A stretch of DNA of 61,976 bases. It comes from a virus. Taxonomy: Duplodnaviria; Caudoviricetes. Below, one piece after another: positions 1 through 61,976 of this stretch. Made by a program: the position numbers and the translations under genes. The number at the start of each line of letters is the position of its first letter. Positions within the stretch are counted from its first letter, which is position 1. Below the pieces are notes generated by a model, which did no database searches, was not told where the DNA came from, and worked only from the letters and a program-made list of their open reading frames with translations. The stretch lies in IMG/VR virus record IMGVR_UViG_3300043410_000417, positions 1 through 61,976 of that record. One strand, given 5' to 3'.

Positions 1-13
1 TAACAAGACCATA

Positions 14-42
14 ATTCTACATCAAGTAGAGTTACAAGTCAA
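14..42 (-). promoter_or_regulatory. sigma70-type early promoter
   Basis: Minus strand TTGACT-17 nt-TAGAAT; same pattern recurs many times in the window. Confidence 0.75.
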
Positions 43-53
43 CAAAAATCAAC

Positions 54-331
54 GGGATGAGCGGGTGGATCGAGTAGTTTTCTTAAAAACATCGTGTCCC
101 TGTCAAGGTGAACCCCACGAAAAATCAACCAGAACTTCTCACTGGCTTATCCTGTGCGACAGGAACTTTGGTGTGCATTCGGGCACAGTTCTCTGACTCC
201 TACTAGGGGTCACAAGGCAAAAGAGTATGCAAGAACCTATCCAACCTAGCCCCCGATTGACGCCTTACGACGTTTCCTCCATGGTGGGGCTACTCTTTAG
301 TGCAGTATTTTAGATATGCTGCATTCATCCC
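54..331 (-). ncRNA. candidate structured non-coding RNA (~280 nt)
   Basis: No listed ORF; starts just downstream of the promoter at 345-373; ends pair (GGGAUGA/UCAUCCC) with a nested GAGUAG/CUACUC pairing. Confidence 0.4.
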
Positions 332-344
332 AATTCATACATAA

Positions 345-373
345 ATTATACATCAAAGATCCTTGCAAGTCAA
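345..373 (-). promoter_or_regulatory. sigma70-type early promoter
   Basis: TTGACT-17 nt-TATAAT on minus strand. Confidence 0.8.
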
Positions 374-450
374 CAAGTATTTTGATGATTTTTAGAAAAA
401 ATGAGCAGCGACTAGCGCTGCTCCAAACACCTTTCGGTGGAGTTCCCAAC

Positions 451-702
451 TTACTGTCGGGTAGATGTATATAGGAGGCTTGTATTCACAAAACTCAAAT
501 AATTACCTTTTATCCGTTGTAATTCTGATAAAAAGTTTTCTCTAGCGTTTATGAAACTAGAGTACCCCTGCCCCTGCATATTAGAGGCGCATTCCGCCAT
601 ATTATCAGCTAGAGTTTGTAACGTCTGAGTGTCGTTCTCTATCTGATCCACGATTTTAGCATGGAGCGTATTTTGTTGTTTAATTAAATCTTGTAAAAAC
701 AT
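451..702 (-). CDS. hypothetical helical protein
   Basis: 83-aa ORF, AGGA upstream, co-oriented with neighbours. Confidence 0.6.
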   Translation of the reverse strand: MFLQDLIKQQNTLHAKIVDQIENDTQTLQTLADNMAECASNMQGQGYSSFINARENFLSELQRIKGNYLSFVNTSLLYTSTRQ

Positions 703-808
703 ATTATTCCTAGTTACATAATCATACCCTTTAACTTCGCGACAGGATCATCGGTCTAATTCCAATGAATATGGTTATTATATCGATGAGTATCTCAGAA
801 GTCAAATA

Positions 809-1384
809 TTACATCGAGATGATATGCCATCCACCACCACGGAATAGAACCGTTACAGATTCGTAAGAAACAGAGATTATATAATCACTATACCCATCGA
901 TAAGTGCTCCACTTTGCCCAACGATTGTAATTTTTCTATTTCCTAATGGTGGCTTCATTTCGGCTTTGACGATAATGACTCTACCATCTTCTGGATTTGC
1001 AGGGAGATGTACTGTTGTTGGTTCTTTACTTTCGACTCCAATGTAGCAGTCAGTCTCTGTTGCATAGTAGTCGGATCCCGTAAGAACTGTATCAACGGTA
1101 AGGTCTGGAGACGGGGGTCCAGGAGGTCCAGGAGGTCCAGGTTCACCTTGTGGTCCAGTTGTTCCTGCTGGTCCAGGTTCACCGATTGGTCCCTGACTGC
1201 CTGTCGCTCCTTGAGCACCCGTCTCTCCCTTTTCCCCTTGCGCACCTTGTTCTCCTTGTGATCCCTGTGGTCCAGCTGGTCCTTGCGGTCCAGGAGGTCC
1301 AGAGTTTCCATTAACGATAATTGCTAAATCATTGTCACTCGGTAACAATGGTGGTACCCAGAATGGGGCGAGTGTCTGTATCAT
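809..1384 (-). CDS. collagen-like protein
   Basis: About 21 consecutive G-X-Y triplets followed by a beta-rich C-terminal domain. Confidence 0.85.
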
Positions 1385-1400
1385 CTATCACCCCAGTCAA

Positions 1401-2162
1401 TTAACGAATGTTTGTGTTTGTGTTTGTTGGGCTAGCAGTTAGTGTACCAGAGCCAACGTTGATCGCTTCGTTGTTTGAACGAATAGATTGACCAAGACCC
1501 CAAATGAGGTTAGCCAATTGACCAAATTGAGCTTGCTGTTGTTGCTGTTGTTGCATCTGGTTGATGTTGTTAGTTGTAGTAACTTCAACACCGCGAGTTG
1601 CAACGCCATTGTCAAGTTTAGCTTGAAGAGCGATAACTGCTGCATTAGCATCAGACAACTGACGGTTTAGAGATGCTTCATACTGAGCAGTGATCAATGC
1701 ACGAGTCTTGTCACCGTCGTTTGTGACGACCTTCTGAGTCTCGTTAGCAGTTGCCATCAAGTTAGTGTTGATCTGGTTTAGTTGCTGAGCAAGAACCATA
1801 GTACCTGCGTTAACAGCTTCTTTAGTGCCGTCAATACGAGTAACTAAAGAAGAAGCAACGCTGTTTAGAGAAGCATTAAGCGCAGCTGATTGTGCAGCTT
1901 GGCTGGCTTCCATAGAAGCAGTGCTGACTGCCACACCCTTATCGATCGCACCAAGCGATTGCATAATGGACATGTTAGCCTGAACTTGCTCTGGAGGAGA
2001 GCGTAGCATAGCGCCAGCAGCGCCAGCACCATCTGCTCCACCTAAGAAACCTCCGTTGTTGCGAAGAAGTGCGCCCAAGATTAGACCGCCGATTAGACCG
2101 CCCCCACCTAGACCACCGCCTAAGAAATCACCGCCACCTGTAGTGAATGTTGAATCTGCCAT
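1401..2162 (-). CDS. Gly-rich N-terminus / coiled-coil hypothetical protein
   Basis: 253-aa ORF with GAGGA RBS; Gly-rich hydrophobic start, helical middle, poly-Q near C-terminus. Confidence 0.8.
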   Translation of the reverse strand: MADSTFTTGGGDFLGGGLGGGGLIGGLILGALLRNNGGFLGGADGAGAAGAMLRSPPEQVQANMSIMQSLGAIDKGVAVSTASMEASQAAQSAALNASLNSVASSLVTRIDGTKEAVNAGTMVLAQQLNQINTNLMATANETQKVVTNDGDKTRALITAQYEASLNRQLSDANAAVIALQAKLDNGVATRGVEVTTTNNINQMQQQQQQQAQFGQLANLIWGLGQSIRSNNEAINVGSGTLTASPTNTNTNIR

Positions 2163-2255
2163 TTGTTTTTCCTCTTTCTTATTTTTGTTATTGGGAAATT
2201 TTAAGTGATGTACGCCATCACCAAGCGAATTGGTGTTTTACCAAATTTTTGAGTT

Positions 2256-2516
2256 TTACTTAGAAGCAGCTTCAGCGAGTGCTGGAGTGGCTGGTTGCCC
2301 CTCAGTAATCGCCTTCAGATGTTCTTCAGTTGTAAGAGTATCTCCATCTTCCTCTTCGGAAATTTTAGTAGTCTTCTCGATGATCATATCAATGTGCTTG
2401 TCTGTCACAGTGCTATGACTAGCGTGATCTAGTAAAGTTTCGTAAAGGGGGATTTCCAGAGAGACTGTCCCATGTTCATGGGTTACTTCTGTAATAGTTT
2501 TGACGCGCTTGCGCAT
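2256..2516 (-). CDS. hypothetical protein
   Basis: 86-aa ORF with GAGGA RBS. Confidence 0.7.
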   Translation of the reverse strand: MRKRVKTITEVTHEHGTVSLEIPLYETLLDHASHSTVTDKHIDMIIEKTTKISEEEDGDTLTTEEHLKAITEGQPATPALAEAASK

Positions 2517-2585
2517 AGTTGAATTCCTCTTTGTTATTATTATTATCGGAACGGCTCCTCTGCGGGAACCTAATTGTATTTAGGC

Positions 2586-2619
2586 AAAAAAATACCCCAG
2601 AACCGAAATTCTGGGGTAT
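2586..2619 (-). terminator. intrinsic terminator
   Basis: ATACCCCAGAA-TTTCGG-TTCTGGGGTAT hairpin followed by T7 on minus strand. Confidence 0.75.
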
Positions 2620-2642
2620 ATCGTCATTTATTTTTTTTCTTT

Positions 2643-3128
2643 CTATGCAGCCTTCTTTTGATGGCTCATAATGTGCTTCAGACGGTCAGCACAGTAAGAT
2701 GCAGCGAATGCTTGTGGCTTAACCATAGGCACTACGTTACACATACCACGAATGTAGCCAGTTGCTTCTTGGATAACGCAGCTAGACCCGTACTTTTCGT
2801 TAGGGTTGATGTCCAAGTGGATTTCCACATCTCTGTGTTCCAGAACATCGTGTAGCTTTTGATACAATTCTGCAATCTTGTATACTTCGTTCATTAGACG
2901 CATACGTGGACGGTTCTTCTTTTGATCCCAGTCACGTTCGCGTTGTACCTCACCAAAGATCTTACATCCATGCTTACCATCGATGTGAACTACAATAGCG
3001 AGGGTGTAATCTGCGTACCAGTCATTACCGATAGGGAATCGTTCAGAGTCCGCTCCGATATAAATTTTAGTTTCGGGAGATTGAGATTCAATGAAAGCCT
3101 TAACTTCATCGATGTCAATACGCTTCAT
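2643..3128 (-). CDS. ribonuclease H-like YkuK family protein
   Basis: IYIGADSE, EIHLDIN and AASYCAD motifs typical of YkuK/DUF458. Confidence 0.85.
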   Translation of the reverse strand: MKRIDIDEVKAFIESQSPETKIYIGADSERFPIGNDWYADYTLAIVVHIDGKHGCKIFGEVQRERDWDQKKNRPRMRLMNEVYKIAELYQKLHDVLEHRDVEIHLDINPNEKYGSSCVIQEATGYIRGMCNVVPMVKPQAFAASYCADRLKHIMSHQKKAA

Positions 3129-3198
3129 AATGCACCTTCGCTTTCTTGGTTAGTAATGATAAATATAGCTGATAAACAACTACATCTTTGGGTTAAAA

Positions 3199-3876
3199 AT
3201 GTACATCCTTGAACTTATTAAAATAAACAAAAAAGAGGATCTCTTCTTTGAGGATTCAGATTACTATAAGAACTTTGCTGACGAGATCAATGCGTTCCAT
3301 AAACAATTCGATGAGGAACATAAAGACCTTTTTTATAAAAAAGAAGTTCAACAGTCTTATAAACGAGAGAAACTGGTTGATGGATCATACAGAAACATCA
3401 AATACTTAAAGTTCTTTAAAACCAAAGACGATGTTAAGAAATATATGTACGATCTGTTCGAACACACGCAACCGATCAACTGGACACCAGATGGCGTCAA
3501 GTACTATACCCCTGCAACATCAGAGGAACATAAAAGAACGATTGAGTTTCATGCAGGAAGACAGTTCTGGACTATGTCTCATGAGATCTACAATGAGATG
3601 AACATCTTAGACACAAACTACAAATTTGTAGAGTGTATCACTTCATGCTCTCAGAACATCTGCATTAAGTATGGTGGATGTAAACCTGGAATTTCTTGCG
3701 AGTCGCAAGAGCCAGATAATCCAATCTTTAAGAAGGAAAACATTTCATACCATCACATCTCTGTAGATTCGATCATCAAGAAACGATCTAAACCTGCAGG
3801 TAATGGGAATGTTAATGAAGAGGATATCAATAAGTACGTTGTCAGACAGACAACCAATCACAGATATCCAGAATAA
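3199..3876 (+). CDS. Cys-cluster hypothetical protein, paralog 1
   Basis: Shares MY(I/L)xE..FFE start, DG(S/T), C-terminal Cys cluster and HHIxV with ORFs at 11423 and 11995. Confidence 0.8.
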   Translation: MYILELIKINKKEDLFFEDSDYYKNFADEINAFHKQFDEEHKDLFYKKEVQQSYKREKLVDGSYRNIKYLKFFKTKDDVKKYMYDLFEHTQPINWTPDGVKYYTPATSEEHKRTIEFHAGRQFWTMSHEIYNEMNILDTNYKFVECITSCSQNICIKYGGCKPGISCESQEPDNPIFKKENISYHHISVDSIIKKRSKPAGNGNVNEEDINKYVVRQTTNHRYPE

Positions 3877-3877
3877 T

Positions 3878-3955
3878 TGGAGCGGGTAGGGAGATTCGAA
3901 CTCCTCACTTGAGGTTTGGAAGACCGCCGTGCTAGCCGTTAAACACTATACCCGC
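3878..3955 (-). tRNA. tRNA-Gly(TCC)
   Basis: Cloverleaf, loop CTTCCAA, encoded CCA. Confidence 0.9.
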
Positions 3956-3960
3956 ATAAT

Positions 3961-4036
3961 TGGTGCTGAATGTCGGAATCGAACTGACGACCTTCGGATT
4001 ACTAAACCGATGCTCTACCAACTGAGCTAATTCAGC
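3961..4036 (-). tRNA. tRNA-Thr(AGT)
   Basis: Cloverleaf, loop TTAGTAA, G1-C72/C2-G71, encoded CCA. Confidence 0.85.
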
Positions 4037-4044
4037 ATTATTCT

Positions 4045-4308
4045 TTAATCAAATACCGCTACAATATTATCTTCGTCGACGATGGCGCGTTGTGCATCAC
4101 CGACTTTAACAACAGAGGCTTTGTTCCATTCTAGAAGAATGACATCGCCAACTTTAACAGTAGTCACTTCTGGACCAACTGCAAGGACTGTTGCTCGCTT
4201 AGATTCACGAACAGAGTTGGCTCCTTCAAGGATAATACCAGACTCAGTGGTCAATTCACTTTTGTTCTCAGCAACAAGAACCTTTTTATGTAGAGGTTTT
4301 ACGTTCAT
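4045..4308 (-). CDS. groES: co-chaperonin GroES (gp31-like)
   Basis: VKPLHKKVLV...TESGIIL...VLAVGP...VKVGD pattern. Confidence 0.9.
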   Translation of the reverse strand: MNVKPLHKKVLVAENKSELTTESGIILEGANSVRESKRATVLAVGPEVTTVKVGDVILLEWNKASVVKVGDAQRAIVDEDNIVAVFD

Positions 4309-4323
4309 AATTTCTCATTTAAT

Positions 4324-4398
4324 TGGTGGAGGATAACGGAATCGAACCGTTGACTCAAGCGTGCAAGGCTAGTGTTTTCCCAATTAGACTAATCCCCC
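4324..4398 (-). tRNA. tRNA-Ala(TGC)
   Basis: Cloverleaf, loop CTTGCAC, G3-U70, CCA. Confidence 0.9.
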
Positions 4399-4583
4399 AT
4401 TGGTTTTTTGCGTTTGATACCATGATCATCGTAGTACCAATCGCGCTCATTTGGATCTGGAGAGTTTACCACGAATTCTTCTTTCGGTAAATCTCTCTGA
4501 AAGATCGCATCCCATCGTTTAGAATATTCGTCATGCGCTACACTTAATGGGCGTGGCGCTGAACCTTTACCACCGTCACTCAT
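4389..4583 (-). CDS. small hypothetical protein (MSDGGKGSAPRP...)
   Basis: Start ATG overlaps stop of upstream ORF; N-terminus resembles a common small phage protein (from memory). Confidence 0.6.
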   Translation of the reverse strand: MSDGGKGSAPRPLSVAHDEYSKRWDAIFQRDLPKEEFVVNSPDPNERDWYYDDHGIKRKKPMGD

Positions 4584-4699
4584 CGACCTTGCCCTCGATA
4601 CTTCTTGTGACCTTTGCGGCATTTATTCTGAGTGCTAGTCTTGCTACCGTTCTGGCAAGTCTTCTTGTGCACTCTCTGATGTTTTGCATTACCTTTCAT
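4580..4699 (-). CDS. small basic protein ending KKYRGQGR
   Basis: 39-aa ORF below track cutoff, GAGGA RBS, MKGNAKHQRVHKKTCQNGSKTSTQNKCRKGHKKYRGQGR. Confidence 0.65.
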   Translation of the reverse strand: MKGNAKHQRVHKKTCQNGSKTSTQNKCRKGHKKYRGQGR

Positions 4700-4715
4700 G
4701 GTATCCTCTAAAATT

Positions 4716-4792
4716 TGGCTCCCCGACGTGGGCTCGAACCACGGACATCTTGATTAACAGTCAAGCGCAACTACCAACTGTGCTATCGAGGA
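4716..4792 (-). tRNA. tRNA-Asn(GTT)
   Basis: Cloverleaf, loop CTGTTAA, CCA. Confidence 0.9.
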
Positions 4793-4801
4793 ATATATTA
4801 A

Positions 4802-4885
4802 TGGTGCCCCCAGCGAGACTCGAACTCGCACGCCTCTCGGCACTGGCTTCTAAGACCAGCGTGTCTGCCATTCCACCACAAGGGC
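4802..4885 (-). tRNA. tRNA-Leu(TAG)
   Basis: Cloverleaf with long variable arm, loop CTTAGAA, CCA. Confidence 0.9.
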
Positions 4886-4907
4886 ATATTTCTACTTATA
4901 ATAACTT

Positions 4908-4984
<77 letters not shown>

Positions 4985-4996
4985 ATAATTCTTCTC

Positions 4997-5071
4997 TGGT
5001 GGTGATAGGTGGTATCGATCCACCCTCGTCGGCTTATGAAACCGCTACGCATCCATCTACGTCATATCACC
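4997..5071 (-). tRNA. tRNA with CAT anticodon (Met or Ile2)
   Basis: Loop TTCATAA, atypical T-loop ATCGATA, CCA. Confidence 0.7.
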
Positions 5072-5077
5072 ATAATT

Positions 5078-5152
5078 TGGTGCCCCAGTACGGAATTGAA
5101 CCGCATTTTGATGCTTACAAGGCAACTGTAATAGCCATTATACTACAAGGGC
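5078..5152 (-). tRNA. tRNA-Thr(TGT)
   Basis: Cloverleaf, loop CTTGTAA, CCA. Confidence 0.88.
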
Positions 5153-5158
5153 AATAAT

Positions 5159-5218
5159 CAACAGGCTTCGCTTTCTTTTCATAGACAGTGAAATTTTATT
5201 GTTGCTGAAAGAAGCCTA
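5159..5218 (-). ncRNA. CAGCAA-handle RNA 1 (isolated Asp GUC anticodon arm)
   Basis: AGGCUUC-UUUCAGCAA...UUUCA-CUGUCUA-UGAAA...GAAGCCU-GUUG. Confidence 0.65.
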
Positions 5219-5222
5219 AAAC

Positions 5223-5299
5223 TGGTTGCGGAGTGCTGGAATCGAACCAACTACCTTCAGCTTATGAGACTGACGGGATAACCATTTCCCTAACCCGCA
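5223..5299 (-). tRNA. tRNA-Met(CAT), initiator-like acceptor stem
   Basis: Loop CTCATAA; 5' TGCGGG and 3' CCGCAACCA; lacks the three G-C anticodon pairs of canonical fMet tRNA. Confidence 0.75.
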
Positions 5300-5306
5300 A
5301 TAACCT

Positions 5307-5672
5307 TTACAACTTGGACCACTCAACGATTGTGTCGCGAGTAATCTTTCGTTGTTCACCGCGACCATACTTTGTCACCATAGCGACAATGCGTGGCACG
5401 ATATACAATCTAAACATCACGTCATCATTACGCTTCTTTTCTACTGAAGTGTAAGACTTTCCTGCAAGATACGCTCTTGCTAGTTCAGTGGCGCGTGATT
5501 CGTTTCGTACGTTCCAACGGCGATGAGCAACTAGGCTGTCCAACTTGACAATCAGGTTTGCGTCAGTACCTTTGGTGTACTTGATTTGACCCTTCAGCTT
5601 ACGTTCTTCATGTTTGATAACTTTAGGCTCAAGAGCGAGATGTTTTGCTTTAATTTTTAATTCGATACACAT
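5307..5672 (-). CDS. basic hypothetical protein (MCIELKIKAKHLA...)
   Basis: Internal ATG with AAGGA RBS within the listed 153-aa ORF. Confidence 0.75.
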   Translation of the reverse strand: MCIELKIKAKHLALEPKVIKHEERKLKGQIKYTKGTDANLIVKLDSLVAHRRWNVRNESRATELARAYLAGKSYTSVEKKRNDDVMFRLYIVPRIVAMVTKYGRGEQRKITRDTIVEWSKL

Positions 5673-5783
5673 TTTAGTTTCCTTTGTTTTTAAGATTGAT
5701 TGACATGATATAGAAAACAAAAGAACCTTACGGTGGTCGAATCTATGCTGAGAATTTCTCCATAGCATTTCCTTTCATAAATT

Positions 5784-5859
5784 TGGTGCTTCTAGCGGGA
5801 TTTGAACCCACCTTCATCCGTTTTAGAGACGGTCGCATAAGCCACTCTGCCATAGAAGC
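5784..5859 (-). tRNA. amber suppressor tRNA (CTA)
   Basis: Cloverleaf GCTTCTA/TAGAAGC, anticodon arm ACCGT-CTCTAAA-ACGGA, T-arm GTGGG-TTCAAAT-CCCGC, CCA. Confidence 0.85.
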
Positions 5860-5962
5860 ATAACTGTATTTAGTCATCAAAATTCGTGAAAGTTCCGATA
5901 GCACCCATCGTCACTTACAACCGTTGAGAAGCCATGCATCAAAACAAGACTTCTGTTTGCTC

Positions 5963-6037
5963 TGGCGGTTCCAGGGGGTAACGATCCCCCTCTTTAGCAG
6001 TGACAGTGCTACGTGCGTCCATGAACACTTTGAAACC
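5963..6037 (-). tRNA. tRNA-Asp(GTC)
   Basis: Loop CTGTCAC, G73, atypical T-loop, CCA. Confidence 0.8.
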
Positions 6038-6045
6038 AAAAATAT

Positions 6046-6262
6046 GTGGCATTACGAACTTTAGCCGTACTTCTATCGCGAGTACCGAAAAGAGCAACTG
6101 GCGTTACCCCGAACATGTTACGCGCCCAACCCTATGTTGGGATTGTCATCACTGCGAGGCGTGACGATTACTTTTGCCGACAGGACTCTCACCTGTAATA
6201 TGCTAGATACGTTAAATCTAACCTTCCTAATGAAACGTGCTTTCTTCACACGAATGACGACA
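6046..6262 (-). ncRNA. candidate multi-stem ncRNA between tRNAs
   Basis: Ends pair imperfectly; several internal hairpins including T-loop-like CAGG-UGAGAGU-CCUG. Confidence 0.5.
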
Positions 6263-6266
6263 AACT

Positions 6267-6351
6267 TGGTGGAGACGGTGTGAGTCGAACACACAGTGCC
6301 AGAGGCGGCGGATTTACAGTCCACTGGGGTTACCAATTTTCCTACATCTCC
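6267..6351 (-). tRNA. tRNA-Tyr(GTA)
   Basis: Long variable arm, loop CTGTAAA, CCA. Confidence 0.9.
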
Positions 6352-6353
6352 AT

Positions 6354-6554
6354 AAACTTTATACAACTGACAACTTGCTAGTCACGCCACCTTCATTCAT
6401 GACCATTTTACCGATGATATAAAGCAGCTGCTCGGTTAGTGGTACGTAGTGCTAGTCGATACTTGTCTTCTCGGTTAATTAGACCAGACTCATAGGAATT
6501 TCGAGGCTCCTACTTTCTCGACATCTACAGCAAATTATCATGTGTATAAAGTTT
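6354..6554 (-). ncRNA. candidate ~200-nt ncRNA closed by a long terminal stem
   Basis: AAACTTTATACA / TGTATAAAGTTT inverted repeat extended by TGACAACTTGCT / AGCAAATTATCA. Confidence 0.5.
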
Positions 6555-6628
6555 GGTACTCCGTATGGGAATCGAACCCATCTTACCAACGTGAAAGGCT
6601 GGTGTCCTAGCCGATAGACGAACGGAGC
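6554..6628 (-). tRNA. tRNA-Glu(TTC)
   Basis: Cloverleaf, loop CTTTCAC, CCA. Confidence 0.9.
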
Positions 6629-6648
6629 ATTTTCAACACAATAACATA

Positions 6649-6677
6649 AGTATACATCAACTTCTTGAAGAAGTCAA
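6649..6677 (-). promoter_or_regulatory. internal sigma70-type promoter in tRNA array
   Basis: TTGACT-17 nt-TATACT. Confidence 0.7.
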
Positions 6678-6685
6678 CAACTTTC

Positions 6686-6772
6686 TGGAATCTGGGGTCG
6701 GATTTAAACCGACGGTGCCCTTTCGGATACGGATTTGCAATCCGTCGCATTCGATCACTCTGCCACCCAGAC
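6686..6772 (-). tRNA. tRNA-Cys(GCA) with long variable arm
   Basis: Loop TTGCAAA, U73, extra arm ATCCGAAAGGGCAC, CCA. Confidence 0.8.
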
Positions 6773-6781
6773 ATAAAACTT

Positions 6782-6857
6782 TGGCGTCGCTGGAGGGATT
6801 CGAACCCCCATCGTACGGTGTAGAAGACCGTTGCCTTATCCATTAGACCACAGCGAC
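6782..6857 (-). tRNA. tRNA-Arg(TCT)
   Basis: Cloverleaf, loop CTTCTAC, CCA. Confidence 0.9.
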
Positions 6858-6862
6858 AAAAC

Positions 6863-6939
6863 TGGTGCGGATGGTGAGACTCGAACTCACAAAATTTGGC
6901 TTCTAAGACCAACACGTATACCAATTCCATCACATCCGC
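6863..6939 (-). tRNA. tRNA-Leu(TAG), short variable loop
   Basis: Loop CTTAGAA, no long extra arm, CCA. Confidence 0.85.
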
Positions 6940-6946
6940 ATTATCT

Positions 6947-7031
6947 TGGTGCGAGTGGCGGGACTCGAACCCGCATACCCGAAGGCGGCAGATTTTAAGT
7001 CTGCTGTGAATACCAATTCCACCACACTCGC
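6947..7031 (-). tRNA. tRNA-Leu(TAA)
   Basis: Long variable arm, loop CTTAAAA, CCA. Confidence 0.92.
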
Positions 7032-7036
7032 ATATT

Positions 7037-7113
7037 TGGTGCCCCCAGCGGGACTCGAACCCGCAGAATCCTGCTTTTGAGACAGGCACGTATACCAATT
7101 CCATCACAGGGGC
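7037..7113 (-). tRNA. tRNA-Leu(CAA), short variable loop
   Basis: Loop CTCAAAA, no long extra arm, CCA. Confidence 0.85.
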
Positions 7114-7119
7114 ATAATT

Positions 7120-7194
7120 TGGTGGGTCAGGAGAGAATCGAACTCTCACTCGACCGATTATGAGTCGGCTGCTTTTCCATTAAGCTACTGACCC
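7120..7194 (-). tRNA. tRNA with CAT anticodon, probably Ile2
   Basis: Loop CTCATAA, GGG start as in Ile tRNAs, CCA. Confidence 0.8.
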
Positions 7195-7272
7195 GTTATT
7201 TGGCTCGGGTCTCTCCTCGACTGTCACGCATGTCGCTAACGTTTGCGGTAGGGAGCGACCCTACATTACAAC

Positions 7273-7363
7273 TGGCAGTGGGTAAGGGACTCGAACCCTT
7301 GGACCAACTTACGTCAGTCTACAGTTTAGCAAACTGCTGCAATCGCCGCTCTGCCAACCCACT
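7273..7363 (-). tRNA. tRNA-Ser(GCT)
   Basis: Long variable arm, loop TTGCTAA, G73, CCA. Confidence 0.88.
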
Positions 7364-7366
7364 ATA

Positions 7367-7951
7367 TTAGTCTATACTACCGTTTCCATGCTTGAAACCC
7401 ACGGTACCACCCTGTTCTTGAATTCTCTTCAAGACGTCCTCAAACAAGATGGGTCTGAAGTCTGTTTGCTCGACGCAGACAGAGAAGTACCGTGGATCAA
7501 TCGCATCTAACTTCTTACCTCCAAAGCCACTCATCATAACTCTGTTGCTATGTAAGTGTCCGTGGATGTTGCAGCCGAAACGATATAACTGATCAGGATG
7601 AACAGGGATATGAGTCAAGATCAATCCATTCATCACGTGACTACCTCGAATGTCTCTGAAGAAAGGAGTATATTCTTCCATTCTAAAGATGTCGTGGTTA
7701 CCCTTGATCAAAACCTTATCACCGTTCAAACGATGTAAAATCTTCAAAGCCTTTCTGTTAATGACTACGTCACCTAAGTGGTAGACCTTATCAGTAGGCT
7801 TGACGGTTTCGTTCCACATCTTGACCATAGCCTCGTCCATTTCTTCAGGAGAGTCCCATGGTCTCAATTTTGTAACACCGTCTTCACGCATAAATCGGCA
7901 AACACCCATGTGTCCGAAGTGCGTGTCACTTGTTAAAAACACACTTGGCAT
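7367..7951 (-). CDS. calcineurin-like metallophosphoesterase
   Basis: SDTHFGH, HLGD, KGNHD, TH, HGHLH motifs; GGAGG RBS before MPSVF. Confidence 0.92.
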   Translation of the reverse strand: MPSVFLTSDTHFGHMGVCRFMREDGVTKLRPWDSPEEMDEAMVKMWNETVKPTDKVYHLGDVVINRKALKILHRLNGDKVLIKGNHDIFRMEEYTPFFRDIRGSHVMNGLILTHIPVHPDQLYRFGCNIHGHLHSNRVMMSGFGGKKLDAIDPRYFSVCVEQTDFRPILFEDVLKRIQEQGGTVGFKHGNGSID

Positions 7952-7975
7952 AATTGCCTCCATTCTATAGTTAAA

Positions 7976-8072
7976 CAACAGGATGTCTTGTTGCGCCCTT
8001 TGCGCACTCTGCCGAGTTTTGGTGGCAAAATAAGGAATCGAACCTTAAAGTTTGTTTGCTGCAAACATCCTA
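7976..8072 (-). ncRNA. CAGCAA-handle RNA 2 (circularly permuted tRNA body)
   Basis: AGGAUGU-UUGCAGCAA, T-arm UAAGG-UUCGAUU-CCUUA, UUUUGCC-ACCA, linker, GGCAGAG, D-like GCGC-AAAGG-GCGC, ACAUCCU-GUUG. Confidence 0.7.
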
Positions 8073-8076
8073 GAAC

Positions 8077-8166
8077 TGGCGGAAGTAGTAGGATTTGAAC
8101 CCACGAACCCTTTCGGGTTGCCTGTTTTCTAGACAGGTGCCATAAACCAGACTCGACCATACTTCC
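8077..8166 (-). tRNA. tRNA-Ser(AGA)
   Basis: Long variable arm, arm CCTGT-CTAGAAA-ACAGG, G73, CCA. Confidence 0.88.
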
Positions 8167-8171
8167 ATATA

Positions 8172-8285
8172 CAACAGGTTACTTCTTTCGTTTGCTCTAC
8201 CAGATGAGCTAATCTCGCGATGCGCGAAATGTTGGGATCGAACCAACTACATAACGTTGAGTTATGATTTGCTGTAAGTAACCTA
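8172..8285 (-). ncRNA. CAGCAA-handle RNA 3 (circularly permuted tRNA body)
   Basis: AGGUUAC-UUACAGCAA, T-arm GUUGG-UUCGAUC-CCAAC, capped acceptor AUUUCGCG-CAU-CGCGAGAU, D-arm GCUC-AUCUGGUA-GAGC, GUAACCU-GUUG. Confidence 0.75.
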
Positions 8286-8289
8286 AAAC

Positions 8290-8375
8290 TGGTGGATGTG
8301 GTAGGGATCGAACCTACCTGACCCGAAGGTCCATGGGGTTACAGCCCACTAGAACGCCATTGTTCCATCACATCC
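8290..8375 (-). tRNA. tRNA-Tyr(GTA), atypical long D-stem
   Basis: Loop CTGTAAC, long variable arm, D-stem TGGAAC/GTTCTA, CCA. Confidence 0.75.
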
Positions 8376-8381
8376 ATATCT

Positions 8382-8473
8382 TGGCGGAGAGCAGAGGAGT
8401 CGAACCCCATCCCATTTCTGAGAACCGTGTTTTCAAGGCACGTCGCAGGACCAACCCCGCTGCATTACTCTCC
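8382..8473 (-). tRNA. tRNA-Ser(TGA), possible 8/4 fold
   Basis: Loop CTTGAAA, long variable arm, acceptor GGAGAGTA/TGCTCTCC, CCA. Confidence 0.8.
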
Positions 8474-8483
8474 ATTATTCTTT

Positions 8484-8559
8484 TGGTGCTCACGTCGAGC
8501 CTCGAACTCGATCCTCTGCGTTACTAGGGCAGCATACCACCAACTAATACTTCGCGAGC
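8484..8559 (-). tRNA. tRNA-Thr(AGT), second divergent copy
   Basis: Arm CTGCC-CTAGTAA-CGCAG, G1-C72/C2-G71, CCA. Confidence 0.8.
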
Positions 8560-8563
8560 AATT

Positions 8564-8639
8564 TGGTACCCCTGGAGAGAATCGAACTCCCGTCTCAGCG
8601 TTCGTAGCACCGTATTCTTATCCGTTGAACTACAGGGGC
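8564..8639 (-). tRNA. tRNA-Arg(ACG)
   Basis: Cloverleaf, loop CTACGAA, CCA. Confidence 0.9.
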
Positions 8640-8645
8640 ATTATA

Positions 8646-8748
8646 CAACAGGTTAGTTGTTTTGCATGGGGAATTGAACCCCAACGGTTTTCGTAGAAAG
8701 AAAATTGCCGACCATCGGCGTTGCGTTGTTTTTGCTGTAACTAACCTA
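8646..8748 (-). ncRNA. CAGCAA-handle RNA 4 (D, anticodon and T arms without a real acceptor end)
   Basis: AGGUUAG-UUACAGCAA, GCCG-AUGGU-CGGC, UUUUC-UUUCUAC-GAAAA, UGGGG-UUCAAUU-CCCCA, CUAACCU-GUUG. Confidence 0.7.
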
Positions 8749-8752
8749 AAAC

Positions 8753-8826
8753 TGGTGCGGGTGGAGAGAATCGAACTCTCAACTAAACGTTGGCAACGTC
8801 TGATTTTACCATTAAACTACACACGC
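8753..8826 (-). tRNA. tRNA-Gly(GCC)
   Basis: Cloverleaf, loop TTGCCAA, CCA. Confidence 0.88.
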
Positions 8827-8831
8827 ATATT

Positions 8832-8906
8832 TGGTGGATGGTACAAGGTTCGAACTTGTGACCTTCTCCATGTCACGGAGATATTCTACCGCTGAAATAA
8901 CCATCC
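8832..8906 (-). tRNA. tRNA-Val(GAC)
   Basis: Cloverleaf, loop GTGACAT, CCA. Confidence 0.88.
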
Positions 8907-8914
8907 ATTAAACT

Positions 8915-8988
8915 TGGTACCTCGTGACAGAATCGAACTGCCGTAACCGCCGTGTAAAGACGGAGTTCTACCATTGAACTAACGAGGC
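8915..8988 (-). tRNA. tRNA-Val(TAC)
   Basis: Cloverleaf, loop TTTACAC, CCA. Confidence 0.9.
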
Positions 8989-8996
8989 ATAAAACT

Positions 8997-9125
8997 TGGT
9001 GGAGTCGGCGGGATTCGAACCACGCACAAGAACTTTTACAGAGTTAGAGCTATAGTGTTGCTGGAACAATTCTTCAGACAGAATTGGTTTTTTGCTATGC
9101 TATGCTACCATTACATCACGACTCC
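8997..9125 (-). ncRNA. tRNA-like RNA (GTA loop) with an internal permuted CAGCAA handle (RNA 5)
   Basis: Acceptor GGAGUCG/CGACUCC-ACCA, T-loop UUCGAAU, AACU-CUGUAAA-AGUU, plus ~50-nt insert containing CAAUUCU-GUCUGA-AGAAUUG-UUCCAGCAA. Confidence 0.7.
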
Positions 9126-9128
9126 AAA

Positions 9129-9254
9129 TTTTAATGAAACATACTCTCGACGTCAGGGGTCTTTTCATCGCGCTGGCTAGGCATGCTTCGCTACCGTGCT
9201 CAGATTAGCGGTCTGAACGTCACAGTAACCAATGATGAATATGCTTCATTAAAA
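9129..9254 (-). ncRNA. candidate ~125-nt ncRNA closed by a long terminal stem
   Basis: TTTTAATGAAACATACTC / GAATATGCTTCATTAAAA terminal inverted repeat with GC-richer interior. Confidence 0.5.
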
Positions 9255-9301
9255 TGACTTACTACTTGTCTCATTATACGCCATAAGTCAAGGCGAGGCT
9301 C

Positions 9302-9377
9302 TGGCACCGTAGACGGGAATCAAACCCGCCGCATTCCGATAGACAGTCGGTTATCACCATCAGGTGGACTCTACGGT
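9302..9377 (-). tRNA. tRNA-Asp(GTC)
   Basis: Loop CTGTCTA, G73, atypical D-arm, CCA. Confidence 0.78.
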
Positions 9378-9383
9378 ATAAAT

Positions 9384-9462
9384 TGGCTCCGTGTATGAGA
9401 ATCGAACTCATCTAACCATTGATTAACAGTCAAGCCCCTGCACCTTGCTTGGGTTTCACGGA
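9384..9462 (-). tRNA. tRNA-Asn(GTT)
   Basis: Loop CTGTTAA, atypical D-arm, CCA. Confidence 0.8.
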
Positions 9463-9564
9463 ATAAAATTCTGAGTCGCATTTGATTACACGGTTGATAC
9501 GCCCTTCCGTGATGTTACGGTTACACACTTACCTGCAGGACGCATGTGCAACTATCTTACATTA

Positions 9565-9639
9565 TGGTGGAAGCCGAGGAAATCGAATCCTTCTAGACAG
9601 CGACCTTGCAAGGGTCACCCGTAGCCCACTACTGCCCCC
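9565..9639 (-). tRNA. tRNA-Ala(TGC), reduced D-arm
   Basis: Loop CTTGCAA, G3-U70, very small D-loop, CCA. Confidence 0.7.
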
Positions 9640-9645
9640 ATTATA

Positions 9646-9713
9646 CAACAGAATCGTTTTTTGCGTTTTTCAATTACAAGTTGAATGCATTTTTGTTTGC
9701 TGAACCGATTCTA
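9646..9713 (-). ncRNA. CAGCAA-handle RNA 6 (isolated Thr UGU anticodon arm)
   Basis: AGAAUCG-GUUCAGCAA...UUCAA-CUUGUAA-UUGAA...CGAUUCU-GUUG. Confidence 0.65.
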
Positions 9714-9719
9714 AAACTT

Positions 9720-9795
9720 TGGTCTCCCTAGAGGGATTTGAACCCCCACCACATGACCCCAAATCACGGACGCTCCCAGATTACGCCATAGAGAG
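9720..9795 (-). tRNA. tRNA-Pro(TGG)
   Basis: Cloverleaf, loop TTTGGGG, CCA. Confidence 0.87.
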
Positions 9796-9802
9796 ATAAA
9801 AG

Positions 9803-9876
9803 TGGCATCCCGCTAGGGACTCGAACCCCAACCAACGGTTTTGGAGACCGCTATGCTGCCATTACACCAGCGAGAT
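9803..9876 (-). tRNA. tRNA-Trp(CCA)
   Basis: Cloverleaf, loop CTCCAAA, G73, CCA. Confidence 0.9.
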
Positions 9877-9883
9877 ATAAACT

Positions 9884-9958
9884 TGGTATTGCGTACGGGG
9901 ATCGAACCCGCCTACATAGGTTGAAAGCCTATTGACCTCACCAAAAGTCGAACGCAAT
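9884..9958 (-). tRNA. tRNA-Glu(TTC)
   Basis: Cloverleaf, loop CTTTCAA, CCA. Confidence 0.87.
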
Positions 9959-9964
9959 ATAAAA

Positions 9965-10032
9965 CAACAGGAAGGTTTTTGTCGCTAGACAACCAAAAAG
10001 TTTAGCTAATTGAATTTGCTGAACCCTTCCTA
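9965..10032 (-). ncRNA. CAGCAA-handle RNA 7
   Basis: AGGAAGG-GUUCAGCAA...CCUUCCU-GUUG; interior hairpin ambiguous. Confidence 0.6.
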
Positions 10033-10036
10033 AAAA

Positions 10037-10111
10037 TGGTTCCCACGAAAGGAATCGAACCTTAGATCTATCGGTTATCAGCCGATTGCTTGACCATTAA
10101 GCTACATGGGA
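10037..10111 (-). tRNA. tRNA-Ile(GAT)
   Basis: Cloverleaf, loop CTGATAA, CCA. Confidence 0.88.
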
Positions 10112-10119
10112 ATAAATTC

Positions 10120-10195
10120 TGGTGCCGAAGACTGGAGTCGAACCAGTGACACATGGATTTTCAATCCACTGCTCTACCACCTGAGCTACATCGGC
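10120..10195 (-). tRNA. tRNA-Phe(GAA)
   Basis: Cloverleaf, loop TTGAAAA, CCA. Confidence 0.93.
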
Positions 10196-10208
10196 ATACA
10201 ATTTTCTT

Positions 10209-10283
10209 TGGGGAGTCATACGAGAATCGAACTCGTGATAACGGAATCACAACCCGTGGTTTTGCCACTAAACTAATGACTCC
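10209..10283 (-). tRNA. tRNA-His(GTG)
   Basis: Loop TTGTGAT, G-1/C73 pair, CCA. Confidence 0.88.
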
Positions 10284-10294
10284 CCAAAGAAAAC

Positions 10295-10369
10295 TGGTAG
10301 GGGCACAGAGAATCGAACTCTGATTAACTGGTTAAAAGCCAGCTACTTTAGCCGTTAAGTTATACCCCC
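10295..10369 (-). tRNA. tRNA-Lys(TTT)
   Basis: Cloverleaf, loop CTTTTAA, CCA. Confidence 0.9.
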
Positions 10370-10372
10370 ATA

Positions 10373-10448
10373 TGGTCCACCCTCTGGGATTCGAACCCAG
10401 ACCTCATAGATTAAGAGTCTAGAATGCTGCCAATAACACCTAGAGTGG
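10373..10448 (-). tRNA. tRNA-Lys(CTT)
   Basis: Cloverleaf, loop CTCTTAA, CCA. Confidence 0.87.
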
Positions 10449-10558
10449 TTGTACGTATTATTTTGATTTTACGTGCCAACTCAGACCATACGGGGGATCT
10501 GAGCGACACTAACGTTTAGCACGTTTCATATCGTCCTCTCTTTTCAAAAATGTTGTTA

Positions 10559-10667
10559 CCAAACAAAAACACATTACGCCATGCGAGCCCATCTGCATGC
10601 TTAGGCTTTTTGTCTTCTCGTTCCAGCTGGCTCTTACGACAGTGGCGTCACGCAATGTGTTTATGTT
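10559..10667 (-). ncRNA. candidate ~110-nt ncRNA closed by a long terminal stem
   Basis: CCAAACAAAAACACATTACG / CGCAATGTGTTTATGTTTGG inverted repeat directly after tRNA-Gln. Confidence 0.45.
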
Positions 10668-10741
10668 TGGCACCCGAGGTAGGAATCGAACCTACAATAA
10701 CAGAGTCAAAGTCTGGTGTGTTACCACTACACTACTCGGGA
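10668..10741 (-). tRNA. tRNA-Gln(TTG)
   Basis: Cloverleaf, loop CTTTGAC, U1-A72, G73, CCA; first tRNA of the array. Confidence 0.9.
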
Positions 10742-10800
10742 ACAAAAGAGTCACTAGCTACCAGCGAACCTTCGCTAGTGACTCATTAAAACTGGTACGC

Positions 10801-10815
10801 AGATTGTTAAAGATC
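10801..10815 (-). promoter_or_regulatory. boxA-like Nus antitermination site
   Basis: GATCTTTAACAATCT versus rrn boxA GCTCTTTAACAA, between promoters and first tRNA. Confidence 0.6.
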
Positions 10816-10854
10816 TGAAGTTGACAGCTAAAGAGCCAATCAACCGAGTCGTTA

Positions 10855-10883
10855 ATTATACATCAATTAAGATTGTAAGTCAA
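10855..10883 (-). promoter_or_regulatory. sigma70-type promoter of tRNA array (proximal)
   Basis: TTGACT-17 nt-TATAAT. Confidence 0.8.
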
Positions 10884-10933
10884 CAACTTTCTTTTCGCAT
10901 CTCAGGAATCGCTTCCCGATCAACTAAGACATA

Positions 10934-10962
10934 ATTCTACATCATGTCAGCGTTACTGTCAA
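10934..10962 (-). promoter_or_regulatory. sigma70-type promoter of tRNA array (middle)
   Basis: TTGACA-17 nt-TAGAAT. Confidence 0.78.
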
Positions 10963-11030
10963 CAACTTTCTGAAAAGACCCTCAACTTTGTAAGGGATTC
11001 TCAGAACCGTCTTCAGTAACAGAGCATTGA

Positions 11031-11058
11031 ATTCTACCACATTCGCGATAAAAGTCAA
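11031..11058 (-). promoter_or_regulatory. sigma70-type promoter of tRNA array (distal)
   Basis: TTGACT-16 nt-TAGAAT. Confidence 0.65.
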
Positions 11059-11064
11059 CACCCT

Positions 11065-11104
11065 AAAACAAAAAACCCTCGAGATTTTCATCTTCGAGGG
11101 TTTT
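11065..11104 (-). terminator. intrinsic terminator of putative attenuator
   Basis: AAAACCCUCGA(A)GAU-GAAA-AUCUCGAGGGUUUU followed by UUGUUUU. Confidence 0.85.
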
Positions 11105-11127
11105 GGTAAGTAAACTAAAGTGTTACT

Positions 11128-11250
11128 TCACTTGCCAAAACCCCCAGTATCCTCAATCGCGTATCCACGGACAAATGATGGGCGTGTGCTTGTCCAGCCG
11201 TTATTCAACGGTAGCTGCTTATGCATTCTGGAACAAACTAAAGATTTCAT
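11128..11250 (-). CDS. 40-aa leader peptide containing all 20 amino acids
   Basis: MKSLVCSRMHKQLPLNNGWTSTRPSFVRGYAIEDTGGFGK*; ATG 7 nt after a -10 box (leaderless); 3' end overlaps antiterminator strand. Confidence 0.75.
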   Translation of the reverse strand: MKSLVCSRMHKQLPLNNGWTSTRPSFVRGYAIEDTGGFGK

Positions 11251-11257
11251 AGATTGA

Positions 11258-11286
11258 ATTCTACAGTAACTTTCGGGTTTCGTCAA
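11258..11286 (-). promoter_or_regulatory. sigma70-type promoter of leader peptide
   Basis: TTGACG-17 nt-TAGAAT. Confidence 0.8.
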
Positions 11287-11397
11287 GCGATTCCCCTACA
11301 ACACGTAGGGTCTTTACACTAGACTCTAGATTTATTTAGGACAAATTTTAGCTCAAAATGAACTTTTTGTCAAGTATTTTCAGAAATTTTTTTGGAG

Positions 11398-11405
11398 TAT
11401 AAATA
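11398..11405 (+). promoter_or_regulatory. T4-type late promoter
   Basis: TATAAATA upstream of AGGAG RBS and ORF at 11423. Confidence 0.7.
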
Positions 11406-11422
11406 CATGGATAGGAGAGCGA

Positions 11423-11995
11423 ATGTACATCTTAGAAATTGTAAACGTCAACACCAAGGAGAACAAGTTCTTCGAGGACACTGACACCTTTGAACGCTAC
11501 AAGGACTTCTACGCAGACTACATCGAGCAATTCGATAACAGATTCGCAAAGGACATCTACAAACAACAGCTGAAGATGCAAGTGAAACGCGATACTCTGG
11601 TAGATGGAACCTTTCGCAAGACCATCAGAAAATCCTTCTTCAAGAACCAGAAGGCTGCAGAACAGTACATCAAAGACTTCGTATCAGAAGGACTTCGTTG
11701 GGACTGGGATGAAACGTTACAAGAGCGAGTCTGGAAACCAGAAGCCAGAGAAGAAGCGAACCTTGCAAGAACCCGTTGGATCATTGAGAACGGTATCATC
11801 TTCGAGTACAACATCCTAGACTCTCAGGGCAACTTCATCAAGTGTATCAATTCCTGCGCTAGAAAAATCTGTATGGTCTTTGGAGAGTGTGATCCAAAGA
11901 ACACCTGTGAGAATCTGTGGCAACAACAGGGATCATTCGTTAAACAAGATGTATCCCTACATCACATCTCAGTATCATCTATAAAGAGGAAGTAA
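11423..11995 (+). CDS. Cys-cluster hypothetical protein, paralog 2
   Basis: AGGAG RBS; CINSCARKICMVFGECDPKNTC...HHISV. Confidence 0.85.
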   Translation: MYILEIVNVNTKENKFFEDTDTFERYKDFYADYIEQFDNRFAKDIYKQQLKMQVKRDTLVDGTFRKTIRKSFFKNQKAAEQYIKDFVSEGLRWDWDETLQERVWKPEAREEANLARTRWIIENGIIFEYNILDSQGNFIKCINSCARKICMVFGECDPKNTCENLWQQQGSFVKQDVSLHHISVSSIKRK

Positions 11996-12576
11996 TGTAC
12001 TTATTCGAAAACATCACAATCAATCGTAGAGAAGATAGATTCTTCGACGAGGTTTCTACATTCCCAGAGGATCTCAGCGAGAAGTTTGTAGAGTTCAGAA
12101 AAGAAGTAGAACTCAAGTGTGAGCGTCACATCTACAATAAACGCATCACAATCACTCAAGAGAAGCTAATGCTTGACGATGGCTCATGGGCACTTAGAAT
12201 GCGCGTTGGCCACTTCAAGTCTATCGAAGGTGTAGAAGAATTCTGGAATACTTTCTTTGACGAGTACAGCCGAGTAGATAACGAACTACATGCGGTCACC
12301 AAGTTCAGAAAAGAATGGTCTAAGGATAACGACTCTCGTTCTCAGTCTAACGTTGTAGACGTCAACGGTAAGTTCGTTAAGACTCTAAACTCTTGTACAC
12401 AGGGTATCTGTTCTAGAAACAGAGACAGCAACGATGGTGGTTGCTGGAAGGATGCTCAGTGCTGGGAACAGCACACAGAAAAGACGTACGAGTCTTTCCA
12501 CCATATCCCAGTCTCGAAGATTATTTCAAAATCCAAATTTTCCCACAAGGTCGGAGAAATTAAGATCGAAAAGTAA
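11995..12576 (+). CDS. Cys-cluster hypothetical protein, paralog 3
   Basis: TAATG coupling to previous gene; NSCTQGIC...GGCWKDAQC...HHIPV. Confidence 0.85.
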   Translation: MYLFENITINRREDRFFDEVSTFPEDLSEKFVEFRKEVELKCERHIYNKRITITQEKLMLDDGSWALRMRVGHFKSIEGVEEFWNTFFDEYSRVDNELHAVTKFRKEWSKDNDSRSQSNVVDVNGKFVKTLNSCTQGICSRNRDSNDGGCWKDAQCWEQHTEKTYESFHHIPVSKIISKSKFSHKVGEIKIEK

Positions 12577-12604
12577 AAAAACCGCCTTTCGGCGGTTTTG
12601 TTTT
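12575..12604. terminator. bidirectional terminator
   Basis: AAAAAAACCGCC-TTTC-GGCGGTTTTGTTTT between convergent genes. Confidence 0.85.
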
Positions 12605-12905
12605 ATACAGAGAAGGAACTTCCACACCCACATGTGGTCTGGGCATTCGGGTTGTTGATCACAAACTGATCACCCATTAGATCTTCCTTATAGTCGAGAG
12701 TTGCTTCCTGCATGTACTGGATGCTCATTGAGTCAACGATCACGTTCTCGAAAGTGAAGTCGTCATCGGCTAAGTCATCGAACGCGAACGAGTAAGAGAA
12801 GCCAGCACAACCACCACCTTGAACAGAGATTCGTAGATACGTCTCTTCGTTCTCTTTCAATAGAGCATCAATCTTATTCTTAGCATTTTCTGTTACTGTA
12901 ATCAT
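12603..12905 (-). CDS. erpA: A-type Fe-S carrier ErpA-like
   Basis: GGGCAGFSY and NPNAQTTCGCGSSFSV. Confidence 0.9.
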   Translation of the reverse strand: MITVTENAKNKIDALLKENEETYLRISVQGGGCAGFSYSFAFDDLADDDFTFENVIVDSMSIQYMQEATLDYKEDLMGDQFVINNPNAQTTCGCGSSFSV

Positions 12906-13228
12906 ACTCGGAAACTTTCTCCGCAACCACAACGGTCGCGTTCATTCGGGTTACTAAATTGGAAGCCTTCGTTAAGACCATTTCTTTCCCAAGAAACAGT
13001 CATACCATCTATGTATGCCAGAGACTTAGCGTCCACTAGAACGACAAGATCTGCATGAGCAAAGTTAGTTACACCAACCTCAGCTTCGTAGGTATCAACA
13101 TATTCTAGAGTATAGGATAGACCGCTACATCCAGTTGTCTTGACTCCAAGACGGATGCCAACACCCTTGCCTCTTTTCTCAAGCAGCTTCTTTATTTTCT
13201 TTTGCGCTTGCTCTGTTACGGTAATCAT
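12902..13228 (-). CDS. iscA: Fe-S cluster assembly protein IscA
   Basis: TTGCSGLSY and NPNERDRCGCGESF. Confidence 0.93.
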   Translation of the reverse strand: MITVTEQAQKKIKKLLEKRGKGVGIRLGVKTTGCSGLSYTLEYVDTYEAEVGVTNFAHADLVVLVDAKSLAYIDGMTVSWERNGLNEGFQFSNPNERDRCGCGESFRV

Positions 13229-13583
13229 TTACAGCTGCCTTAATCGCATCTTCTGCTAGAATGGAACAGTGAATCTTAACTGGAGGAAGTGCTAGTTCTT
13301 CTGCAATCTCAGAGTTCTTAAGTTTCGCAGCATCATCGATGTGCATACCCTTAACCCATTCTGTGACTAAAGAAGAACTAGCGATGGCTGAACCACAACC
13401 ATATGTCTTAAACTTAGCATCTCGGATAATACCGTCACTATCGACTTTGATCTGAAGTTTCATAACGTCACCACATGCTGGTGCCCCCACCATGCCAGTG
13501 CCGATGCCTTCTTCGTCTTTAGAGAAAGAACCCACATTGCGCGGGTTCTCATAGTGATCTACAACTTTATCTGAGTATGCCAT
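13179..13583 (-). CDS. iscU: Fe-S scaffold IscU
   Basis: MAYSDKVVDHYENPRNVG, APACGDVMKLQ, GCGSAIASSS, LPPVKIHCS. Confidence 0.96.
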   Translation of the reverse strand: MAYSDKVVDHYENPRNVGSFSKDEEGIGTGMVGAPACGDVMKLQIKVDSDGIIRDAKFKTYGCGSAIASSSLVTEWVKGMHIDDAAKLKNSEIAEELALPPVKIHCSILAEDAIKAAVNDYRNRASAKENKEAA

Positions 13584-13592
13584 AAGACATAT

Positions 13593-13808
13593 TTATAAAA
13601 CTTCTTTACCCGCAGCGATTCTGTTCCAAGCGCGTTCGTGGAAGTAATAAAGGATACTATTCACAACTAATGCGAAAGAGACAACACCAAGACCAACAGC
13701 CCAAGAGCCTGATGCCAACCAACCACCAACGAAGTTAGTAATCGTCACAAGAATTCTCCAAGTAACAACTTTACCTAGAGAGCGCATCGCTTTTTCATAA
13801 AATTTCAT
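13593..13808 (-). CDS. DUF2061-like small membrane protein
   Basis: RSLGKVVTWR...YYFHERAW pattern. Confidence 0.75.
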   Translation of the reverse strand: MKFYEKAMRSLGKVVTWRILVTITNFVGGWLASGSWAVGLGVVSFALVVNSILYYFHERAWNRIAAGKEVL

Positions 13809-13816
13809 ATATTTCC

Positions 13817-14365
13817 TTAAGCAAAAATTAAATTAGATGAGATGCTTACTCTCACCTGACTAGACTTGTTTTCTTCTACTGAATGAAGTAGGAATCCAGG
13901 AAAGAAAACAAGAGAACTTTCTTTTGGAGTAAAGCGTTTGTGCTTCACACCACCGATCTGACCTTCAACTTCCCACCCCCAATTGGATCCACCACGCGGA
14001 TCAATCAGAAGTAAGTCACCACACCCCTTCGGCGCTTTGGCGTAGTAGGTACAGGCAATAATGGTGTTGCCATGGTTATGTGTGACAAGAGAAGTTCCAG
14101 GTCTATGGTGATTGACCCATCCGCGTGTTAGAACCATCTTACCATTGGGGATGTCTTCCTTAACCGCTTCACCGATCTCCTTGAGAATTGTTTCTCGTAA
14201 CTTACTTATACACTCGGTATTGTCGGCGTAGTTCCACAGATTGAAGTTAGATCCAGGGACTGCCTGAATTTTAGAGATCTCTGCTAGAAGTTGATTATTA
14301 AATTTCGCGTCAAAGCCAGTTGGGACTTCCCACACTGGCGTTGCCCATAGATCATGTCTTATCAT
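13817..14365 (-). CDS. 2OG-Fe(II) oxygenase (TIGR02466-like)
   Basis: WVN..HNH..DPR..FFPGFLLHSV..RVSISSN. Confidence 0.85.
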   Translation of the reverse strand: MIRHDLWATPVWEVPTGFDAKFNNQLLAEISKIQAVPGSNFNLWNYADNTECISKLRETILKEIGEAVKEDIPNGKMVLTRGWVNHHRPGTSLVTHNHGNTIIACTYYAKAPKGCGDLLLIDPRGGSNWGWEVEGQIGGVKHKRFTPKESSLVFFPGFLLHSVEENKSSQVRVSISSNLIFA

Positions 14366-14798
14366 TAGTCGCTTTACCTGTTTTAACATCACACTTCTGT
14401 AAGAACTGCAACCCATCATCGTTTCTATACGAGTTTCGATACCAGACGTTCTTAATCCCTGCACCGTAGATCATCTTGGCACAATCAATGCATGGAGCAT
14501 GGGTGATGAAGATGTCTGCGCCTTGACCAGACTCATTAGATTTAGCCAGCTTAGCGATAGCGTTCGCTTCGGCATGGATCACTTCTGGTTTGGTTTTTGT
14601 TCCGAGTGGATCACCATTGTCATCATACTCTATGTATTCACATTCGTTGTCCCAACCAGAAGGTGTTCCATTGTAACCGATAGAGATGATACGGTTGTCC
14701 TTAACGACAACAGCACCAACCTTTAGACGTTTAGCAGACGACAACTGAGCAAAACGTTCAGCCGTATCCATGAAGGCATCAATCCATTTTTGTTTCAT
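14352..14798 (-). CDS. cd: dCMP deaminase
   Basis: GYNG, HAEANA and PCIDC zinc motifs. Confidence 0.93.
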   Translation of the reverse strand: MKQKWIDAFMDTAERFAQLSSAKRLKVGAVVVKDNRIISIGYNGTPSGWDNECEYIEYDDNGDPLGTKTKPEVIHAEANAIAKLAKSNESGQGADIFITHAPCIDCAKMIYGAGIKNVWYRNSYRNDDGLQFLQKCDVKTGKATNDKT

Positions 14799-15465
14799 AA
14801 TCTTTGAATATATCATACGATTGAGCGTAACTCAATCCATCAAGTTGAATAACGAATGTCTTTCGTGTAGGCTTCGGTATTCCTACAATTTTGTGAACCG
14901 AATGGTGGGAGTAGTTATTGAACAGATACCAAGAACCACGTTGAAGAATCTCGCTGTGAGCCAGCTTTAGATTTTCTGGTGGAGCGTACTTCAACCTACG
15001 CTCTTCAAAGTCTCCGACGAGGTCATACCACCTAGTCTCAAATTCAGGAGGAGACATGACGAAATAAAGACCGCTTGTTCGGTCATGGTCTCTATGAGGT
15101 AACATGTAGTCACCGTCAGTAAATTTCTGCGCTCTAAACGAAACATTCAGGGAGTTAAACACATCAGGTAGTGACTGAATAATCTTGGTGTGTAGTGGGT
15201 CTTTTACATTATATTGGGTTTCAATGTAGCGTCGACCCTGATAAATTTTACCATATGTCTCATAGATGTTACGCACCCACTCAACTTCTTCGCCATCACC
15301 CTCGAAACCGTCCACCTCTACGTTCTTAAATGCAGCGATCTGCATTTTCTTCCAGTGAGGGAATGCTTCCTCGAAGTGAGTATTGGTATTGACGAACCCG
15401 TTACGAATAAGCCTCTCAGTTTCGGGCATCGAAAGAGATAACTTGGTCACATATGGGTTCATCAC
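14779..15465 (-). CDS. putative 2OG-Fe(II) oxygenase-fold protein
   Basis: PHRD ... HHSV ... R spacing. Confidence 0.55.
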   Translation of the reverse strand: MMNPYVTKLSLSMPETERLIRNGFVNTNTHFEEAFPHWKKMQIAAFKNVEVDGFEGDGEEVEWVRNIYETYGKIYQGRRYIETQYNVKDPLHTKIIQSLPDVFNSLNVSFRAQKFTDGDYMLPHRDHDRTSGLYFVMSPPEFETRWYDLVGDFEERRLKYAPPENLKLAHSEILQRGSWYLFNNYSHHSVHKIVGIPKPTRKTFVIQLDGLSYAQSYDIFKDYETKMD

Positions 15466-15716
15466 ATCACTCGCTTCAGTGCCTCTAAAGCATCTGGCAC
15501 ACCGTTCTCTTCAATCCACTGGTCGAAGATTTCATCTTTTGCCTGCTGAATCATAACTAAAACACGCATGGCGTCTTCATCAGTCATCGCATTTAACATC
15601 ATCTGAAATTCATCTTCTTCTAGGCTCAATAAGAAATGTAAGAAGTCTCTGTCTTCGTCTTCAAGATGCTGCACTTTCTTTGGCTTTCTTCTCAACAGGT
15701 GGGAGAATGCCAGCAT
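15462..15716 (-). CDS. acidic hypothetical protein
   Basis: ORF in operon context; true start uncertain. Confidence 0.55.
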   Translation of the reverse strand: MLAFSHLLRRKPKKVQHLEDEDRDFLHFLLSLEEDEFQMMLNAMTDEDAMRVLVMIQQAKDEIFDQWIEENGVPDALEALKRVM

Positions 15717-16107
15717 CAGTGATCAACTTACGAGTAATCTTAGGGTACAGCTTATGAAGTGTCTGGTCTTTCACAGCACATAGGAGTTTAGCTTCTTCGG
15801 GATGTACGCCTTCGAGCAATGAGATGAATAGTTGCTCACGTTTGACTGGCTTTAGATCCGCACGATTGAATACGTAGAAGCGACGAAGTTCGCCGTAAAG
15901 ATTGGTAGGAGTCATACCCATAGGTTCAGCCGTTGCCTTAAATGGAGGTTCTCCTTCTGGAAGAATCCATTTCTTATCAGGGTCAAACGCATACTCTAAA
16001 ATAGTCTTAAGCAAGACATTGTAGAGCGGATCCTTAACATACTGTTCGATCAACTTAGGGTTGGAGTTAATATCCTCAAACACCTGTGTAACATATTTTC
16101 TCATCAA
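15661..16107 (-). CDS. conserved T4-like hypothetical protein
   Basis: LPEGEPPF..KREQLFISLLEGVHPEEAKLL..KD motif seen next to rnh in T4-like phages. Confidence 0.8.
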   Translation of the reverse strand: MMRKYVTQVFEDINSNPKLIEQYVKDPLYNVLLKTILEYAFDPDKKWILPEGEPPFKATAEPMGMTPTNLYGELRRFYVFNRADLKPVKREQLFISLLEGVHPEEAKLLCAVKDQTLHKLYPKITRKLITDAGILPPVEKKAKESAAS

Positions 16108-17009
16108 AATTCCTCAATCTCATCTAGTAGCAGACGGCACTTGTTTTGAATCAAGTAGTTCATAATTGCCATCTTATCGTTCGTGGGTTTAGTATTTAGG
16201 TATGCCTGAGTGATCTCTTCTTTAACATCCTTTGGAATATTATCAAAGGCGACCAATCTCACATTACGATCCCAGTTGCGTTTCTCTTCATCGGTACGAC
16301 AGGCATCACGACCCTTCTCGATAAACTCAGCGAGACGTTTCGCACTAACTGGCTTCTGGCGTTCACCCTTAACAAAGACATCATCAGCAGAAAGAATGTT
16401 TGGGATACCGTCACCAGTATCACCCTTTGCGATGTGCTCAATGGTGAAGTCCAGAATCTCCTGCTTCGATGCAGTGACATACTTCTTCTGCATCGGTGAC
16501 CACTGGCGCACGTTGTTGCTCGAGAAGGGAGCCAATTGCAGTTGCTTGAAGTCCTTGTCAGAAGAAAGGATCAGAACTTGTTGTGGCTCTTCCATCAATC
16601 CGTCTTGGATCAATGCATTGGTCTGACACCACTCAGTCAGAACAGCAATGATGTCATCAGCTTCGGCACGATCCACATGGATGACACGGTAAGGGAAATA
16701 CTTGGACAAGTCCTCTCGCATTTCTGTGAGAGTGTCAAAGATCAAAGTCCAGTCGAGGTCACTGGCTTCGCGGTTCTTCTTTCGGCTGGCTTTGTAGTGT
16801 TGGAAGATATCTCTGCGCCAGTACTTACGACCGTCGCAGGCAATAACAATCTCTCCATATTCCTTACCATACTTCTTCTTGTATGACTTGATTGTGGATA
16901 GGGTTACGTGTCGAATCAGATTCTTCACTTCACTTTCAGTACCCTTCAACTCGCGTTGGAAGGTAAGGATGGCACTGAGTGCCACCTGACTATAATCGAC
17001 TAGAATCAT
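16104..17009 (-). CDS. rnh: T4-like RNase H (5'-3' exonuclease)
   Basis: YWRR..YKASR, EADDII, SSDKDFKQL, GDTGDGIPN. Confidence 0.93.
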   Translation of the reverse strand: MILVDYSQVALSAILTFQRELKGTESEVKNLIRHVTLSTIKSYKKKYGKEYGEIVIACDGRKYWRRDIFQHYKASRKKNREASDLDWTLIFDTLTEMREDLSKYFPYRVIHVDRAEADDIIAVLTEWCQTNALIQDGLMEEPQQVLILSSDKDFKQLQLAPFSSNNVRQWSPMQKKYVTASKQEILDFTIEHIAKGDTGDGIPNILSADDVFVKGERQKPVSAKRLAEFIEKGRDACRTDEEKRNWDRNVRLVAFDNIPKDVKEEITQAYLNTKPTNDKMAIMNYLIQNKCRLLLDEIEEF

Positions 17010-18109
17010 TAAAATGCTCCGAGCAAAATACACTCTTCATTGATTCGACCATTCGGAGTGGTTGGTTTAGTGGTAAGTTTCTTCAGAGCACCGTTCAATG
17101 CTCGCTTACCGATGGACAGACCCTTGAAGAATTCTTCGGGTTTACGTAGGGTCATTGACTTAGACTCTTTCACATCAAAGCCCAGTACAGTAGTACCCTT
17201 AACGGACAGAGAACCTTCAGCCTTATAGACCTGCACCTTACGGTACTTCGTGTTATAGACCCACAACTCAGTGGCACCGATAATGTCTTCGGCTTTACAC
17301 GACTTCAACTTGAGTTCGGCAAACTCTTTCATATACTTCATCTTAGAGACTTGCTTGGTAGGAGAAGCAGTCTTACGAGCACGAGGCGCACGAGTAGCCT
17401 TCGCGGTCTGAACCATCTGAGTACAATCAACGATGATACCTTCGATGAATGCCAGCAGCTTCTTCAGTTCTCGCTTGGTGAAGTTTGAGTATCCTTCGAC
17501 GAGATACTTGTCGTCTCCTTCGATGGCGTCACCGATCTCTCCGATTCGATTAACGAACAGGTCACCGATTCGCTTTGCGATCGGCGCAGAGACATTGTTT
17601 GCCAGAAGATAATTCTTCGCCGAGAAACTAGATTCCTTGTTGATGATGAAATCATCGATGGCTCCTTCGATCTCGCCAGCAAGTTCGTGGGCTTTCTCAT
17701 CCATACGTTCTTGGATGGAAGGTTGTGGTGCAGTGTCTTTCTGTTCTGCAGGTTTGGTTCTAGATGGCTTACCTACTTTAGTCATAATGTCGCTGACCAT
17801 GGACTGAATCTTCTCCACATGCTCGGCACGCAGAGTATTTCCATTGGTGACTAGACGACAGAGAATGCCGAGTTGGCGCACATCAAAGTCAGACGCCTTA
17901 CTGATAGCGATGACTTCGGCTTTCTTACCGAGTTTCGCAAAATACTCTAGTGCGTATTTGCGGTGGCGTTTCTCATCAACATTGAGCGAGTACCATTGCA
18001 GTGCTTGCGTGATAGAAACAACGTAGTTATCTTGATCCAGCATCGGCTCATCCACGGTACGGTTGAGTGCAGCGTGAGCCTTTGCGCGTTTTTTAGCAGT
18101 AGTTGCCAT
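17009..18109 (-). CDS. conserved T4-like hypothetical protein
   Basis: 366 aa with LWVYNTKYRK..SVKGTT..TLRKP..PNGRIN C-terminal domain; GGAGG RBS. Confidence 0.85.
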   Translation of the reverse strand: MATTAKKRAKAHAALNRTVDEPMLDQDNYVVSITQALQWYSLNVDEKRHRKYALEYFAKLGKKAEVIAISKASDFDVRQLGILCRLVTNGNTLRAEHVEKIQSMVSDIMTKVGKPSRTKPAEQKDTAPQPSIQERMDEKAHELAGEIEGAIDDFIINKESSFSAKNYLLANNVSAPIAKRIGDLFVNRIGEIGDAIEGDDKYLVEGYSNFTKRELKKLLAFIEGIIVDCTQMVQTAKATRAPRARKTASPTKQVSKMKYMKEFAELKLKSCKAEDIIGATELWVYNTKYRKVQVYKAEGSLSVKGTTVLGFDVKESKSMTLRKPEEFFKGLSIGKRALNGALKKLTTKPTTPNGRINEECILLGAF

Positions 18110-18137
18110 AGGTAAATTACCTCCATTTCAAGTATCT

Positions 18138-18166
18138 ATTATACCCTAATATGCAGGATTTGTCAA
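18138..18166 (-). promoter_or_regulatory. sigma70-type early promoter
   Basis: TTGACA-17 nt-TATAAT. Confidence 0.85.
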
Positions 18167-18981
18167 GTCCCCTTCGCGTAATCCCTTACAGCTTGTAGGG
18201 TTATTTTATACTCATTTTCCCACATAGAGAAGTGGGTGGAATTAGGAATGATGACTTCTTTAGTCTCAGTGAAATACTTTTTGAATAAATCATAACCACC
18301 AGTGGTTACTTCATAATCATATTGACCGACAATACATAATATTGGTGGAACGAAATCAACATTAAATCCATTCCTGCTATTCTTTGGATAATAATTACCC
18401 ACATCATAAACAACTTTGGCAGGAACTTTCCATTCTGTTTTACCGATAACAGAGAGAATCTTTTCCTTCCAATTATCAACCCTATTTGGTTTTGGAATTA
18501 GTTTATCACTAATATTAGCGATTCTATTTGTAATTAGTTTATCAATTGAAACATCAAGAACTTCTCCATGAGGAACAAAGTATTTCGGGTCTTGACGCAG
18601 AACAGGGCTATGAATAATAACCTTATTAAAGAAATGTGATGAAGCGATTAATGCTGGAGCAGTTGAAGTGGAGAATCCGAATATAGTTTTGTTACGATAT
18701 TTCTTCGGTAGAGATCTCGCTGCTTCTAAAATCTGCTGAGCATAACCAAGCCGATCATATGGATAAAAAGCCTTACTATTACCATATCCAACTGGATCAA
18801 ATAATGCTACATCTATCCCCTGAGAGAGAAACCACTGCGCATGTGTTCCCTCTTCAGTAGGATAATCCCAGAAAACTCTGGGAGATAAACTCTGTCCAGG
18901 TAATAAGAATAATAGGTCTTTATTACCTTCGGCAGAATAATACTTAATATAAGTTTCTTTTAGAAATAACTCTGAATACAT
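18163..18981 (-). CDS. alpha/beta hydrolase
   Basis: DPVGYGNS, GFSTS nucleophile elbow, GQYD, STHF. Confidence 0.8.
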   Translation of the reverse strand: MYSELFLKETYIKYYSAEGNKDLLFLLPGQSLSPRVFWDYPTEEGTHAQWFLSQGIDVALFDPVGYGNSKAFYPYDRLGYAQQILEAARSLPKKYRNKTIFGFSTSTAPALIASSHFFNKVIIHSPVLRQDPKYFVPHGEVLDVSIDKLITNRIANISDKLIPKPNRVDNWKEKILSVIGKTEWKVPAKVVYDVGNYYPKNSRNGFNVDFVPPILCIVGQYDYEVTTGGYDLFKKYFTETKEVIIPNSTHFSMWENEYKITLQAVRDYAKGT

Positions 18982-19784
18982 TTCAATAAATCATTTGGCA
19001 TGTATACACGACCCTCAAACATTTCTACTTCAATAACATTACCTGCAGTAGAAGTCAGAAACATCGCATCAGCATAATGTATAAATGATTCTGGTTTAAG
19101 ATCAGTATACTTAAAAGTAATACCGTTCTGGTCGCAATACTCTTTCACCTTATCCATAACCGTGCCTTGCAGACGATTGAATTTCGGAGCATAAACAACC
19201 CCACCTTGAATCATCCCGACATTGAATCCTGGACCTTCAGTGACGTAACCTCTACGGTCTGTCAGAATCGCAGTATCATAATGACGGTCAATGGCTTCCC
19301 ACTGAGCAAGCGTCAGGTCATTCCAAGCAAAGTTCTTCATTGTCTGATCAATGGCTTCGTTGCGCTTTTGTTTAGCGAGACAGACATTGGCAGTGTTAGA
19401 CTTATTAAAACCGAAATAAGGTTTAATGTATGCGTAGAAGTTAGGTGTGCAAGAAACTAAGTCGCGAGGATTACCAGAGGATGGAATTCCACGAGTGACA
19501 GCGATCCACACTAAACAATCCTTCTGGTCAAGTGGAGCCTTAACGTGAAGGACTTTCAGGATTGCTTCTAGATCTTTGGCAGTGTATCCCAAAGGAATAC
19601 GCCATCCTTCGCAACTTCTAATGAAACGATTTAGGTGCGCTTCAAGATTAACGAATTCACCATCTTTGATGGCGATTACGTCGTAGGTTGCGTCAGAATG
19701 AATAAAGCCGAGATCTAGGATGGATACCTGTAGATCTCGGACTTTACAGAAACTGCCGTTGTGGTAGGCAGGAAAATCTAGCAT
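18960..19784 (-). CDS. class IV PLP aminotransferase
   Basis: HLNRF, MKNFAWND, TEGPGFN, LQGT, FLTSTAG. Confidence 0.88.
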   Translation of the reverse strand: MLDFPAYHNGSFCKVRDLQVSILDLGFIHSDATYDVIAIKDGEFVNLEAHLNRFIRSCEGWRIPLGYTAKDLEAILKVLHVKAPLDQKDCLVWIAVTRGIPSSGNPRDLVSCTPNFYAYIKPYFGFNKSNTANVCLAKQKRNEAIDQTMKNFAWNDLTLAQWEAIDRHYDTAILTDRRGYVTEGPGFNVGMIQGGVVYAPKFNRLQGTVMDKVKEYCDQNGITFKYTDLKPESFIHYADAMFLTSTAGNVIEVEMFEGRVYMPNDLLKCIQSYF

Positions 19785-19969
19785 CAGCTTCGGTTGAAAC
19801 GTAGACCAGAACCACCAACAGCACCACTCAACAGCAGAGAAGCCAGCCAAGTATCAAAAGTGTATGGGATTGCCAGTACAGGGAACAAAGTGTTCAATGC
19901 CCAGATTGAACAGAAGGGTGCCATCACTACGATGAACAGAGCGAGGAAAACGTAAAAAAGAATTTTCAT
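19784..19969 (-). CDS. small membrane protein
   Basis: Hydrophobic ORF, IWALNTLFPVLAIPYTFDTWLA. Confidence 0.7.
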   Translation of the reverse strand: MKILFYVFLALFIVVMAPFCSIWALNTLFPVLAIPYTFDTWLASLLLSGAVGGSGLRFNRS

Positions 19970-19974
19970 AATAA

Positions 19975-20238
19975 TCACTTGTAAGAAATTAGGGATTCGA
20001 GACGGAAACTGCGCCATTCACTTTTGTCGAGATCGAATACGCGGATAGCGGATCCAGCAGTGCTGCTAGATTGGCTCGTCTTTGGGTGTTTGTCGGTTGG
20101 GATGTGGACGTCTGAGAGCGTGCATCGCATTTCGCGTTCGCTCCCATCAACTTTTGTAAATCGGACAGTGGTCTCACCAGCGCGCAAAGTTTTGAGGACA
20201 TCTTCTTTCAGAGGCTCCAGATTAGTTTCCATTATCAA
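19975..20238 (-). CDS. SH3-like / WYL_2 (DUF2693) protein
   Basis: FTKVDGSEREMRCTL..VFDLDKSEWRSFR. Confidence 0.8.
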   Translation of the reverse strand: MIMETNLEPLKEDVLKTLRAGETTVRFTKVDGSEREMRCTLSDVHIPTDKHPKTSQSSSTAGSAIRVFDLDKSEWRSFRLESLISYK

Positions 20239-20449
20239 TTTCCTTTTTAAGGGTGTTCACGATTGGTTCAAAAAACTCTACAAACTCTTTACGAGAGTAG
20301 AACGTTTGGATCTTGTTAGCGATCTCACCCTTTAGGGTAGGATCCTCAAGACGGTAACCATAAGTTACCTCGATGTTGTCGTAAGCGACTTCCTTCACTG
20401 AAAACAGTGTAGTAAATCCATTACGGCAAATTTCCCATTCATAATTCAT
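20222..20449 (-). CDS. hypothetical protein
   Basis: 75-aa ORF in operon context. Confidence 0.6.
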   Translation of the reverse strand: MNYEWEICRNGFTTLFSVKEVAYDNIEVTYGYRLEDPTLKGEIANKIQTFYSRKEFVEFFEPIVNTLKKEIDNGN

Positions 20450-20576
20450 CAGTTGCCTTTCGGTGCTTTGGGTTGCGAGTGTACTTGACCTTCGACTCTA
20501 CCACACGCATGCGGTACTTCGGGGTGCGCAAGTCTTTTGCGACCAAGTTTTTCGGTTTCGAAGGTTTATTATACAT
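20439..20576 (-). CDS. small basic protein
   Basis: 45-aa ORF below track cutoff, GAGGA RBS, MYNKPSKPKNLVAKDLRTPKYRMRVVESKVKYTRNPKHRKATDEL. Confidence 0.65.
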   Translation of the reverse strand: MYNKPSKPKNLVAKDLRTPKYRMRVVESKVKYTRNPKHRKATDEL

Positions 20577-20585
20577 CACATCCTC

Positions 20586-20807
20586 TTACAAAGCAAATTT
20601 AGAAAGCAACGATTTTGCCTCTTTGAATTCTCCTAGATCTTCTTCCAAAGCCTCTGCAATAAGCATTTGTTGCAGGGCATCCGCCAGAATTTGGTCTTCA
20701 CGACCAAGACTCTGCCACCACTGGTTATACTCATCAAAGGTATCCAGTGACCACATCATATCAAGCATTTCTACCTGATATTGCGAAAGTCCGTTAAGCT
20801 GAATCAT
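20586..20807 (-). CDS. hypothetical protein
   Basis: 73-aa ORF translationally coupled to upstream gene. Confidence 0.65.
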   Translation of the reverse strand: MIQLNGLSQYQVEMLDMMWSLDTFDEYNQWWQSLGREDQILADALQQMLIAEALEEDLGEFKEAKSLLSKFAL

Positions 20808-21076
20808 TATTTAGCTCCAATGTTAGACCATTTTGCAAGTTTCTCTTTCTTATTTACACCAGCCTTTGCAACTTCTACAGCGTCAATAAGTTTGTGCTCG
20901 ATCATTAGTTCGATCATACAAACCAAATCACCAACTTCTTCGGTTAGTCGAGCACGATTAGTCGCACCATTGTGTTCACCGTCAATACCGAATCGGAATA
21001 CCTTACTGATAGCCTGTGTTACTTCAGCGCATTCTTCCTGTGCAATTCGCAAAATCTCTTGTTCAGCCGAGTTCAT
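20807..21076 (-). CDS. MazG-like nucleotide pyrophosphohydrolase
   Basis: EECAE..AISK..EEVGDL. Confidence 0.8.
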   Translation of the reverse strand: MNSAEQEILRIAQEECAEVTQAISKVFRFGIDGEHNGATNRARLTEEVGDLVCMIELMIEHKLIDAVEVAKAGVNKKEKLAKWSNIGAK

Positions 21077-21224
21077 TATACAATTCCATTTCTAGTTCCC
21101 ACTCATCACACTGGAAGATGTAATACATCTCTTCCAGAAAGTCTTCATATTGCAGATCGATCACCTCTTGACGAATCTCGTCAGAAGCCTCTTGCAATTC
21201 CAGATTAATCTCATTAAGTTCCAT
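21063..21224 (-). CDS. very acidic 53-aa protein
   Basis: ORF below track cutoff, GAGGA RBS, first gene after early promoter. Confidence 0.65.
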   Translation of the reverse strand: MELNEINLELQEASDEIRQEVIDLQYEDFLEEMYYIFQCDEWELEMELYNELG

Positions 21225-21253
21225 GATAATTCCTCATCAACCCTAACACCGTT

Positions 21254-21282
21254 AGTATACCCTCAAGTCAAATGCAAGACAA
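21254..21282 (-). promoter_or_regulatory. sigma70-type early promoter
   Basis: TTGTCT-17 nt-TATACT with conserved upstream palindrome. Confidence 0.65.
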
Positions 21283-21379
21283 GCCCTAAATTGCAAAACC
21301 CCACACTTGGTGGGGTTTCTTTGTAACACTTAGGTTTACTTCTTTGGGTGTTTACCACCGCAAACTGGACATTCTTCGA

Positions 21380-21919
21380 TTAGACCCATAGGAAAACTCC
21401 TTGCAATAATAGGATGATACCAAGAGCACCAACACCCCAAGAGGCGTAGTACATACGCATGTCAACTGCAATAATAGAAGCAGATAGCAACACGATTGCA
21501 AGTTGGAACAACATACCAGAGAAAGTCAACCATGGGCTGTGAACACGAGCCTCATCACGAGCAGCTTCTTGGGCACGAGCCTTGTCAAGCAACTCTTTCT
21601 TTCCTTCTCCAGATTTTGGATCAGATTCATAGCGGTCAATTTTAGATTGTAGCTTTTCAACACGAGCCTTGTCGCCCATCTTCTTAGCTTCTTCAAGTTG
21701 ACCTTCAGCGATAGATTGCTTGATAGACTTAGACTGATAGAATCCGTATGTGTTGGATGCTTTCAGTAGGTTAGTCATCGCTGCACCGCTGAAACTATTG
21801 GAGAAGTAAGTATTGATTGCTAGCAACAATGCCATTACAACAATTACCAATCCTGCTTTGTCTTTAATCGCAGCTTCGCGTTCGCTACGAGTTGGGGCTT
21901 TCTTTACTTCTTCTGCCAT
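21380..21919 (-). CDS. DUF4337-like membrane protein
   Basis: TM - YQSKSIKQ coiled coil - two TM segments. Confidence 0.75.
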   Translation of the reverse strand: MAEEVKKAPTRSEREAAIKDKAGLVIVVMALLLAINTYFSNSFSGAAMTNLLKASNTYGFYQSKSIKQSIAEGQLEEAKKMGDKARVEKLQSKIDRYESDPKSGEGKKELLDKARAQEAARDEARVHSPWLTFSGMLFQLAIVLLSASIIAVDMRMYYASWGVGALGIILLLQGVFLWV

Positions 21920-21928
21920 TTTACTTCC

Positions 21929-22438
21929 TTACTTTGCTAATGGATTGTCAAGAGCCTTCTGGATCTTGGAATCGACTTCTTTCTTGATCTCTTTGATCTC
22001 ACGCTCTGTAGACTGACGGACTGAACGTAGTTCTTGATCAGTTTCGCGCTGTGACTGTTTAGTCGAACGCTCAACGTTATCAACAACAGTCTCTAGACGA
22101 CGGATGTCACCCTTAAGATCGTTCTTGATGTCCTGTGTATACTGAACAGACTTTTCGCTGTTCTGCATAGTGATTTCCATCTTTTTATTTAGTTCAGAAA
22201 GATCTGGAGCAACATACTCAGTGATACGCTTCTTCATACTTTGATAGTCTTTGTAGACTTCGAAAGCACCGTACAAGCCACCAAGAGTAGAAGAGACGAT
22301 AGTGAACGCTACCATTAGTTTGGCAGGTGTGAACTCATACCCACCGATACTAATAACAGTGTCCTTGCTAGCGTACTTCTTCGCTGCTTCTTCTAACTGG
22401 TCAACCTTAGCGTTGACGTCTTTAATTTCTTCTCCCAT
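21929..22438 (-). CDS. membrane-anchored coiled-coil protein
   Basis: One TM segment then heptad repeats ending IQKALDNPLAK. Confidence 0.8.
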   Translation of the reverse strand: MGEEIKDVNAKVDQLEEAAKKYASKDTVISIGGYEFTPAKLMVAFTIVSSTLGGLYGAFEVYKDYQSMKKRITEYVAPDLSELNKKMEITMQNSEKSVQYTQDIKNDLKGDIRRLETVVDNVERSTKQSQRETDQELRSVRQSTEREIKEIKKEVDSKIQKALDNPLAK

Positions 22439-22439
22439 T

Positions 22440-24134
22440 TTAGTTTCCTTTGTATTGAGATTCTACCAATTCATTGTGTAGTGTATCGGTCGGACCAAAC
22501 AACCCACGACCGAGTCTTCTATTGTCTACGTTTACTTGATTATTGTAGACCGTGAATGGTTTATACCCGATTCCATCGGGCATGAAAGTTTTACCGTAGT
22601 TGTCAAAGCCTGGAGTGAAACCCATTGCTTGAATAACTACATTTTGTACCTGCTTCTGTGCTTCTAGATCGGTAGCTTTACCCATCTCTTTAGCTAGATT
22701 CTTACCCTTCTCAACAGCATCGCGCTTAGCAGCTTCTTGTCTGCGTTCAGCTAGAGCCTGACGAGCAGTTGGTTGTGGCTTCTCACCACCCTGTGGTCCA
22801 CCTTGTGGCGGTTGTCCCTGCGGACCACCTTCTGGTTTTGGACCTTCAGGTTTCTTGTCCTGCTGACCCTGTTGTGGAGCACTAGGTGGTGGAGGTGGTT
22901 GAACCAACTGTACTGGAGCAGCTGGCGCTGCAGCAGAGTTAGCGGATGTTGCTGGTGGAGGAAGAGCCTTATCAACTACAGCAGAACCAGTTGTTGATGT
23001 GCTAACTGTTCCAGAAGAGTCAACAGTGGCAGTAGTTGTTGGAGCAGTCTGAGCGATTACACCTGCAGTTGCTACTGTTCCAGCAATCCCCTGCTGCTCA
23101 AGAACCATCTTCTTGGCATATGCTACAGCGTAGTCTGGACACTTCGAATCGTACAGAGCATTCAGTCTACATTGTTGATCAAAGTAGGCGCTAGCATAAC
23201 CAGAACAAGTTGTTGATGAAAGTGGATTAATAGTGCATTGTTGTGTTGCATACGCTTCAGCATATCCTGTACAACGAGTGTTGTAGAGTGGATTCGCTGT
23301 GCATTGCTGATTGAAGTACGCTTGTTCATATCCCTCACATGTGGTAGAATAGAGTGGGTTGGTAGAGCACTGATAGTTTAGATACGCATTAGCGTATCCT
23401 GGACAGTCAGGAGAGTAAAGCGGATTGATCGTGCACTGTTGAGTTTGATATGCTGCTGCATACCCAGAACACTGAGTAGAGTATAGAGGGTTAGCAGTAC
23501 ACTGTTGAGTCAGGTAAGCTGCAGCGTATCCTGGGCAGTTAGGACTAGACAGAGGATTAGCTGAGCACTGGTCAAATGTATAGTTTAGAGTCAGAGAAGG
23601 GTTTCTAACCTGTGGACCATAGTAACCAGCCCAGTAACGGCTATCCTTACCACTAAACTTAAGAGAGAAGTTAGCGATGTCTGCTGCTAGAAGACCTGGA
23701 CTAGTGAAGGTTTCTGTTCCACTGAATGTTGTCCAGTCAGTAGTTGTACCAAGAGCCCAAGACTTATAGTGTAGAGATGACCCATTATTAGCAGAGAAGT
23801 TTACTGCTGCTGTTAGGTTACCACTTGTCATTCCCTGATTCAAGTACTGCCAAGAGTAGTTATACCCAAGGATAGTCATACCACTATTCTGTAGCGCTGT
23901 ACTGAAGGCGTATGTATACGCCACGCTTGCCTGCGTATAACCGAACATAATCGTGTTCGTGGATGAGTTGTATCCAGGAGGTGAACCACCAGTAAGACCA
24001 CCACCAGTTGAGGTGGTGGCTACTGTACCTGTTAGGTTATTTGGTCCGATTAGGTTAGGAGAAACAGATTGCGCGTGTGCGTTGCAGATCAATCCTGCAA
24101 CCAATGCAGAAAGGATTACTGCTACTAACTTCAT
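22440..24134 (-). CDS. secreted Cys-repeat protein
   Basis: Signal peptide (AHA-Q), beta-rich domain, seven 22-aa repeats, Pro/Gln linker. Confidence 0.85.
   Translation of the reverse strand: MKLVAVILSALVAGLICNAHAQSVSPNLIGPNNLTGTVATTSTGGGLTGGSPPGYNSSTNTIMFGYTQASVAYTYAFSTALQNSGMTILGYNYSWQYLNQGMTSGNLTAAVNFSANNGSSLHYKSWALGTTTDWTTFSGTETFTSPGLLAADIANFSLKFSGKDSRYWAGYYGPQVRNPSLTLNYTFDQCSANPLSSPNCPGYAAAYLTQQCTANPLYSTQCSGYAAAYQTQQCTINPLYSPDCPGYANAYLNYQCSTNPLYSTTCEGYEQAYFNQQCTANPLYNTRCTGYAEAYATQQCTINPLSSTTCSGYASAYFDQQCRLNALYDSKCPDYAVAYAKKMVLEQQGIAGTVATAGVIAQTAPTTTATVDSSGTVSTSTTGSAVVDKALPPPATSANSAAAPAAPVQLVQPPPPPSAPQQGQQDKKPEGPKPEGGPQGQPPQGGPQGGEKPQPTARQALAERRQEAAKRDAVEKGKNLAKEMGKATDLEAQKQVQNVVIQAMGFTPGFDNYGKTFMPDGIGYKPFTVYNNQVNVDNRRLGRGLFGPTDTLHNELVESQYKGN
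23115..23567 (-). repeat. seven tandem 66-nt coding repeats
   Basis: CxxNPL(Y/S)xxxCxGYxxAYxxQQ repeated seven times. Confidence 0.85.
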
Positions 24135-24610
24135 TAGTCAGCACTCTTGACTTTTTGTGGCTTACGGTCTGGATTTTCTTCCCAGATTGCCTTAGCTTGT
24201 TCGCCGATCTTACCATCGACTGGACATGGAGTTCCTGCGTTCATCATAGCAGTAAATACACGTTCGTCTTGGCACATGATCGCGACTGCGGCAACCTTCA
24301 TACCCATGTCATAAACACCACGAGCTAACTTCAAGCGTTCGCAGTTTTTATCGGTGGTAGTACCACCCATGGAAATACCTAGAATTTGCGTTTGGACAGC
24401 AGCTGATGCTCCGACTGCACAAACATCGGAGTTAATAACTGTAATTGCTGGAGCCACCGCTGTTGGTGGAGGAGACTTCACTGTAGTAGTGCTGTCTGTT
24501 TTAGAATAAGATGTGCTATTAGAAGTCGAGTCAGTAACGATGGGGTCAATAGCCATCGCTGAAGATGTAAACATGACAAAAAGCAGCATCGTGCCGAACT
24601 TTTTGTTCAT
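24134..24610 (-). CDS. secreted hypothetical protein
   Basis: Signal peptide, four Cys, SPPPTAVAP..AGTPCP. Confidence 0.8.
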   Translation of the reverse strand: MNKKFGTMLLFVMFTSSAMAIDPIVTDSTSNSTSYSKTDSTTTVKSPPPTAVAPAITVINSDVCAVGASAAVQTQILGISMGGTTTDKNCERLKLARGVYDMGMKVAAVAIMCQDERVFTAMMNAGTPCPVDGKIGEQAKAIWEENPDRKPQKVKSAD

Positions 24611-24664
24611 TTGGTTCCCTTTGTAAAAGTATTAAGAACACTTTTATTTAGGGGTTGCAAATTC

Positions 24665-25747
24665 TTACGGGGTTACTCGACGCCCCGCTGAATCATACTC
24701 AACGACCTTACCCTTATCGTTGACTTGAATCTCTTCGACTTCTTGTTCGATTGACTTAACGCCGATAGATTCGTTTACTTTACTTAGGAATGATCTAGCC
24801 TTGTCAGACTCTGGAATTTGACGATCTCTGAGGTATAGTTCTGAAGACCACTCAGTCGGGACTGGTTCTTCCTCTACTTGAATATCCTCTTCAAGTTCTT
24901 CTGGTGTAGGTGGTTCACCGACATCTGCTACCCAAGCATCAGGTTTAATGCTTTCTTCTTCCTCGGGCTTCTTATTGAAGAACTCTGTCCAGTTTGGTTG
25001 GGCGTTTCTCTTCATATTCCAGTTAGCAGCGATAAGCAATAGAACTGCCAATGGGTCGAAAACAGAAACGATCATCATAGTGACGAAACGAACAGCCTTC
25101 TCTAAGACGTCTGCGTTAGCGTTGTCTTCGTAGATTACAGCTGCGATGTACTTGATTGGTCCAACTTCGGCTTCAACCTTACGAGCCTCAGCGCGAATCG
25201 GTGCTGACTCTTCCATAAGTTTACTAACTGTCGCCTGTTCGGTTTGGATCTCACCCAAGAGACGGGTGCGCTCTTTAGCCTGAGATCTTCTGATAGCAAC
25301 TGCTTTATCGGCACCCTTTTCATCTGCGCTGCGTGCCATGACCTGATCCACCGACTCATCAAGTTGTTTAAGAGCTTTGCGGTTCGCATCGATATTATCC
25401 TTTGCTATCTTAACTTTCTCATCATATAGACTAACTTTAGCTGCGATGTCACCAGTTGGAATAGCCTGATCCAAGTGGGCTTTACTCAAGAAGCCGAAGA
25501 TACCCATCGATGTCAAGAACATCAGGATGATCAAAGCTGCTGTGAAGTAAGTTTTAAGAAGGATTGGAATCTCTTTCCAGTTTCGGTATAACCAAGAAGC
25601 CACGACTAGCTTAGCCGCACCCAGCAGAATCCCCATGACCATGATAGGTGTAGAGGCTGCAGCGAAGATAGCCATCAAACCGACGATGGCATACCACTCA
25701 GCTACGGCTGAAAGAGATAGGGCGATGACTAAGAGTAAGTATGTCAT
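24665..25747 (-). CDS. multi-pass membrane coiled-coil protein
   Basis: TSMGIFGFLSKAH, EAEVGPIKYIA and VFDPLAV motifs. Confidence 0.8.
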   Translation of the reverse strand: MTYLLLVIALSLSAVAEWYAIVGLMAIFAAASTPIMVMGILLGAAKLVVASWLYRNWKEIPILLKTYFTAALIILMFLTSMGIFGFLSKAHLDQAIPTGDIAAKVSLYDEKVKIAKDNIDANRKALKQLDESVDQVMARSADEKGADKAVAIRRSQAKERTRLLGEIQTEQATVSKLMEESAPIRAEARKVEAEVGPIKYIAAVIYEDNANADVLEKAVRFVTMMIVSVFDPLAVLLLIAANWNMKRNAQPNWTEFFNKKPEEEESIKPDAWVADVGEPPTPEELEEDIQVEEEPVPTEWSSELYLRDRQIPESDKARSFLSKVNESIGVKSIEQEVEEIQVNDKGKVVEYDSAGRRVTP

Positions 25748-26172
25748 AACTTGTTTTTGATATGGGATCCGTGGACTCGAACAGAGATCTGCCCGTTGTA
25801 GTAGTCGTCAGATTCCAGAACCTTTCTAGAAAATTGTTCCCTCGCTTCGATATAAGAACACTCTGCTTTTGATTTGCAGAAGAACAAAATCTCTCGTGTA
25901 AAGTTACCCTTACCGAGAGATGCTACATCTTTATTTAGTTCTATGGAAGACCCATAGTAGTCTAGCCAATCGGAGTCGATCTTGCCTTTGATCTTTTTTC
26001 TCTTCTTAGTGCCATTCTTTAAGGTAACCATCTTGTAGGTCGTCTTTGAGAACTTGGCGAGTTTCTTACCGATATATTTACGTTGATTGGTCAGGTTTGT
26101 AATTAGATATACAAACCCGACACAATCTTCAGTTAGTTCTAGTACTGGTTGATTTTTGTAATACCAAGTCAT
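25744..26172 (-). CDS. GIY-YIG (Seg-like) endonuclease
   Basis: GFVYLITN..KYIGKK..YYGSS..F.REIL..YYN. Confidence 0.85.
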   Translation of the reverse strand: MTWYYKNQPVLELTEDCVGFVYLITNLTNQRKYIGKKLAKFSKTTYKMVTLKNGTKKRKKIKGKIDSDWLDYYGSSIELNKDVASLGKGNFTREILFFCKSKAECSYIEAREQFSRKVLESDDYYNGQISVRVHGSHIKNKL

Positions 26173-26321
26173 TCTTGTTCATCTAGATCTTCCTCCTCAT
26201 AGATGTCAGCCGAACAGACTGGACAGTATACTAAATCTTCCGTTCCGTGGTCGTCTCCTTTGAGGGTGATCTTGCCTCTTGCTCCGCATTCATCACACTC
26301 AAAGTATTTAGTTGTTGCCAT
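26169..26321 (-). CDS. small zinc-ribbon protein
   Basis: 50-aa ORF below track cutoff with CDEC..CPVC, coupled to nrdB stop. Confidence 0.7.
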   Translation of the reverse strand: MATTKYFECDECGARGKITLKGDDHGTEDLVYCPVCSADIYEEEDLDEQE

Positions 26322-27310
26322 TACGCTGCTTTCCCCCATACGTCGTCCCAGCTACCAGATAGAGCACCTTTAGCGTAGTCAGTGACTCGGTTCTCAAAGA
26401 AGTTACCGTGTACTGGCGCGTTGATCATTTCTTCTACCCATGGTAGTGGGTTCTTTTTAACTTTGAAAATACCCTTCATACCCATAGAAATCAAACGGCG
26501 GTCTGCAATGTAGCGGATGTATTGTTTGACGTCTTCTGGTTTAAGATCACGCATTTCATTACCAGCGAAAGACAAGTCAATAAATTTGTCTTCCAACTCC
26601 ACCATCTTTTCAGCGATGGTGTAGATTTTGCTCTTGAGTTCGTCGTTCCAGATCTCTGGGTTTTCTTTGACGTACTCTTTGAATAGCTTAATCATGGACT
26701 CGGCATGCATCGTTTCGTCAACGATAGACCAAGTAACGATCTGACCCATACCCTTCATCAAGCCATGACGAGGGAAGTTCAAGAGCATGATGAACGAAGA
26801 GAACAACTGCATACCTTCAGTGAAGGCAGAGAACACAGCGATGTGTTCTGCAGTTGAAGCAACTGTACCGTTACGAGAAGATAGATCCATGACGTAGTCA
26901 TGCTTATCTTTCATCTCTTGGTACTCCAAGAACTCATTGTATGTAGACTCAGGCATACCTAGAGTCTCGATCAGGTGAGAGTATGCAGCGATGTGTAGGG
27001 CTTCGCGAGCAGCAAAGCCAGACAACATCATCCGAATTTCAGGCTGAGGAAAATAAGGAAGATAATTGCGTACATAACCACCAGCCACGTCAATATCACC
27101 CTGTGTGAAGAAGCGGAATATATTTGTAAGAAACTTCTTTTCATCTTTGCTTAACTTCTTTTTCCAATCTTTAACGTCTTCCATCATAGGCACTTCGGTG
27201 TGTAACCAATGCGCCTGTTCGTGTTTTAACCATGCCTCATAAGCCCATGGGTAGTTGAACGGCTTAAAGTAGGTGCGTTCATCTGTTAGTTTACCGTGTT
27301 TCTTAACCAT
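26321..27310 (-). CDS. nrdB: ribonucleotide reductase class Ia beta subunit
   Basis: EALHIAAYS, TEGMQLFSSF, DETMH. Confidence 0.95.
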   Translation of the reverse strand: MVKKHGKLTDERTYFKPFNYPWAYEAWLKHEQAHWLHTEVPMMEDVKDWKKKLSKDEKKFLTNIFRFFTQGDIDVAGGYVRNYLPYFPQPEIRMMLSGFAAREALHIAAYSHLIETLGMPESTYNEFLEYQEMKDKHDYVMDLSSRNGTVASTAEHIAVFSAFTEGMQLFSSFIMLLNFPRHGLMKGMGQIVTWSIVDETMHAESMIKLFKEYVKENPEIWNDELKSKIYTIAEKMVELEDKFIDLSFAGNEMRDLKPEDVKQYIRYIADRRLISMGMKGIFKVKKNPLPWVEEMINAPVHGNFFENRVTDYAKGALSGSWDDVWGKAA

Positions 27311-27313
27311 TTA

Positions 27314-29113
27314 TTATCCTTCACATGCCAAGCATTCGTTACCTTGTGCGAGATCGTGTAGGTTGATCTCCTTGATAACTTCACGCTCAATTTTCTTAGC
27401 GACCTTATCAGCCTTAGCGATCTTGTCAGAACGGCAGTAGTACATAGTCTTCAATCCCTGCTTCCATGCTTGGAAGTGGACTGCGTGGATGTACTTGATA
27501 TGACTGTCTGGTCTGAAGAACACATTCAAAGACTGTGCTTGGTCTACATGTACTTGCCTGTCTGCGGCGTGTTGTACGACCCAGCGCTGGTCAATTTCCA
27601 TAGACGTCTTGAAAACATCTTTTGTCCAGTCGTCCATCCAATCGATGTGCTGAACCGAACCATCGTTCGCAATAATGCTACGCCACACTTCATCTGCCCA
27701 TCCCTCTGGATGCTGTTCAGCTTCCTTCTGAATTACTTTATCTAGATAACGATTCTTGTTTAGGTGAGAACCCGATAGAGTGTCTTGGCGATAAGCGTTG
27801 GCACGATAAGGTTCAATACTAGGAGAAGTATTCCCCATGAGAATGGAAGAAGAAGCATTGGGAGCGATAGCCATAAGATGACTAAAACGATTCCCAGTAC
27901 CAGCTGCATCAGGAGCCTCACCTCGCTCGGCACCCAATTCTTTATTAGCGACATCTAATTTACCTCTGACTAATGCGAAGATTGCTTTGTTGAGTCCGAC
28001 TGCCATTGACGATTCCCATGGCACGTTCTTTCGTTGTAGAAGAGCATGGAAGCCCAAAGCACCGATACCAATGCTGCGCTCACGAACGGCAGAATACCGT
28101 GCACGCTCAATGGCGGAAGGAGCATTATCGATAAAATACTGAAGAACATTGTCAAGCATTTCAGCAATATCACGAAGAAATAGAGGATCATCTTTCCACT
28201 CATCATAGTACTCCAAATTCAAAGAGGACAAACAACAAACCGCAGTACGCTCTTCATTTGTTGGGAGAATAATCTCAGAGCAGAGATTAGACTGGTGAAC
28301 CTTTAACCCTCTGTCCTTCAACCAATGTGGTAGCTTACGATTAGATTCATCAATGAAGTGTAGGTATGGCTCGCCTGTCTGCATGCGCATCTCGAGAATC
28401 TTCTGCCAGAGTTCCTTGGCAGAAACAACTTCACGGACTTCACCGCTGTGTGGGTCTTTTAATTCCCAAGAGTCGTCGGCTTCGTTATCAACCATACAAC
28501 GCTCGATGATTTCCATGAAGGCGTCAGGGATGTTGATACCGTGATGTAGGTTCAGACAACGCATGTTCTGGTCGCCTGTTGGCTTACGCATCTCAAGGAA
28601 GATCAGAACATCAGGGTGAGAAATGTCAAGATAAGCAGCATAAGATCCACGACGAGTGCGACCCTGACGGTAAGCCAGAGAGGACGCATCATACATCTTA
28701 AGGTGGGGCATAACACCAGTAGATTTGTCATCAGCGCTACGAATACCAAAACCAATCCCAACGCCACCCCCAAGCATAGAAAGCCAGTTAGTTTCGCTAA
28801 GGTTATCAACTAGACCCTCCGCTGTATCTTCGATGTAGTTTAGAAAGCAACTGATAGGCAAACCTCTTTTAGATCTGCCGAATGAGAGGATTGGGGTTGA
28901 GTATGACAACCAATGTTTTGACGAATAATCGTACAAGCGTTGAGCGTGAGCAGGATTAGAACCAAAAGCCTTGCTGACATAAGCGAATCTCTGTTGTGGG
29001 GATGTTTCTTCATCCCTCATATAACTTTCTTTTAATCGAATTTTACCAAGTTCGTCAAATAGATTATCACGGGAATAGTCAACCGTGATGCCATCGATGA
29101 CATCCATATACAC
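27314..29113 (-). CDS. nrdA: ribonucleotide reductase class Ia alpha subunit (no ATP cone)
   Basis: ISCFL, SNLCSEI, AIAPNASSS, TMYY, C-terminal CLACEG. Confidence 0.95.
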   Translation of the reverse strand: MYMDVIDGITVDYSRDNLFDELGKIRLKESYMRDEETSPQQRFAYVSKAFGSNPAHAQRLYDYSSKHWLSYSTPILSFGRSKRGLPISCFLNYIEDTAEGLVDNLSETNWLSMLGGGVGIGFGIRSADDKSTGVMPHLKMYDASSLAYRQGRTRRGSYAAYLDISHPDVLIFLEMRKPTGDQNMRCLNLHHGINIPDAFMEIIERCMVDNEADDSWELKDPHSGEVREVVSAKELWQKILEMRMQTGEPYLHFIDESNRKLPHWLKDRGLKVHQSNLCSEIILPTNEERTAVCCLSSLNLEYYDEWKDDPLFLRDIAEMLDNVLQYFIDNAPSAIERARYSAVRERSIGIGALGFHALLQRKNVPWESSMAVGLNKAIFALVRGKLDVANKELGAERGEAPDAAGTGNRFSHLMAIAPNASSSILMGNTSPSIEPYRANAYRQDTLSGSHLNKNRYLDKVIQKEAEQHPEGWADEVWRSIIANDGSVQHIDWMDDWTKDVFKTSMEIDQRWVVQHAADRQVHVDQAQSLNVFFRPDSHIKYIHAVHFQAWKQGLKTMYYCRSDKIAKADKVAKKIEREVIKEINLHDLAQGNECLACEG

Positions 29114-29123
29114 CTCTTATCTT

Positions 29124-29819
29124 TTAATTATTGAAAAGATCATCAGCCATTGGGAACGCTTCGGCGATAACCTTAGCGCATGCGACAGCGATGTCTCTGT
29201 GTTCTTCTTGTGTGCCGTTTTCTCTGCGCAGTTCAATATAATGAACCCAGCTGCGGAGTGTGCCGTTCATGTACATACGGCTAACAGTGTTACCTTCTGG
29301 CAAAACTGCTCGCGCTTGCTCTTTAGCAATACCATGCTCAACAGCCCATGCGTAGGTTTCACGTGCTTGGTTGATTAGGTTTTGCTGCAGATTTTCCCAT
29401 TGATACGCTAGTTGGCGATGATCATCTCGCGATAGGTCTAACTTTGTAGAGTTCTGGCGGTTCTTGCTATCTTGTAGTCGGGCTTCGCGCACGACAAAGG
29501 CAAGATCCTTAGTTGGGTCTGCGTAACGTTGGGAGAATTCTTGGAATGAAAAAGAGCGATGACGTAAAATCTGACGAGCGATATCACGTGTGGTTTCGAT
29601 TTCGAGACAAACGCTAACCATCTCGAGAGGAGACCAGTGCTTGTTCTTGATCAAGTAGCGAATTAGCTTGTCTGCTGTGTCGGTGTTGAACTGGTTGCTG
29701 GGATTGCTCACTCGGGCGCAGAACGCAACTAACTCCTGCGCATCCATCAAACCTTCATCGTACATTTCACGAGATGGTTTGCTATAACTAATCAATTTTA
29801 CTTTCATACTTTCTTCCAT
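29124..29819 (-). CDS. thyX: FAD-dependent thymidylate synthase
   Basis: RHRSFSFQEFSQRY. Confidence 0.96.
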   Translation of the reverse strand: MEESMKVKLISYSKPSREMYDEGLMDAQELVAFCARVSNPSNQFNTDTADKLIRYLIKNKHWSPLEMVSVCLEIETTRDIARQILRHRSFSFQEFSQRYADPTKDLAFVVREARLQDSKNRQNSTKLDLSRDDHRQLAYQWENLQQNLINQARETYAWAVEHGIAKEQARAVLPEGNTVSRMYMNGTLRSWVHYIELRRENGTQEEHRDIAVACAKVIAEAFPMADDLFNN

Positions 29820-30835
29820 GTGCTAAATCTTAATTCCGCTTCAATCCCTGAAAAGGTATTTGTATTTATCGTTTCCATTATCTGGTCCACCGACATTCCA
29901 CCGTCCCTAATCATATCATTGATATCTTTTTGTTCGATATGTTCAGGGAACATACAAACACTATAACCAGCCTTGATATTCTTGGCAAGCAATTTGGTTA
30001 TTTCTTTTGAGCGAGGCTCATTATCCATCACTAACGTAGCATTAGCAAGGATCCTACGAACACTAGGGGTATCAAAACTGCTTCCTGATACAGCCACGCA
30101 GTTCGGGAGGAACAAAGAGTCAATTGGTCCTTCCACCACGTAGATTCGTTTACTGAAGTCAACTCTGTCGAGTCCATATACTTTCTCCTCATTATCATCC
30201 ACTTTGATCATGTAATACTTCGGCTGTTCATCACCAAACGCTCTAGCCTGATAAGCGAAACACTTACCCGCTGCAGTAAAGTAAGGGATGATTAGTCGAG
30301 GGTGTTCACCTTCAATCGGCTCTTGAAACTTAGGAGTGACTGTGTTAGTGTACTGTTTAAATTTAGGAGCGAAGTAAAGTAGCTTCCACTTATCTCTAGG
30401 CAACTTACGATCAATCAGATACTTCAAAGCAGGATGGGTGAGTGGTAACTTATCCATTCTCGTTAGAGAGGAAAGGATATCATCCTCGAGCAATTCTTCT
30501 TTGGGAGATTCTAGAATGACGCTAGTTTCTTTAACGTCTTTGTGATCATTGTATCTTGTAGCGCCAGCTTTGTAGCGTTCAAGAACATACTCATCATAAA
30601 GTTTAGAGTCCACATACTTGATAAGGTTGCCTACGTTAGTACCCTTACCACAGTTATGGCATTTGTAGAGAAGATCTGCTTTGGAACGATAAAGGTATCC
30701 ACGCGCCTTCAATTTGTTGGTTGTGCTATCCCCACAAAATGGACACGAAAAGTTCCAATTGTAATCTTTCTTTTGTTTGAAATTTCGTAGGCGACTGCCT
30801 AGTAGTAGTGCATACTTTGCATCAATGTATAACAT
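29804..30835 (-). CDS. gp61: DNA primase
   Basis: CPFCGDS..CHNCG zinc finger, VEGPIDSLF, DNEPR, KDIND. Confidence 0.95.
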   Translation of the reverse strand: MLYIDAKYALLLGSRLRNFKQKKDYNWNFSCPFCGDSTTNKLKARGYLYRSKADLLYKCHNCGKGTNVGNLIKYVDSKLYDEYVLERYKAGATRYNDHKDVKETSVILESPKEELLEDDILSSLTRMDKLPLTHPALKYLIDRKLPRDKWKLLYFAPKFKQYTNTVTPKFQEPIEGEHPRLIIPYFTAAGKCFAYQARAFGDEQPKYYMIKVDDNEEKVYGLDRVDFSKRIYVVEGPIDSLFLPNCVAVSGSSFDTPSVRRILANATLVMDNEPRSKEITKLLAKNIKAGYSVCMFPEHIEQKDINDMIRDGGMSVDQIMETINTNTFSGIEAELRFSTWKKV

Positions 30836-30890
30836 TATAACTCCACGTGTAGAGAGTAATTATACCCTACACGTGGTTGCAAAGCAAAAT

Positions 30891-31247
30891 TTATTTTCCA
30901 AAGACCTTTGAGAATAGATCTAAGTGTCCGACTAGATAACCAGCTGCAATCGCGCCACCTACAATCATCCAGCGCCATCTTTCAAGAACGTCTACACGAT
31001 CTGTAACTTTCTTGACATCTTGCTTAATGTCTGCCTGAATCTCTGCATGTTGTTTCTTTGCAGCATCCGCGCTGGCATTCATTTTATTTTCTAGACGAGT
31101 TTCCAGTTGGTCAATCTTATCCACAATCTCACGGTTACCAGTAGTAATGCGAGAATGGATTTCCTTAACGTCACCCTTAAGTTCGGCAACGTCATCTTTC
31201 ATTGCTTCGACTTGTGCTTCCAATTTGGCGATTCTTTCTGTTTCCAT
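30891..31247 (-). CDS. coiled-coil protein with C-terminal TM segment
   Basis: Heptads then LERWRWMIVGGAIAAGYLVG. Confidence 0.75.
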   Translation of the reverse strand: METERIAKLEAQVEAMKDDVAELKGDVKEIHSRITTGNREIVDKIDQLETRLENKMNASADAAKKQHAEIQADIKQDVKKVTDRVDVLERWRWMIVGGAIAAGYLVGHLDLFSKVFGK

Positions 31248-31251
31248 GGCT

Positions 31252-31842
31252 TTACTTATTGTAGATCTGTTGTTGTTCTTTCACCCAATTCTGTAAAGCC
31301 TTTAGTTGTTCTGCGACTTTGTGGTAGGTGGTGTAGTTTTCTGTGACTGTTGTTGCGACCCCAGAGAGTTTAACATCGGAGGCTCCACCATCAACACTTC
31401 TGGTGGAGTCGGGAACTTCATTGCGACTGGCACTGTCGTGGAGCAGGACGAAACCATTAGGGATAACGCACTGAGTGTCATCAGCTTTAGTAATATATTT
31501 TGGCACTTCTTTGATGATTGCATCACCCTTCTCCTTAACGACTTCAACTTTGGTTACATACTTTGTTACAACTTTTGTGGTTGCTTCAGCTGAAGCAGTA
31601 TCCTTCTTGGCCATTTCTAATTTAGCGTCAGCAACCTTAGCTTCCCAACGCTCTTGATTAGAGATTCCACCTTCCATCCATAGTCCACAGATAATGACGA
31701 AGATGGAAATTATCTTCATCGGCAGGACATACTTGGAAACAAATGGGACATTGCCAAATAAAAAAGCTAGTGCTGCACCCGCAACACCAGCAAATAAAAT
31801 TAGGTGAAATATCCAGAAGGGTAAAAGATCAAGAATCCACAT
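31252..31842 (-). CDS. putative i-spanin (Rz-like)
   Basis: N-terminal TM segments, periplasmic helix, C.IP.GF..LHD, embedded lipoprotein gene. Confidence 0.7.
   Translation of the reverse strand: MWILDLLPFWIFHLILFAGVAGAALAFLFGNVPFVSKYVLPMKIISIFVIICGLWMEGGISNQERWEAKVADAKLEMAKKDTASAEATTKVVTKYVTKVEVVKEKGDAIIKEVPKYITKADDTQCVIPNGFVLLHDSASRNEVPDSTRSVDGGASDVKLSGVATTVTENYTTYHKVAEQLKALQNWVKEQQQIYNK
31302..31523 (-). CDS. putative o-spanin lipoprotein (Rz1-like), fully embedded
   Basis: Hydrophobic signal, lipobox VSS-C, Pro-rich mature part in an alternative frame. Confidence 0.7.
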   Translation of the reverse strand: MQSSKKCQNILLKLMTLSALSLMVSSCSTTVPVAMKFPTPPEVLMVEPPMLNSLGSQQQSQKTTPPTTKSQNN

Positions 31843-31844
31843 GA

Positions 31845-32384
31845 TTATTTATTCACTGGCGCTGGACGGCGAGCCATCACTTGATACTTCTTGATGTCTT
31901 TCTTACCGATCTTTGGTTCTTGTGTAGCAACTGGACCGCTAGTATTATTTGTTGGTGCACCACCAACAGCACCAGCGCCCATACCTTCCTCAGCTAGAAC
32001 CTTAGATACAACAAGTTGTTCTTCAGCTAGGACGACATTGCTATTAACGATACGCATGACTTCTTTGTATCGTTCTTCCATAAGAGATGTGGTTCTTGAA
32101 CCACTCTCATAGTATTCTTTGACTAACCATAATGCACTGACTAGACTCTTTAGAGTGCTCTCACCACCTGGAAGACGGTTGATGATCTTCTTCATATTGA
32201 AGACTAGACGATCTAGATACGTGAAGGCTTCCTTCTCTTCTGCAGTGCGAAGAGTGCTTGCTGGCTTAAGAGTGTTACCGTGAGCATCAATGATACCTAG
32301 TTTGAACGCCTTCGTGTCACTGAAGTTAGTGACAAGCATTCGAACAATTTTCATCGCTACTACGTTATCTACGATACGACTCAT
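31845..32384 (-). CDS. conserved T4-like hypothetical protein
   Basis: AFKLGIIDAHG..AFTYLDRLVFNMKK. Confidence 0.8.
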   Translation of the reverse strand: MSRIVDNVVAMKIVRMLVTNFSDTKAFKLGIIDAHGNTLKPASTLRTAEEKEAFTYLDRLVFNMKKIINRLPGGESTLKSLVSALWLVKEYYESGSRTTSLMEERYKEVMRIVNSNVVLAEEQLVVSKVLAEEGMGAGAVGGAPTNNTSGPVATQEPKIGKKDIKKYQVMARRPAPVNK

Positions 32385-32761
32385 TAGATATTCCTTAACG
32401 TTGCTATCACTCTCTCATCCAATTGTACTTGAGAGAGTTGTATTCCATACTGCGGTATCGTCTCTGGCATTCTTTCTAAGTAAACCAAAAACGTAATCAG
32501 TACATCCCAATTAGACTTTTCAATTTTGTAGAAGAGCATGTTAGTTGCTGCTTCTCCAAAGATATTATAAAGTACGATAATATGATTGAGAATTAGACGT
32601 TCTCTCAACTCACCATTATTTTTGTAACGAGATAATAACTTCTTTAGATATAGGATCTTCTTCAGATCTTCTTCGAACTCATCTAGGCTATGACATTGTG
32701 GATTATCATAGTGATGCATCGCATAAACAAGGAAGTTATTTTCAGTCAGTTTCTCTAGCAT
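32384..32761 (-). CDS. conserved T4-like hypothetical protein
   Basis: YDNPQC..EFEEDL..ERLILNHIIVLYN. Confidence 0.85.
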   Translation of the reverse strand: MLEKLTENNFLVYAMHHYDNPQCHSLDEFEEDLKKILYLKKLLSRYKNNGELRERLILNHIIVLYNIFGEAATNMLFYKIEKSNWDVLITFLVYLERMPETIPQYGIQLSQVQLDERVIATLRNI

Positions 32762-32797
32762 AATGAAGTAGAGGGATTTTCACCCTCCAGATTCTAA

Positions 32798-33088
32798 TTA
32801 GGCATCAGCAACGACTGAGTCGTCGCCATTGTCACCAGTAATGGAACCCATAGCGACCAATGTTTCAGTCTTGTTACGGACGTTACCTTGAGCATCAGTA
32901 TAAGATAGGCGACGAACCCATCCTGCGTGTTGCATACCTTTAGCTTTGTTGGAAGCAACGTTTTCTTCTACAGCGTCAACGCCGTAAGTGATTGCTACAC
33001 CAGCAGTTCCACCGATAGAACCGTTAGCGTCTTGAGAGACGAACTTTGGCTTGCTGCCAGCGTTGTCAGTATTTCCCCATAGTGCCAT
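32798..33088 (-). CDS. probable small virion protein
   Basis: MALWG..HAGWV..ETLVAM. Confidence 0.7.
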   Translation of the reverse strand: MALWGNTDNAGSKPKFVSQDANGSIGGTAGVAITYGVDAVEENVASNKAKGMQHAGWVRRLSYTDAQGNVRNKTETLVAMGSITGDNGDDSVVADA

Positions 33089-33118
33089 TTTTAATCTCCT
33101 TGATTGTAAGGCTGTAAC

Positions 33119-34531
33119 TTATTTATTCTTCTTAGTCTCTGGCTTTGCATCGTCAGAGTCATTATCATTATCAGGCTTCTGTAGAGAACCGCCGTAACGA
33201 GATCCCTTCTTAACACCAGAGCCACCACCTTGCTTAGCTTGGTTCTCAAACTTAGCTTTGTACTCAGGAGTACCTGGCCACATACCTTCTTTCAACGCGA
33301 CTAGAAGTTGGTCGGCTGTGAAGGATTCTTTCTTGACAGCTGGCTTCTTAGCATTCTCCCACTTCTCTTCGTGTGGTGCCTGACCAGCAGCATTAACCTT
33401 GTCAACATTAACTGGCTTAGCTTCAGATAGAGTCTCGATAAATTCACGAAGGCTCTTAGTTCCTTCGTTGCGTAGTGCACGCCCGATAGCCTTGTTGTGT
33501 TGTTGAGCAGTCTTGTGTTCTGCGCCAGCTTCTGGAACTGGGTTGCCAGCAGCCTTATAACGCGCACCACGAGAAGCATCCATAGACTTACGCTTCAATG
33601 CGTTTTCTTGGTTACGTTCGTCGAGTTGGTTACCTTCTAGTTCAACGTGATCACGGACATGACCAACGCCACGTTTCTTTTCTTGATCTGCAAAATCTTG
33701 AGAAGCTCCATCAGTACTCATCGTATTACGCTTCAATGCACGGTTGGTGACTCTGTCCATACCTTGACGAACCTTCTTCGATCTCTTTGTGCGGTCAGGT
33801 TGCTGAGCATATCGTGCTTTGAAATAGCTGTGTTCAGTTTCTGCAGAAATCTCATCAATCTGTTCGACTTCTTCTTTAACTGCTGGCGGTGTAGCTGGTT
33901 TTGATGCAGCTGCTTCTGCGCGCTTCTTACGTTGAGCAGCTAGGTATGCTTGGAAGCCAGGAGAATCAGATTTAGAACGAGCAGCTGCTGCAGTTTTAGC
34001 TTTATCTACAACTGCAGCTTCGGCTGTCAATTCAACTTCTTCATTTCTCTTACCAAAGTTCTTTTCGTGCTCGTTCTTAACAATTCGCTTGTTAGCTCTA
34101 CGAACACCAACTTGGTGTTGAGGAGATGCCTGTGCTGCATCTCTAGTTTCTGGGTTAAGAAGTTTCTTGCCAACTCCGCCTTTATAGCGCATCAAAAGAC
34201 CAGTTGTCAACTCGTCGATTTGCACAACTTCTTTATCATTCATAGGTGTTCCTTCCTTGTTATCTTCTGTAGAGATATCTAAACCCTCTCTCATGCCTAG
34301 CTTACGTAGAAGGTTAGCTACCTTACCACGCTTGCGGTGCTTTCTGTTCTTAGCATCAGCAAGTTCTTGCTTTGCTAGAGCAGCAGAGTCGAATGTAAAA
34401 GATTCGTTTTGTTGGTCTTCCATCTCTTTTTCCGTTTTCTTCTTTGGTGCTACCTCAACACAAGCGGGATCGATTTTATCGGTTCCATTTGGCTGGATAG
34501 TACCTTCAGTAAATTGTTTATAGGATTTCAT
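33119..34531 (-). CDS. charged low-complexity protein, possible internal head protein
   Basis: MKSYKQFTE start, recurring EEVEQIDE-like motifs. Confidence 0.7.
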   Translation of the reverse strand: MKSYKQFTEGTIQPNGTDKIDPACVEVAPKKKTEKEMEDQQNESFTFDSAALAKQELADAKNRKHRKRGKVANLLRKLGMREGLDISTEDNKEGTPMNDKEVVQIDELTTGLLMRYKGGVGKKLLNPETRDAAQASPQHQVGVRRANKRIVKNEHEKNFGKRNEEVELTAEAAVVDKAKTAAAARSKSDSPGFQAYLAAQRKKRAEAAASKPATPPAVKEEVEQIDEISAETEHSYFKARYAQQPDRTKRSKKVRQGMDRVTNRALKRNTMSTDGASQDFADQEKKRGVGHVRDHVELEGNQLDERNQENALKRKSMDASRGARYKAAGNPVPEAGAEHKTAQQHNKAIGRALRNEGTKSLREFIETLSEAKPVNVDKVNAAGQAPHEEKWENAKKPAVKKESFTADQLLVALKEGMWPGTPEYKAKFENQAKQGGGSGVKKGSRYGGSLQKPDNDNDSDDAKPETKKNK

Positions 34532-35142
34532 TAGTCATGCCCCATATGCTTACGTAAATCGTGGAACAAAGCATCTCTGTGCTCTCCCTTCATTTTGGAC
34601 GGGAGATGTTTGTGGAATTCTTCTTTGTTTCCTGCTGCGGCATGTTCACGCATCTTAGTTCCAGAGACACCGCTTGTTCCTTCAGAGTCTGGATCGCGAT
34701 CTCCAGAAGAGTGCACTGTAATAGACTTAAAATTATAATGACCGTGAGCAGATTTTTGTCCATTATATTTATGTAGTAGTTCGTGCATTGCCTCGTGGCG
34801 ATCAGAACCAGCAACTACGTGTAGGTGCTTGATTCCAGCTTTGTGCATATCTGCAGCATGGTGCAGAATAGTCGGCTTCTCTTTTGAAGCAGCAGAGATG
34901 TTAGTTCCAGGGAAAGCATTCTTAGCATGCTCAACCTTACGATCTGCTGGTAGAGGATTCTTTTTCTTATCTTGAGAGTGAGAAAGAACCACATGGTGTT
35001 CACCACCATGCTCTTTAGCAACTTCGTGAACCTTATTGACTACCTGCTCATGACCAGCAGTAGGTGGGTTCATACGACCGAAAGCGAGAACGCCGTGTTT
35101 CTCGCTCGCGCTTTCTTTTAGGAATGAAAGGAATGATAACAT
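34531..35142 (-). CDS. cytidyltransferase-like nucleotidyltransferase
   Basis: FGRMNPPTAGH, AGSDR, RDPD, SGTKMR. Confidence 0.85.
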   Translation of the reverse strand: MLSFLSFLKESASEKHGVLAFGRMNPPTAGHEQVVNKVHEVAKEHGGEHHVVLSHSQDKKKNPLPADRKVEHAKNAFPGTNISAASKEKPTILHHAADMHKAGIKHLHVVAGSDRHEAMHELLHKYNGQKSAHGHYNFKSITVHSSGDRDPDSEGTSGVSGTKMREHAAAGNKEEFHKHLPSKMKGEHRDALFHDLRKHMGHD

Positions 35143-36320
35143 TACTTTTTAACCTTTAGTAAGTTAGCCTTAGCGAACTCAGATCGGTTTACCAACTTAG
35201 TTGGCTCATTCTTATGATTAACAACGAAACCTTCTGGCTTAGACTTAGTGTCATTAATGTGGTGTTCATAACCACCTTCGTGAGTTTCTAGGTGTTTAAC
35301 TAGAGTATTCTTTGCTTGTTGTAGGTGGTGGTGCATTGAGAACAGATTACCGTAGTGCTCTTTGTTGGCTTCTACGTGGGATACATGTTCTGCAGCTTCT
35401 GCGCGCTTTGCAGTTTGAGACTTCTCAGTCTTAACCTTAGCAGCAGCCTTCTCACCTTGAGACTTAATGTGTTCTTGGAAACCCTTAGCAGATGGAACCT
35501 GATCGTTCTTAACAGTGCTATTGATGTAAGTAGTCATGTGGGAATTTTCACCACGATGCTTTTCTGTAGCTGAATACATCTTTGCGCCATGAGTATCGTG
35601 GATATCTTTGGCAGCACTCATGTGCTTGTGGAATGTTTCCTGAGCCTTCTGTGGATAGCTAATCTTAGAAGTATCGTGTTCAGCAGTGTGGTGAGCAACG
35701 TCTTTGTGCTTGCTGAACTCAGAGTCGCTAACGTGAGGAGTAGCCTTCATAGAAGCCATGTCCTTACCTTCGTACTTGGTGTGAGTAACAACACCTAGCT
35801 TAGCTTCCTTGTGAGCCTTAGCCTGATCGCCCTTAGCTGTATAGGTAATAGTGTTTGGTTTGAAAGAGACGTTACCGCTCTTGTGGTGTTCAACATCACC
35901 GCTGTGCATGATGTCACCTTGATAAACACCCTTCTTAGGAGCAACCTTTGGTAGATGCTTTAGTGCAGCACCTAGCTTATCAACTAGACCTGGAGCATGT
36001 CCATGGTTCTTTTGAATGTCTTCGTGAGTATAGTTTAGCTTAGGGTTCTTGTTAAAGGCAGACTTAGATGCAACGAAGAACTTACCAGACTCTGGGTGGT
36101 GACCGTAAACAACAGATGGAGAACCATCGTACTTCATAGTCAGACCGCTGGACTTGTGACCAGCTTTCATGTGCTCATGGGCTTGAGTTAGCGCACCATG
36201 TGCATGCTCGAAACCTTCATGACCATGCATTAGAGGGCGATCCTCTGCATGGTGAATGTGCTTTAGCTTAGCACCTTCTGCTTCCGCTTCTTCTTTTAAG
36301 AAAGAGATAAATGTCTTCAT
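35142..36320 (-). CDS. conserved T4-like protein (DUF6267-like), His-rich
   Basis: KYDGSP..KSAFNKNPK..YQGD..PNTITY..PEGFV..KLVNR.EF. Confidence 0.8.
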   Translation of the reverse strand: MKTFISFLKEEAEAEGAKLKHIHHAEDRPLMHGHEGFEHAHGALTQAHEHMKAGHKSSGLTMKYDGSPSVVYGHHPESGKFFVASKSAFNKNPKLNYTHEDIQKNHGHAPGLVDKLGAALKHLPKVAPKKGVYQGDIMHSGDVEHHKSGNVSFKPNTITYTAKGDQAKAHKEAKLGVVTHTKYEGKDMASMKATPHVSDSEFSKHKDVAHHTAEHDTSKISYPQKAQETFHKHMSAAKDIHDTHGAKMYSATEKHRGENSHMTTYINSTVKNDQVPSAKGFQEHIKSQGEKAAAKVKTEKSQTAKRAEAAEHVSHVEANKEHYGNLFSMHHHLQQAKNTLVKHLETHEGGYEHHINDTKSKPEGFVVNHKNEPTKLVNRSEFAKANLLKVKK

Positions 36321-36769
36321 TTCATTGACGCCTTTAACATCCAGCTATGCTTTTCGTGGGTATCGATACGATCCGCCAAGAAGTTACATAGCCCGTAGGT
36401 TTTATTTTCCTCACCTAGATCGTAAGCCTTCTTCAGACTTGCGAGTACTTCTAGGTTAGCCTTTTGAATTTCATTTAGAATTCCTTGGATATCTTTAACA
36501 TCACCAGTTGTTTCTGGGATAGTCTTATGATTCCACATCTCTTCTAAAGTACGTGGAGCATATGCATCTAACTTACGAATGTTCTCCGCAAGAGGATCCA
36601 CTGCACCATACACATCTTCATACAGGTCTCCTAGGAAACCATGCCATTGTGGAAAGTCTGCGCCTTCCACATTCCAATGAAACTGATGCACTTTGAAATA
36701 CATTACGAATGTATTTGCCAGTGCAATTCTCAGGGACGTTACCAACTCATCCATTATTTTGTTCTCCAT
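36317..36769 (-). CDS. dps: Dps/ferritin-like protein
   Basis: HQFHWNVEGADF..H..YE..D.LAE..HEKHSWML. Confidence 0.9.
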   Translation of the reverse strand: MENKIMDELVTSLRIALANTFVMYFKVHQFHWNVEGADFPQWHGFLGDLYEDVYGAVDPLAENIRKLDAYAPRTLEEMWNHKTIPETTGDVKDIQGILNEIQKANLEVLASLKKAYDLGEENKTYGLCNFLADRIDTHEKHSWMLKASMK

Positions 36770-37602
36770 TCTTTGAAGGATTCCTTGAAGAACGGATCGA
36801 ATGGCTTACCGTTGAGTGGCACTGTACCATTCTCAGCTGGGATAGACTTCTCACCAGTCTTCATTTTAATTTGAGACTTTTTTACCTGCTTAACTTCCTG
36901 GAGCCACTTAGAGATAAGTTTACCCTCAGAGCACTTCAAAAGCAAATGATTTGAACCTCGCTTTACAATCTCATACTCTGTGCCTGCACATTCAACGATG
37001 TCGCCCACATTAAAGATCTCGCCTCTGAAGTATTGTTCTCTCAATTCGTTCTTCACCAAGTTAATCTGTTCTTTGATTGGCTCCATACCAGAACCAACTC
37101 GAATGTCGTTCATCAAACGACGACTATCCAATTCACGAATGGAAGTAGGAAGGTTCTTCTTGAACTCTTCATACAAACCCTTTGCAGCAAGACTTCTTGT
37201 AGAGTCTTCGCTGTCTGGATCCTTGTCGCCAATAACTACAGCCTCAACGTTCAACTTCTTTAGAGAGTTAACCTTGTCTGAGCTAGTGACTACAACGATG
37301 TTCTTATAATGTTCTCTTAGGCTCTTGACGATTTCCCCGATGTTATCACCAGACTCTTTGAAGTTGGTTTTCGGGAACACCAGATCAAGATACTGGAGTT
37401 TCTTTTCTACGACTAGAGGATTCTTTTTCGCATCGCTTACATTGGATGCATAGATTACGTGGTCTGCGTTCTTAGACTCAGCCAGTTTTTTGACAGTCTT
37501 GACTAGGAGTTCGTGACCTAGTGTTGGAGGGTTAAACTTCCCACAGGCTAGAACGACAGTCTTTGACGGTAATTGCTTCAGAAATTGTCTGTAATCTTTC
37601 AT
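36754..37602 (-). CDS. second, divergent cytidyltransferase-like protein
   Basis: GKFNPPTLGH, KDPD, C-terminal LREQYFRGEIFNVGD domain. Confidence 0.75.
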   Translation of the reverse strand: MKDYRQFLKQLPSKTVVLACGKFNPPTLGHELLVKTVKKLAESKNADHVIYASNVSDAKKNPLVVEKKLQYLDLVFPKTNFKESGDNIGEIVKSLREHYKNIVVVTSSDKVNSLKKLNVEAVVIGDKDPDSEDSTRSLAAKGLYEEFKKNLPTSIRELDSRRLMNDIRVGSGMEPIKEQINLVKNELREQYFRGEIFNVGDIVECAGTEYEIVKRGSNHLLLKCSEGKLISKWLQEVKQVKKSQIKMKTGEKSIPAENGTVPLNGKPFDPFFKESFKEWRTK

Positions 37603-37644
37603 TGTAATCCATCTATAAAGTAGTATACTTATTTATAATTCGTA

Positions 37645-38940
37645 TTATTTCGTGGCTTTCTTGTCCATCTTGAACGAGATTTTCTTCAGTCCAGGTTGTC
37701 CTGCATTAGCATTATACTCGAATTTGAAGGCTGAAGAACTAAACTCTTTAACGGTATAGCTGATCGTTCTCTGGCTCTTATTGATCTTAATATAGATCTG
37801 AGAGACTACGATGCTATTGGCTGCATCATTTAGGACGCTAAGGTAGGTCTCGTTTTCATTTAGGGTATCGACAAGAGAGTAACCTAGAGGGGATATGATA
37901 AGACCCCAGCGTTTAGCCTTCGTGTCGAAGATACGCTTGGCGATCATATCAGAACCTGCTCTACCGATTAGTTCGTAGAACGGTTGAAGTTCGGCGAGAC
38001 AGGCGGTATGGCTCTTATAGCCAGCTAGAACTGTCTCGCACTGAGCAGCAGTAAAGTCCTTGTTACCGAAGAGGTTCTTCTTCAACCATAGGTATCCAGG
38101 ATGCTTAAGATCCTTCGCTGCTTCGACGATACCATCTACCGTGCTGTTATCGCTAATGGCAATGATAGCCTTTCTAGCGTTTTCCTTAGCAACGACCTGA
38201 TAAGAGTTAGGTCTAAGGATGTCGGCGATAGCATTGATAGAAGGTGGTGCACCTTCGTTGGCTTTAGCTGAAACCGCGATCTTGTTTTTACCCACGTGAG
38301 CGTAATAGTCAACAAGGGCTGCGTTCGACTCGGTTGGGTAGCTGATAGCGTCAACCTTCTTATTAAACTGGTTCATAAACCAGACGGCACCAGAGAGTTC
38401 ACCGAAGTCTTTTGCGATGATGTTAATGTCTGGATCAGAGATAGTGCCGATGTACTTGTCGGAAACCTTCGGGTCTGCTGCAGCTGAAGCAGTTAGTAAT
38501 TCGTTTAGGAATCCCTTAATGTTCTCTGGGGCATCAGAGTTCTTGATACTTGTCTTGACGTTAGTGACGAAGGTAGTCTTAGTAATCTTCTTACCACCGA
38601 AACCTAATCTGTCAGGGGTTAACTGCTTAGTCTTTAGAACACCCTTAGAAGACACAGCGAGAATGAAGTAGATCTTATCACCCTTCTTCGCCCCATCAAT
38701 ACCCTTACCGATCGTTAGCTCTTGAGTTACGTATGTACCAGAGATAGAAACGTCTGTCTCTTTTAACGTGCAGGAAAGGATAGAGTTAAGCAGCTTAAGA
38801 ACGTCGCCAGCATAGCTAATACGTAGGTGTGGACCACCTCTGGATGGCTTCATAGGTTCCACTCCAGCTTTCTTCAAGCCGTCAGAGTAGAACTTAATAA
38901 TGGCACTTTGTGCCTGTTTGCTGGTAGTGATCGCTGCCAT
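37645..38940 (-). CDS. hypothetical protein, possible PD-(D/E)xK nuclease fold
   Basis: DFGE..LVD..AVSAK spacing; 431 aa. Confidence 0.55.
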   Translation of the reverse strand: MAAITTSKQAQSAIIKFYSDGLKKAGVEPMKPSRGGPHLRISYAGDVLKLLNSILSCTLKETDVSISGTYVTQELTIGKGIDGAKKGDKIYFILAVSSKGVLKTKQLTPDRLGFGGKKITKTTFVTNVKTSIKNSDAPENIKGFLNELLTASAAADPKVSDKYIGTISDPDINIIAKDFGELSGAVWFMNQFNKKVDAISYPTESNAALVDYYAHVGKNKIAVSAKANEGAPPSINAIADILRPNSYQVVAKENARKAIIAISDNSTVDGIVEAAKDLKHPGYLWLKKNLFGNKDFTAAQCETVLAGYKSHTACLAELQPFYELIGRAGSDMIAKRIFDTKAKRWGLIISPLGYSLVDTLNENETYLSVLNDAANSIVVSQIYIKINKSQRTISYTVKEFSSSAFKFEYNANAGQPGLKKISFKMDKKATK

Positions 38941-38968
38941 AGTTATTCAATTATACAAGAATAACTAT

Positions 38969-39661
38969 TTATGTCAAGCGTTTAGAATACTTTCTATCCC
39001 ACTTGGCGATCTGCTGGATGATCTTTTGAGGGGAGATGTTGTTTCTGAAGTCGTAGTTGAACGTCTTCAAGAAATAGTGGAGAGTGGATGAGTCGCGGTA
39101 GGTCTTACATCTCAATAGTAGGGTTTGTACTGGGATGTTAGGCTTCTTCATTTTGAAGTCTAGGTACACACAGTGGGCGTATGCCTGAATCTCATCAAAT
39201 TCAGAAAGGTATCTACGCTCGGCATCTTTGAGAGAATGACCGACTCTCTTATATGGTACGACATACTTACTGTCTTCGTCGTAGCGACGATCGTACTGCA
39301 TAAAGTGGATCATCTCGTGCATCAGAGTCTGGATGACACGATACTTAAACTTATCCCAAGTCTTCTGAGTAAACGTATATTTATCGAAGTTGGTTGTGTA
39401 GATGTGGATGGTGCACTGACGTTCGTCTGGAGCATACTCCCCACCGACAGCCACGTATTTAGACCAAGTCTTCTTCGGAGGATCTCTAAACTCTATTCTA
39501 GTTTTCCACTTCCTAAAATAGTTTGAGAGACCAGACGAGTCATTTTCATACTCGTCTAAGTCTCTCCAGATTTTTGCAGGGATGAGTTTAGCTCTAAATG
39601 GACGCTCATAGAAATTGAGCATATCCATCCAGTCGAAATTAGCTGTTTCTAGGAAATTCAT
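38969..39661 (-). CDS. HExxH-containing hypothetical protein
   Basis: HEMIHFMQ..YL..DEIQAYA. Confidence 0.7.
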   Translation of the reverse strand: MNFLETANFDWMDMLNFYERPFRAKLIPAKIWRDLDEYENDSSGLSNYFRKWKTRIEFRDPPKKTWSKYVAVGGEYAPDERQCTIHIYTTNFDKYTFTQKTWDKFKYRVIQTLMHEMIHFMQYDRRYDEDSKYVVPYKRVGHSLKDAERRYLSEFDEIQAYAHCVYLDFKMKKPNIPVQTLLLRCKTYRDSSTLHYFLKTFNYDFRNNISPQKIIQQIAKWDRKYSKRLT

Positions 39662-39683
39662 AGCTCCCTAGAAAGCCCCAACC

Positions 39684-40292
39684 TCAACCTAGATGTTGAT
39701 CAAAGAAGGCTAGGACTTTCGCTTGCTCCTGTAAGTTAGTGTTACTAAACTCAGTAATATAGGGCATCAAGTCAAAATTCGATAGTAGATTACTATATTT
39801 AGTCTCGCGCCCTCTTAGGAATTGCTCGGACTGATCGGAGCCTCGTTCCTTGTAGCGTTGTTCTAGGAGATCCTTCGGAGCCTTCAAATAGACCACCTGA
39901 AGGTCAGTGTTCGGGAGACTCATACAAAACTCTAGGAAAGACTGGTTGAAGACTCGGTCACCTTCGAAGAGGATGTTACAGTTATTTGAGGAGATCCACT
40001 CTTGAAGAGGAGGCTGGACTGCCATAGAAAGACGGTCGGTTCCAGCGAAGGTTTCACCTTCCTCGTACTTACCGAGAACATATAGGTCGCGTTCTGCATT
40101 GTAGGAAGCAGAAACCAGTTTGGCTGGCTCACCAACGATCCAGTCCTTACCTTCCATATACTTACGGAAGAGAGTAGTCTTGCCAGTTCCAGGCTGACCA
40201 CCAACCGCGATAATCTTACGGGTTTTCAAAGTATTCTTGATCAGCTTAACTTCGATCTGATCCTGTACGCCTAACTTATCTACAAATGACAT
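39684..40292 (-). CDS. P-loop kinase of DNA base-modification clusters
   Basis: GGQPGTGKTT, LGKY..FAGTDRLS, FEGDR; adjacent to aGPT-Pplase gene. Confidence 0.75.
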   Translation of the reverse strand: MSFVDKLGVQDQIEVKLIKNTLKTRKIIAVGGQPGTGKTTLFRKYMEGKDWIVGEPAKLVSASYNAERDLYVLGKYEEGETFAGTDRLSMAVQPPLQEWISSNNCNILFEGDRVFNQSFLEFCMSLPNTDLQVVYLKAPKDLLEQRYKERGSDQSEQFLRGRETKYSNLLSNFDLMPYITEFSNTNLQEQAKVLAFFDQHLG

Positions 40293-40301
40293 TTTATATC
40301 C

Positions 40302-41321
40302 TTAAGCAAATGCTTCCAAACCAACTAGAACTGGTTGCTCATCATTGAACATCCATTCCAGATTCTCTAACTTACCAGTATTGACAAAGGATGAGAATCT
40401 CTCCTTATCAATACCCTTCTTATTATCCAAACGCAGGTCGATGGTTTCGTTTCGGGCATCCCACATTACCTGCCATTCGATACCATACCACTCGTCGCCC
40501 TCGCACTTCATAATCTCTTCAGCCTGACGATCTAGGTAGTAACCCAGATAACGTCCATGGTGTTCACGGAAAATCTTCTTGAATGAACACAGGCAGGTTT
40601 CCATTGTGAAGAAGTCTACCTGATCACTTATTGTTGGGAATCTCGCTCTCGTTTCATCCAAGATGGACTTGGCTTCTTGCTCCAGATATACATACTCTGC
40701 TCCAGTAAGTTTCGCATCGTATTTGTCATCTTTTCCAAGGGCGAGAAGAAGCCCGTTACGATGGCTACGAGAGCCATCAAAATCATCAAGCATAAGTGAA
40801 GTAGGGCTAATCCGAATACCAGCGGTATGCTTAAGATGCTGAAGATAAAACCAAGTAGAGTAACGACCAAACTTGTGGAGGCTACCTTTAACGCCTTCCC
40901 AAAGATTGGTAAATGACTGTTCTTCTGTATCACCATAATATGACTCCAATACCTCGCGTTGTGTTTTGTTACCGATAAACTTATGATACGACTCGAACAT
41001 TGCAGGGAGATGCCCCTTGTTCCACTTTGTATCAGTCTGATAGCGCAGACGTTTGTAGTTGGCAGTGTTCCACTGCTCCATACGATCTACAGTGGCTAGT
41101 TCGTAGTCTGGAAATTCATTCATCAGAACCCAAGCAGTTGGCAGGTAGTAGGTGTTACCGTACAACCAGCAAAGCCATAGCTTCTGCTCAGTGTTATGTT
41201 CGTAGCGTTTGTTCAGGTAGTTGGTAGCCCAGACTGCTGGATCACAATCATCATACTTCAATGACCAAGCATACCAACGAATGAACGCCTCACGACGATT
41301 CTGTTTTTCTCTGTAATCCAT
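40302..41321 (-). CDS. amino acid:DNA transferase (aGPT-Pplase-like, HhH glycosylase fold)
   Basis: FGRYSTWFYLQHL, SHRNGL, METCLCSFKK, GRYLGYYLDR. Confidence 0.75.
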   Translation of the reverse strand: MDYREKQNRREAFIRWYAWSLKYDDCDPAVWATNYLNKRYEHNTEQKLWLCWLYGNTYYLPTAWVLMNEFPDYELATVDRMEQWNTANYKRLRYQTDTKWNKGHLPAMFESYHKFIGNKTQREVLESYYGDTEEQSFTNLWEGVKGSLHKFGRYSTWFYLQHLKHTAGIRISPTSLMLDDFDGSRSHRNGLLLALGKDDKYDAKLTGAEYVYLEQEAKSILDETRARFPTISDQVDFFTMETCLCSFKKIFREHHGRYLGYYLDRQAEEIMKCEGDEWYGIEWQVMWDARNETIDLRLDNKKGIDKERFSSFVNTGKLENLEWMFNDEQPVLVGLEAFA

Positions 41322-41962
41322 TATTTCAAAAAGTCTTCAAGTGACGGTTGTTCCATCAATGCTTCACGCAACCAAGCCTTACCGACATAGTCGATAGCTT
41401 CCTGAGTCTTGGCTTTCTTCTTATCACCCCACGTGTACGATTCTAATCCTTCGCGTCGGAATTGCTCTCGCGCTTTTTGTGGAGGTAAAGATTGTAGTGG
41501 GTAGACGATGGCTTTGTCCCGCCATGCGATCTGTTCTGCGCGTGTAGCGAATAGTGGTTGGTCGCTGCGGAGTGAACCAGTGGGGTCAACTGCCCAGAAC
41601 ACCAGACCATTCCGTAAGTGCCAAGTGACAGACGTTGGTGTGCATGATATTTTGAGGCGTTTGACGTTTCGTTCTTCGACTGCGTATTTGATCCACGCAT
41701 CCCAGCATTTCGACGCATAACCTTTTCCTTCTTTTCCTTCTACCGTAACAATCTCGTAAAGGTTAGCGTAGCCATCACGATTGAATGTAGCGAAGATCAA
41801 TGAGACGATCTCACCGTTGTCTTCAAGAGCCATCGGTAAGTTTTTCTCGTAGTTGTGAAATCTAGTCCACAATGAATGTGCAGCCGATAAGAACTTGGTG
41901 TTCCTACCAGCTGGACTTTCATCGATAATCTGTTGGACTTTTGTTGAGTTAATGAATAACAT
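41321..41962 (-). CDS. GNAT-fold acetyltransferase
   Basis: IVTVEGKEGKGYAS acetyl-CoA motif A. Confidence 0.7.
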   Translation of the reverse strand: MLFINSTKVQQIIDESPAGRNTKFLSAAHSLWTRFHNYEKNLPMALEDNGEIVSLIFATFNRDGYANLYEIVTVEGKEGKGYASKCWDAWIKYAVEERNVKRLKISCTPTSVTWHLRNGLVFWAVDPTGSLRSDQPLFATRAEQIAWRDKAIVYPLQSLPPQKAREQFRREGLESYTWGDKKKAKTQEAIDYVGKAWLREALMEQPSLEDFLK

Positions 41963-42665
41963 TTTGTAAGTCGACTGCGCCATCAATTTTTTCTTGTTCA
42001 ACCATCATACACAAATCAGAATCGAATCTGAAGTATGTATTCATTGCAATTAGAGTAGTTGGATCTTCAATACCTGCTCGTTTTACAACATCGGCAGTAG
42101 AGGTAATTATACACGCATTGGGTCTAGATGTCAAATATAACGGACGCTTGCCATTACGGAACACTGTAAGCGACTTGGTTCTTCCAAGCATACAGACTGC
42201 AAGGGAAGAATCCTTCCACTTCAACAGAGGAGATTCACCATGACCGAAGGTATGTAGCAAGAGTTCGGTATCGTTCTTACCCTCACACTTGTAACCGTAT
42301 AGCTTCTCCCAGTTCTCTGGAAGTTCTTGAGTGATAACACCGTTGTGAACCACGCTAATAAAAGAGTTGTAGATCGGTTGGTTATACTCGAGATCAGAAG
42401 TGCTGTAACGACAGTGACCGACTAGGTAAAGGTTACCATCTTCGTTGACCATATCGCGAAGGTTATCGTTGTGCATGAACTTCTCAATGAACTGATCAGC
42501 AGGGATAGGCTCTTTGATAGTTTCAATTCCTTTAGACCACTTAGGCAAAAAGGAGATGCCTGTCGCATGCATCCCACGAATACGAGACTCGTGGAAGACG
42601 CGCTTAAGCATCTCGAAATCATCAACAGTTGGCTTTTGAATAATCGCGCCAATTACAGAACACAT
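41949..42665 (-). CDS. class II (Ntn) glutamine amidotransferase
   Basis: N-terminal MC, RG.HATG, GHCRYSTS, NQP, HNG, ND(T)E. Confidence 0.9.
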   Translation of the reverse strand: MCSVIGAIIQKPTVDDFEMLKRVFHESRIRGMHATGISFLPKWSKGIETIKEPIPADQFIEKFMHNDNLRDMVNEDGNLYLVGHCRYSTSDLEYNQPIYNSFISVVHNGVITQELPENWEKLYGYKCEGKNDTELLLHTFGHGESPLLKWKDSSLAVCMLGRTKSLTVFRNGKRPLYLTSRPNACIITSTADVVKRAGIEDPTTLIAMNTYFRFDSDLCMMVEQEKIDGAVDLQNVIH

Positions 42666-43261
42666 TATAGAATCTCCAAGTGAGTTAGGTTTTTCTTGCT
42701 ACCCAAAACACCTTTATAAAAAGTATTGAACGCCAAAGAGATTCTAGTCTCTCTGGTGTTATTCACATTCACCCCATGGGGCGTTTGAGAAGGGAACAAA
42801 ATAATGTCTCCCTGCTCAACATCAATAGAACGCATCGGTGAATTGTAAGGTGTCATCTTACTTATCAGCGGACGCAACGGATAGTTGTCCTGCTTTCTAA
42901 ACACCATGAACGGTGCTGGATTTGGTGATAGGTAAATCACTCCACTCACAATGCTGTTTACGTGTATGTGTGTATGGTGAGAAGTATTATACTCATTGAA
43001 GTTCATCCACGATTGGGTGATCTCCAGTGAGACTCCAGAAGCACCCATCACCTTATCTAGATAAGTGTTCAGATGTTGCTGAACCTTTTCTCTTAGGGAA
43101 TCAACTCTATCTAAGACAGCGCTGTCGTTCGATGTAGTGTTTCCATACGTATTGCTATACTCACCACTGGCTCTGATAGAAGCCAGAGAAGATAACTCTT
43201 CATCGCTGAATGTTATCTTCCCCTTATACAAAGGCTCTGGAAAGATTTCCAGAACTTCCAT
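42665..43261 (-). CDS. 2OG-Fe(II) oxygenase (TIGR02466-like)
   Basis: SWMN..HIHVNS.VSGV.Y..FPS..PHGV..RISLAFN. Confidence 0.85.
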   Translation of the reverse strand: MEVLEIFPEPLYKGKITFSDEELSSLASIRASGEYSNTYGNTTSNDSAVLDRVDSLREKVQQHLNTYLDKVMGASGVSLEITQSWMNFNEYNTSHHTHIHVNSIVSGVIYLSPNPAPFMVFRKQDNYPLRPLISKMTPYNSPMRSIDVEQGDIILFPSQTPHGVNVNNTRETRISLAFNTFYKGVLGSKKNLTHLEIL

Positions 43262-44625
43262 CAGAAGAACCCTTCGAGGCTATTAGCCTTCTCAGCTTCT
43301 GGGTGATACTTCAATAGGTTTTCGCGACCTAGTTTAGACTCACAATATTCATACCACTCTTCAGACTCCCACATACCAGATGAAACACCGTTCCATAGAT
43401 GACGCTCAGAACCGTCTTCGTTCTTATGTCCTGGATGTTCCTTGTTCAAACGACGACCTTCAACGAATTCGTAACGGCAGTCTTCGTAGTCTTTGCTACC
43501 CAACTGTAGCATATTCTCACGGAAGTAGCAAACCAAAGAAACACGTTCTGCTTCTTCGTCCAACATTTCGATTGGAGTGTTACCGTGCATAACTTCGTGG
43601 TTGTTGATCAGCAGTAGGTCACCTGGACGAACGTTGACAGCAACACGGTACTCAGGAGCAACTAAGTAGCCACCTTTGTAGTTACCGTTGTTGGACAGAA
43701 CCAGAAGGTTAGACAAACCAGTGTCCAAGTCACCTGCGTCATAGTGAGCAGCAGTGCGGAAAGTCTTGTTCACAGTGATAGTAGTGAACGGAGTTCCAGG
43801 GACTAGGTAGCGAGAGTCCAACTTCTTCGCAGCTTCCATCTGGTTGTTGTATCTCCAAGGAAGAAGATCCTTGAAACCAGCAGCCAGAGTTTGTAGGAAT
43901 GGGAAAGCCATCGCAAACTTCTCTGGGTTCTTCTCAGTGTAAGAAGTCGCACGACCATAAGGGATACGTGGATAACGATCAAACCAACCAGCAATACCAG
44001 AGAACACACCGTTAGCGTAAGTAGTTGCGCAAACATACTTGTTTACGATACGCTTAGCTTCTGCACGTTGTTCATCAGGCATTAACTTACGAGTAGCCTC
44101 GACCCAATCTTCGAAGACGAAATTGTCTTTCTTAACAGCCTGAATACCCCAGACATTGTTCTTATTAGATGGCTGAGTTGCCTTACCAGCGTGAGCAGCT
44201 TTAATCTCTTCGACTGGATCAGTACCCATAATGTTGGCTTTAGGGTTTGAGAAGAAGTCGATGATATCATACTCATAGTCAGTAACCCACTCACGATTAC
44301 CTAGCTTCTCACCACGTGGACCAGCAGCAATACCGCGATTCTGAGTTTCAACTGCAGCTTCTCTCAGACCAAGATATGCAGCATCCTGTTCTTCTTTAGT
44401 GAAGTAGTTCTTGCGAAACTTAAAGATAATCTTGCGCTCATCCATACCCTTAGAGCAAGTGTTACAGTCGCTAGTGCAAACCGCCTGATCACCCAGATCG
44501 CAGTCTGGTGGTGCATATACATCACAATCTTCTTCAACAAGAACATCATAATGACGCTCGTCCACAAACTGACCTAGCAAGTGAGATGCGTCTAATTTTT
44601 CTTTGGCTACGATTACCTTAACCAT
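43261..44625 (-). CDS. TET/JBP-family 2OG-Fe(II) nucleobase dioxygenase
   Basis: PFTTITVN.TFRTAAHYDAGD, HGNT, RVSLVCYFRE; GGAGA RBS before MVKV. Confidence 0.85.
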   Translation of the reverse strand: MVKVIVAKEKLDASHLLGQFVDERHYDVLVEEDCDVYAPPDCDLGDQAVCTSDCNTCSKGMDERKIIFKFRKNYFTKEEQDAAYLGLREAAVETQNRGIAAGPRGEKLGNREWVTDYEYDIIDFFSNPKANIMGTDPVEEIKAAHAGKATQPSNKNNVWGIQAVKKDNFVFEDWVEATRKLMPDEQRAEAKRIVNKYVCATTYANGVFSGIAGWFDRYPRIPYGRATSYTEKNPEKFAMAFPFLQTLAAGFKDLLPWRYNNQMEAAKKLDSRYLVPGTPFTTITVNKTFRTAAHYDAGDLDTGLSNLLVLSNNGNYKGGYLVAPEYRVAVNVRPGDLLLINNHEVMHGNTPIEMLDEEAERVSLVCYFRENMLQLGSKDYEDCRYEFVEGRRLNKEHPGHKNEDGSERHLWNGVSSGMWESEEWYEYCESKLGRENLLKYHPEAEKANSLEGFF

Positions 44626-44635
44626 TTCTATCTCC

Positions 44636-46030
44636 TTAAAACTTCCAACCATCAAACTTGTTCTCGGAATTAACCCTCTTACCGAAGTCTCCCTTATCGA
44701 AGACTGGAGTATCATCCTGACCAGAGTCTGACAAACCTTCTTGCGCAGATGCTTCTACATCGTAGAGTTTCATCTTTGCTCTATCAATACCAACCACAAA
44801 ACGCTTGAAGTAACTAGGATCATTATATCGGTTTTTCAATTGCTTGACAATAATTTGATTCAATGCTTCCAGTTCTTCGTTGCTTACAAGCGCGAACATA
44901 AAGTCAGCTGTTGCAGGTAGACCAAAAGATTCTGAAGTGTCTTCAAGTCCTGGATCTGAGTTTGTATATCCAGATCGAGTTGTCTGAGTTGCGCTAACAA
45001 TTGGGACGTTATATTCAACGGCTAAACCTCTTAGTTCTTCTGCGATTGCCTTAACATATGTATAAGAGTTTACAGAGCCTCCCTGCTTCATACGCTGAGA
45101 AGCGCAGATGTTCAGGTAGTCAATGAAGATGATATCGGGAACAAAATCACGCTTCAACTTCAACTCTTCCAACAATGCTCGGAAATGACCAGAGTGTGCA
45201 CCAGCTGTTGGATATTCTTTAATGATCAGCTTGCCTTGAGTCTTTTTCGTAATCTTACTGATACGAGTCTCATAGATGTCGCGGTCGATCACCTTCAGTT
45301 CGTCCATCGTCAGGTTCAACAGATTAGCGTCGATACGTTCAGCGATACGTTCTTCTGCCATTTCCATTGTTATGTATAAGACGTTTTTACCCTGTGTTAG
45401 ACAACCTGCGGCAACGTGACACATAAACAACGACTTACCAACACCAGTACCTGCCAACGCGATGTTCAGAGTCTTCTTGGACAAACCACCCTTCGTGATC
45501 TTGTTGAACATCTCGAGATCGAAAGCGATCTTCTCTTCGACACGGTGGTAATACTCATAACGAGACTCATGGTCTTCCAAGTAGTCGTGACCCACATGGC
45601 TATCAAAAGAGACTGCTAGCGCATCAGACAGAATGGAAGGGATAGCGTCCTGCGTCAGAACCTTGTCGCGCCCATCGATGATCTTAATCGAATTAAGAAT
45701 TGCGTTATAGACTGCTCGGTCTTTACAGAACTTCTCAGTATGTTCCAACATCCAGTCTTCATTGACTGGAGCATCACTTAGACTATCGACAAAGGAATTG
45801 ACCTCAGCCAACTCTTTGTCAGTGAGGTCTTTTCGGTTTCCAAGTTCAATGGAAACAATGTCTTTCGTTGGAGGCTTGTTGTACTTGTTAAAGAACTCAG
45901 TTACAACGTTGGCTACGATAGCCTCTTTCTTGTCAACGAAATAATCGCGTTTGATGAATGGTACTACTTTTCGGCAATATTGCTCATCGTAAATCAGTCT
46001 GCTCAGAATCTGTTGTTCTATTCTCATCAA
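44636..46030 (-). CDS. gp41: replicative DNA helicase
   Basis: LAGTGVGKSL, IDYLNIC, SATQTTR, SESFGLPATAD, KQLKNRY. Confidence 0.96.
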   Translation of the reverse strand: MMRIEQQILSRLIYDEQYCRKVVPFIKRDYFVDKKEAIVANVVTEFFNKYNKPPTKDIVSIELGNRKDLTDKELAEVNSFVDSLSDAPVNEDWMLEHTEKFCKDRAVYNAILNSIKIIDGRDKVLTQDAIPSILSDALAVSFDSHVGHDYLEDHESRYEYYHRVEEKIAFDLEMFNKITKGGLSKKTLNIALAGTGVGKSLFMCHVAAGCLTQGKNVLYITMEMAEERIAERIDANLLNLTMDELKVIDRDIYETRISKITKKTQGKLIIKEYPTAGAHSGHFRALLEELKLKRDFVPDIIFIDYLNICASQRMKQGGSVNSYTYVKAIAEELRGLAVEYNVPIVSATQTTRSGYTNSDPGLEDTSESFGLPATADFMFALVSNEELEALNQIIVKQLKNRYNDPSYFKRFVVGIDRAKMKLYDVEASAQEGLSDSGQDDTPVFDKGDFGKRVNSENKFDGWKF

Positions 46031-46319
46031 CTCCGCCTGTATATGATACCATATTCTTCTGCAGCTGTTCTAAAATAATCAGCTGCAGCATATCTCCAAG
46101 GTACTGCTCAAGTTCTTCTTTGATGTAAGTGACACCTGCATCTTCGTGTACATCGTACTCGAAACTCATTTTGCAGCTATCACCACTCTCATCAAAAGCA
46201 ACCTTACCGTAAGAAAAGATTATACCCGCATATGGCGGTTCTGTCAACTTTAGTCGATAAGCGCCAGTTGTGGCGCTCTCCAGAACCACGAATGGTGGTT
46301 TAGCTAGATGATCACTCAT
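45984..46319 (-). CDS. hypothetical protein (between uvsX and gp41)
   Basis: 111-aa ORF at conserved T4-like position. Confidence 0.7.
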   Translation of the reverse strand: MSDHLAKPPFVVLESATTGAYRLKLTEPPYAGIIFSYGKVAFDESGDSCKMSFEYDVHEDAGVTYIKEELEQYLGDMLQLIILEQLQKNMVSYTGGVDENRTTDSEQTDLR

Positions 46320-47379
46320 GCTCTAATTCTTCCAACGCTTTATCAAGATCGTCAGACTGAACCATTGAAACATTACCAACAGAGTACTTGTTCTTTACGA
46401 ATTCGTAGAACGACTTGCTTGTAACAATAGACAACCAGAAGTCCTTAGTTTCAGTATCCTTAATACGATACTTCTTCTCATCAACTTCACCAGTTTCTTT
46501 GTCTACCTTTTGATACCAACCATTAGAAGGTTTGATGACATGTCCTGATTCGAGTGCGAGATCCAATAGACCAGACCACTTGCTAATGCCGCCGTCAAAA
46601 GATACGCTGACAGGAATTTTAGATTTTTCTTTGACATAACGAGATTTTTCTACGTTGATAATAAAGTTGTAGCCGACAACCTCAGTACCGTCTTTCTCTT
46701 GCTGACGACCCAAGATGAAGATGTTATCAGCTGAGTAATAAGAACCAGTACCACCACCAACGATGTCCTTCGGATACAAACCGATCTCTTTGTAGGTGTG
46801 GTTAACAACAACCATAGGGATGTCCTTGATTGTAAGGTGAGGAGTGACCATACGGAATAGAGACTTCATCTGCTTAGCGCGAGTCATATCGGCAGCAGAC
46901 TTACCTTCCAATGCGTCCTCAACTTCTTTCTTAGAAGCCAAGTTACCGATGGAGTCAACAACGATGATAACACGATCTCCACGATCGATATTATTCAGCT
47001 GTTGCATAATGTCAAACTTCAGTTGTTCAACATCGGTGATAGGAGTATGTACAACACGCTCAGTATCGATACCGAAAGCATCAAAGTAAGACTGAGGAGT
47101 ACCAAACTCAGAATCATAAAAGAGAACAACAGCGTCATCATACTTGTCCTGATAGGCTTTAGCCATTAGCAGACTGAACGCAGTCTTAAAGTGTTTGGAT
47201 GGACCAGCCCACATAGTTAGACCTGGAGTTAGACCGCCATCAAGACGACCACTCAACGCTACGTTGATGACAGGAATGCTAGTCGGAACCATATCCTTCT
47301 TGGTGAAGAATTTAGACGCTGACAGAATAGCAGTGTCTTTGATCGTGCTGTTCTTTTTAATCTTTTCAAGAATGCTCAT
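46312..47379 (-). CDS. uvsX: RecA-like recombinase UvsX
   Basis: AGPSKHFKT, FYDSEFG, DSIGNLASKKE. Confidence 0.96.
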   Translation of the reverse strand: MSILEKIKKNSTIKDTAILSASKFFTKKDMVPTSIPVINVALSGRLDGGLTPGLTMWAGPSKHFKTAFSLLMAKAYQDKYDDAVVLFYDSEFGTPQSYFDAFGIDTERVVHTPITDVEQLKFDIMQQLNNIDRGDRVIIVVDSIGNLASKKEVEDALEGKSAADMTRAKQMKSLFRMVTPHLTIKDIPMVVVNHTYKEIGLYPKDIVGGGTGSYYSADNIFILGRQQEKDGTEVVGYNFIINVEKSRYVKEKSKIPVSVSFDGGISKWSGLLDLALESGHVIKPSNGWYQKVDKETGEVDEKKYRIKDTETKDFWLSIVTSKSFYEFVKNKYSVGNVSMVQSDDLDKALEELEHE

Positions 47380-47380
47380 A

Positions 47381-47632
47381 TTAAACCTTTAAGAAGTCGA
47401 GTAGTTGCTGCTCGTTTACCAAACCAGACTGGCGCTTGATTTCCTTACCATCGTCATCGACAAGAACTAGCGTTGGAACACCGCGAACACCATAGTTAAT
47501 CGCAGTCATCATTTCTTGATCGATATCGAAAGAAACGATCTCAGTAGTGATCTTGTCCTTAGCGTCCTCAATGACTTTACCTAGCATCTTGCAAGGTTGG
47601 CACCATTCGGCTTGAAATTTGTATAGTTTCAT
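47381..47632 (-). CDS. thioredoxin
   Basis: WCQPC, VRGVPTL. Confidence 0.9.
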   Translation of the reverse strand: MKLYKFQAEWCQPCKMLGKVIEDAKDKITTEIVSFDIDQEMMTAINYGVRGVPTLVLVDDDGKEIKRQSGLVNEQQLLDFLKV

Positions 47633-47662
47633 TATTATCTCCTATAAAGTATTGCAGGACAA

Positions 47663-48211
47663 TTATGGATTATTCTTCGAATGCGGTACATCGAAAACGA
47701 ATGTAACGCGAACGTTGTCACCAATGTTTTTAGTCCCATGTGGTAATTTATTGTTGAACCAAAGTAGAGTTCCAGGCTCCACTGTAACAGATTCATCTCC
47801 TACAGTGTATATGTATCTGCCTTGTATGGACAGATGATAGCGATCCCTAGTTTGGTAGTAAGTTCCAATGTCGATATGAGTTCCAACCTCTCCACCAACT
47901 GGGAGTGAAAGGAAACCACAACGACTGACTTTCTTGAAGTGACGTTTGACGAAACTAATCACTTCGTTATGTCTATTATAGGCTGCAGTTGGTACACAGA
48001 TTTCTGAGTCACCAACATACTGTCCGACCTCAGAGATTGCACCCATGACCAGCTGGAGAACACCAGCCTGAACTTCAGGGAATCCGTAGGTGAGCATGGA
48101 TTTTACTCCATCCTCTCTAGTCTGAACTCCCCAATCTTCTGGATGTTTCTCCAACTGCCTTAGAATCTTCGATACGTTAAGACCAGTCTTAATGATACGA
48201 ATATTATCCAA
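47663..48211 (-). CDS. aspartyl/asparaginyl beta-hydroxylase-like 2OG oxygenase
   Basis: HIDIGTYY..RYHL..WFNNKLPH..RVTFVFD. Confidence 0.8.
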   Translation of the reverse strand: MDNIRIIKTGLNVSKILRQLEKHPEDWGVQTREDGVKSMLTYGFPEVQAGVLQLVMGAISEVGQYVGDSEICVPTAAYNRHNEVISFVKRHFKKVSRCGFLSLPVGGEVGTHIDIGTYYQTRDRYHLSIQGRYIYTVGDESVTVEPGTLLWFNNKLPHGTKNIGDNVRVTFVFDVPHSKNNP

Positions 48212-50690
48212 AGAAATCCTCCAATGAACTTTCTTCTTGAGTCTTCCATCCTAACGGTTCGATAACGATCTGGAGCGCATCCAAGAAAACCTTTTCGAAC
48301 TGCAGGTCATAATCTATGTATGCGTTCAATCCTAGCTCCTCTGGCAACTCCTGACTGAACGCAATCACATTCTCGTGAATCGGGTTCGGAGTTCTCAGAT
48401 AAACAAACTTGATCTTGTCGCCATCTCGAATCGCCTGATACTTCTTATCAACTCCATGGCGTTTGCAGTGGTGGTTAAACAACAACGCAGCGCGCACTTG
48501 GATAGGAGTACCCTTCTGATAGATCGGAGAACCAGCATACTGCTTCACACCGTTACAGCTTCGAGGGAATGCGATATCTTGAATAGGCATTCTATCAAAC
48601 TTCTTCTTGAAGTCAGCGACGAACTTGTGGAGTTCTTTCTCGTCGTCTTCCAGAATAACGTCAATCGAACTACGCAACGTATCACGAATAACAGCAGGAG
48701 TCGAGGACTTAACCATCTCAAGACCCATGACTTTGATCTTAGGCTTCGCGAATTGAACACCCTCAGAGTTATGAACACGGAGAATGTAACGCTTCTTGGC
48801 AGTCCAGATACCCTTGTCGGCGAGAACTTCTCGCTTCATAACCATCTTCTGAGCATACGCATTCATATACTGAGCCAGTTCTTTGTATCCTGAATCAATG
48901 AATGGTTGGAAAACGTCTTCGCAGATCTTGTCCATAAACTTGATCTTACCAGCGGTATCTTTATCACCAGCAACCTTCTCGACCAAAGTCTCAAGAGACA
49001 GGTAGATCGAGTCAGTGTCAATCGCGATAACGTAGTCAACATCCTTAGTCTTCAGAGTGTTATTCATAAAGACGTTCAGTTTGTTCGCCATCCAACGAAT
49101 GGACAACTGACCAGAAGTGGTAATACCTTCAGCCATACGGATATCGAAGTAACGGAAGTACTGGTTACCCATCGCACCGTAAGCAGAGTTCAACGCAATC
49201 TTCATCGCCATCTGCAGGTTGTTGAGGCGAGAGATCTCTTTCAATAGGTGCTTCTGAGACTTATCATTCTGATACTGTTGCTCAACACCAAGCATTTGCT
49301 TCTTGAACTTGGAACGATCCTTGTACATCTTCTCCATCAACTCGGGCATGAACCCTTTGATGTCTTTACGATAACACCAACCGTTCGCAGTTACAGTTAG
49401 GTCGCGTTGGTGAGCGTACGATGTATCAATCTCTTGACCAAGCAGACGGTCAACACTAACACTCAGCTTCTCGGAAGTCAGAGTCTCAGGGCTGATGTTG
49501 TACTGCATAATCAGGTGAGGATACAGACTGTTCAAGTCGAACGAGGCAACCCACTTGTGACCACCGATGATTGGATCTTTAACGAATGCGCCTTCGAATT
49601 GAGCATCCTTACCACTAACAGTCTTCTGAGGAATCACGATTCCCTTTTGACGCAGGTGGTTATAGATGATCGTATCCCACATACGAACCTGTGAGTAAAC
49701 GTCTTCAGGATTGATCTTCGCGTTGTACGCCATGGTCAGATGCAGTTCGATCAAACGCATCTTGTCTTCCATCTTGTCAACCAACTCTACGTCGTGAATG
49801 TTATATTCAACAAAGTGTTGCCAGTAGTTAGTGTAGAAATCCTTGAAGTCAGTTCCAGGGTTTTCCTTCTTCTTGTCACCGAGTTCTTGCTCAGCGATAT
49901 AATCAAGTCGGTACGATTCTTGCTTAGTGTAGGTATACTTCTTGTAGAGTTCCAGATAGTCAAGCTGGCTGATACCGAGAATGTCGTAGTGAATCTCTTC
50001 GTTACCCTTGATGAAGGTCTTACGTTCGTTGATGTAACGCCATGGGCTGATACGTTCAGCTTCCTTGTCGCCCAACTCCCGAGCAATACGACGAATCAGA
50101 TAAGGTACGTCGAAGAAGTCGGTGTTCCAGCCAGTGATGGCATCGGGATAACTCTTCTCCCAGAACGCCAGAAACTGACGCAGTAGATCGTGTTCGTTGG
50201 TCGCATGGACGTAAACGAGATCGTCACGGTTGTGCAGGAATGCTCGAGTACCAAACGTGATGATACGCTTGGACGCCAGATCCTTAACTGTGATTAGAAG
50301 AACCTCTTCGTTCGCAGTTTTGATATCGGGGAATCCGTTTTCAGTAGTGGTTTCAATATCAACTGTAAAAACTTTAAAGAGATCCATATCCCAATGAATA
50401 TCATCAGGATACATATCGCTAATATATTGGTAAGAGTAATTAGTGTTGCCATAAACTGAGAACCCTTCTACGCCATCATAGCGTTTGACAAAGTCGCGAG
50501 TCTCTTTGATTGATCCAGGTTTTACCTCATCAACGTAAGTTCCTTCGAGAGTTTGCCATTTAGTTTGCTTCTTAGAAGTGACATACAGCGTAGGGTAGAA
50601 ATCCACCTTACGCTGATATGCTCTTCCCTTGTCGTATCCACGGACGAGCATTTTGTCGCCCATAGGATGCACACTGGTATAAAATTCCAT
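48204..50690 (-). CDS. gp43: family B DNA polymerase
   Basis: DIET, SFDLNSLYP, KIALNSAYG, IDTDSIY; uninterrupted. Confidence 0.97.
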   Translation of the reverse strand: MEFYTSVHPMGDKMLVRGYDKGRAYQRKVDFYPTLYVTSKKQTKWQTLEGTYVDEVKPGSIKETRDFVKRYDGVEGFSVYGNTNYSYQYISDMYPDDIHWDMDLFKVFTVDIETTTENGFPDIKTANEEVLLITVKDLASKRIITFGTRAFLHNRDDLVYVHATNEHDLLRQFLAFWEKSYPDAITGWNTDFFDVPYLIRRIARELGDKEAERISPWRYINERKTFIKGNEEIHYDILGISQLDYLELYKKYTYTKQESYRLDYIAEQELGDKKKENPGTDFKDFYTNYWQHFVEYNIHDVELVDKMEDKMRLIELHLTMAYNAKINPEDVYSQVRMWDTIIYNHLRQKGIVIPQKTVSGKDAQFEGAFVKDPIIGGHKWVASFDLNSLYPHLIMQYNISPETLTSEKLSVSVDRLLGQEIDTSYAHQRDLTVTANGWCYRKDIKGFMPELMEKMYKDRSKFKKQMLGVEQQYQNDKSQKHLLKEISRLNNLQMAMKIALNSAYGAMGNQYFRYFDIRMAEGITTSGQLSIRWMANKLNVFMNNTLKTKDVDYVIAIDTDSIYLSLETLVEKVAGDKDTAGKIKFMDKICEDVFQPFIDSGYKELAQYMNAYAQKMVMKREVLADKGIWTAKKRYILRVHNSEGVQFAKPKIKVMGLEMVKSSTPAVIRDTLRSSIDVILEDDEKELHKFVADFKKKFDRMPIQDIAFPRSCNGVKQYAGSPIYQKGTPIQVRAALLFNHHCKRHGVDKKYQAIRDGDKIKFVYLRTPNPIHENVIAFSQELPEELGLNAYIDYDLQFEKVFLDALQIVIEPLGWKTQEESSLEDFFG

Positions 50691-51262
50691 TAAACTTGTT
50701 TTCCGTACATTAACATCATAGCATCCAACGCACAGTCGTGGACAGGGTGGTGCTTGATAACATTATGCCTCTGAAATAGCGGATGGTCAACTTCACAGTA
50801 TCCATTGGAAGTGCCATACATAATATCGACTGCGGTGCGGACATCTCGCCATTGCGCGTAGTCTGTAATCTCTACTGCTCCGATCTTTACGGCAAGCGAG
50901 TCGATTACTAGCTGATCAAGTGAGCCTCGTGCCCACATAGTTTGTTTCCTTGCGTTTGGAAACTTATTCATATAGTTATGAAGGATGGTTAAACCTTCTT
51001 CGGCAGTCACATCTTCGCTAGAAGGTTCAAGAGAAACCTTCTTGACGTACTCGTGTTGATTCTGCCACCACTCAAGAGTGGATTGAGAAACAGTTCGACC
51101 ATACACAGTCGCCTGTTCCTTTGCTTTGAACTTAACGAAACACGCCTGATCAAGTAGGTCTTGATAGGTTGGTTCTTTGTTTGGATCGAAATGGATCAAA
51201 CCTGCCGAAAGAACGACAGCGTTCGATTCAACACCCAAACTTTCTACGTCAAAAATAAACAT
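50690..51262 (-). CDS. dexA: DexA-like 3'-5' exonuclease
   Basis: FDVESLG, WARG..D, WRDVRT, HDCALD. Confidence 0.85.
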   Translation of the reverse strand: MFIFDVESLGVESNAVVLSAGLIHFDPNKEPTYQDLLDQACFVKFKAKEQATVYGRTVSQSTLEWWQNQHEYVKKVSLEPSSEDVTAEEGLTILHNYMNKFPNARKQTMWARGSLDQLVIDSLAVKIGAVEITDYAQWRDVRTAVDIMYGTSNGYCEVDHPLFQRHNVIKHHPVHDCALDAMMLMYGKQV

Positions 51263-51789
51263 TAGGAATTCTTTCTCTTTTGATATTCGGCTTCGTGTTC
51301 GTCACAGAGAGTACGAACCCATCCACCACCACGTTGGTGTCCTTTTGCGCCACAAGTCTCGCAGGTACGACTCGCCCATGACTCAGCCATTGTGACCATA
51401 CCATACACAACATCATCGCCACCATCGTAGTAGAAACGCAGCCCACCGAACTTCTCTTTGATCTGCGCTACCTTAACTCGAGGAACATATTCTTGGATGG
51501 CGTGAGGGGTCTTCATAATAATTTCTGCGTCTTCGTAGTGCCAATCTCGAACTGGTTTACCACCAGCAAGAAAGTGAACCACGTAGTCCAAGCCTCGATC
51601 TCGAGCACGATCAAGAAGAAGATCCCGAGCGCGACGGTGGCGCACTTGCTTGATATGGTGTTCAATATTCGCGCAAAGACTTTCAATAATAGGATACCAC
51701 CCCTCACCTACAGCGAAACCGCCATAGCGACCACTGAACATATGGGGATGCTTCTCCTCCATACGCTTTTGGAATTCATCATGTGTCAT
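51262..51789 (-). CDS. conserved phage hypothetical protein
   Basis: GEGW..QIKEKFGGLRFY..CETCG..W.RTLC..H. Confidence 0.8.
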   Translation of the reverse strand: MTHDEFQKRMEEKHPHMFSGRYGGFAVGEGWYPIIESLCANIEHHIKQVRHRRARDLLLDRARDRGLDYVVHFLAGGKPVRDWHYEDAEIIMKTPHAIQEYVPRVKVAQIKEKFGGLRFYYDGGDDVVYGMVTMAESWASRTCETCGAKGHQRGGGWVRTLCDEHEAEYQKRKNS

Positions 51790-53075
51790 TTAATAACCTC
51801 ACTAGAGTCTGCGACTTCTTTATCATCGCGAATTTCGAGAACGATCGGTAGGAACAAAGACTCTTCTCCAGCTTTGTTCTTGATTCTCATATTATACTTG
51901 ATCGCAGCGATTTTGTCAATTATTTCTTTACCGTAGGTCTTACGTTGGTCATCGGTAAAACCCGAGCCGACAGAGACTTTGATAACACCATCGGCAGATT
52001 CGCAAAGGATAGCGCCGAGCATTCCTGCATACTTGCCAGTACCTTCTTCGATACCAACAATCTTCAGGTCACACTCCATCTCACCTTTGAATTTAATCTG
52101 ACCTTTGGAACGTTTGTCTTCCCAGACACCGTTCATGTCTTTCAAGATGATGCCTTCTTCGCCACGTTGCAGCATTTCTTCGAATAGTGCCTTTGCAGTT
52201 TCGTAGTTCTCGACTTCCCAACTCTTAACCAGAGAAACCTTCTTCGGCATCTTCATTTCCTTCAAGACAGTGAAGCGAGATTTGTAGGTGAAGACACCCA
52301 CACCCTTCACAAAATCTTTATAAGGAATAACGTCCCAGATGGTTGCGTGGACTTTACGAGCCTCATCAATCTTGATCGTACCCTTGTTGGCTTTATTCAG
52401 GATACCGTTACCAGTTTGACGATCGAGGATGATACCCTTGTCAACAACAAGCAACTCACCATCAAACACATAGTTTGTGCCATCGGCTAGCTTGATAAAC
52501 TCTTCCTCGAGATTACCGAGTAGCTGAATCTCTTTACCGTTTCGGCTACGGAATTCGCACTTACCGTCCTTAACGATGGCGTTGAAACGCATACCATCCA
52601 TCTTCAGTTGGACGTAGGCGGGGAATGTGATTTTGTCCACCAGCTTCTGCTCGAAAGGAGAACAGAGCATGACAGGATATTCGTGGACAAGGTTATCCCA
52701 GACTGCGTTTGCGGTTGAGACTTGGACACCACACTTGAGGTCTTTCTGGATAACACGCTCAACGACCTTCGCGTTATCAGCAGTCACGTTTTCGAGGACA
52801 TATTGTAGATGTTCGATGGCAGCATTGCCAGTGACCTTTCGAGAAGCGAGCATGGTCACCAGTTGGTCCAGCGCCCAATCCAGATTGTCTCCGAGAGGGT
52901 TTTGGTTCGGGGTGTACGTAGGAATCTTGCGCTGATAGAATTGCGTGAAAGGATCGAGAGCCAGCCGAACAACTTCTTTTAGGTTTTCGTTGTCACTGTT
53001 TTTCTTCAGCTGTTCGATTTTGTAATTGCGGGATGCGTTGCTGGCTAGGTTCTCGAAAAATTCATTTAGATTCAT
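51786..53075 (-). CDS. gp30: ATP-dependent DNA ligase
   Basis: KMDGMR, FDGEL, EGIILK, LFLP. Confidence 0.95.
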   Translation of the reverse strand: MNLNEFFENLASNASRNYKIEQLKKNSDNENLKEVVRLALDPFTQFYQRKIPTYTPNQNPLGDNLDWALDQLVTMLASRKVTGNAAIEHLQYVLENVTADNAKVVERVIQKDLKCGVQVSTANAVWDNLVHEYPVMLCSPFEQKLVDKITFPAYVQLKMDGMRFNAIVKDGKCEFRSRNGKEIQLLGNLEEEFIKLADGTNYVFDGELLVVDKGIILDRQTGNGILNKANKGTIKIDEARKVHATIWDVIPYKDFVKGVGVFTYKSRFTVLKEMKMPKKVSLVKSWEVENYETAKALFEEMLQRGEEGIILKDMNGVWEDKRSKGQIKFKGEMECDLKIVGIEEGTGKYAGMLGAILCESADGVIKVSVGSGFTDDQRKTYGKEIIDKIAAIKYNMRIKNKAGEESLFLPIVLEIRDDKEVADSSEVIK

Positions 53076-53274
53076 TTTGTTTTACCAATTGTTTTAGAAA
53101 ATCTACGTTCTTTTCTGTTTCAGTTTTTGGAGTATACCTGCGTAGTAGGTCTTGTTCTTTTTGATCAAGTTCTTTTAGATGACGATCAAGTTCTTTGAAA
53201 GACTTAGTATCCCAGAGATGATATGCTTCGCTGTTATACGCGAGGAAAGTATCTTTATACTTAACACCCTTCAT
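53062..53274 (-). CDS. hypothetical protein
   Basis: 70-aa ORF in coupled run. Confidence 0.6.
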   Translation of the reverse strand: MKGVKYKDTFLAYNSEAYHLWDTKSFKELDRHLKELDQKEQDLLRRYTPKTETEKNVDFLKQLVKQNESK

Positions 53275-53453
53275 TTCAATTCCTTAAAGGTTCTGTATCG
53301 AGTATCGAAACCGATGGGCTTCTTAAACTTCTTGATTGTTTTGGTGTTTACGTTATAGAATGCGACCATCTTCATTTTATCGTCAGTGACGTAGTAGATG
53401 TGATTCGTGACTGTGCCAACCCAGTCTTTAGTGGTTTCTTGGAGGACTCTCAT
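53271..53453 (-). CDS. hypothetical protein
   Basis: 60-aa ORF in coupled run. Confidence 0.6.
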   Translation of the reverse strand: MRVLQETTKDWVGTVTNHIYYVTDDKMKMVAFYNVNTKTIKKFKKPIGFDTRYRTFKELK

Positions 53454-53710
53454 GCGATCACCTGAATACGAGGAGAGGCGTCAGTGTCCATGAACGCATT
53501 ACCTTGGACTGCAGCAGTGAAGAAATCAGTCTTGAACTTTTTATCTTCAACACCTTGCCAAACACGCTTGATGAACTTGGCACGGAAATCACCGTACATC
53601 TCGCTGATGGAAACCACCTGACCGACCATATAGCAATTGTCGATACCGTTAAAATCAAGACTCTTCACAATGTCGCCGACTTTCATAATAACTCCTTCTC
53701 GATTCATCAT
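53450..53710 (-). CDS. hypothetical protein
   Basis: First ORF after early promoter; likely start MKVGD at 53686. Confidence 0.65.
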   Translation of the reverse strand: MMNREGVIMKVGDIVKSLDFNGIDNCYMVGQVVSISEMYGDFRAKFIKRVWQGVEDKKFKTDFFTAAVQGNAFMDTDASPRIQVIA

Positions 53711-53717
53711 AAGAGTT

Positions 53718-53746
53718 ATTATACATCAATCCTGCAACTTTGTCAA
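53718..53746 (-). promoter_or_regulatory. sigma70-type early promoter
   Basis: TTGACA-17 nt-TATAAT. Confidence 0.85.
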
Positions 53747-53809
53747 GCCCTAAATGACAAAACCCCACACTTGGTGGGGTTATTAAAAGTAATACTTTAG
53801 GTTTACTTT

Positions 53810-54106
53810 TTAGATCGTTCCTGCGGGGACGATCTGAATACCAGAACCGAATACACGGCGATATTCATTTTCCATTTTAGGGTCTGCATCGGCTACTGCT
53901 GCAACAGCCGAATTATTAAGAGTAATATTACCGACCGCATATGGCATGTATGGAGCAACTCCAACACCCATTCCACGTTCAGTTTGCTGCATCATAATAG
54001 ATGCAGGAGATTCTAAAGTATAAGTTCCATCGGAATTAGATTTAACTTCAGAAATTAACTCTTCACCATTAATCAATTTAAACACTTTAATCATATTATT
54101 CCTCAA
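53810..54106 (-). CDS. Sm-like conserved phage protein
   Basis: KLINGEELI..PYMPY..Y...FGSGI. Confidence 0.75.
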   Translation of the reverse strand: MRNNMIKVFKLINGEELISEVKSNSDGTYTLESPASIMMQQTERGMGVGVAPYMPYAVGNITLNNSAVAAVADADPKMENEYRRVFGSGIQIVPAGTI

Positions 54107-54296
54107 CTAGGGTTTCAATAAAATCTGCTGCTTTATTTTGATCTAAAAAGAACTTAATAATAGTTTTATCAGAATCAAATGTATGCTGCGCCACGACCAT
54201 TATGTATTTGTTTTTATATACGGATACTTTAAGAAACCATTCTCCCCTGCGCACCAACACGAAGGATATTAGATTGGGGGAGAGTTTGGCTTTCAT
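54096..54296 (-). CDS. hypothetical protein
   Basis: 66-aa ORF. Confidence 0.55.
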   Translation of the reverse strand: MKAKLSPNLISFVLVRRGEWFLKVSVYKNKYIMVVAQHTFDSDKTIIKFFLDQNKAADFIETLVEE

Positions 54297-54305
54297 ATAA
54301 CATAT

Positions 54306-54863
54306 TTAGATGTTACGTCTCCAGTAAAAATCAAATGCGTTATAATTTTGTTTATACAACATATCGTATAAAGCGATTCTATCCATGTATGCATCACGCA
54401 TGTGGGTGGCAGGGGTAGGAGGTTCAACCTTAACTTCTGCGTCGGTTTCTCCATATTCGCTAACAACGACCATATCGTTCTTAGAAGCGATATGACGCAT
54501 GGCGCGATTCTCTGTCAGACAGTGCATGAACACTGTTGTGATATCTTTGGTGCGTAGCCAAGTCACTGCGCGATCGAACATTGATTGTGCTAGACCTTGA
54601 TTGCGGTAATCTGGATTAACAGAACATCCAAGTTCTGCCTGTCCGTTATAGATTGCAGCATGGCATGCGGCAATTAGGTTACCACCAATATGATCTACGC
54701 CAAACCATTTCGAATCGTCTTCGAATGACTTTTCCACATATTCCTGAATATATGTATCAGAAACAGTTCCACCAAAGCGTAGGCGTCGGTCTTCACCCTG
54801 TAGGGATTGAAGATGATAAACAATCTTCTGTTTATCCAGTACTGTTAGTTTACGTGCTACCAT
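54306..54863 (-). CDS. GNAT acetyltransferase
   Basis: DRRLRFG, SVNPDYRNQGLA, CLTENRAM. Confidence 0.85.
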   Translation of the reverse strand: MVARKLTVLDKQKIVYHLQSLQGEDRRLRFGGTVSDTYIQEYVEKSFEDDSKWFGVDHIGGNLIAACHAAIYNGQAELGCSVNPDYRNQGLAQSMFDRAVTWLRTKDITTVFMHCLTENRAMRHIASKNDMVVVSEYGETDAEVKVEPPTPATHMRDAYMDRIALYDMLYKQNYNAFDFYWRRNI

Positions 54864-54958
54864 ATTAGAAGGGGCTTGCGCCCCTGTCCTTTACTTAACC
54901 TTACCTGTTTTGTATCTTCTAAAAGATTCTAGGAAGGATTGTAGTTTAGCAAGTAGTC

Positions 54959-55441
54959 TCATGCTGCTTCATTTAGAAGAGTCTTTTCAGACTTTGCACG
55001 GACTGGTACTTTCTTAGACTTTTGTGTCTCAGGAATCAACTTTTCCAGAGCGATCTTCAACATACCGTTGAACAACTCAGCGTCCTTAACTTCAACTTGA
55101 TCGTTGAGAGCGAAAGAGCGAGTGAACGCACGAGAAGCGATACCCTTGAACAAGAAGTCGTTTGTTTCGTCAGTAGTGACGTTACCCTTAACGATCAACT
55201 TACCACCGTCGATCTCGATGTCAAGTTCGTTCTGACCGAAGCCAGCGACAGCCATCTCGATGACGTAGTGAGTGTCATCAACCTTGCGGATGTTGTATGG
55301 AGGGTAGTTTGGGACGTTCTTAGTCAAGTCGTCGTGCAGTTGCTGCATCTTGCGGAATTGTTCATCGAAGCCGACAAAGAACTTGTCGATATCTTTGAAA
55401 GTGTCTTGACTAAAGAAAGCAGGTACGAATTGCTTATTCAT
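54959..55441 (-). CDS. small heat shock protein Hsp20
   Basis: YPPYNI, AVAGF, GIASRAFTRSF, NGML. Confidence 0.95.
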   Translation of the reverse strand: MNKQFVPAFFSQDTFKDIDKFFVGFDEQFRKMQQLHDDLTKNVPNYPPYNIRKVDDTHYVIEMAVAGFGQNELDIEIDGGKLIVKGNVTTDETNDFLFKGIASRAFTRSFALNDQVEVKDAELFNGMLKIALEKLIPETQKSKKVPVRAKSEKTLLNEAA

Positions 55442-55601
55442 GGTTTTCTCCTATTAAGCGAGTTAAAATAAAATGCGACTACCCAATTTGGCGTAGTCAA
55501 TCCTGCTTACTGTGGTACAGGGACACCTTTTCGTAGTGCCAGCCTTAGACGCTCCTAAGGTAGTAGAGTCTTTACGTTCCCATCCCGAGGGATAAAATTA
55601 T

Positions 55602-55769
55602 TTAGGCAGCTGTTTGTTCAGCTTGCTCTGCTGCCATCAATGCAGCAACTTGAGAGTCACCTTGTTGCTTAATCTTAACGATCAAGTTAGCGACTTCATC
55701 GAATGGGTGCTTACCCAATACACGAAGAATAGTGTTTACTTCATTCACATCAAGTTCAAGTTTAATCAT
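55602..55769 (-). CDS. small hypothetical protein
   Basis: 55-aa ORF below track cutoff (MIKLELDVNEVNTILRVLGKHPFDEV...), ATGA-coupled to regA. Confidence 0.6.
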   Translation of the reverse strand: MIKLELDVNEVNTILRVLGKHPFDEVANLIVKIKQQGDSQVAALMAAEQAEQTAA

Positions 55770-56185
55770 TTTGTTTTCTTTCCAATGTTATATTTCGGTA
55801 CAAGTTCCCATTGGTCTTTGTCCTTATAAGACACGACCTTAATTTGAGACAGAGAAGCCTTTTGCTCTGACTGCGTAGTATTTAGTATCTTTAACAGATC
55901 CCAATCAGCTAGCAGACCAGCGATAGCGTTTCGTCTCTCGATATCACCACTGGTGATGTTCGATTCTTTGCCGTCCAATGCAAACAGTTCTTTGAAATGG
56001 ACAATGAAGTATCTACCTTGCTTATGTAGGATGTGGCAAGATTGATACAACTTGTTTTCTTTTCTGGATGCGATGCCGATGCGAGTAAGAGTCTCTCGAA
56101 CCTTTAAGAAGTTATCAGGTTCTGGCAGTGTCACTTCAAGCATAGACTCGGGAGTCCAGTCGTAGTAAATCATCTCTACAGACAT
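55766..56185 (-). CDS. regA: translational repressor RegA
   Basis: FLKVRETLTRIGIAS..LYQSCHILHKQG.Y.IVHFKELF.LDG. Confidence 0.96.
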   Translation of the reverse strand: MSVEMIYYDWTPESMLEVTLPEPDNFLKVRETLTRIGIASRKENKLYQSCHILHKQGRYFIVHFKELFALDGKESNITSGDIERRNAIAGLLADWDLLKILNTTQSEQKASLSQIKVVSYKDKDQWELVPKYNIGKKTK

Positions 56186-56571
56186 TATTTTCCACCTTTG
56201 AATAGTTTTTCTTTTATCATCATCAAGTCTTCGTCTGAAAGAACCGTCAACGCTTCTCTCGCCTTCTCACTTGAATAGCCAAAATACTCTTTTACGAGTT
56301 GTAACGATTCAGTTTTGGGTTCTTTCTCAACCCACTTGCTAAATCGCTTCTTCTTAGAAATAGTATTTAGGAAAAACTGGAATTGCCACTTCGCTGGAAT
56401 ATCTGAATGCATATTCATTGCATTCGCAGGAAGGACAGTGTCGGGGAAATAACCTAATGCTCTGTTTACGATAAATTTAGTCTTGTTGTATTCCTTTTCG
56501 TTCTGAGGATCTTCTGCGAGCAAATCTTTCTTTGTAAGGTTGATCGCATTAACAAAATCAAATGGGCTCAT
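56185..56571 (-). CDS. gp62: clamp loader small subunit
   Basis: FIVNRAL..KKRFSKW..KEYFGYS; synteny. Confidence 0.9.
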   Translation of the reverse strand: MSPFDFVNAINLTKKDLLAEDPQNEKEYNKTKFIVNRALGYFPDTVLPANAMNMHSDIPAKWQFQFFLNTISKKKRFSKWVEKEPKTESLQLVKEYFGYSSEKAREALTVLSDEDLMMIKEKLFKGGK

Positions 56572-56888
56572 TTGAAACCAACTTCTTTCAGATTGTCTGA
56601 CGTAGCGAAGAATCTTTTTCCAGGAAATTTCTCTCCAAGAACCTTCTCAAGATCCATTCTGTTTGTAGCCTGACCCATGAACGCATCAGTATTGCTATCG
56701 AACACATAAAGGAAATCGCCGTTACGCTCAATCTTGATATTGATACCGTTCTGCTTTTCCTTATCTAGTTCATCTTCCATCTGATCGAGTAAACGCTCAA
56801 CAGTCTTCTTAGCCGCACGTTCACGCGACTCCCAACCGAAGATAAACCCTGCTACAAAAATCAAAAAGATAATAACGAATTGTTCCAT
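56568..56888 (-). CDS. hypothetical protein with N-terminal TM
   Basis: 106-aa ORF. Confidence 0.65.
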   Translation of the reverse strand: MEQFVIIFLIFVAGFIFGWESRERAAKKTVERLLDQMEDELDKEKQNGINIKIERNGDFLYVFDSNTDAFMGQATNRMDLEKVLGEKFPGKRFFATSDNLKEVGFK

Positions 56889-56895
56889 AGCATCC

Positions 56896-57852
56896 TCACT
56901 TGAATTTACATTGGACCATAATTTCTGTTAGAGCAGCCATGATGTTCAGTTCGTGGTCTGCCACAAAAGCAGCTTTGTACTGATAGTCTGCAAGAATCAG
57001 AACCAGATTAGGGATTGTAGATGCGTCGATAGTTTCGGTGGCAGTATCGTACAGATCTCGGAACAAAGCAGTCGTATCGACATCAGTGTTCTTTCCAACC
57101 CACTTACGAACTTCAGGATAGTCCTTAGTCTTCATCATTCGGATCAAAGACTTCAGAGACTCTTCTGACATATTCACAAGAAGACCGCTATCAATCTTAC
57201 CAGAAACAGAGTAACGCTGAAGTTCGTTCAGAACTCGACGCCAGTCTGGGAAGTGTTTAGTGATCAGTTCTGCTACAACCTTAGAATCGAATTCAATCTT
57301 TTCTGCAGTTAGAATGTCCACGGCACGACGATAGAACGAAGCTGCAATCTTAGCCTTATCTGCAGCGTCAATCTTAAACTCGATAACAGCGCATCGGCTA
57401 TGGAGAGGTTCGATGATCTTCTGTTTGTAGTTACAGGTGAAGATGAATCGGCAGTTCGCAGAAAACTCTTCCATATAGTTACGCAAAGCTGGTTGCGTAG
57501 AGTTTGCCTGCATATAGTCAGCCTCATCCATAATGATGACTTTCTTGGCGTCAGTCAACGAAACAGAGGTAGCGAAACCTTTAACGAGGTCACGAAGTGT
57601 GTCGATATGACCACCAGTGTCAGAGCCGTTAAGAACGATATACTCTGCGCCGATCTCATTACATAGAGCCTTAGCGATTGTGGTCTTACCCACACCAGCG
57701 GTACCACACAAAATCATATGAGGCAGTTCACCCTGTGCCACATAGTCCTTAAAAGTCTTTTTCAGAGACTCGGGAAGAATACAATCATCAATCTTCTGTG
57801 GACGGTACTTCTCAACCCACAGAAACTGGTCATTACGAATATCCATTAGCAA
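56896..57852 (-). CDS. gp44: clamp loader large subunit
   Basis: LWVEKYRP, GVGKTT, DEAD, SRC. Confidence 0.96.
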   Translation of the reverse strand: MLMDIRNDQFLWVEKYRPQKIDDCILPESLKKTFKDYVAQGELPHMILCGTAGVGKTTIAKALCNEIGAEYIVLNGSDTGGHIDTLRDLVKGFATSVSLTDAKKVIIMDEADYMQANSTQPALRNYMEEFSANCRFIFTCNYKQKIIEPLHSRCAVIEFKIDAADKAKIAASFYRRAVDILTAEKIEFDSKVVAELITKHFPDWRRVLNELQRYSVSGKIDSGLLVNMSEESLKSLIRMMKTKDYPEVRKWVGKNTDVDTTALFRDLYDTATETIDASTIPNLVLILADYQYKAAFVADHELNIMAALTEIMVQCKFK

Positions 57853-57897
57853 TCCTTCATAACAAATAAGAAGAGGGAGATTATACTCCCTCTCGTT

Positions 57898-58554
57898 TTA
57901 GAAATCAAATGTAGAGTCAGCCTCAACTGCGACGTAGTAAACCAAGTCGCCAGCACCCTTGAAACGGGAGATTTTCTTGCTAGAGATACTCACAGTGTAA
58001 TCGCCTGGAAGCATTTTTAGGTTTTCGACCTTCAGGTTAACACGGAAAGTCTTGTCGGTAGTTCCAACAGGTTCGCTGAAAGAGTTACCAGTCGCGTTCT
58101 TCTTGTCGCCGACGACTGCAGTGATAGTCTCGCCATCACCGACAATGGATAGGTCAGTCGCGCGAAGGACAGACGCAGTACGATGAACCATATTCAACAT
58201 CGCTGCAGTCATATTGAATTCGATCTCTGCCTGAGGGAAAGTGATGCTCTTCTGTGGAGCAGTCAAAACAGATGCATCAGCAGCGAAATACTTGATGCTC
58301 ATATTACCTTGCTTGATGGTAACATACTTGGTGTCGAAGTCCAACTCTGGATCCTCGAACAAAGACATCGCACCCAAGAACTCATTCAAGTCATAGATAC
58401 CGAAGTCTGGGAAAGTCTCAGTGACAGTTGCGTCTGCCATAACGTTTTTCTGTGCGCTGATGGTAGCCAGCTTATTACCGCTCTTCAAAAGAAGGTTGCT
58501 GTTGATACCAGCGAAGTTCTTGATCAGACCGACGGTCTCTTTACTTAGTTTCAT
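57898..58554 (-). CDS. gp45: sliding clamp
   Basis: MKLSKET..KNFAGIN..FGIYDLNEFL; synteny. Confidence 0.93.
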   Translation of the reverse strand: MKLSKETVGLIKNFAGINSNLLLKSGNKLATISAQKNVMADATVTETFPDFGIYDLNEFLGAMSLFEDPELDFDTKYVTIKQGNMSIKYFAADASVLTAPQKSITFPQAEIEFNMTAAMLNMVHRTASVLRATDLSIVGDGETITAVVGDKKNATGNSFSEPVGTTDKTFRVNLKVENLKMLPGDYTVSISSKKISRFKGAGDLVYYVAVEADSTFDF

Positions 58555-58624
58555 ATTTTCTCCAATCAATAGTTACATTACTATGTATAAAGTATTTTAC
58601 CCCAAAGAGGGGTAAATGACAAAT

Positions 58625-58873
58625 TTATTTTGTGATCTTTTCGTAGATCTCTTCGAACTCTTCGTTCTCTTGCTGAGCCTGTTGGAAGTTTTGTTTGTGG
58701 TAAGTCTTGGCAATCTTACTTACAGTCTTCTTAGGGATCTGGTATTTGTCGGACAATTCCTTGACAGCCTCTTTGACGTAGTCGCGCTCACCTTCAGTGC
58801 GAGTCATTGAGTTGCTAATCTCCACGATAACTTTGTGGAAGTCTTTCTTGTCTTGATCTGAAATAATGGTCAT
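58625..58873 (-). CDS. dsbA: DsbA-like dsDNA-binding protein
   Basis: EISNSMTR.E.ERD..K..KTYHKQNF. Confidence 0.75.
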   Translation of the reverse strand: MTIISDQDKKDFHKVIVEISNSMTRTEGERDYVKEAVKELSDKYQIPKKTVSKIAKTYHKQNFQQAQQENEEFEEIYEKITK

Positions 58874-59260
58874 TTAGATACTCTTGTAAAGTGCGCCAGC
58901 TGCAACGAATTGTTGTTTCCAACCCCATTCGTCGAGGACGAGTTGATTAAAAATATGTTCTTCGATTTCGATAACACTCTCAACAGACAACTCAAGCATA
59001 CGAATTGCACGGCTGTAGTTATCTTCGTAGGACATTGGAACAGAAGGAAACTTCTTGAAATCGAATTTGCTTAGGTCAGCAGTCTTCGCCATTTTTAGGT
59101 TCGCAGAAGCGATCTTAATAACAGCAACCTTATAGTCTTCGACAGACTCTTTGTAAGCAGCAATGTGCTTTTCTTTGTTCTCGCGAACAATATTCAGCAA
59201 CTCATCGCGTTGCATCTTAACTGAATTCATAACATTCCTTTTAATATCTAACATAATCAA
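58874..59260 (-). CDS. hypothetical protein
   Basis: 128-aa ORF. Confidence 0.7.
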   Translation of the reverse strand: MIMLDIKRNVMNSVKMQRDELLNIVRENKEKHIAAYKESVEDYKVAVIKIASANLKMAKTADLSKFDFKKFPSVPMSYEDNYSRAIRMLELSVESVIEIEEHIFNQLVLDEWGWKQQFVAAGALYKSI

Positions 59261-59766
59261 TCGCAGCCTGAACTGCTGCTCCCAGAATCAGAAGAGCTAT
59301 AGCTCGAAGAACTATCAGAAGAAGAGTAAGACGAGTAGCTGGAAGAAGAACTGCTCTCATAACTACTACGCGAACAACTGTCATCGGATGATGAAGAACT
59401 GTACGAATAGGATGGAGTAGTATCCATCGCTGCAACCATATTGTTCATCATAATCATATTCGCCACTTCATCAGAGTCGGTGGCAACGCTACGAGAATAT
59501 GTCGGTTCAGATCTACGGGTGGTAGTCTTAGACGTAACAGTAGGAGCCTTTTGGACTGGTGTTGAAATGCGCTCATATGTCATACGCTCTGCTCGAGCAG
59601 CACGACGAGCCGCATCAGCACGTTCTTCCATCAGACGATAGGAAGCGATGGCACGTTCCATTTCTTTCTTCTTCAGAAGGTAGGACTTACGTGCAGAGTA
59701 TGCAGCAGCGAGTACAATGAGACCGCCGACTGCAAAAACAACTAACCAAAGGATATCAATTTGCAT
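59257..59766 (-). CDS. membrane-anchored protein with Ser-rich tail
   Basis: N-terminal TM, C-terminal S/D/Y low-complexity tract ending GCD. Confidence 0.7.
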   Translation of the reverse strand: MQIDILWLVVFAVGGLIVLAAAYSARKSYLLKKKEMERAIASYRLMEERADAARRAARAERMTYERISTPVQKAPTVTSKTTTRRSEPTYSRSVATDSDEVANMIMMNNMVAAMDTTPSYSYSSSSSDDSCSRSSYESSSSSSYSSYSSSDSSSSYSSSDSGSSSSGCD

Positions 59767-60142
59767 ACTTGTCCTTCTTGTATTGTTCGAATTGTTTCAC
59801 CAGACGTTGGTGTTCTTCGTGTGAGCAGTAGAGAGTCCACTCGCGGACGATGTCCTTGTAGGTAACATTATCGCTGTCAGTAGAAACAACTGGCTCTGTC
59901 AAGATATAACCAATGACAGTCTTGGGGATGTTGTTCTCTTTCATACGCTCGATGGAGAAAGCATTCATCTCTTTCCAGTCAATGGCGTATGTAGCTTTAG
60001 AGTATTCGTCATCAAGACGGTCAGTGAGTTCCTTGATACGAGCAACGAGGTTGGCATTCTCGCTGACTAGGCTATCAAGTTCTCGCTTAGTCTTTTCGAT
60101 CTCACGATCGAGTTGTTTATCGAGTTTATTACCGAAAAACAT
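59756..60142 (-). CDS. hypothetical protein
   Basis: 128-aa ORF with GGAG RBS. Confidence 0.7.
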   Translation of the reverse strand: MFFGNKLDKQLDREIEKTKRELDSLVSENANLVARIKELTDRLDDEYSKATYAIDWKEMNAFSIERMKENNIPKTVIGYILTEPVVSTDSDNVTYKDIVREWTLYCSHEEHQRLVKQFEQYKKDKYAN

Positions 60143-60143
60143 A

Positions 60144-60476
60144 TCACTCCTTACTATATTTCACATCGTGTTCATAAAGAAACATCAGGCAACACATTGC
60201 GTGAGCCAGATGGTGGATGCCAGATTCTGGATCCATTTCCTCACCTGCTTTATAAGCCCACAGGTGACGTTGCATCGCATCGAAGTAACGACGTTTGGAA
60301 TCAGGTACTTGTTTCCAATTGTCTGGCTCATACTTCTCTGCTCCAAAGGTCAGAACCTTAACGGTCTCTGCCAATGCTAGGGGTGGTAGTAGACCATATT
60401 GTAGTTTACCGCCATCGAATTTTCTACCGCCAGTGGTAGCTTTTTGGGATGCTTTAACTTCTTCTAAAGTTGCCAT
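60144..60476 (-). CDS. dATP/dGTP diphosphohydrolase-like (DUF5664)
   Basis: KFDGGK..LLP..FGAEKY..NW..RHL..DPESG.HHLAHA.C. Confidence 0.85.
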   Translation of the reverse strand: MATLEEVKASQKATTGGRKFDGGKLQYGLLPPLALAETVKVLTFGAEKYEPDNWKQVPDSKRRYFDAMQRHLWAYKAGEEMDPESGIHHLAHAMCCLMFLYEHDVKYSKE

Positions 60477-60537
60477 TATTCCTCCAGTGAAAATGGTAAT
60501 GGGCACTCAGCCCGAATACCCATTAACGTTTCACTGC

Positions 60538-60801
60538 TTAGCGTTGTGCAGTGAAAGCCTGTGCGCCGAGAACAGCGTTGGCAAGTTGGACCATGCGCTT
60601 GCTTGGCTTACCAATACGGTACTTAGTAGTTGCAGTACCATCAGCAAGTTTTGCGCGGTTAGAATAGATGCAATGACCCTGTGAACGCAATTGGTGGATC
60701 GCATCGTGGGGATTCTTCAAACCGAAAGAACCGTGGATTTGGCGTGCAGTAACTTCAGCGCCAGATTGCAGGTGGGAAAGTAATTTAGCTTGTCGAGACA
60801 T
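60538..60801 (-). CDS. winged helix-turn-helix protein
   Basis: VTARQI..FGLKNP..I..LR..GH.IY.N..YRIG.P. Confidence 0.7.
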   Translation of the reverse strand: MSRQAKLLSHLQSGAEVTARQIHGSFGLKNPHDAIHQLRSQGHCIYSNRAKLADGTATTKYRIGKPSKRMVQLANAVLGAQAFTAQR

Positions 60802-60887
60802 AGTTTCTCCATTATAAAACCATCATACAAAAAAGAGCCGTTGAGGGGATGGCACCCTCAACAGCCCAGAAAAATAATTATTCTCTA

Positions 60888-61379
60888 TTAGACTTCAATG
60901 CCATTGTCGCGAAGGATCTGGTTGAAGTCTTCGACTTCGTCATCGACAGGAGTGGAGTCATCGATAATCTTTTGCAGACGCGATTCTTCCATCTTCTCTT
61001 TAGAGACGACAGCCTTAGTAGCTTTGGCAGGAGCCTTAGCCTTAACGTTCACAACCTTAGTCTTGGTTGCCTTTACTGCCTTAGCAGTAGCCTTAGGTGC
61101 TTGCTTTGCAGCAACTTCCTTGGCGAAGGCAGACAATTCAGTTGCGTTAGGAACAGGGAGTTGGTACACGCCACGCTCAACCTTGTTCTTGTTGAAGAGC
61201 CAGTTAGGATAACCGATCTTCTCACCTTTAGCACCAGTACGCTGGTCACGCATCTCGTAATAGAATGCAGCGCATTCCTTCAGAGTGATTTGAGGAGTCT
61301 TCTTGTAGCTAGGATTAGCTTCCAAGAGAGCCACAACAAAACGCTTTTGAGACAGGGACAGGTCAGCGAATTTCAACAT
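60888..61379 (-). CDS. hypothetical early protein with Lys/Ala-rich tract
   Basis: First ORF after promoter, AAGGA RBS, KATAKAVKATK histone-like segment. Confidence 0.75.
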   Translation of the reverse strand: MLKFADLSLSQKRFVVALLEANPSYKKTPQITLKECAAFYYEMRDQRTGAKGEKIGYPNWLFNKNKVERGVYQLPVPNATELSAFAKEVAAKQAPKATAKAVKATKTKVVNVKAKAPAKATKAVVSKEKMEESRLQKIIDDSTPVDDEVEDFNQILRDNGIEV

Positions 61380-61420
61380 AATAAATTTCCTTTCAAGGGT
61401 TTTTCGAACTAACAGACTAT

Positions 61421-61449
61421 ATTATACAGCAGGTTGCACCAAATGTCAA
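61421..61449 (-). promoter_or_regulatory. sigma70-type early promoter
   Basis: TTGACA-17 nt-TATAAT. Confidence 0.85.
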
Positions 61450-61533
61450 CAACTTTTTGTAATAACCCTACGGGTTGTAGGGGATTAAAAAGTCCTGTAA
61501 AATCAACAACTTACGAAAAGTAATACCTTCGTT

Positions 61534-61976
61534 TTAGAAGGGGATTTCACCTTCGGGGTCGGCGATTGTTGGTGGCACTGGCTTAACTGGTGCAGGAGGG
61601 TTTGCGATGTTGTCGTACAGCTTCAGGAAGGCGTCTTTCGTAGAAGAATCGAAACGATTGCAACAGAGTTCTACAGCCTTCTGACGATCTTTGAAAATCG
61701 CAAAAGCCCGAACAATGTGGATCATACGACGAGTCGTGATCGTTTCGTCAACACCACCATCAGCGAACGTGCGACGAATTGCGTCTGCCCACTTCACCAG
61801 CGTATCTGCGAATTCCTCATCTTCACATTGAAAGGAAGTCATCAGATTAGATACAATCTTGGCTTCGATTTTCGCGTTGGGGTAATCCTGTTCAAAGGTC
61901 ACCGCGAAACGTTCCAAGAATGCTTCGTTCAAAATGTTCGTACCAATATAGCGACCATCGTCTGAGCCTTTACCCT
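61534..61976 (-). CDS. CobS/MoxR-like AAA+ ATPase (5' truncated by window)
   Basis: GKGSDDGRYIGTNILNEAFLERF..WADAIR.TF.DGGVDE.ITTRR. Confidence 0.88.
   Translation of the reverse strand, partial: GKGSDDGRYIGTNILNEAFLERFAVTFEQDYPNAKIEAKIVSNLMTSFQCEDEEFADTLVKWADAIRRTFADGGVDETITTRRMIHIVRAFAIFKDRQKAVELCCNRFDSSTKDAFLKLYDNIANPPAPVKPVPPTIADPEGEIPF

What the first reader, a model, noticed from the sequence alone, without database searches (positions are those of the whole stretch)
8997..9125. 129-nt tRNA with the CAGCAA handle inserted internally
Seen: intact acceptor stem, CCA, T-loop and a GUA anticodon-like loop, with about 50 extra nt between the D region and anticodon arm. The insert holds the handle in permuted order (3' strand CAAUUCU first, short loop, then AGAAUUG-UUCCAGCAA). 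Inference: the handle is a portable structural module, and this RNA might be a chargeable tRNA tethered to the handle-binding protein. It is too short for a group I intron and has no G3-U70 pair or tag ORF of tmRNA.
Basis: partly seen in the sequence, partly recalled or inferred. Interest (0 to 1): 0.7.

Follow-up and report, generated by a model that had tools for sequence, protein, structure and literature searches.

The report
tRNA-shaped phage RNA with handle arm
A phage tRNA gene cluster holds a conserved tRNA-shaped small RNA with an extra arm that it shares with neighbouring small RNAs, so it probably works as a docking or decoy RNA and not as a decoder.

Summary
The minus strand 9125..8997 encodes a 129-nt RNA with a complete class-I tRNA body. 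A 54-nt arm (9099..9046) splits its anticodon stem after the first pair. The arm is a circularly permuted copy of the 'handle' that closes six other small RNAs in the same tRNA array.

The RNA is not a pseudogene. There are 25 distinct variants among 42 sequences (window plus 41 loci, some from one contig). 98.5% of cells are paired and 13 of 31 pairs show compensatory change, a level reached by 0 of 500 shuffles.

It is probably not a decoder. The 'anticodon' is GUA in 21 variants and GUG in 4. The T stem always has a bulge. Sister RNAs in relatives have other loops or no second hairpin.

Splicing is unsupported. No splicing endonuclease, RtcB or Rnl1 was found in 5 near-complete relatives. 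Two contigs from one RNA library span the arm.

The closest known kind is the bacterial Y RNA YrlA, a permuted tRNA mimic. This RNA is the same design opened at the acceptor end. The Ro-binding motif and a Ro60 gene are both absent.

The handle's partner and the function remain unknown. No Rfam 15 family other than tRNA matches it above threshold.

The parts
8997..9125 (-). Whole 129-nt tRNA-like RNA with internal handle arm
   Evidence: Model R1 gives 150.6 bits over exactly these bases. Rfam tRNA gives 35.1 bits over 9000-9125. 25 variants are aligned.
9119..9125 (-). Acceptor stem, 5' strand. It pairs with 9001-9007.
   Evidence: 5 of its 7 pairs show compensatory change, and 99.4% of cells are paired.
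9102..9116 (-). D arm: 4-bp stem and a 7-nt loop with GG
   Evidence: It is invariant in all 25 variants. The phage tRNA-Trp of relatives carries the same or a nearly identical D arm (exact in L054).
9046..9099 (-). 54-nt inserted arm between the first and second pair of the anticodon stem
   Evidence: Rfam treats it as an insertion. Without it the flanks form a 5-bp anticodon stem, G27-C43 plus AACU/AGUU (read).
9067..9086 (-). Handle hairpin: 7-bp stem (CAAUUCU / AGAAUUG) and a 6-nt loop. The loop sits where the two ends of the terminal-handle RNAs lie.
   Evidence: 3 of its 7 pairs show compensatory change, and 98.9% of cells are paired. The loop varies in length and sequence.
9058..9066 (-). 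Conserved linker UUYCNGCAA (here UUCCAGCAA), 3' of the handle stem
   Evidence: The exact motif is found. C, G, C and A are invariant, and N is A, C or U in the 25 variants. The motif follows the 5' stem strand of the terminal handles in the same way.
9087..9095 (-). A-rich linker (GC followed by an A-run), 5' of the handle stem
   Evidence: It is conserved in the variants. The same GCAAAAA block precedes the 3' stem strand of the terminal handles.
9031..9045 (-). Anticodon-like hairpin: 4-bp stem and a 7-nt loop YUGURAA (here CUGUAAA)
   Evidence: 2 of its 4 pairs switch together (AACU/AGUU to CCCU/AGGG). The loop is GUA-type in 21 variants and GUG-type in 4.
9008..9025 (-). T arm: 5-bp stem with one bulged pyrimidine, and loop UUCGAAU
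   Evidence: 2 of its 5 pairs show compensatory change. The bulge is U or C in all 25 variants.
8997..9007 (-). Acceptor stem 3' strand, discriminator A and encoded CCA
   Evidence: ACCA is invariant. GUUUU follows one base after the CCA, as it follows the CCA of other tRNAs in the array.
9646..9712 (-). Terminal-handle RNA most similar to the insert. Its cargo is an anticodon-stem-loop-like hairpin.
   Evidence: Its 5' part matches the insert's 16-mer with 3 mismatches.
8172..8284 (-). Terminal-handle RNA whose cargo is T arm, closed hairpin, D arm (YrlA-like). It has the same cyclic order of parts as the 129-nt RNA.
   Evidence: Rfam YrlA gives 30.2 bits, below the gathering score of 69. It is also listed.
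8646..8747 (-). Terminal-handle RNA with a hairpin, an anticodon-like hairpin and a T arm
7976..8071 (-). Terminal-handle RNA with a T arm first. It lies just upstream of the phosphoesterase gene.
9965..10031 (-). Short terminal-handle RNA
5159..5217 (-). Short terminal-handle RNA with an anticodon-like hairpin (loop CUGUCUA)

Best explanation
The gene encodes a stable, non-decoding, tRNA-shaped small RNA with two modules.

SHOWN:
- It has a full class-I tRNA body: a 7-bp acceptor stem plus ACCA, a D arm, a 4-nt variable loop, a T arm, and the usual tertiary nucleotides (U8, A14, GG, T-loop).
- Its anticodon stem is opened after the first pair by a 54-nt arm.
- That arm is the 'handle' that closes six other small RNAs of the array, in circularly permuted order.
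- All helices are kept by compensatory change in relatives.
- The cyclic order of parts is handle strand, CNGCAA linker, (hairpin), T arm, acceptor, D arm, A-run, handle strand. This is the order in the neighbouring YrlA-like handle RNA. There the break is at the handle and the acceptor is closed. Here the break is at the acceptor and the handle is closed.

INFERRED:
- It is cut out of the array transcript like a tRNA, by RNase P at the 5' end and at the GUUUU site after the CCA.
- It keeps its arm.
- It works like a bacterial Y RNA. The handle arm binds the factor that all handle RNAs share (not identified). The tRNA body, with its elbow, CCA end and UGU-containing loop, engages tRNA-recognising proteins.
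- The most likely role is as an adaptor or decoy in the contest over tRNAs between phage and host.
For: 1. Real and selected. There are 25 distinct variants among 42 sequences, at 78-92% identity. 98.5% of 775 cells are paired. 13 of 31 pairs show changes on both sides. The covariation score is 0.308 against 0.102 in shuffles, reached by 0 of 500 shuffles. Slid controls score 0.071 or less.
2. tRNA body. Rfam tRNA gives 35.1 bits over the whole model. The D arm and T loop are invariant.
3. Shared module. The handle occurs in 170 distinct terminal-handle RNAs, with 44 distinct stem cores and G-U outnumbering A-C by 44 to 15 on this strand. The linkers and spacing are the same in both topologies.
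4. Recurring design. Relatives carry other acceptor-CCA RNAs with an internal handle. Some have a different second hairpin (L095, L098, L116, L131, L136, L173). Some have none (L147, L182, L155, L160). Some have nothing but acceptor stem and handle (L101, L162). In the hairpin-bearing type the pair that brackets the insertion is C-G or U-A where this RNA has G-C (read).
5. Not a decoder. The loop is GUA-type in 21 variants and GUG-type in 4, and two otherwise near-identical variants (L128, L009) differ there. The T stem has a conserved bulge. The array already has two tRNA-Tyr genes and one tRNA-His gene.
6. Not spliced, as far as can be seen. Two contigs of RNA library X16 (151 and 121 nt) run through the arm, and no listed joint skips it. 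No tRNA-intron endonuclease, RtcB or Rnl1 was found in 5 of 5 near-complete relatives.
7. YrlA parallel. The neighbouring element 8168-8275 is the best YrlA match of the record. YrlA is described as a Ro60-binding module plus a tRNA-like module that resembles a circularly permuted tRNA without a free CCA (passages of 10.1101/312249).
Against: - No partner for the handle was found. No TROVE/Ro60 gene lies in the window (38% of a genome) or in 5 near-complete relatives.
- The YrlA motif GNCGAAN0-1G (PMC4201824) is not present. The handle has CNGCAA.
- Removing exactly the 54 nt would leave a perfect cloverleaf. An intron would look the same.
- The expression evidence is thin. It rests on contigs from one library, at depth 3-5, and DNA in that library cannot be excluded.
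- The RNA is dispensable. It is present in 2 of 5 near-complete relatives.
- Sister RNAs that hold only acceptor stem, CCA and handle suggest that the tRNA body may be mere packaging.
- The adaptor or decoy role rests on analogy alone.
Confidence: 0.5

Rival explanations
1. tRNA-scaffolded handle. Only the handle is functional, as an aptamer-like binding site or sponge present in several copies per genome. The tRNA body, like the varied cargo of the other handle RNAs, only provides processing by RNase P and RNase E, a CCA end and stability.
For: The only parts common to all internal-handle RNAs are the acceptor stem, the CCA and the handle. Two kinds lack the D and T arms altogether (L101, L162). 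There are 4-6 terminal handles per array in close relatives and 6 in the window, which fits a dosage or sponge role. The cargo is very diverse.
Against: Within the 129-nt family the D arm, the T loop and the UGU..AA loop are invariant or nearly so. The second hairpin is kept by compensatory change. That is more constraint than packaging needs.
Confidence: 0.2
2. Interrupted tRNA gene. The 54-nt arm is an intron-like insert removed by protein enzymes. This yields a 75-nt class-I tRNA with anticodon GUA that decodes.
For: Exact removal gives a 5-bp anticodon stem (G-C plus AACU/AGUU), a 7-nt loop with U33 and A37, a 4-nt variable loop, and intact tertiary nucleotides and CCA. The bracketing G and C are invariant.
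Against: At 54 nt it is too short for a self-splicing intron, and no intron family matches. No splicing endonuclease, RtcB or Rnl1 was found in 5 of 5 near-complete relatives. The junction is a three-way junction with 3-, 2- and 0-nt linkers, not a bulge-helix-bulge (read from the structure). Position 36 varies A/G. The T stem has a bulge. The insert's linkers are conserved and shared with free-standing RNAs. Sister RNAs would have no anticodon arm after removal. RNA-library contigs keep the arm.
Confidence: 0.1
3. An aminoacylatable tRNA-like RNA whose charged CCA end is brought to a handle-bound enzyme, for a use outside normal decoding.
For: ACCA, G1-C72 and G2-C71 are invariant and the elbow is intact. 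All internal-handle RNAs end in N-CCA, whereas terminal-handle RNAs end in GUUG.
Against: No identity set fits. There is no G3-U70. There is no long variable arm for bacterial TyrRS, and no G-1/C73 for HisRS (established knowledge). The CCA is equally explained by tRNA-type processing. Nothing here tests charging.
Confidence: 0.1
4. A decaying tRNA gene hit by a recombining handle element, with no function.
For: The arrays are heavily reshuffled and the flanking tRNAs differ between relatives. The RNA is absent from 3 of 5 near-complete relatives. ARAGORN does not call it.
Against: 13 pairs show compensatory change and 98.5% of cells are paired across variants that differ by up to 22%. The loops and linkers are conserved.
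Confidence: 0.05

Closest known systems
YrlA, the tRNA-like bacterial Y RNA (Rfam RF02553)
   Same: It has two modules: a protein-binding stem with a conserved single-stranded motif on its 5' strand, and a tRNA-like domain with T arm, acceptor-like stem and D arm. The binding stem leaves the body where the anticodon stem lies. YrlA is described as resembling a circularly permuted tRNA (passages of 10.1101/312249; PMC4201824). The neighbouring handle RNA at 8168-8275 is the record's best YrlA match.
   Different: The break is at the acceptor end, so this RNA has a free CCA, which YrlA lacks. The handle is an added arm beside a retained anticodon-like hairpin. The motif is CNGCAA, not GNCGAAN0-1G. 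No Ro60 gene is nearby or in 5 relatives. The Rfam score of the neighbour is 30.2 against a gathering score of 69, and the 129-nt RNA itself does not match.
Ordinary tRNA (Rfam RF00005)
   Same: It shares the acceptor stem, ACCA, D arm, T arm, variable loop and tertiary nucleotides. It lies in a tRNA array with the same spacers.
   Different: It has a 54-nt arm inside the anticodon stem, a bulged T stem and a variable 'anticodon'.
Small stable RNAs of the phage T4 tRNA cluster (rnaC and rnaD, species 1 and 2)
   Same: They are non-tRNA stable RNAs of 119-139 nt encoded in the tRNA cluster of a T4-type phage. rnaC carries a T-arm-like hairpin (annotation and sequence). This phage's DNA polymerase is gp43-like, about 54% identical to those of cyanomyophages.
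   Different: There is no handle motif and no sequence likeness. Model R1 reaches only 17.4 bits on rnaC. As far as I recall, the T4 RNAs have no assigned function.
Circularly permuted and split tRNA genes, and permuted (two-piece) tmRNA
   Same: One RNA design is written in two circular orders (listing of PMC3978253). A relative's contig even holds a permuted tmRNA.
   Different: Those genes yield a normal tRNA or tmRNA after processing. Here both orders seem to be end products, and no bulge-helix-bulge motif or splicing enzyme is present.
Engineered tRNA scaffolds for expressing RNA aptamers (recalled; compare the listing of PMC3753655)
   Same: A foreign structured RNA is placed in the anticodon arm of a tRNA, so that the cell processes and stabilises it.
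   Different: This case is natural, conserved and phage-borne. The insert sits at 27/28 and does not replace the anticodon stem-loop.

Membership tests
tRNA (RF00005) | Score at or above the Rfam gathering score | tested here: met
   35.1 bits against 29, but only with lax filters and with a 68-nt insertion in place of the anticodon arm. It is missed with default filters.
tRNA (RF00005) | Acceptor stem with NCCA, D and T arms with conserved tertiary nucleotides | tested here: met
tRNA (RF00005) | Uninterrupted 5-bp anticodon stem with a 7-nt loop, and an anticodon kept among close relatives | tested here: not met
   The stem is interrupted by 54 nt after its first pair. The loop is GUA-type in 21 variants and GUG-type in 4 of 25. 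ARAGORN at default settings finds no gene.
tRNA (RF00005) | Aminoacylation and use on the ribosome | not testable with these tools
   This needs infected cells or purified synthetases.
YrlA / bacterial Y RNA (RF02553) | Score at or above the Rfam gathering score (69 bits) | tested here: not met
   The 129-nt RNA gives no YrlA match at E up to 5. The neighbouring element 8168-8275 scores 30.2 bits.
YrlA / bacterial Y RNA (RF02553) | GNCGAAN0-1G motif near the 5' end (PMC4201824, passages) | tested here: not met
   The handle has CNGCAA at the equivalent place.
YrlA / bacterial Y RNA (RF02553) | Encoded within about 4 kb of a Ro60 (TROVE) gene on the same strand | tested here: not met
   No TROVE match in the window. 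The only match in 5 near-complete relatives is 12.7 bits, in a protein with two methyltransferase domains.
YrlA / bacterial Y RNA (RF02553) | tRNA-like module joined to a binding stem at the anticodon-stem position | tested here: met
   The topology is permuted relative to YrlA.
tmRNA | G3-U70 pair, tag reading frame, detection by ARAGORN or Rfam | tested here: not met
   Pair 3-70 is A-U or G-C. No tmRNA was found in the window.
Self-splicing intron in a tRNA gene | Group I or II core | tested here: not met
   The insert is 54 nt. No intron family matches over 9046-9099 at E up to 1.
Protein-spliced (archaeal-type) tRNA intron | Splicing endonuclease and ligase available; bulge-helix-bulge at the splice sites | tested here: not met
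   PF01974, PF01139 and PF09511 are absent from 5 of 5 near-complete relatives. The junction is three-way with 3/2/0-nt linkers. Host enzymes could not be examined.

The most novel reading that the evidence does not exclude
The handle RNAs form a phage-encoded modular RNA-protein system. One constant handle docks one effector. Interchangeable tRNA-derived modules (anticodon-like hairpins, T/D-arm bodies, whole tRNA bodies) aim the effector at particular tRNAs or tRNA-handling enzymes. The 129-nt RNA is the member that offers a real, possibly aminoacylated, CCA end.
Probability: 0.12. Interest if true: 0.9.

Novelty: new variant of a known kind. Interest (0 to 1): 0.68.

Why it matters
Phage tRNA arrays are usually read as codon-supply or anti-nuclease spare parts. 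This array, and those of its relatives, also carries a large family of structured RNAs built from tRNA pieces around one constant module. No Rfam 15 family other than tRNA reaches its threshold on them.

The 129-nt RNA is the informative member. It shows that the module is portable and tolerates circular permutation. It also shows that the module can be grafted onto a complete tRNA body with a free CCA end.

If the handle's partner is found, this would extend the Y-RNA principle (a binding stem plus a tRNA mimic) to phages that have no Ro60 gene. It could also reveal a new kind of interference with host tRNA biology. In addition, it is a natural precedent for tRNA-scaffolded RNA expression.

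Tried and rejected
- Megablast of 8000-10800 against the phage collection found nothing.
- Ro60/TROVE and RtcB are absent from the window. TROVE, RtcB, the tRNA-intron endonuclease and Rnl1 are absent from 5 near-complete relatives.
- The one weak TROVE hit (12.7 bits) lies in a protein with two methyltransferase domains.
- I considered a link between the UGU loop and queuosine, because PHROGs gave ORF 43261-44715 a weak queuine tRNA-ribosyltransferase match. Pfam shows that ORF is a Tet/JBP dioxygenase, so the link is dropped.
- The handle pattern in 185,579 species genomes gave 6 hits. Only 4-6 of the 8 stem positions pair in them, and 3 of those are fixed by the pattern, so these are chance matches.
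- ARAGORN with the intron option finds nothing at default settings. At a lowered threshold it forces a CUA anticodon with a 46-nt intron. That model contradicts the covarying hairpin.
- RNAalifold proposes another fold for the D region and a GC/GC pair between the linkers. Those columns are invariant, so neither fold can be tested. I kept the cloverleaf.
- The Rfam alignment pairs CAGCA with the 3' UGUUG. I rejected this pairing because N varies without compensation, the tail is missing from the internal form, and the pairing would cross the covarying stem with no linker.
- A k-turn and a bulge-helix-bulge were checked by eye and do not fit.
- The handle is not tied to the phosphoesterase gene. 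A handle lies upstream in only 15 of 79 loci.
- RNA runs X15 and X18 gave no cover over 8994-9135, and X17 gave cover in only one bin. This says nothing either way.
- Four literature searches turned up no description of these RNAs.
- Not done: a search for the handle's partner by comparing genomes with and without handles.

Full report
**Setting.** The window is a 61,976-base virus record, judged 38% complete. Its DNA polymerase is of the T4 gp43 type, about 54% identical to those of cyanomyophages. Near-identical DNA is held by freshwater, aquatic and wastewater metagenomes. Eight runs from four studies hold at least half of the sampled words, and one of those studies may be the source. ARAGORN finds 35 tRNA genes on the minus strand between 3878 and 10741. 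Three strong promoter-like sites lie upstream at 10855-11058. The finding lies inside this array.

**The observation.** The reverse complement of 8997-9125 shows these parts:
- a 7-bp acceptor stem, discriminator A and an encoded CCA
- U8
- a 4-bp D stem with a GG-bearing loop
- a T loop UUCGAAU
- a hairpin with loop CUGUAAA

ARAGORN and Rfam with default filters do not report it. With laxer filters Rfam's tRNA model scores 35.1 bits (gathering score 29) over model positions 1-71. It puts 68 nt where the 17 positions of the anticodon arm belong. The single-sequence fold is unremarkable (z = -1.91), so the case rests on comparison with relatives.

**The handle.** I printed the gaps between tRNAs. 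Six minus-strand elements share one frame: 9965-10031, 9646-9712, 8646-8747, 8172-8284, 7976-8071 and 5159-5217. The frame has these features:
- After the previous tRNA's CCA comes GUUUU.
- A stem strand beginning AGR follows, then UU.CAGCAA.
- A variable middle follows, then an A-run and the complementary stem strand ending YCU.
- The element ends in GUUG and a U/A-rich spacer.

The insert of the 129-nt RNA has the same pieces in the other order: A-run, stem strand, a 6-nt loop, stem strand, UUCCAGCAA. Its 16-mer matches element 9646-9712 with 3 mismatches. The spacing from AGR to CNGCAA is 10 nt in both forms.

**Relatives.** The phosphoesterase encoded in the array has at least 597 relatives in IMG/VR, of which 80 loci were kept. 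An exact handle pattern hit 64 stretches, and a conserved 21-mer of the RNA hit 32. BLAST with the 129 nt found full-length copies. The set is 42 sequences including the window, and 25 of them are distinct, at 78-92% identity. Some loci are the same contig fetched twice. I dropped only identical duplicates before aligning.

**Covariation.** I tested a cloverleaf with the extra arm. 98.5% of 775 cells pair, and 13 of 31 pairs have changes on both sides (86 cells). The covariation score is 0.308 against 0.102 in shuffles. No shuffle out of 500 reaches it, and sliding the partners by 1-3 columns gives at most 0.071. By helix:

| Helix | Pairs with compensatory change |
|---|---|
| Acceptor stem | 5 of 7 |
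| Handle stem | 3 of 7 |
| Second hairpin | 2 of 4 (AACU/AGUU to CCCU/AGGG) |
| T stem | 2 of 5 |
| Three-pair closure of the arm | 1 of 3 (88% of cells paired) |
| D stem | none; invariant, so says nothing |
| G-C pair bracketing the insertion | none; invariant, so says nothing |

A bulged U or C in the T stem is present in all 25 variants.

**Where the arm sits.** The arm is 54 nt (9099-9046). Without it the flanks would form a 5-bp anticodon stem (G-C plus four pairs), a 7-nt loop and a 4-nt variable loop. The arm therefore enters between positions 27 and 28 and makes a three-way junction with linkers of 3, 2 and 0 nt. This is read.

**Decoder or not.** Several observations speak against decoding:
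- The loop is YUGURAA. It is GUA-type in 21 variants and GUG-type in 4 (L152, L009, L019, L173). The near-identical pair L128 and L009 differ at that base. Such a switch would change the codon read, so selection for decoding is unlikely.
- The array already has two long-armed tRNA-Tyr genes and a tRNA-His gene.
- Sister RNAs in relatives have the same plan but other loops in the second hairpin (L095, L098, L116, L131, L136, L173). Others have no second hairpin (L147, L182, L155, L160), or only acceptor stem, CCA and handle (L101, L162).
- In the hairpin-bearing type the pair bracketing the insertion is C-G or U-A. This supports the junction. It is read and was not formally aligned.

**Spliced or not.**
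- No intron family matches.
- No tRNA-intron endonuclease, RtcB or T4-type RNA ligase 1 was found in five relatives that are 93-100% complete. Host enzymes could not be examined.
- In RNA library X16, two contigs of 151 and 121 nt lie on 8997-9114 and 9009-9120. They carry 7-9 other letters and small indels of the kind seen among the variants. No listed joint skips the arm.
- This is weak evidence. The data are contigs at depth 3-5 from one library, DNA carry-over is possible, and one joint was not shown.

**The family.** In the fetched loci I found 170 distinct terminal-handle RNAs, of which 113 are 80 nt or shorter.
- Many of the short ones carry an AU-rich 5-bp hairpin with a 7-nt loop of the form CU-NNN-AA, which resembles an anticodon stem-loop. 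This is by eye, because the minimum-energy folds of these AU-rich RNAs are noisy.
- 47 contain a T-loop motif.
- With a slightly different filter, 182 elements show 44 distinct stem cores. G-U pairs outnumber A-C by 44 to 15 on this strand, as expected for an RNA helix and not for a DNA palindrome.
- Close relatives have 4-6 handles per array. More distant ones (L022, L038) have none on the array strand.
- The 129-nt RNA is single-copy in the window. It is present in 2 of 5 near-complete relatives. Its neighbours differ from genome to genome.
- The handle pattern gave only chance matches in one genome per prokaryote species.

**Comparison with what is known.** Element 8168-8275 is the record's best match to Rfam YrlA, at 30.2 bits against a gathering score of 69. 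Its middle reads T arm, closed hairpin, D arm.
- YrlA is described as a Ro60-binding module joined to a tRNA-like module. The authors say it resembles a circularly permuted tRNA and lacks a free CCA (passages of 10.1101/312249).
- Its presumed Ro60 site is GNCGAAN0-1G, and its genes lie within 4 kb of Ro60 (passages of PMC4201824).
- Going round the 129-nt RNA, the order of parts is the same as in element 8168-8275. Only the break has moved, from the handle to the acceptor end.
- Membership in YrlA is not met on score, on motif or on a neighbouring Ro60 gene. The likeness is one of design.
- T4's rnaC and rnaD are the classical non-tRNA RNAs of a T4-type tRNA cluster. They share no handle, and model R1 reaches only 17.4 bits on rnaC.

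**What it most likely does.** The structure, the conservation, the shared module and the permuted relation are shown. The following is inferred. The RNA is released like a tRNA and keeps its arm. It acts as a two-module RNA whose handle binds the family's common partner, while the tRNA body meets tRNA-recognising proteins. An adaptor or decoy role in tRNA-centred conflict fits the setting, which is a large tRNA array with a metallophosphoesterase gene inside it. The conserved U-G-U matches what I recall as the recognition element of tRNA-guanine transglycosylase and the target of colicin E5-type nucleases. That comes from memory and was not tested. The main rival is that the tRNA body is only packaging for the handle.

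**Verdict.** The finding is real, conserved and structurally unusual. 'Chargeable Tyr-like tRNA' is unlikely as a decoder and is untested as a charged RNA. It is a new variant of the tRNA-mimic / Y-RNA kind and belongs to a family that no Rfam 15 family other than tRNA captures. The partner and the function remain open.

Noticed in passing
window 5159-5217, 7976-8071, 8172-8284, 8646-8747, 9646-9712, 9965-10031 (minus strand): Six small RNAs closed by the same handle. Their middles are built from tRNA parts (anticodon-like hairpins, T arms, D arms). The related loci hold 170 distinct members. No Rfam family reaches its threshold on them.
   Followed up: partly
L098:447-570, L116, L131, L095, L136, L173:7549 region; L147:5550 region, L182, L155, L160; L101:11752 region, L162:977 region: Relatives carry other acceptor-CCA RNAs with an internal handle arm. 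One kind has a different second hairpin, one has none, and a minimal kind is only acceptor stem plus handle.
   Followed up: partly
window 5784-5859 (minus strand): A tRNA with anticodon CUA, which ARAGORN labels Pyl. It would read the amber stop codon. The window's long reading frames look intact under the standard code, so its use is unclear.
   Followed up: no
window 8386-8473, 9305-9378, 9387-9462, 5000-5071 and about 9565-9640 (minus strand): Further tRNA-like genes that ARAGORN misses. Rfam scores them low (27-45 bits) with the tRNA or tRNA-Sec models. Several are covered by short contigs in RNA libraries.
   Followed up: no
window 9126-9300 (minus strand): A 175-nt stretch without a tRNA just upstream of the 129-nt RNA. 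It is not conserved in position among relatives, and it holds only a weak promoter-like site (9156-9128).
   Followed up: partly
window 7367-7978 (minus strand): A metallophosphoesterase gene (PHROG 547; weak Pfam Metallophos_2 match) sits inside the tRNA array. In some relatives (L023, L026) another reading frame ends directly upstream of it. This may be an RNA-end healing enzyme, but that was not tested.
   Followed up: no
window 38969-44715 (minus strand): A cluster that looks like a DNA base hypermodification pathway: a Tet/JBP dioxygenase, an amino acid:DNA transferase, a P-loop nucleotide kinase, a glutamine amidotransferase, a GNAT acetyltransferase and a 2OG-Fe oxygenase.
   Followed up: no
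L101:1787-2164: A relative's contig that also carries handle RNAs encodes a permuted, betaproteobacterial-type tmRNA (142.7 and 133.8 bits). This hints at a betaproteobacterial host for that phage.
   Followed up: no
L174:922-2361 (relative G003): A 479-aa protein with two methyltransferase domains, one with a weak match to the CmoB-type family (Methyltransf_9). It lies a few kb from the tRNA array and may modify tRNA.
   Followed up: no
window 4045-4308 (minus strand): A GroES-type co-chaperonin gene (Cpn10, 55.6 bits) lies between tRNA genes.
   Followed up: no

What the first reader, a model, noticed from the sequence alone, without database searches (positions are those of the whole stretch)
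11065..11286. Pan-codon leader peptide attenuator at the head of the tRNA array
Seen: a TTGACG-17-TAGAAT promoter places +1 at or next to an ATG (leaderless, no Shine-Dalgarno). The 40-codon ORF (11250-11128) contains all 20 amino acids by codon 34 and has 35 different codons in its first 37 (4 different Ser, all 4 Gly, 3 Leu, 3 Arg, both Asn, both Lys). Uniform random drawing of 40 from 61 codons gives about 29-30 distinct. The last codons and stop (GGGGGUUUUGGCAAGUGAA) can pair over about 19 nt, with one mismatch, with UUUACUUACCAAAACCCUC, which includes the 5' arm of a strong terminator. Established: this is the geometry of trp/his attenuators, which normally sense one amino acid. Inference: a ribosome reaching the stop masks the antiterminator and transcription ends, while a stall at almost any codon (for example after host anticodon nucleases or toxins deplete a tRNA) lets transcription run into the 40-tRNA array. 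Caveats: three further promoters lie between the terminator and the first tRNA, so this would be a boost rather than the only switch, and stalls at the last few codons may still mask the antiterminator.
Basis: partly seen in the sequence, partly recalled or inferred. Interest (0 to 1): 0.92.

Follow-up and report, generated by a model that had tools for sequence, protein, structure and literature searches.

The report
All-twenty-amino-acid leader before phage tRNAs
A tiny gene at the head of a phage's tRNA gene array is kept by selection so that its roughly 40 codons spell all 20 amino acids, and its stop codon sits in a hairpin that competes with a terminator, so it looks like a general sensor of translation speed that could gate tRNA production.

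Summary
On the minus strand a TTGACG-17-TAGAAT promoter is followed 7 nt later by a 40-codon ORF (11250-11128) with all 20 amino acids and 35 distinct codons. Its stop lies in a hairpin that abuts a strong terminator.

In one sequence this is only mildly unusual (P about 0.007; a second complete 40-codon ORF occurs by chance inside tRNA genes). The comparative evidence is decisive:
- Of 75 distinct homologous peptides (37-47 aa) from uncultured T4-like phage contigs, 65 hold all 20 amino acids and 10 lack exactly one.
- Single-copy residues (Cys, His, Gln, Tyr, Val) change position without being lost.
- A site-independent simulation on the tree expects 8-11 of 39 complete tips against 36 observed (0 of 2100 runs reach that).
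- tRNA-Gln follows first in 45 of 46 loci.

The hairpin in its extended form and the terminator are near-isoenergetic. A modelled ribosome at the stop gives terminator probability 0.98-0.99 in 39 of 39 homologs; a ribosome stalled upstream gives a mean of 0.23.

Caveats: the overlap is only 3-5 bp and has no covariation, a promoter follows the terminator in at least 30 of 33 variants, and codon diversity beyond amino-acid completeness is weak. Attenuation is plausible but untested.

The parts
11345..11373 (-). Upstream early-type promoter P1 (TTGACA-17-TAAAAT). It is conserved in homologs and its transcripts would run into the mini-ORF unit.
   Evidence: 11 of 12 matches. Conserved in the upstream flanks printed.
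11294..11310 (-). Short stem-loop (CCCTAC-5 nt-GTAGGG) between P1 and P2, of the PeSL stem-loop type. No clear U-tract follows it.
   Evidence: Read. The equivalent hairpin is seen in the homolog flanks. The PeSL definition comes from passages of PMC4122927.
11258..11286 (-). Promoter P2 (TTGACG-17-TAGAAT). It would place the transcript start at or next to the ATG.
   Evidence: 10 of 12 matches. In all 40 DNA variants a -10-like hexamer ends 6-10 nt before the ATG, as seen in the flanks printed. The transcript start is inferred.
11128..11250 (-). Leaderless-type mini-ORF: 40 codons plus TGA, all 20 amino acids, 35 distinct codons.
   Evidence: The frame is conserved across homologs of 37-47 codons. 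Completeness is 65 of 75 distinct peptides. The tree simulation reaches the observed value in 0 of 2100 runs. dN/dS is 0.37-0.50.
11198..11211 (-). Hairpin H1 inside the ORF (CCGTT-GAAT-AACGG, codons 14-18). It is a possible pause or structural hairpin.
   Evidence: Present in the fold. In one search, 2 of its 4 pairs show compensatory changes (G-C in 26 sequences, A-U in 10, both through synonymous codon changes) and 92% of cells are paired.
11096..11145 (-). Hairpin H2. The 5' arm (11145-11127) is the last five codons, the stop and one more base. The 3' arm is 11114-11096. The lowest 5 pairs (G-run 11145-11141 with CCCTC 11100-11096) overlap the terminator's 5' arm and make the candidate antiterminator.
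   Evidence: In the 13-pair core, 8 pairs are invariant and 2 show compensatory changes. In the 5-pair extension, 3 pairs are invariant, 1 varies on one side only (G.U or A-U) and none is compensatory.
11065..11100 (-). Intrinsic terminator: stem-loop 11100-11076 (10 pairs and one bulge), then T6 G T4. It is preceded by an A4 tract that belongs to the H2 3' arm.
   Evidence: -14.1 kcal/mol. In one search, 5 of its 10 pairs show compensatory changes and 99.2% of cells are paired.
11031..11058 (-). Promoter P3, a few bases after the terminator tail. Terminator plus P3 forms a PeSL-type cassette.
   Evidence: At least one promoter-like site lies between the terminator and tRNA-Gln in 30 of 33 variants.
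10855..10962 (-). Two further promoter-like sites, P4 (10962-10934) and P5 (10883-10855), ahead of the first tRNA.
   Evidence: 11 of 12 matches each.
3878..10741 (-). tRNA array. tRNA-Gln(ttg) at 10741-10668 comes first, then Lys, Lys, His, Phe, Ile and so on. There are 35-39 genes covering all 20 amino acids, plus a tRNA with a CUA anticodon.

Best explanation
This is a translated, leaderless-type leader ORF whose defining, selected property is that about 40 codons contain every one of the 20 amino acids. It is coupled to a hairpin/terminator switch at the head of a phage tRNA array that itself covers all 20 amino acids.

Proposed mechanism, of the trp-attenuator type
- A ribosome loads on the 5'-terminal AUG of the P2 transcript and follows the polymerase.
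- If it decodes all codons quickly, it reaches the last codons and the stop. It then holds the 5' arm of hairpin H2 (including the G-run) inside the ribosome, the terminator stem forms, and the transcript ends.
- If it is delayed at almost any codon, the G-run and 5' arm pair with the 3' arm and with the first 3-5 bases of the terminator stem. Delay could come from a missing charged tRNA, for example after a host anticodon nuclease or starvation.
- This weakens termination and lets P1/P2 transcription run on into the tRNA genes, adding to the array's own promoters.
- The tRNAs made would speed decoding of the leader, which closes a negative feedback loop.

Status of each step
- Shown: the ORF, its conservation, selection for completeness, linkage to the array, conserved helices, and the energetic competition.
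- Inferred: the transcript start, translation, ribosome-dependent switching, and any effect on tRNA levels.
For: 1. Completeness is selected.
- 37 of 40 distinct DNA variants are complete, and so are 29 of 36 further peptides from protein databases. Together that is 65 of 75 distinct peptides of 37-47 aa; the other 10 lack exactly one residue type (Cys 6, His, Gln, Arg, Val 1 each).
- The composition null gives 0.3-1.8%.
- Site-independent evolution on the same tree, with the same per-column number of changes and residue pools, gives 7.7-11.1 complete tips of 39 against 36 observed. 0 of 2100 runs reach 36. At half that rate 5 of 1000 runs reach it.
- Sole copies move. Tyr occurs exactly once in 75 of 75 peptides, in 5 alignment columns. 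Cys occurs once in 68, in 8 columns. His occurs once in 67, in 5 columns.

2. It is translated in this frame.
- The ATG lies 6-10 nt after a -10 hexamer in all variants.
- Lengths of 37-47 codons all stay in frame.
- dN/dS is 0.37-0.50.
- The antisense frames are stop-free in only 32 and 18 of 40 variants.

3. It is linked to the array.
- tRNA-Gln is the first gene downstream, on the same strand, in 26 of 26 viral loci and 19 of 20 metagenome loci. It lies 132-596 nt after the stop.
- The arrays cover all 20 amino acids in 5 of the 6 loci judged to hold a whole array.

4. The switch geometry is conserved.
- The stop lies in H2's 5' arm or loop in all variants, 23-33 nt before the terminator.
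- H1, the H2 core and the terminator all show compensatory changes.
- RNAalifold's consensus takes the extended H2.
- With the upstream ORF masked, the antiterminator form is more stable than the terminator form in 39 of 39 variants, by a mean of 1.46 kcal/mol. The naked RNA is near-isoenergetic.
- Modelled terminator probability is 0.98-0.99 in 39 of 39 with a ribosome at the stop. It averages 0.23 (above 0.5 in 4 of 39) with a ribosome stalled just upstream of the G-run.
- The codon before GGT always ends in G, although it encodes Gly, Lys or Glu (GGG 23, AAG 14, GAG 3). This keeps the G-run.

5. Control. The five other strong terminators on this strand of the window keep a terminator probability of 0.85-1.00 with 70 nt of upstream context. 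This one drops to 0.19.
Against: - The antiterminator shares only 3-5 bp with a 10-pair terminator. These pairs are invariant or vary on one side only, so covariation does not support them. Branch migration over so few pairs could be fast.
- In the full-length naked fold that includes the U-tract, the short hairpin and the terminator coexist.
- A promoter-like site follows the terminator in at least 30 of 33 variants, and three do so in the window. The array therefore does not depend on readthrough.
- Terminator plus early promoter is the generic PeSL cassette that flanks small early ORFs in T4-like phages.
- Known attenuators use runs of regulatory codons. Here most amino acids appear once or twice, which should give low sensitivity to mild starvation.
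- The last 9-12 codons are a blind zone in the model. The invariant sole Asp always lies in it, and in 20 of 75 peptides so does the sole Tyr.
- With a ribosome in the N-terminal half, the modelled outcome varies between homologs from 0.00 to 0.95.
- The peptide has a conserved core, so a peptide-level function is not excluded.
- There is no expression evidence. RNA runs were available only as contigs.
Confidence: 0.5

Rival explanations
1. It is an ordinary small early gene in a PeSL cassette. P2, the mini-ORF and the terminator form a self-contained unit whose roughly 40-aa peptide acts in trans on some host or phage target. Hairpin H2 merely stabilises the 3' end, and its position next to the tRNA array is a matter of inherited gene order.
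For: - Terminator followed at once by an early promoter is the described PeSL arrangement around small ORFs in T4-like phages (passages of PMC4122927).
- The peptide has a conserved core (LP.., GW, R, F, D.GFGK) with invariant columns, and dN/dS is below 1.
- The tRNA array has its own promoters.
Against: - It gives no reason why all 20 amino acids should be kept while their positions move.
- Much of the 'conserved peptide' coincides with RNA helices or with nucleotide-level conservation that includes synonymous sites (H1, the G-run/H2 arm, the CACGCCCA stretch).
- The linkage to tRNA-Gln holds in 45 of 46 loci, even though PeSL regions are described as shuffling-prone.
- This terminator alone is competed by its upstream hairpin.
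- No Pfam or PHROG family matches.
Confidence: 0.2
2. It is a decoding sensor with a different output. The complete ORF does sample all aminoacyl-tRNAs, but a stalled or finished ribosome acts through something other than terminator readthrough. Candidates are insulation or occlusion of promoter P3, stability or processing of the short RNA, or a stall-triggered pathway.
For: - Selection for completeness and linkage to the array call for a translation-level function.
- The weak points of the antiterminator (3-5 bp overlap, no covariation) and the promoter placed a few bases after the terminator leave room for another read-out.
Against: - No specific alternative element was found.
- The conserved placement of the stop inside a hairpin that competes with the terminator is most simply read as attenuation.
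Confidence: 0.15
3. It is a structured small RNA, about 170-185 nt from P2 to the terminator, whose open reading frame is incidental or secondary.
For: - The fold is more stable than shuffles (z = -3.9).
- There are three conserved helices.
- Some stretches are conserved at the nucleotide level, including synonymous sites.
Against: - All length changes inside the ORF keep the frame, while the hairpin loop varies by non-multiples of 3 (the stop-to-terminator distance takes the values 23, 24, 26, 27, 28, 29, 30, 32 and 33 nt).
- The other sense frames are closed and the antisense frames are not conserved open.
- Amino-acid completeness can only be seen through translation.
- No Rfam family matches. 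The only hit is a 17.6-bit match on the terminator, far below that family's threshold.
Confidence: 0.05

Closest known systems
Ribosome-mediated leader-peptide attenuators of amino-acid operons (trp, his, leu, thr, ilv, pheA of enterobacteria). Described from established knowledge; abstracts of PMC1183508 and PMC3082878 were seen only in a search listing.
   Same: - A short leader ORF is followed by an intrinsic terminator.
- The stop region forms the 5' arm of a hairpin that competes with the terminator.
- A ribosome at the stop favours termination, and a stalled ribosome favours the competing hairpin.
- The product of the regulated genes speeds decoding of the leader.
   Different: - No run of one regulatory codon is present. 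Instead every amino acid appears at least once.
- The regulated genes would be tRNAs, not biosynthetic enzymes.
- The start is of the leaderless type.
- The antiterminator overlaps the terminator by only 3-5 bp.
- Promoters lie between the terminator and the regulated genes.
- The element is phage-encoded.
PeSL (promoter-early stem-loop) cassettes of T4-like phages. Passages of Comeau et al. 2014 (PMC4122927) were read; Arbiol et al. 2010 (PMC2839356) was seen only in a listing.
   Same: - A composite terminator stem-loop with A/T-rich flanks is followed directly by a sigma-70-type early promoter.
- Such cassettes flank small ORFs in T4-like genomes.
- The terminator plus P3, and the stem-loop before P2, fit this description.
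   Different: - PeSLs are described as generic regulatory and recombination cassettes.
- In what I read of that paper, nothing describes a stop-covering hairpin that competes with the stem-loop, an ORF complete for 20 amino acids, or a fixed link to a tRNA array.
Leaderless polycysteine short ORFs acting as cysteine-responsive attenuators in mycobacteria (bioRxiv 10.1101/834739; only the search listing and the start of the abstract were seen).
   Same: A leaderless short ORF at the 5' end of a transcript is used as a translation-dependent sensor controlling downstream genes.
   Different: That system senses one amino acid through consecutive Cys codons and controls operonic protein genes in a bacterium. 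This one is complete for 20 amino acids, phage-encoded, and lies before tRNA genes.
T-box leaders of Gram-positive bacteria (recalled from general knowledge; not examined here).
   Same: A leader RNA links tRNA charging status to a terminator/antiterminator choice.
   Different: T-boxes bind one specific uncharged tRNA directly, without translation. They regulate aminoacyl-tRNA synthetase and amino-acid genes. No T-box match was found in the Rfam scan of this region.

Membership tests
Leader-peptide (ribosome-mediated) transcription attenuator | A short translated leader ORF at the 5' end of the transcript | tested here: inconclusive
   The ORF is conserved in frame over 37-47 codons and the ATG lies 6-10 nt after a -10 hexamer. 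dN/dS is 0.37-0.50 and completeness is selected. Translation itself was not observed; RNA runs were available only as contigs.
Leader-peptide (ribosome-mediated) transcription attenuator | Regulatory codons: a run or enrichment of codons for the sensed amino acid(s) | tested here: not met
   No run is present. Most amino acids occur once or twice. Tyr occurs exactly once in 75 of 75 peptides, Cys once in 68 and His once in 67.
Leader-peptide (ribosome-mediated) transcription attenuator | An intrinsic terminator downstream of the leader ORF | tested here: met
   The stem 11100-11076 is followed by T6. In one search, 5 of its 10 pairs are compensatory and 99.2% of cells are paired. It is present in 39 of the 39 variants that have enough downstream sequence.
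Leader-peptide (ribosome-mediated) transcription attenuator | An antiterminator that excludes the terminator, with a 5' arm that a ribosome at the stop codon covers | tested here: inconclusive
   - The stop lies inside H2 in all variants.
- The extended H2 is more stable than the terminator form in 39 of 39 variants when the ORF is masked.
- Terminator probability is 0.98-0.99 with a ribosome at the stop against a mean of 0.23 with a ribosome upstream.
- However, the overlap is only 3-5 bp and none of those pairs is compensatory.
Leader-peptide (ribosome-mediated) transcription attenuator | The regulated genes depend on readthrough, with no promoter between terminator and genes | tested here: not met
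   At least one promoter-like site lies between the terminator and tRNA-Gln in 30 of 33 variants, and three do so in the window.
Leader-peptide (ribosome-mediated) transcription attenuator | Readthrough responds to supply of charged tRNA | not testable with these tools
   This needs reporter assays, in vitro transcription-translation or Term-seq experiments.
PeSL cassette of T4-like phages | A stem-loop terminator directly followed by an early sigma-70-type promoter, in a T4-like genome | tested here: met
   The terminator tail ends at 11065 and the P3 -35 hexamer starts at 11058. The window's DNA polymerase is 54-55% identical to gp43 of cyanomyoviruses. The definition comes from passages of PMC4122927.
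Any Rfam RNA family | A covariance-model match at the family's gathering score | tested here: not met
   In the scan of 3000-12500, the only match inside 11065-11286 is a 17.6-bit hit on the terminator, against a threshold of 88 bits.
Any known phage or general protein family | A profile or sequence match for the peptide | tested here: not met
   Four representative peptides gave 0 PHROG and 0 Pfam families at E up to 1. tblastn found no match in 50,697 GenBank phage records at E up to 1. Database relatives are unnamed or called 'hypothetical protein'.

The most novel reading that the evidence does not exclude
The mini-ORF is a 'pangram' leader: a minimal message that must be decoded with all 20 kinds of aminoacyl-tRNA. 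A phage would use it as a universal sensor of translation capacity. A delay at almost any codon, such as after host anticodon nucleases or other tRNA-depleting defences, flips a hairpin/terminator switch and boosts transcription of the phage's own complete tRNA set. If so, it would be the first leader-peptide attenuator that senses all amino acids and the first to control tRNA genes.
Probability: 0.4. Interest if true: 0.95.

Novelty: new variant of a known kind. Interest (0 to 1): 0.87.

Why it matters
**What is new.** Leader-peptide attenuators are a textbook mechanism, but every known one senses one to three amino acids and controls biosynthetic genes. A leader that selection keeps complete for all 20 amino acids, at the head of a phage tRNA array that also covers all 20, would be a general sensor of decoding capacity. 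I found no description of such an element in seven full-text searches.

**Why it bears on phage biology.** If confirmed, it would show that phages regulate, rather than merely carry, their tRNA sets. It would also tie tRNA arrays mechanistically to the arms race over tRNA-targeting defences.

**Why it is testable.** The element is short and uses sigma-70-type promoters and an intrinsic terminator, so it can be tested directly in a laboratory strain. It could also serve as a compact reporter of translation stress.

**What stands regardless.** Even if the output is not attenuation, selection for amino-acid completeness in a 40-codon ORF is a new kind of sequence constraint that needs explaining.

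Tried and rejected
**1. Pan-codon reading.** Given each peptide, the number of distinct codons exceeds expectation only slightly (+2.7 against phage usage, +1.3 against uniform synonymous choice). P ranges from 0.005 in the window to 0.59. I therefore describe the element as complete for amino acids, not for codons. All 40 leader codons can be read by the window's tRNAs under simple wobble rules, but so can 52 of 61 sense codons and 91% of the phage's codon usage. This is weak.

**2. Antisense gene.** Long stop-free antisense stretches exist, but the two candidate frames are stop-free in only 32 and 18 of 40 variants and have no conserved start. Rejected.

**3. Long-range pairing of an ORF segment with the terminator's 3' arm.** RNAalifold proposed GCCC with GGGU. 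Reading, this does not hold in the variants that carry GCTC or GTTC. Not pursued.

**4. Known families and cultured phages.** DNA search of GenBank phages matched only the tRNA-Gln gene. tblastn with the peptide found nothing. PHROGs and Pfam gave nothing. Rfam gave nothing relevant.

**5. Expression.** The runs found were all stored as contigs. When laid on the window, most matches were to tRNA-Gln. One 241-nt contig of an RNA library at depth 2.2 spans 10929-11170, across the terminator. DNA carry-over cannot be excluded, and contigs show no transcript ends or strand. This is no evidence either way. I draw no habitat conclusion from the small shares.

**6. Match between amino acids missing from the leader and tRNAs missing from the array.** Not tested. 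Of the three incomplete leaders, L026 lacks Gln although its array starts with tRNA-Gln.

**7. Protein-database rows dropped before the count.** Of 62 proteins:
- 4 were over 100 aa. Two of these read the TGA stop as Trp and two are unrelated long proteins.
- 16 began after profile position 2, that is, gene calls starting at an internal Met. Several of these are nevertheless complete.
- 2 had aberrant C-termini.
- 2 duplicated the DNA set, and 2 were identical to another row after trimming.

The N-termini of over-extended gene calls were set to the Met aligned with profile position 1. This is my rule, not an observation.

**8. Tool outcomes.**
- One search came too early, and the result was collected.
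I repeated it on six variants and as a three-condition summary on 39.
- Supplementary files of papers were not consulted.
Full report
**What is there.** The window is a 61,976-base fragment of an uncultured virus record. Its DNA polymerase is 54-55% identical to gp43 of cyanomyoviruses, so it is a distant T4-like myovirus. On the minus strand the finding reads as follows:
- Promoter P2: TTGACG at 11286-11281, a 17-nt spacer, TAGAAT at 11263-11258.
- After 7 nt, an ATG at 11250, then a 40-codon ORF ending in TGA at 11130-11128.
- A hairpin, H2, whose 5' arm (11145-11127) is the last codons plus the stop and whose 3' arm is 11114-11096.
- A terminator stem-loop at 11100-11076, followed by T6 G T4.

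The last five bases of the hairpin's 3' arm are the first five of the terminator stem. Another promoter, P1, lies upstream at 11373-11345. Three more (11058-11031, 10962-10934, 10883-10855) lie between the terminator and the first tRNA gene, tRNA-Gln at 10741-10668. The array holds 35 tRNA genes by ARAGORN defaults and 39 at a relaxed threshold. It covers all 20 amino acids.

- From the phage's own amino-acid frequencies, a 40-residue peptide is complete with probability 0.0068 (0.0032 at 37 residues, 0.018 at 45).
- 71 of 12,554 40-residue windows of the phage's real proteins are complete, as are 4 of 184 ATG ORFs of 30-60 codons in the window.
- A second 40-codon ORF with all 20 amino acids lies inside the tRNA-Phe and tRNA-His genes (10097-10219) and is surely accidental.
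- Thirty-five or more distinct codons has P = 0.007 with uniform codons and 0.00016 with phage usage. Once the peptide is given, P is 0.005 or 0.05.

**Homologs.**
- A neighbouring protein gave one related contig.
- Exact DNA patterns from the terminator and from the ORF's end gave 4 and 14 loci.
- A peptide profile gave 32 viral loci and 27 metagenome loci.
- These hold 40 distinct DNA variants of the ORF, coding for 39 distinct peptides.
- Two protein collections gave 62 proteins. Of these, 36 are further distinct peptides with a definable N-terminus. The dropped rows are listed under Tried and rejected.
- No homolog exists in 50,697 GenBank phage records. No PHROG, Pfam or Rfam family matches. 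Where sources name these proteins at all, they call them hypothetical.

**The key result is that completeness is selected.**
- 37 of 40 DNA variants encode all 20 amino acids in 37-45 codons. The other three each lack one (Gln, Cys, Val).
- 29 of the 36 additional peptides are complete. Five lack Cys, one lacks Arg and one lacks His.
- Together, 65 of 75 distinct peptides of 37-47 residues are complete, and none lacks more than one amino acid.

The searches were anchored on a conserved core motif or on the last six codons, not on composition.

Shared descent does not explain this. I simulated site-independent evolution on the tree of the 40 variants. Each run started from a real complete sequence. 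Each alignment column received its own parsimony-minimum number of changes, and replacements were drawn only from residues seen in that column. The simulation gives 7.7-11.1 complete tips of 39, against 36 observed, and 0 of 2100 runs reach 36. With half that number of changes, 5 of 1000 runs reach it. With a quarter, 72 of 1000 do.

About 20% of residues are the only copy of their amino acid, so unconstrained drift should often break completeness. Instead, the sole copies move:
- Tyr occurs exactly once in all 75 peptides, in 5 alignment columns.
- Cys occurs once in 68 peptides, in 8 columns (some of these columns are alignment shifts).
- His occurs once in 67 peptides, in 5 columns.
- Where the Gln of the K-Q-L motif becomes His, the earlier His is gone and a Gln appears before the Phe.

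**Coding strand and translation.**
- In every variant the ATG follows a -10-like hexamer by 6-10 nt, with no Shine-Dalgarno sequence that I could see. The RNA would therefore be leaderless or nearly so; this is inferred.
- ORF lengths vary from 37 to 47 codons but always stay in frame. The non-coding stretch from the stop to the terminator varies by non-multiples of three, between 23 and 33 nt.
- dN/dS is 0.37-0.50.
- The other two sense frames are closed, and the antisense frames are stop-free in only 32 and 18 of 40 variants.

**Linkage to the tRNA array.**
- tRNA-Gln(ttg) is the first gene downstream on the same strand in 26 of 26 viral loci and 19 of 20 metagenome loci. The one exception has only 700 nt of flank.
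- It lies 132-596 nt after the stop and is usually followed by Lys, Lys, His, Phe and Ile.
- No tRNA lies upstream in any locus examined.
- In the six loci that I judged, from where the tRNA genes stop within the locus, to hold a whole array, five arrays cover all 20 amino acids by ARAGORN defaults.

**RNA structure.**
- The transcript folds better than shuffles (z = -3.9).
- On the 39-sequence alignment, the terminator has 5 of 10 pairs with compensatory changes and 99.2% of cells paired.
- The in-ORF hairpin H1 has 2 of 4 compensatory pairs, made through synonymous Pro and Asn codon changes.
- The H2 core has 13 pairs, of which 8 are invariant and 2 compensatory.
- At the position that is a C.A mismatch in the window, other groups have U-A or A-U (read).
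- The five pairs specific to the antiterminator comprise 3 invariant pairs, 1 that is G.U or A-U, and 1 that is paired in 25 of 39 sequences. None is compensatory, so covariation neither supports nor opposes them.
- The codon before GGT always ends in G, although it encodes Gly, Lys or Glu. This preserves the G-run.

**Does the geometry work as a switch?**
- For RNA ending at the terminator stem, with the ORF upstream of the G-run left out, the extended hairpin is more stable than the terminator form in 39 of 39 variants, by 0.8-3.5 kcal/mol (mean 1.46). Naked full-length RNA is near-isoenergetic, with a mean difference of -0.17.
- I masked a ribosome footprint from 15 nt before to 11 nt after the first base of the A-site codon. 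With the stop in the A site, terminator probability is 0.98-0.99 in 39 of 39 variants. With a ribosome stalled just upstream of the G-run it averages 0.23, and exceeds 0.5 in 4 of 39. Five codons further upstream it averages 0.30. For naked RNA it averages 0.54.
- As a control, the five other strong terminators on this strand keep a probability of 0.85-1.00 with 70 nt of upstream context, while this one drops to 0.19.

These are equilibrium calculations, not kinetics.

**Weak points of the attenuator reading.**
- The overlap is only 3-5 bp.
- With the U-tract included, the minimum-energy fold shows the short hairpin and the terminator side by side.
- With a ribosome in the N-terminal half, the modelled outcome differs between homologs.
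- The last 9-12 codons are a blind zone that always contains the sole Asp, and in 20 of 75 peptides the sole Tyr.
- Single codons should be insensitive to mild starvation, though not to near-total loss of a tRNA.

**Context that argues for an ordinary reading.**
- A terminator followed at once by an early promoter is the PeSL cassette described for T4-like phages (passages of PMC4122927). The small stem-loop before P2 is of the same kind.
- At least 30 of 33 variants have a promoter-like site between the terminator and tRNA-Gln. Readthrough could therefore only add to the array's own transcription.
- The peptide keeps a conserved core. Much of that core coincides with RNA helices or with nucleotide conservation that includes synonymous sites.

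**Verdict.**
- The strongest and newest fact is that a short, leaderless-type ORF at the head of a complete phage tRNA array is kept complete for the 20 amino acids by selection. I put this at about 0.9.
- Only the decoding ribosome can 'see' that property. Together with the conserved placement of the stop in a hairpin that competes with a terminator, this makes a translation-speed attenuator the best explanation (0.5).
- The rivals are a trans-acting small early protein (0.2), a decoding sensor with another output (0.15) and a small RNA (0.05).
- Seven full-text searches found no description of a leader peptide that samples all amino acids or of leader-peptide control of tRNA genes. I saw only listings and abstract starts, apart from the PeSL paper, and supplements were closed.
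- I class the element as a new variant of a known kind of system.

Noticed in passing
window 5784-5859 (-); also loci L005 and L007: The array contains a tRNA with a CUA anticodon, which ARAGORN labels 'Pyl'. It looks like an amber-suppressor tRNA. In the listings I read, the mini-ORFs end in TAA or TGA, and I noticed none ending in TAG. Whether these phages read TAG as a sense codon was not examined.
   Followed up: no
window 10750-10790 (-), just upstream of tRNA-Gln: A long, near-perfect inverted repeat (an 11-bp stem around about 15 nt) directly precedes tRNA-Gln. It is conserved in several homologs. It could be a processing hairpin or another structured RNA.
   Followed up: no
window 12603-13583 (-): The phage carries iron-sulphur cluster assembly genes: two Fe-S_biosyn (IscA/HesB-type) proteins and a NifU_N (IscU-type) scaffold protein. 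A 2OG-Fe(II) oxygenase follows at 13817-14464.
   Followed up: partly
window 11423-12576 (+): Two tandem genes of similar size (190 and 193 aa) are transcribed divergently from the mini-ORF. They gave no Pfam family above threshold. A homolog of the first (75% identical) is the upstream neighbour in a related 170-kb contig.
   Followed up: partly
window 8168-8275, 8386-8473, 9000-9125, 9305-9378, 5000-5071 (-): Rfam finds tRNA-like matches inside the array that ARAGORN defaults miss. There is a 126-nt tRNA match at 9000-9125, which may carry an insertion, and a tRNA match at 5000-5071. Two matches to the tRNA-Sec model and one to the Y RNA-like YrlA model (30 bits against a threshold of 69) are below threshold. 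Relaxed ARAGORN adds four genes, one of them with a 4-base anticodon call.
   Followed up: partly
window 10097-10219 (-): A 40-codon ATG ORF with all 20 amino acids overlaps the tRNA-Phe and tRNA-His genes. It is a useful reminder that completeness in a single sequence can arise by chance.
   Followed up: yes
window 7367-7978 (-) and 5307-5768 (-): Protein-sized ORFs sit in gaps of the tRNA array. The first has a sub-threshold match to a calcineurin-like phosphoesterase domain, and the second has no match.
   Followed up: partly
proteins P0050 and P0052: Two database proteins continue past the mini-ORF's end, with Trp where the window has its TGA stop. These gene calls were apparently made with a TGA=Trp code, so I treated them as artefacts of gene calling rather than real fusions.
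   Followed up: partly
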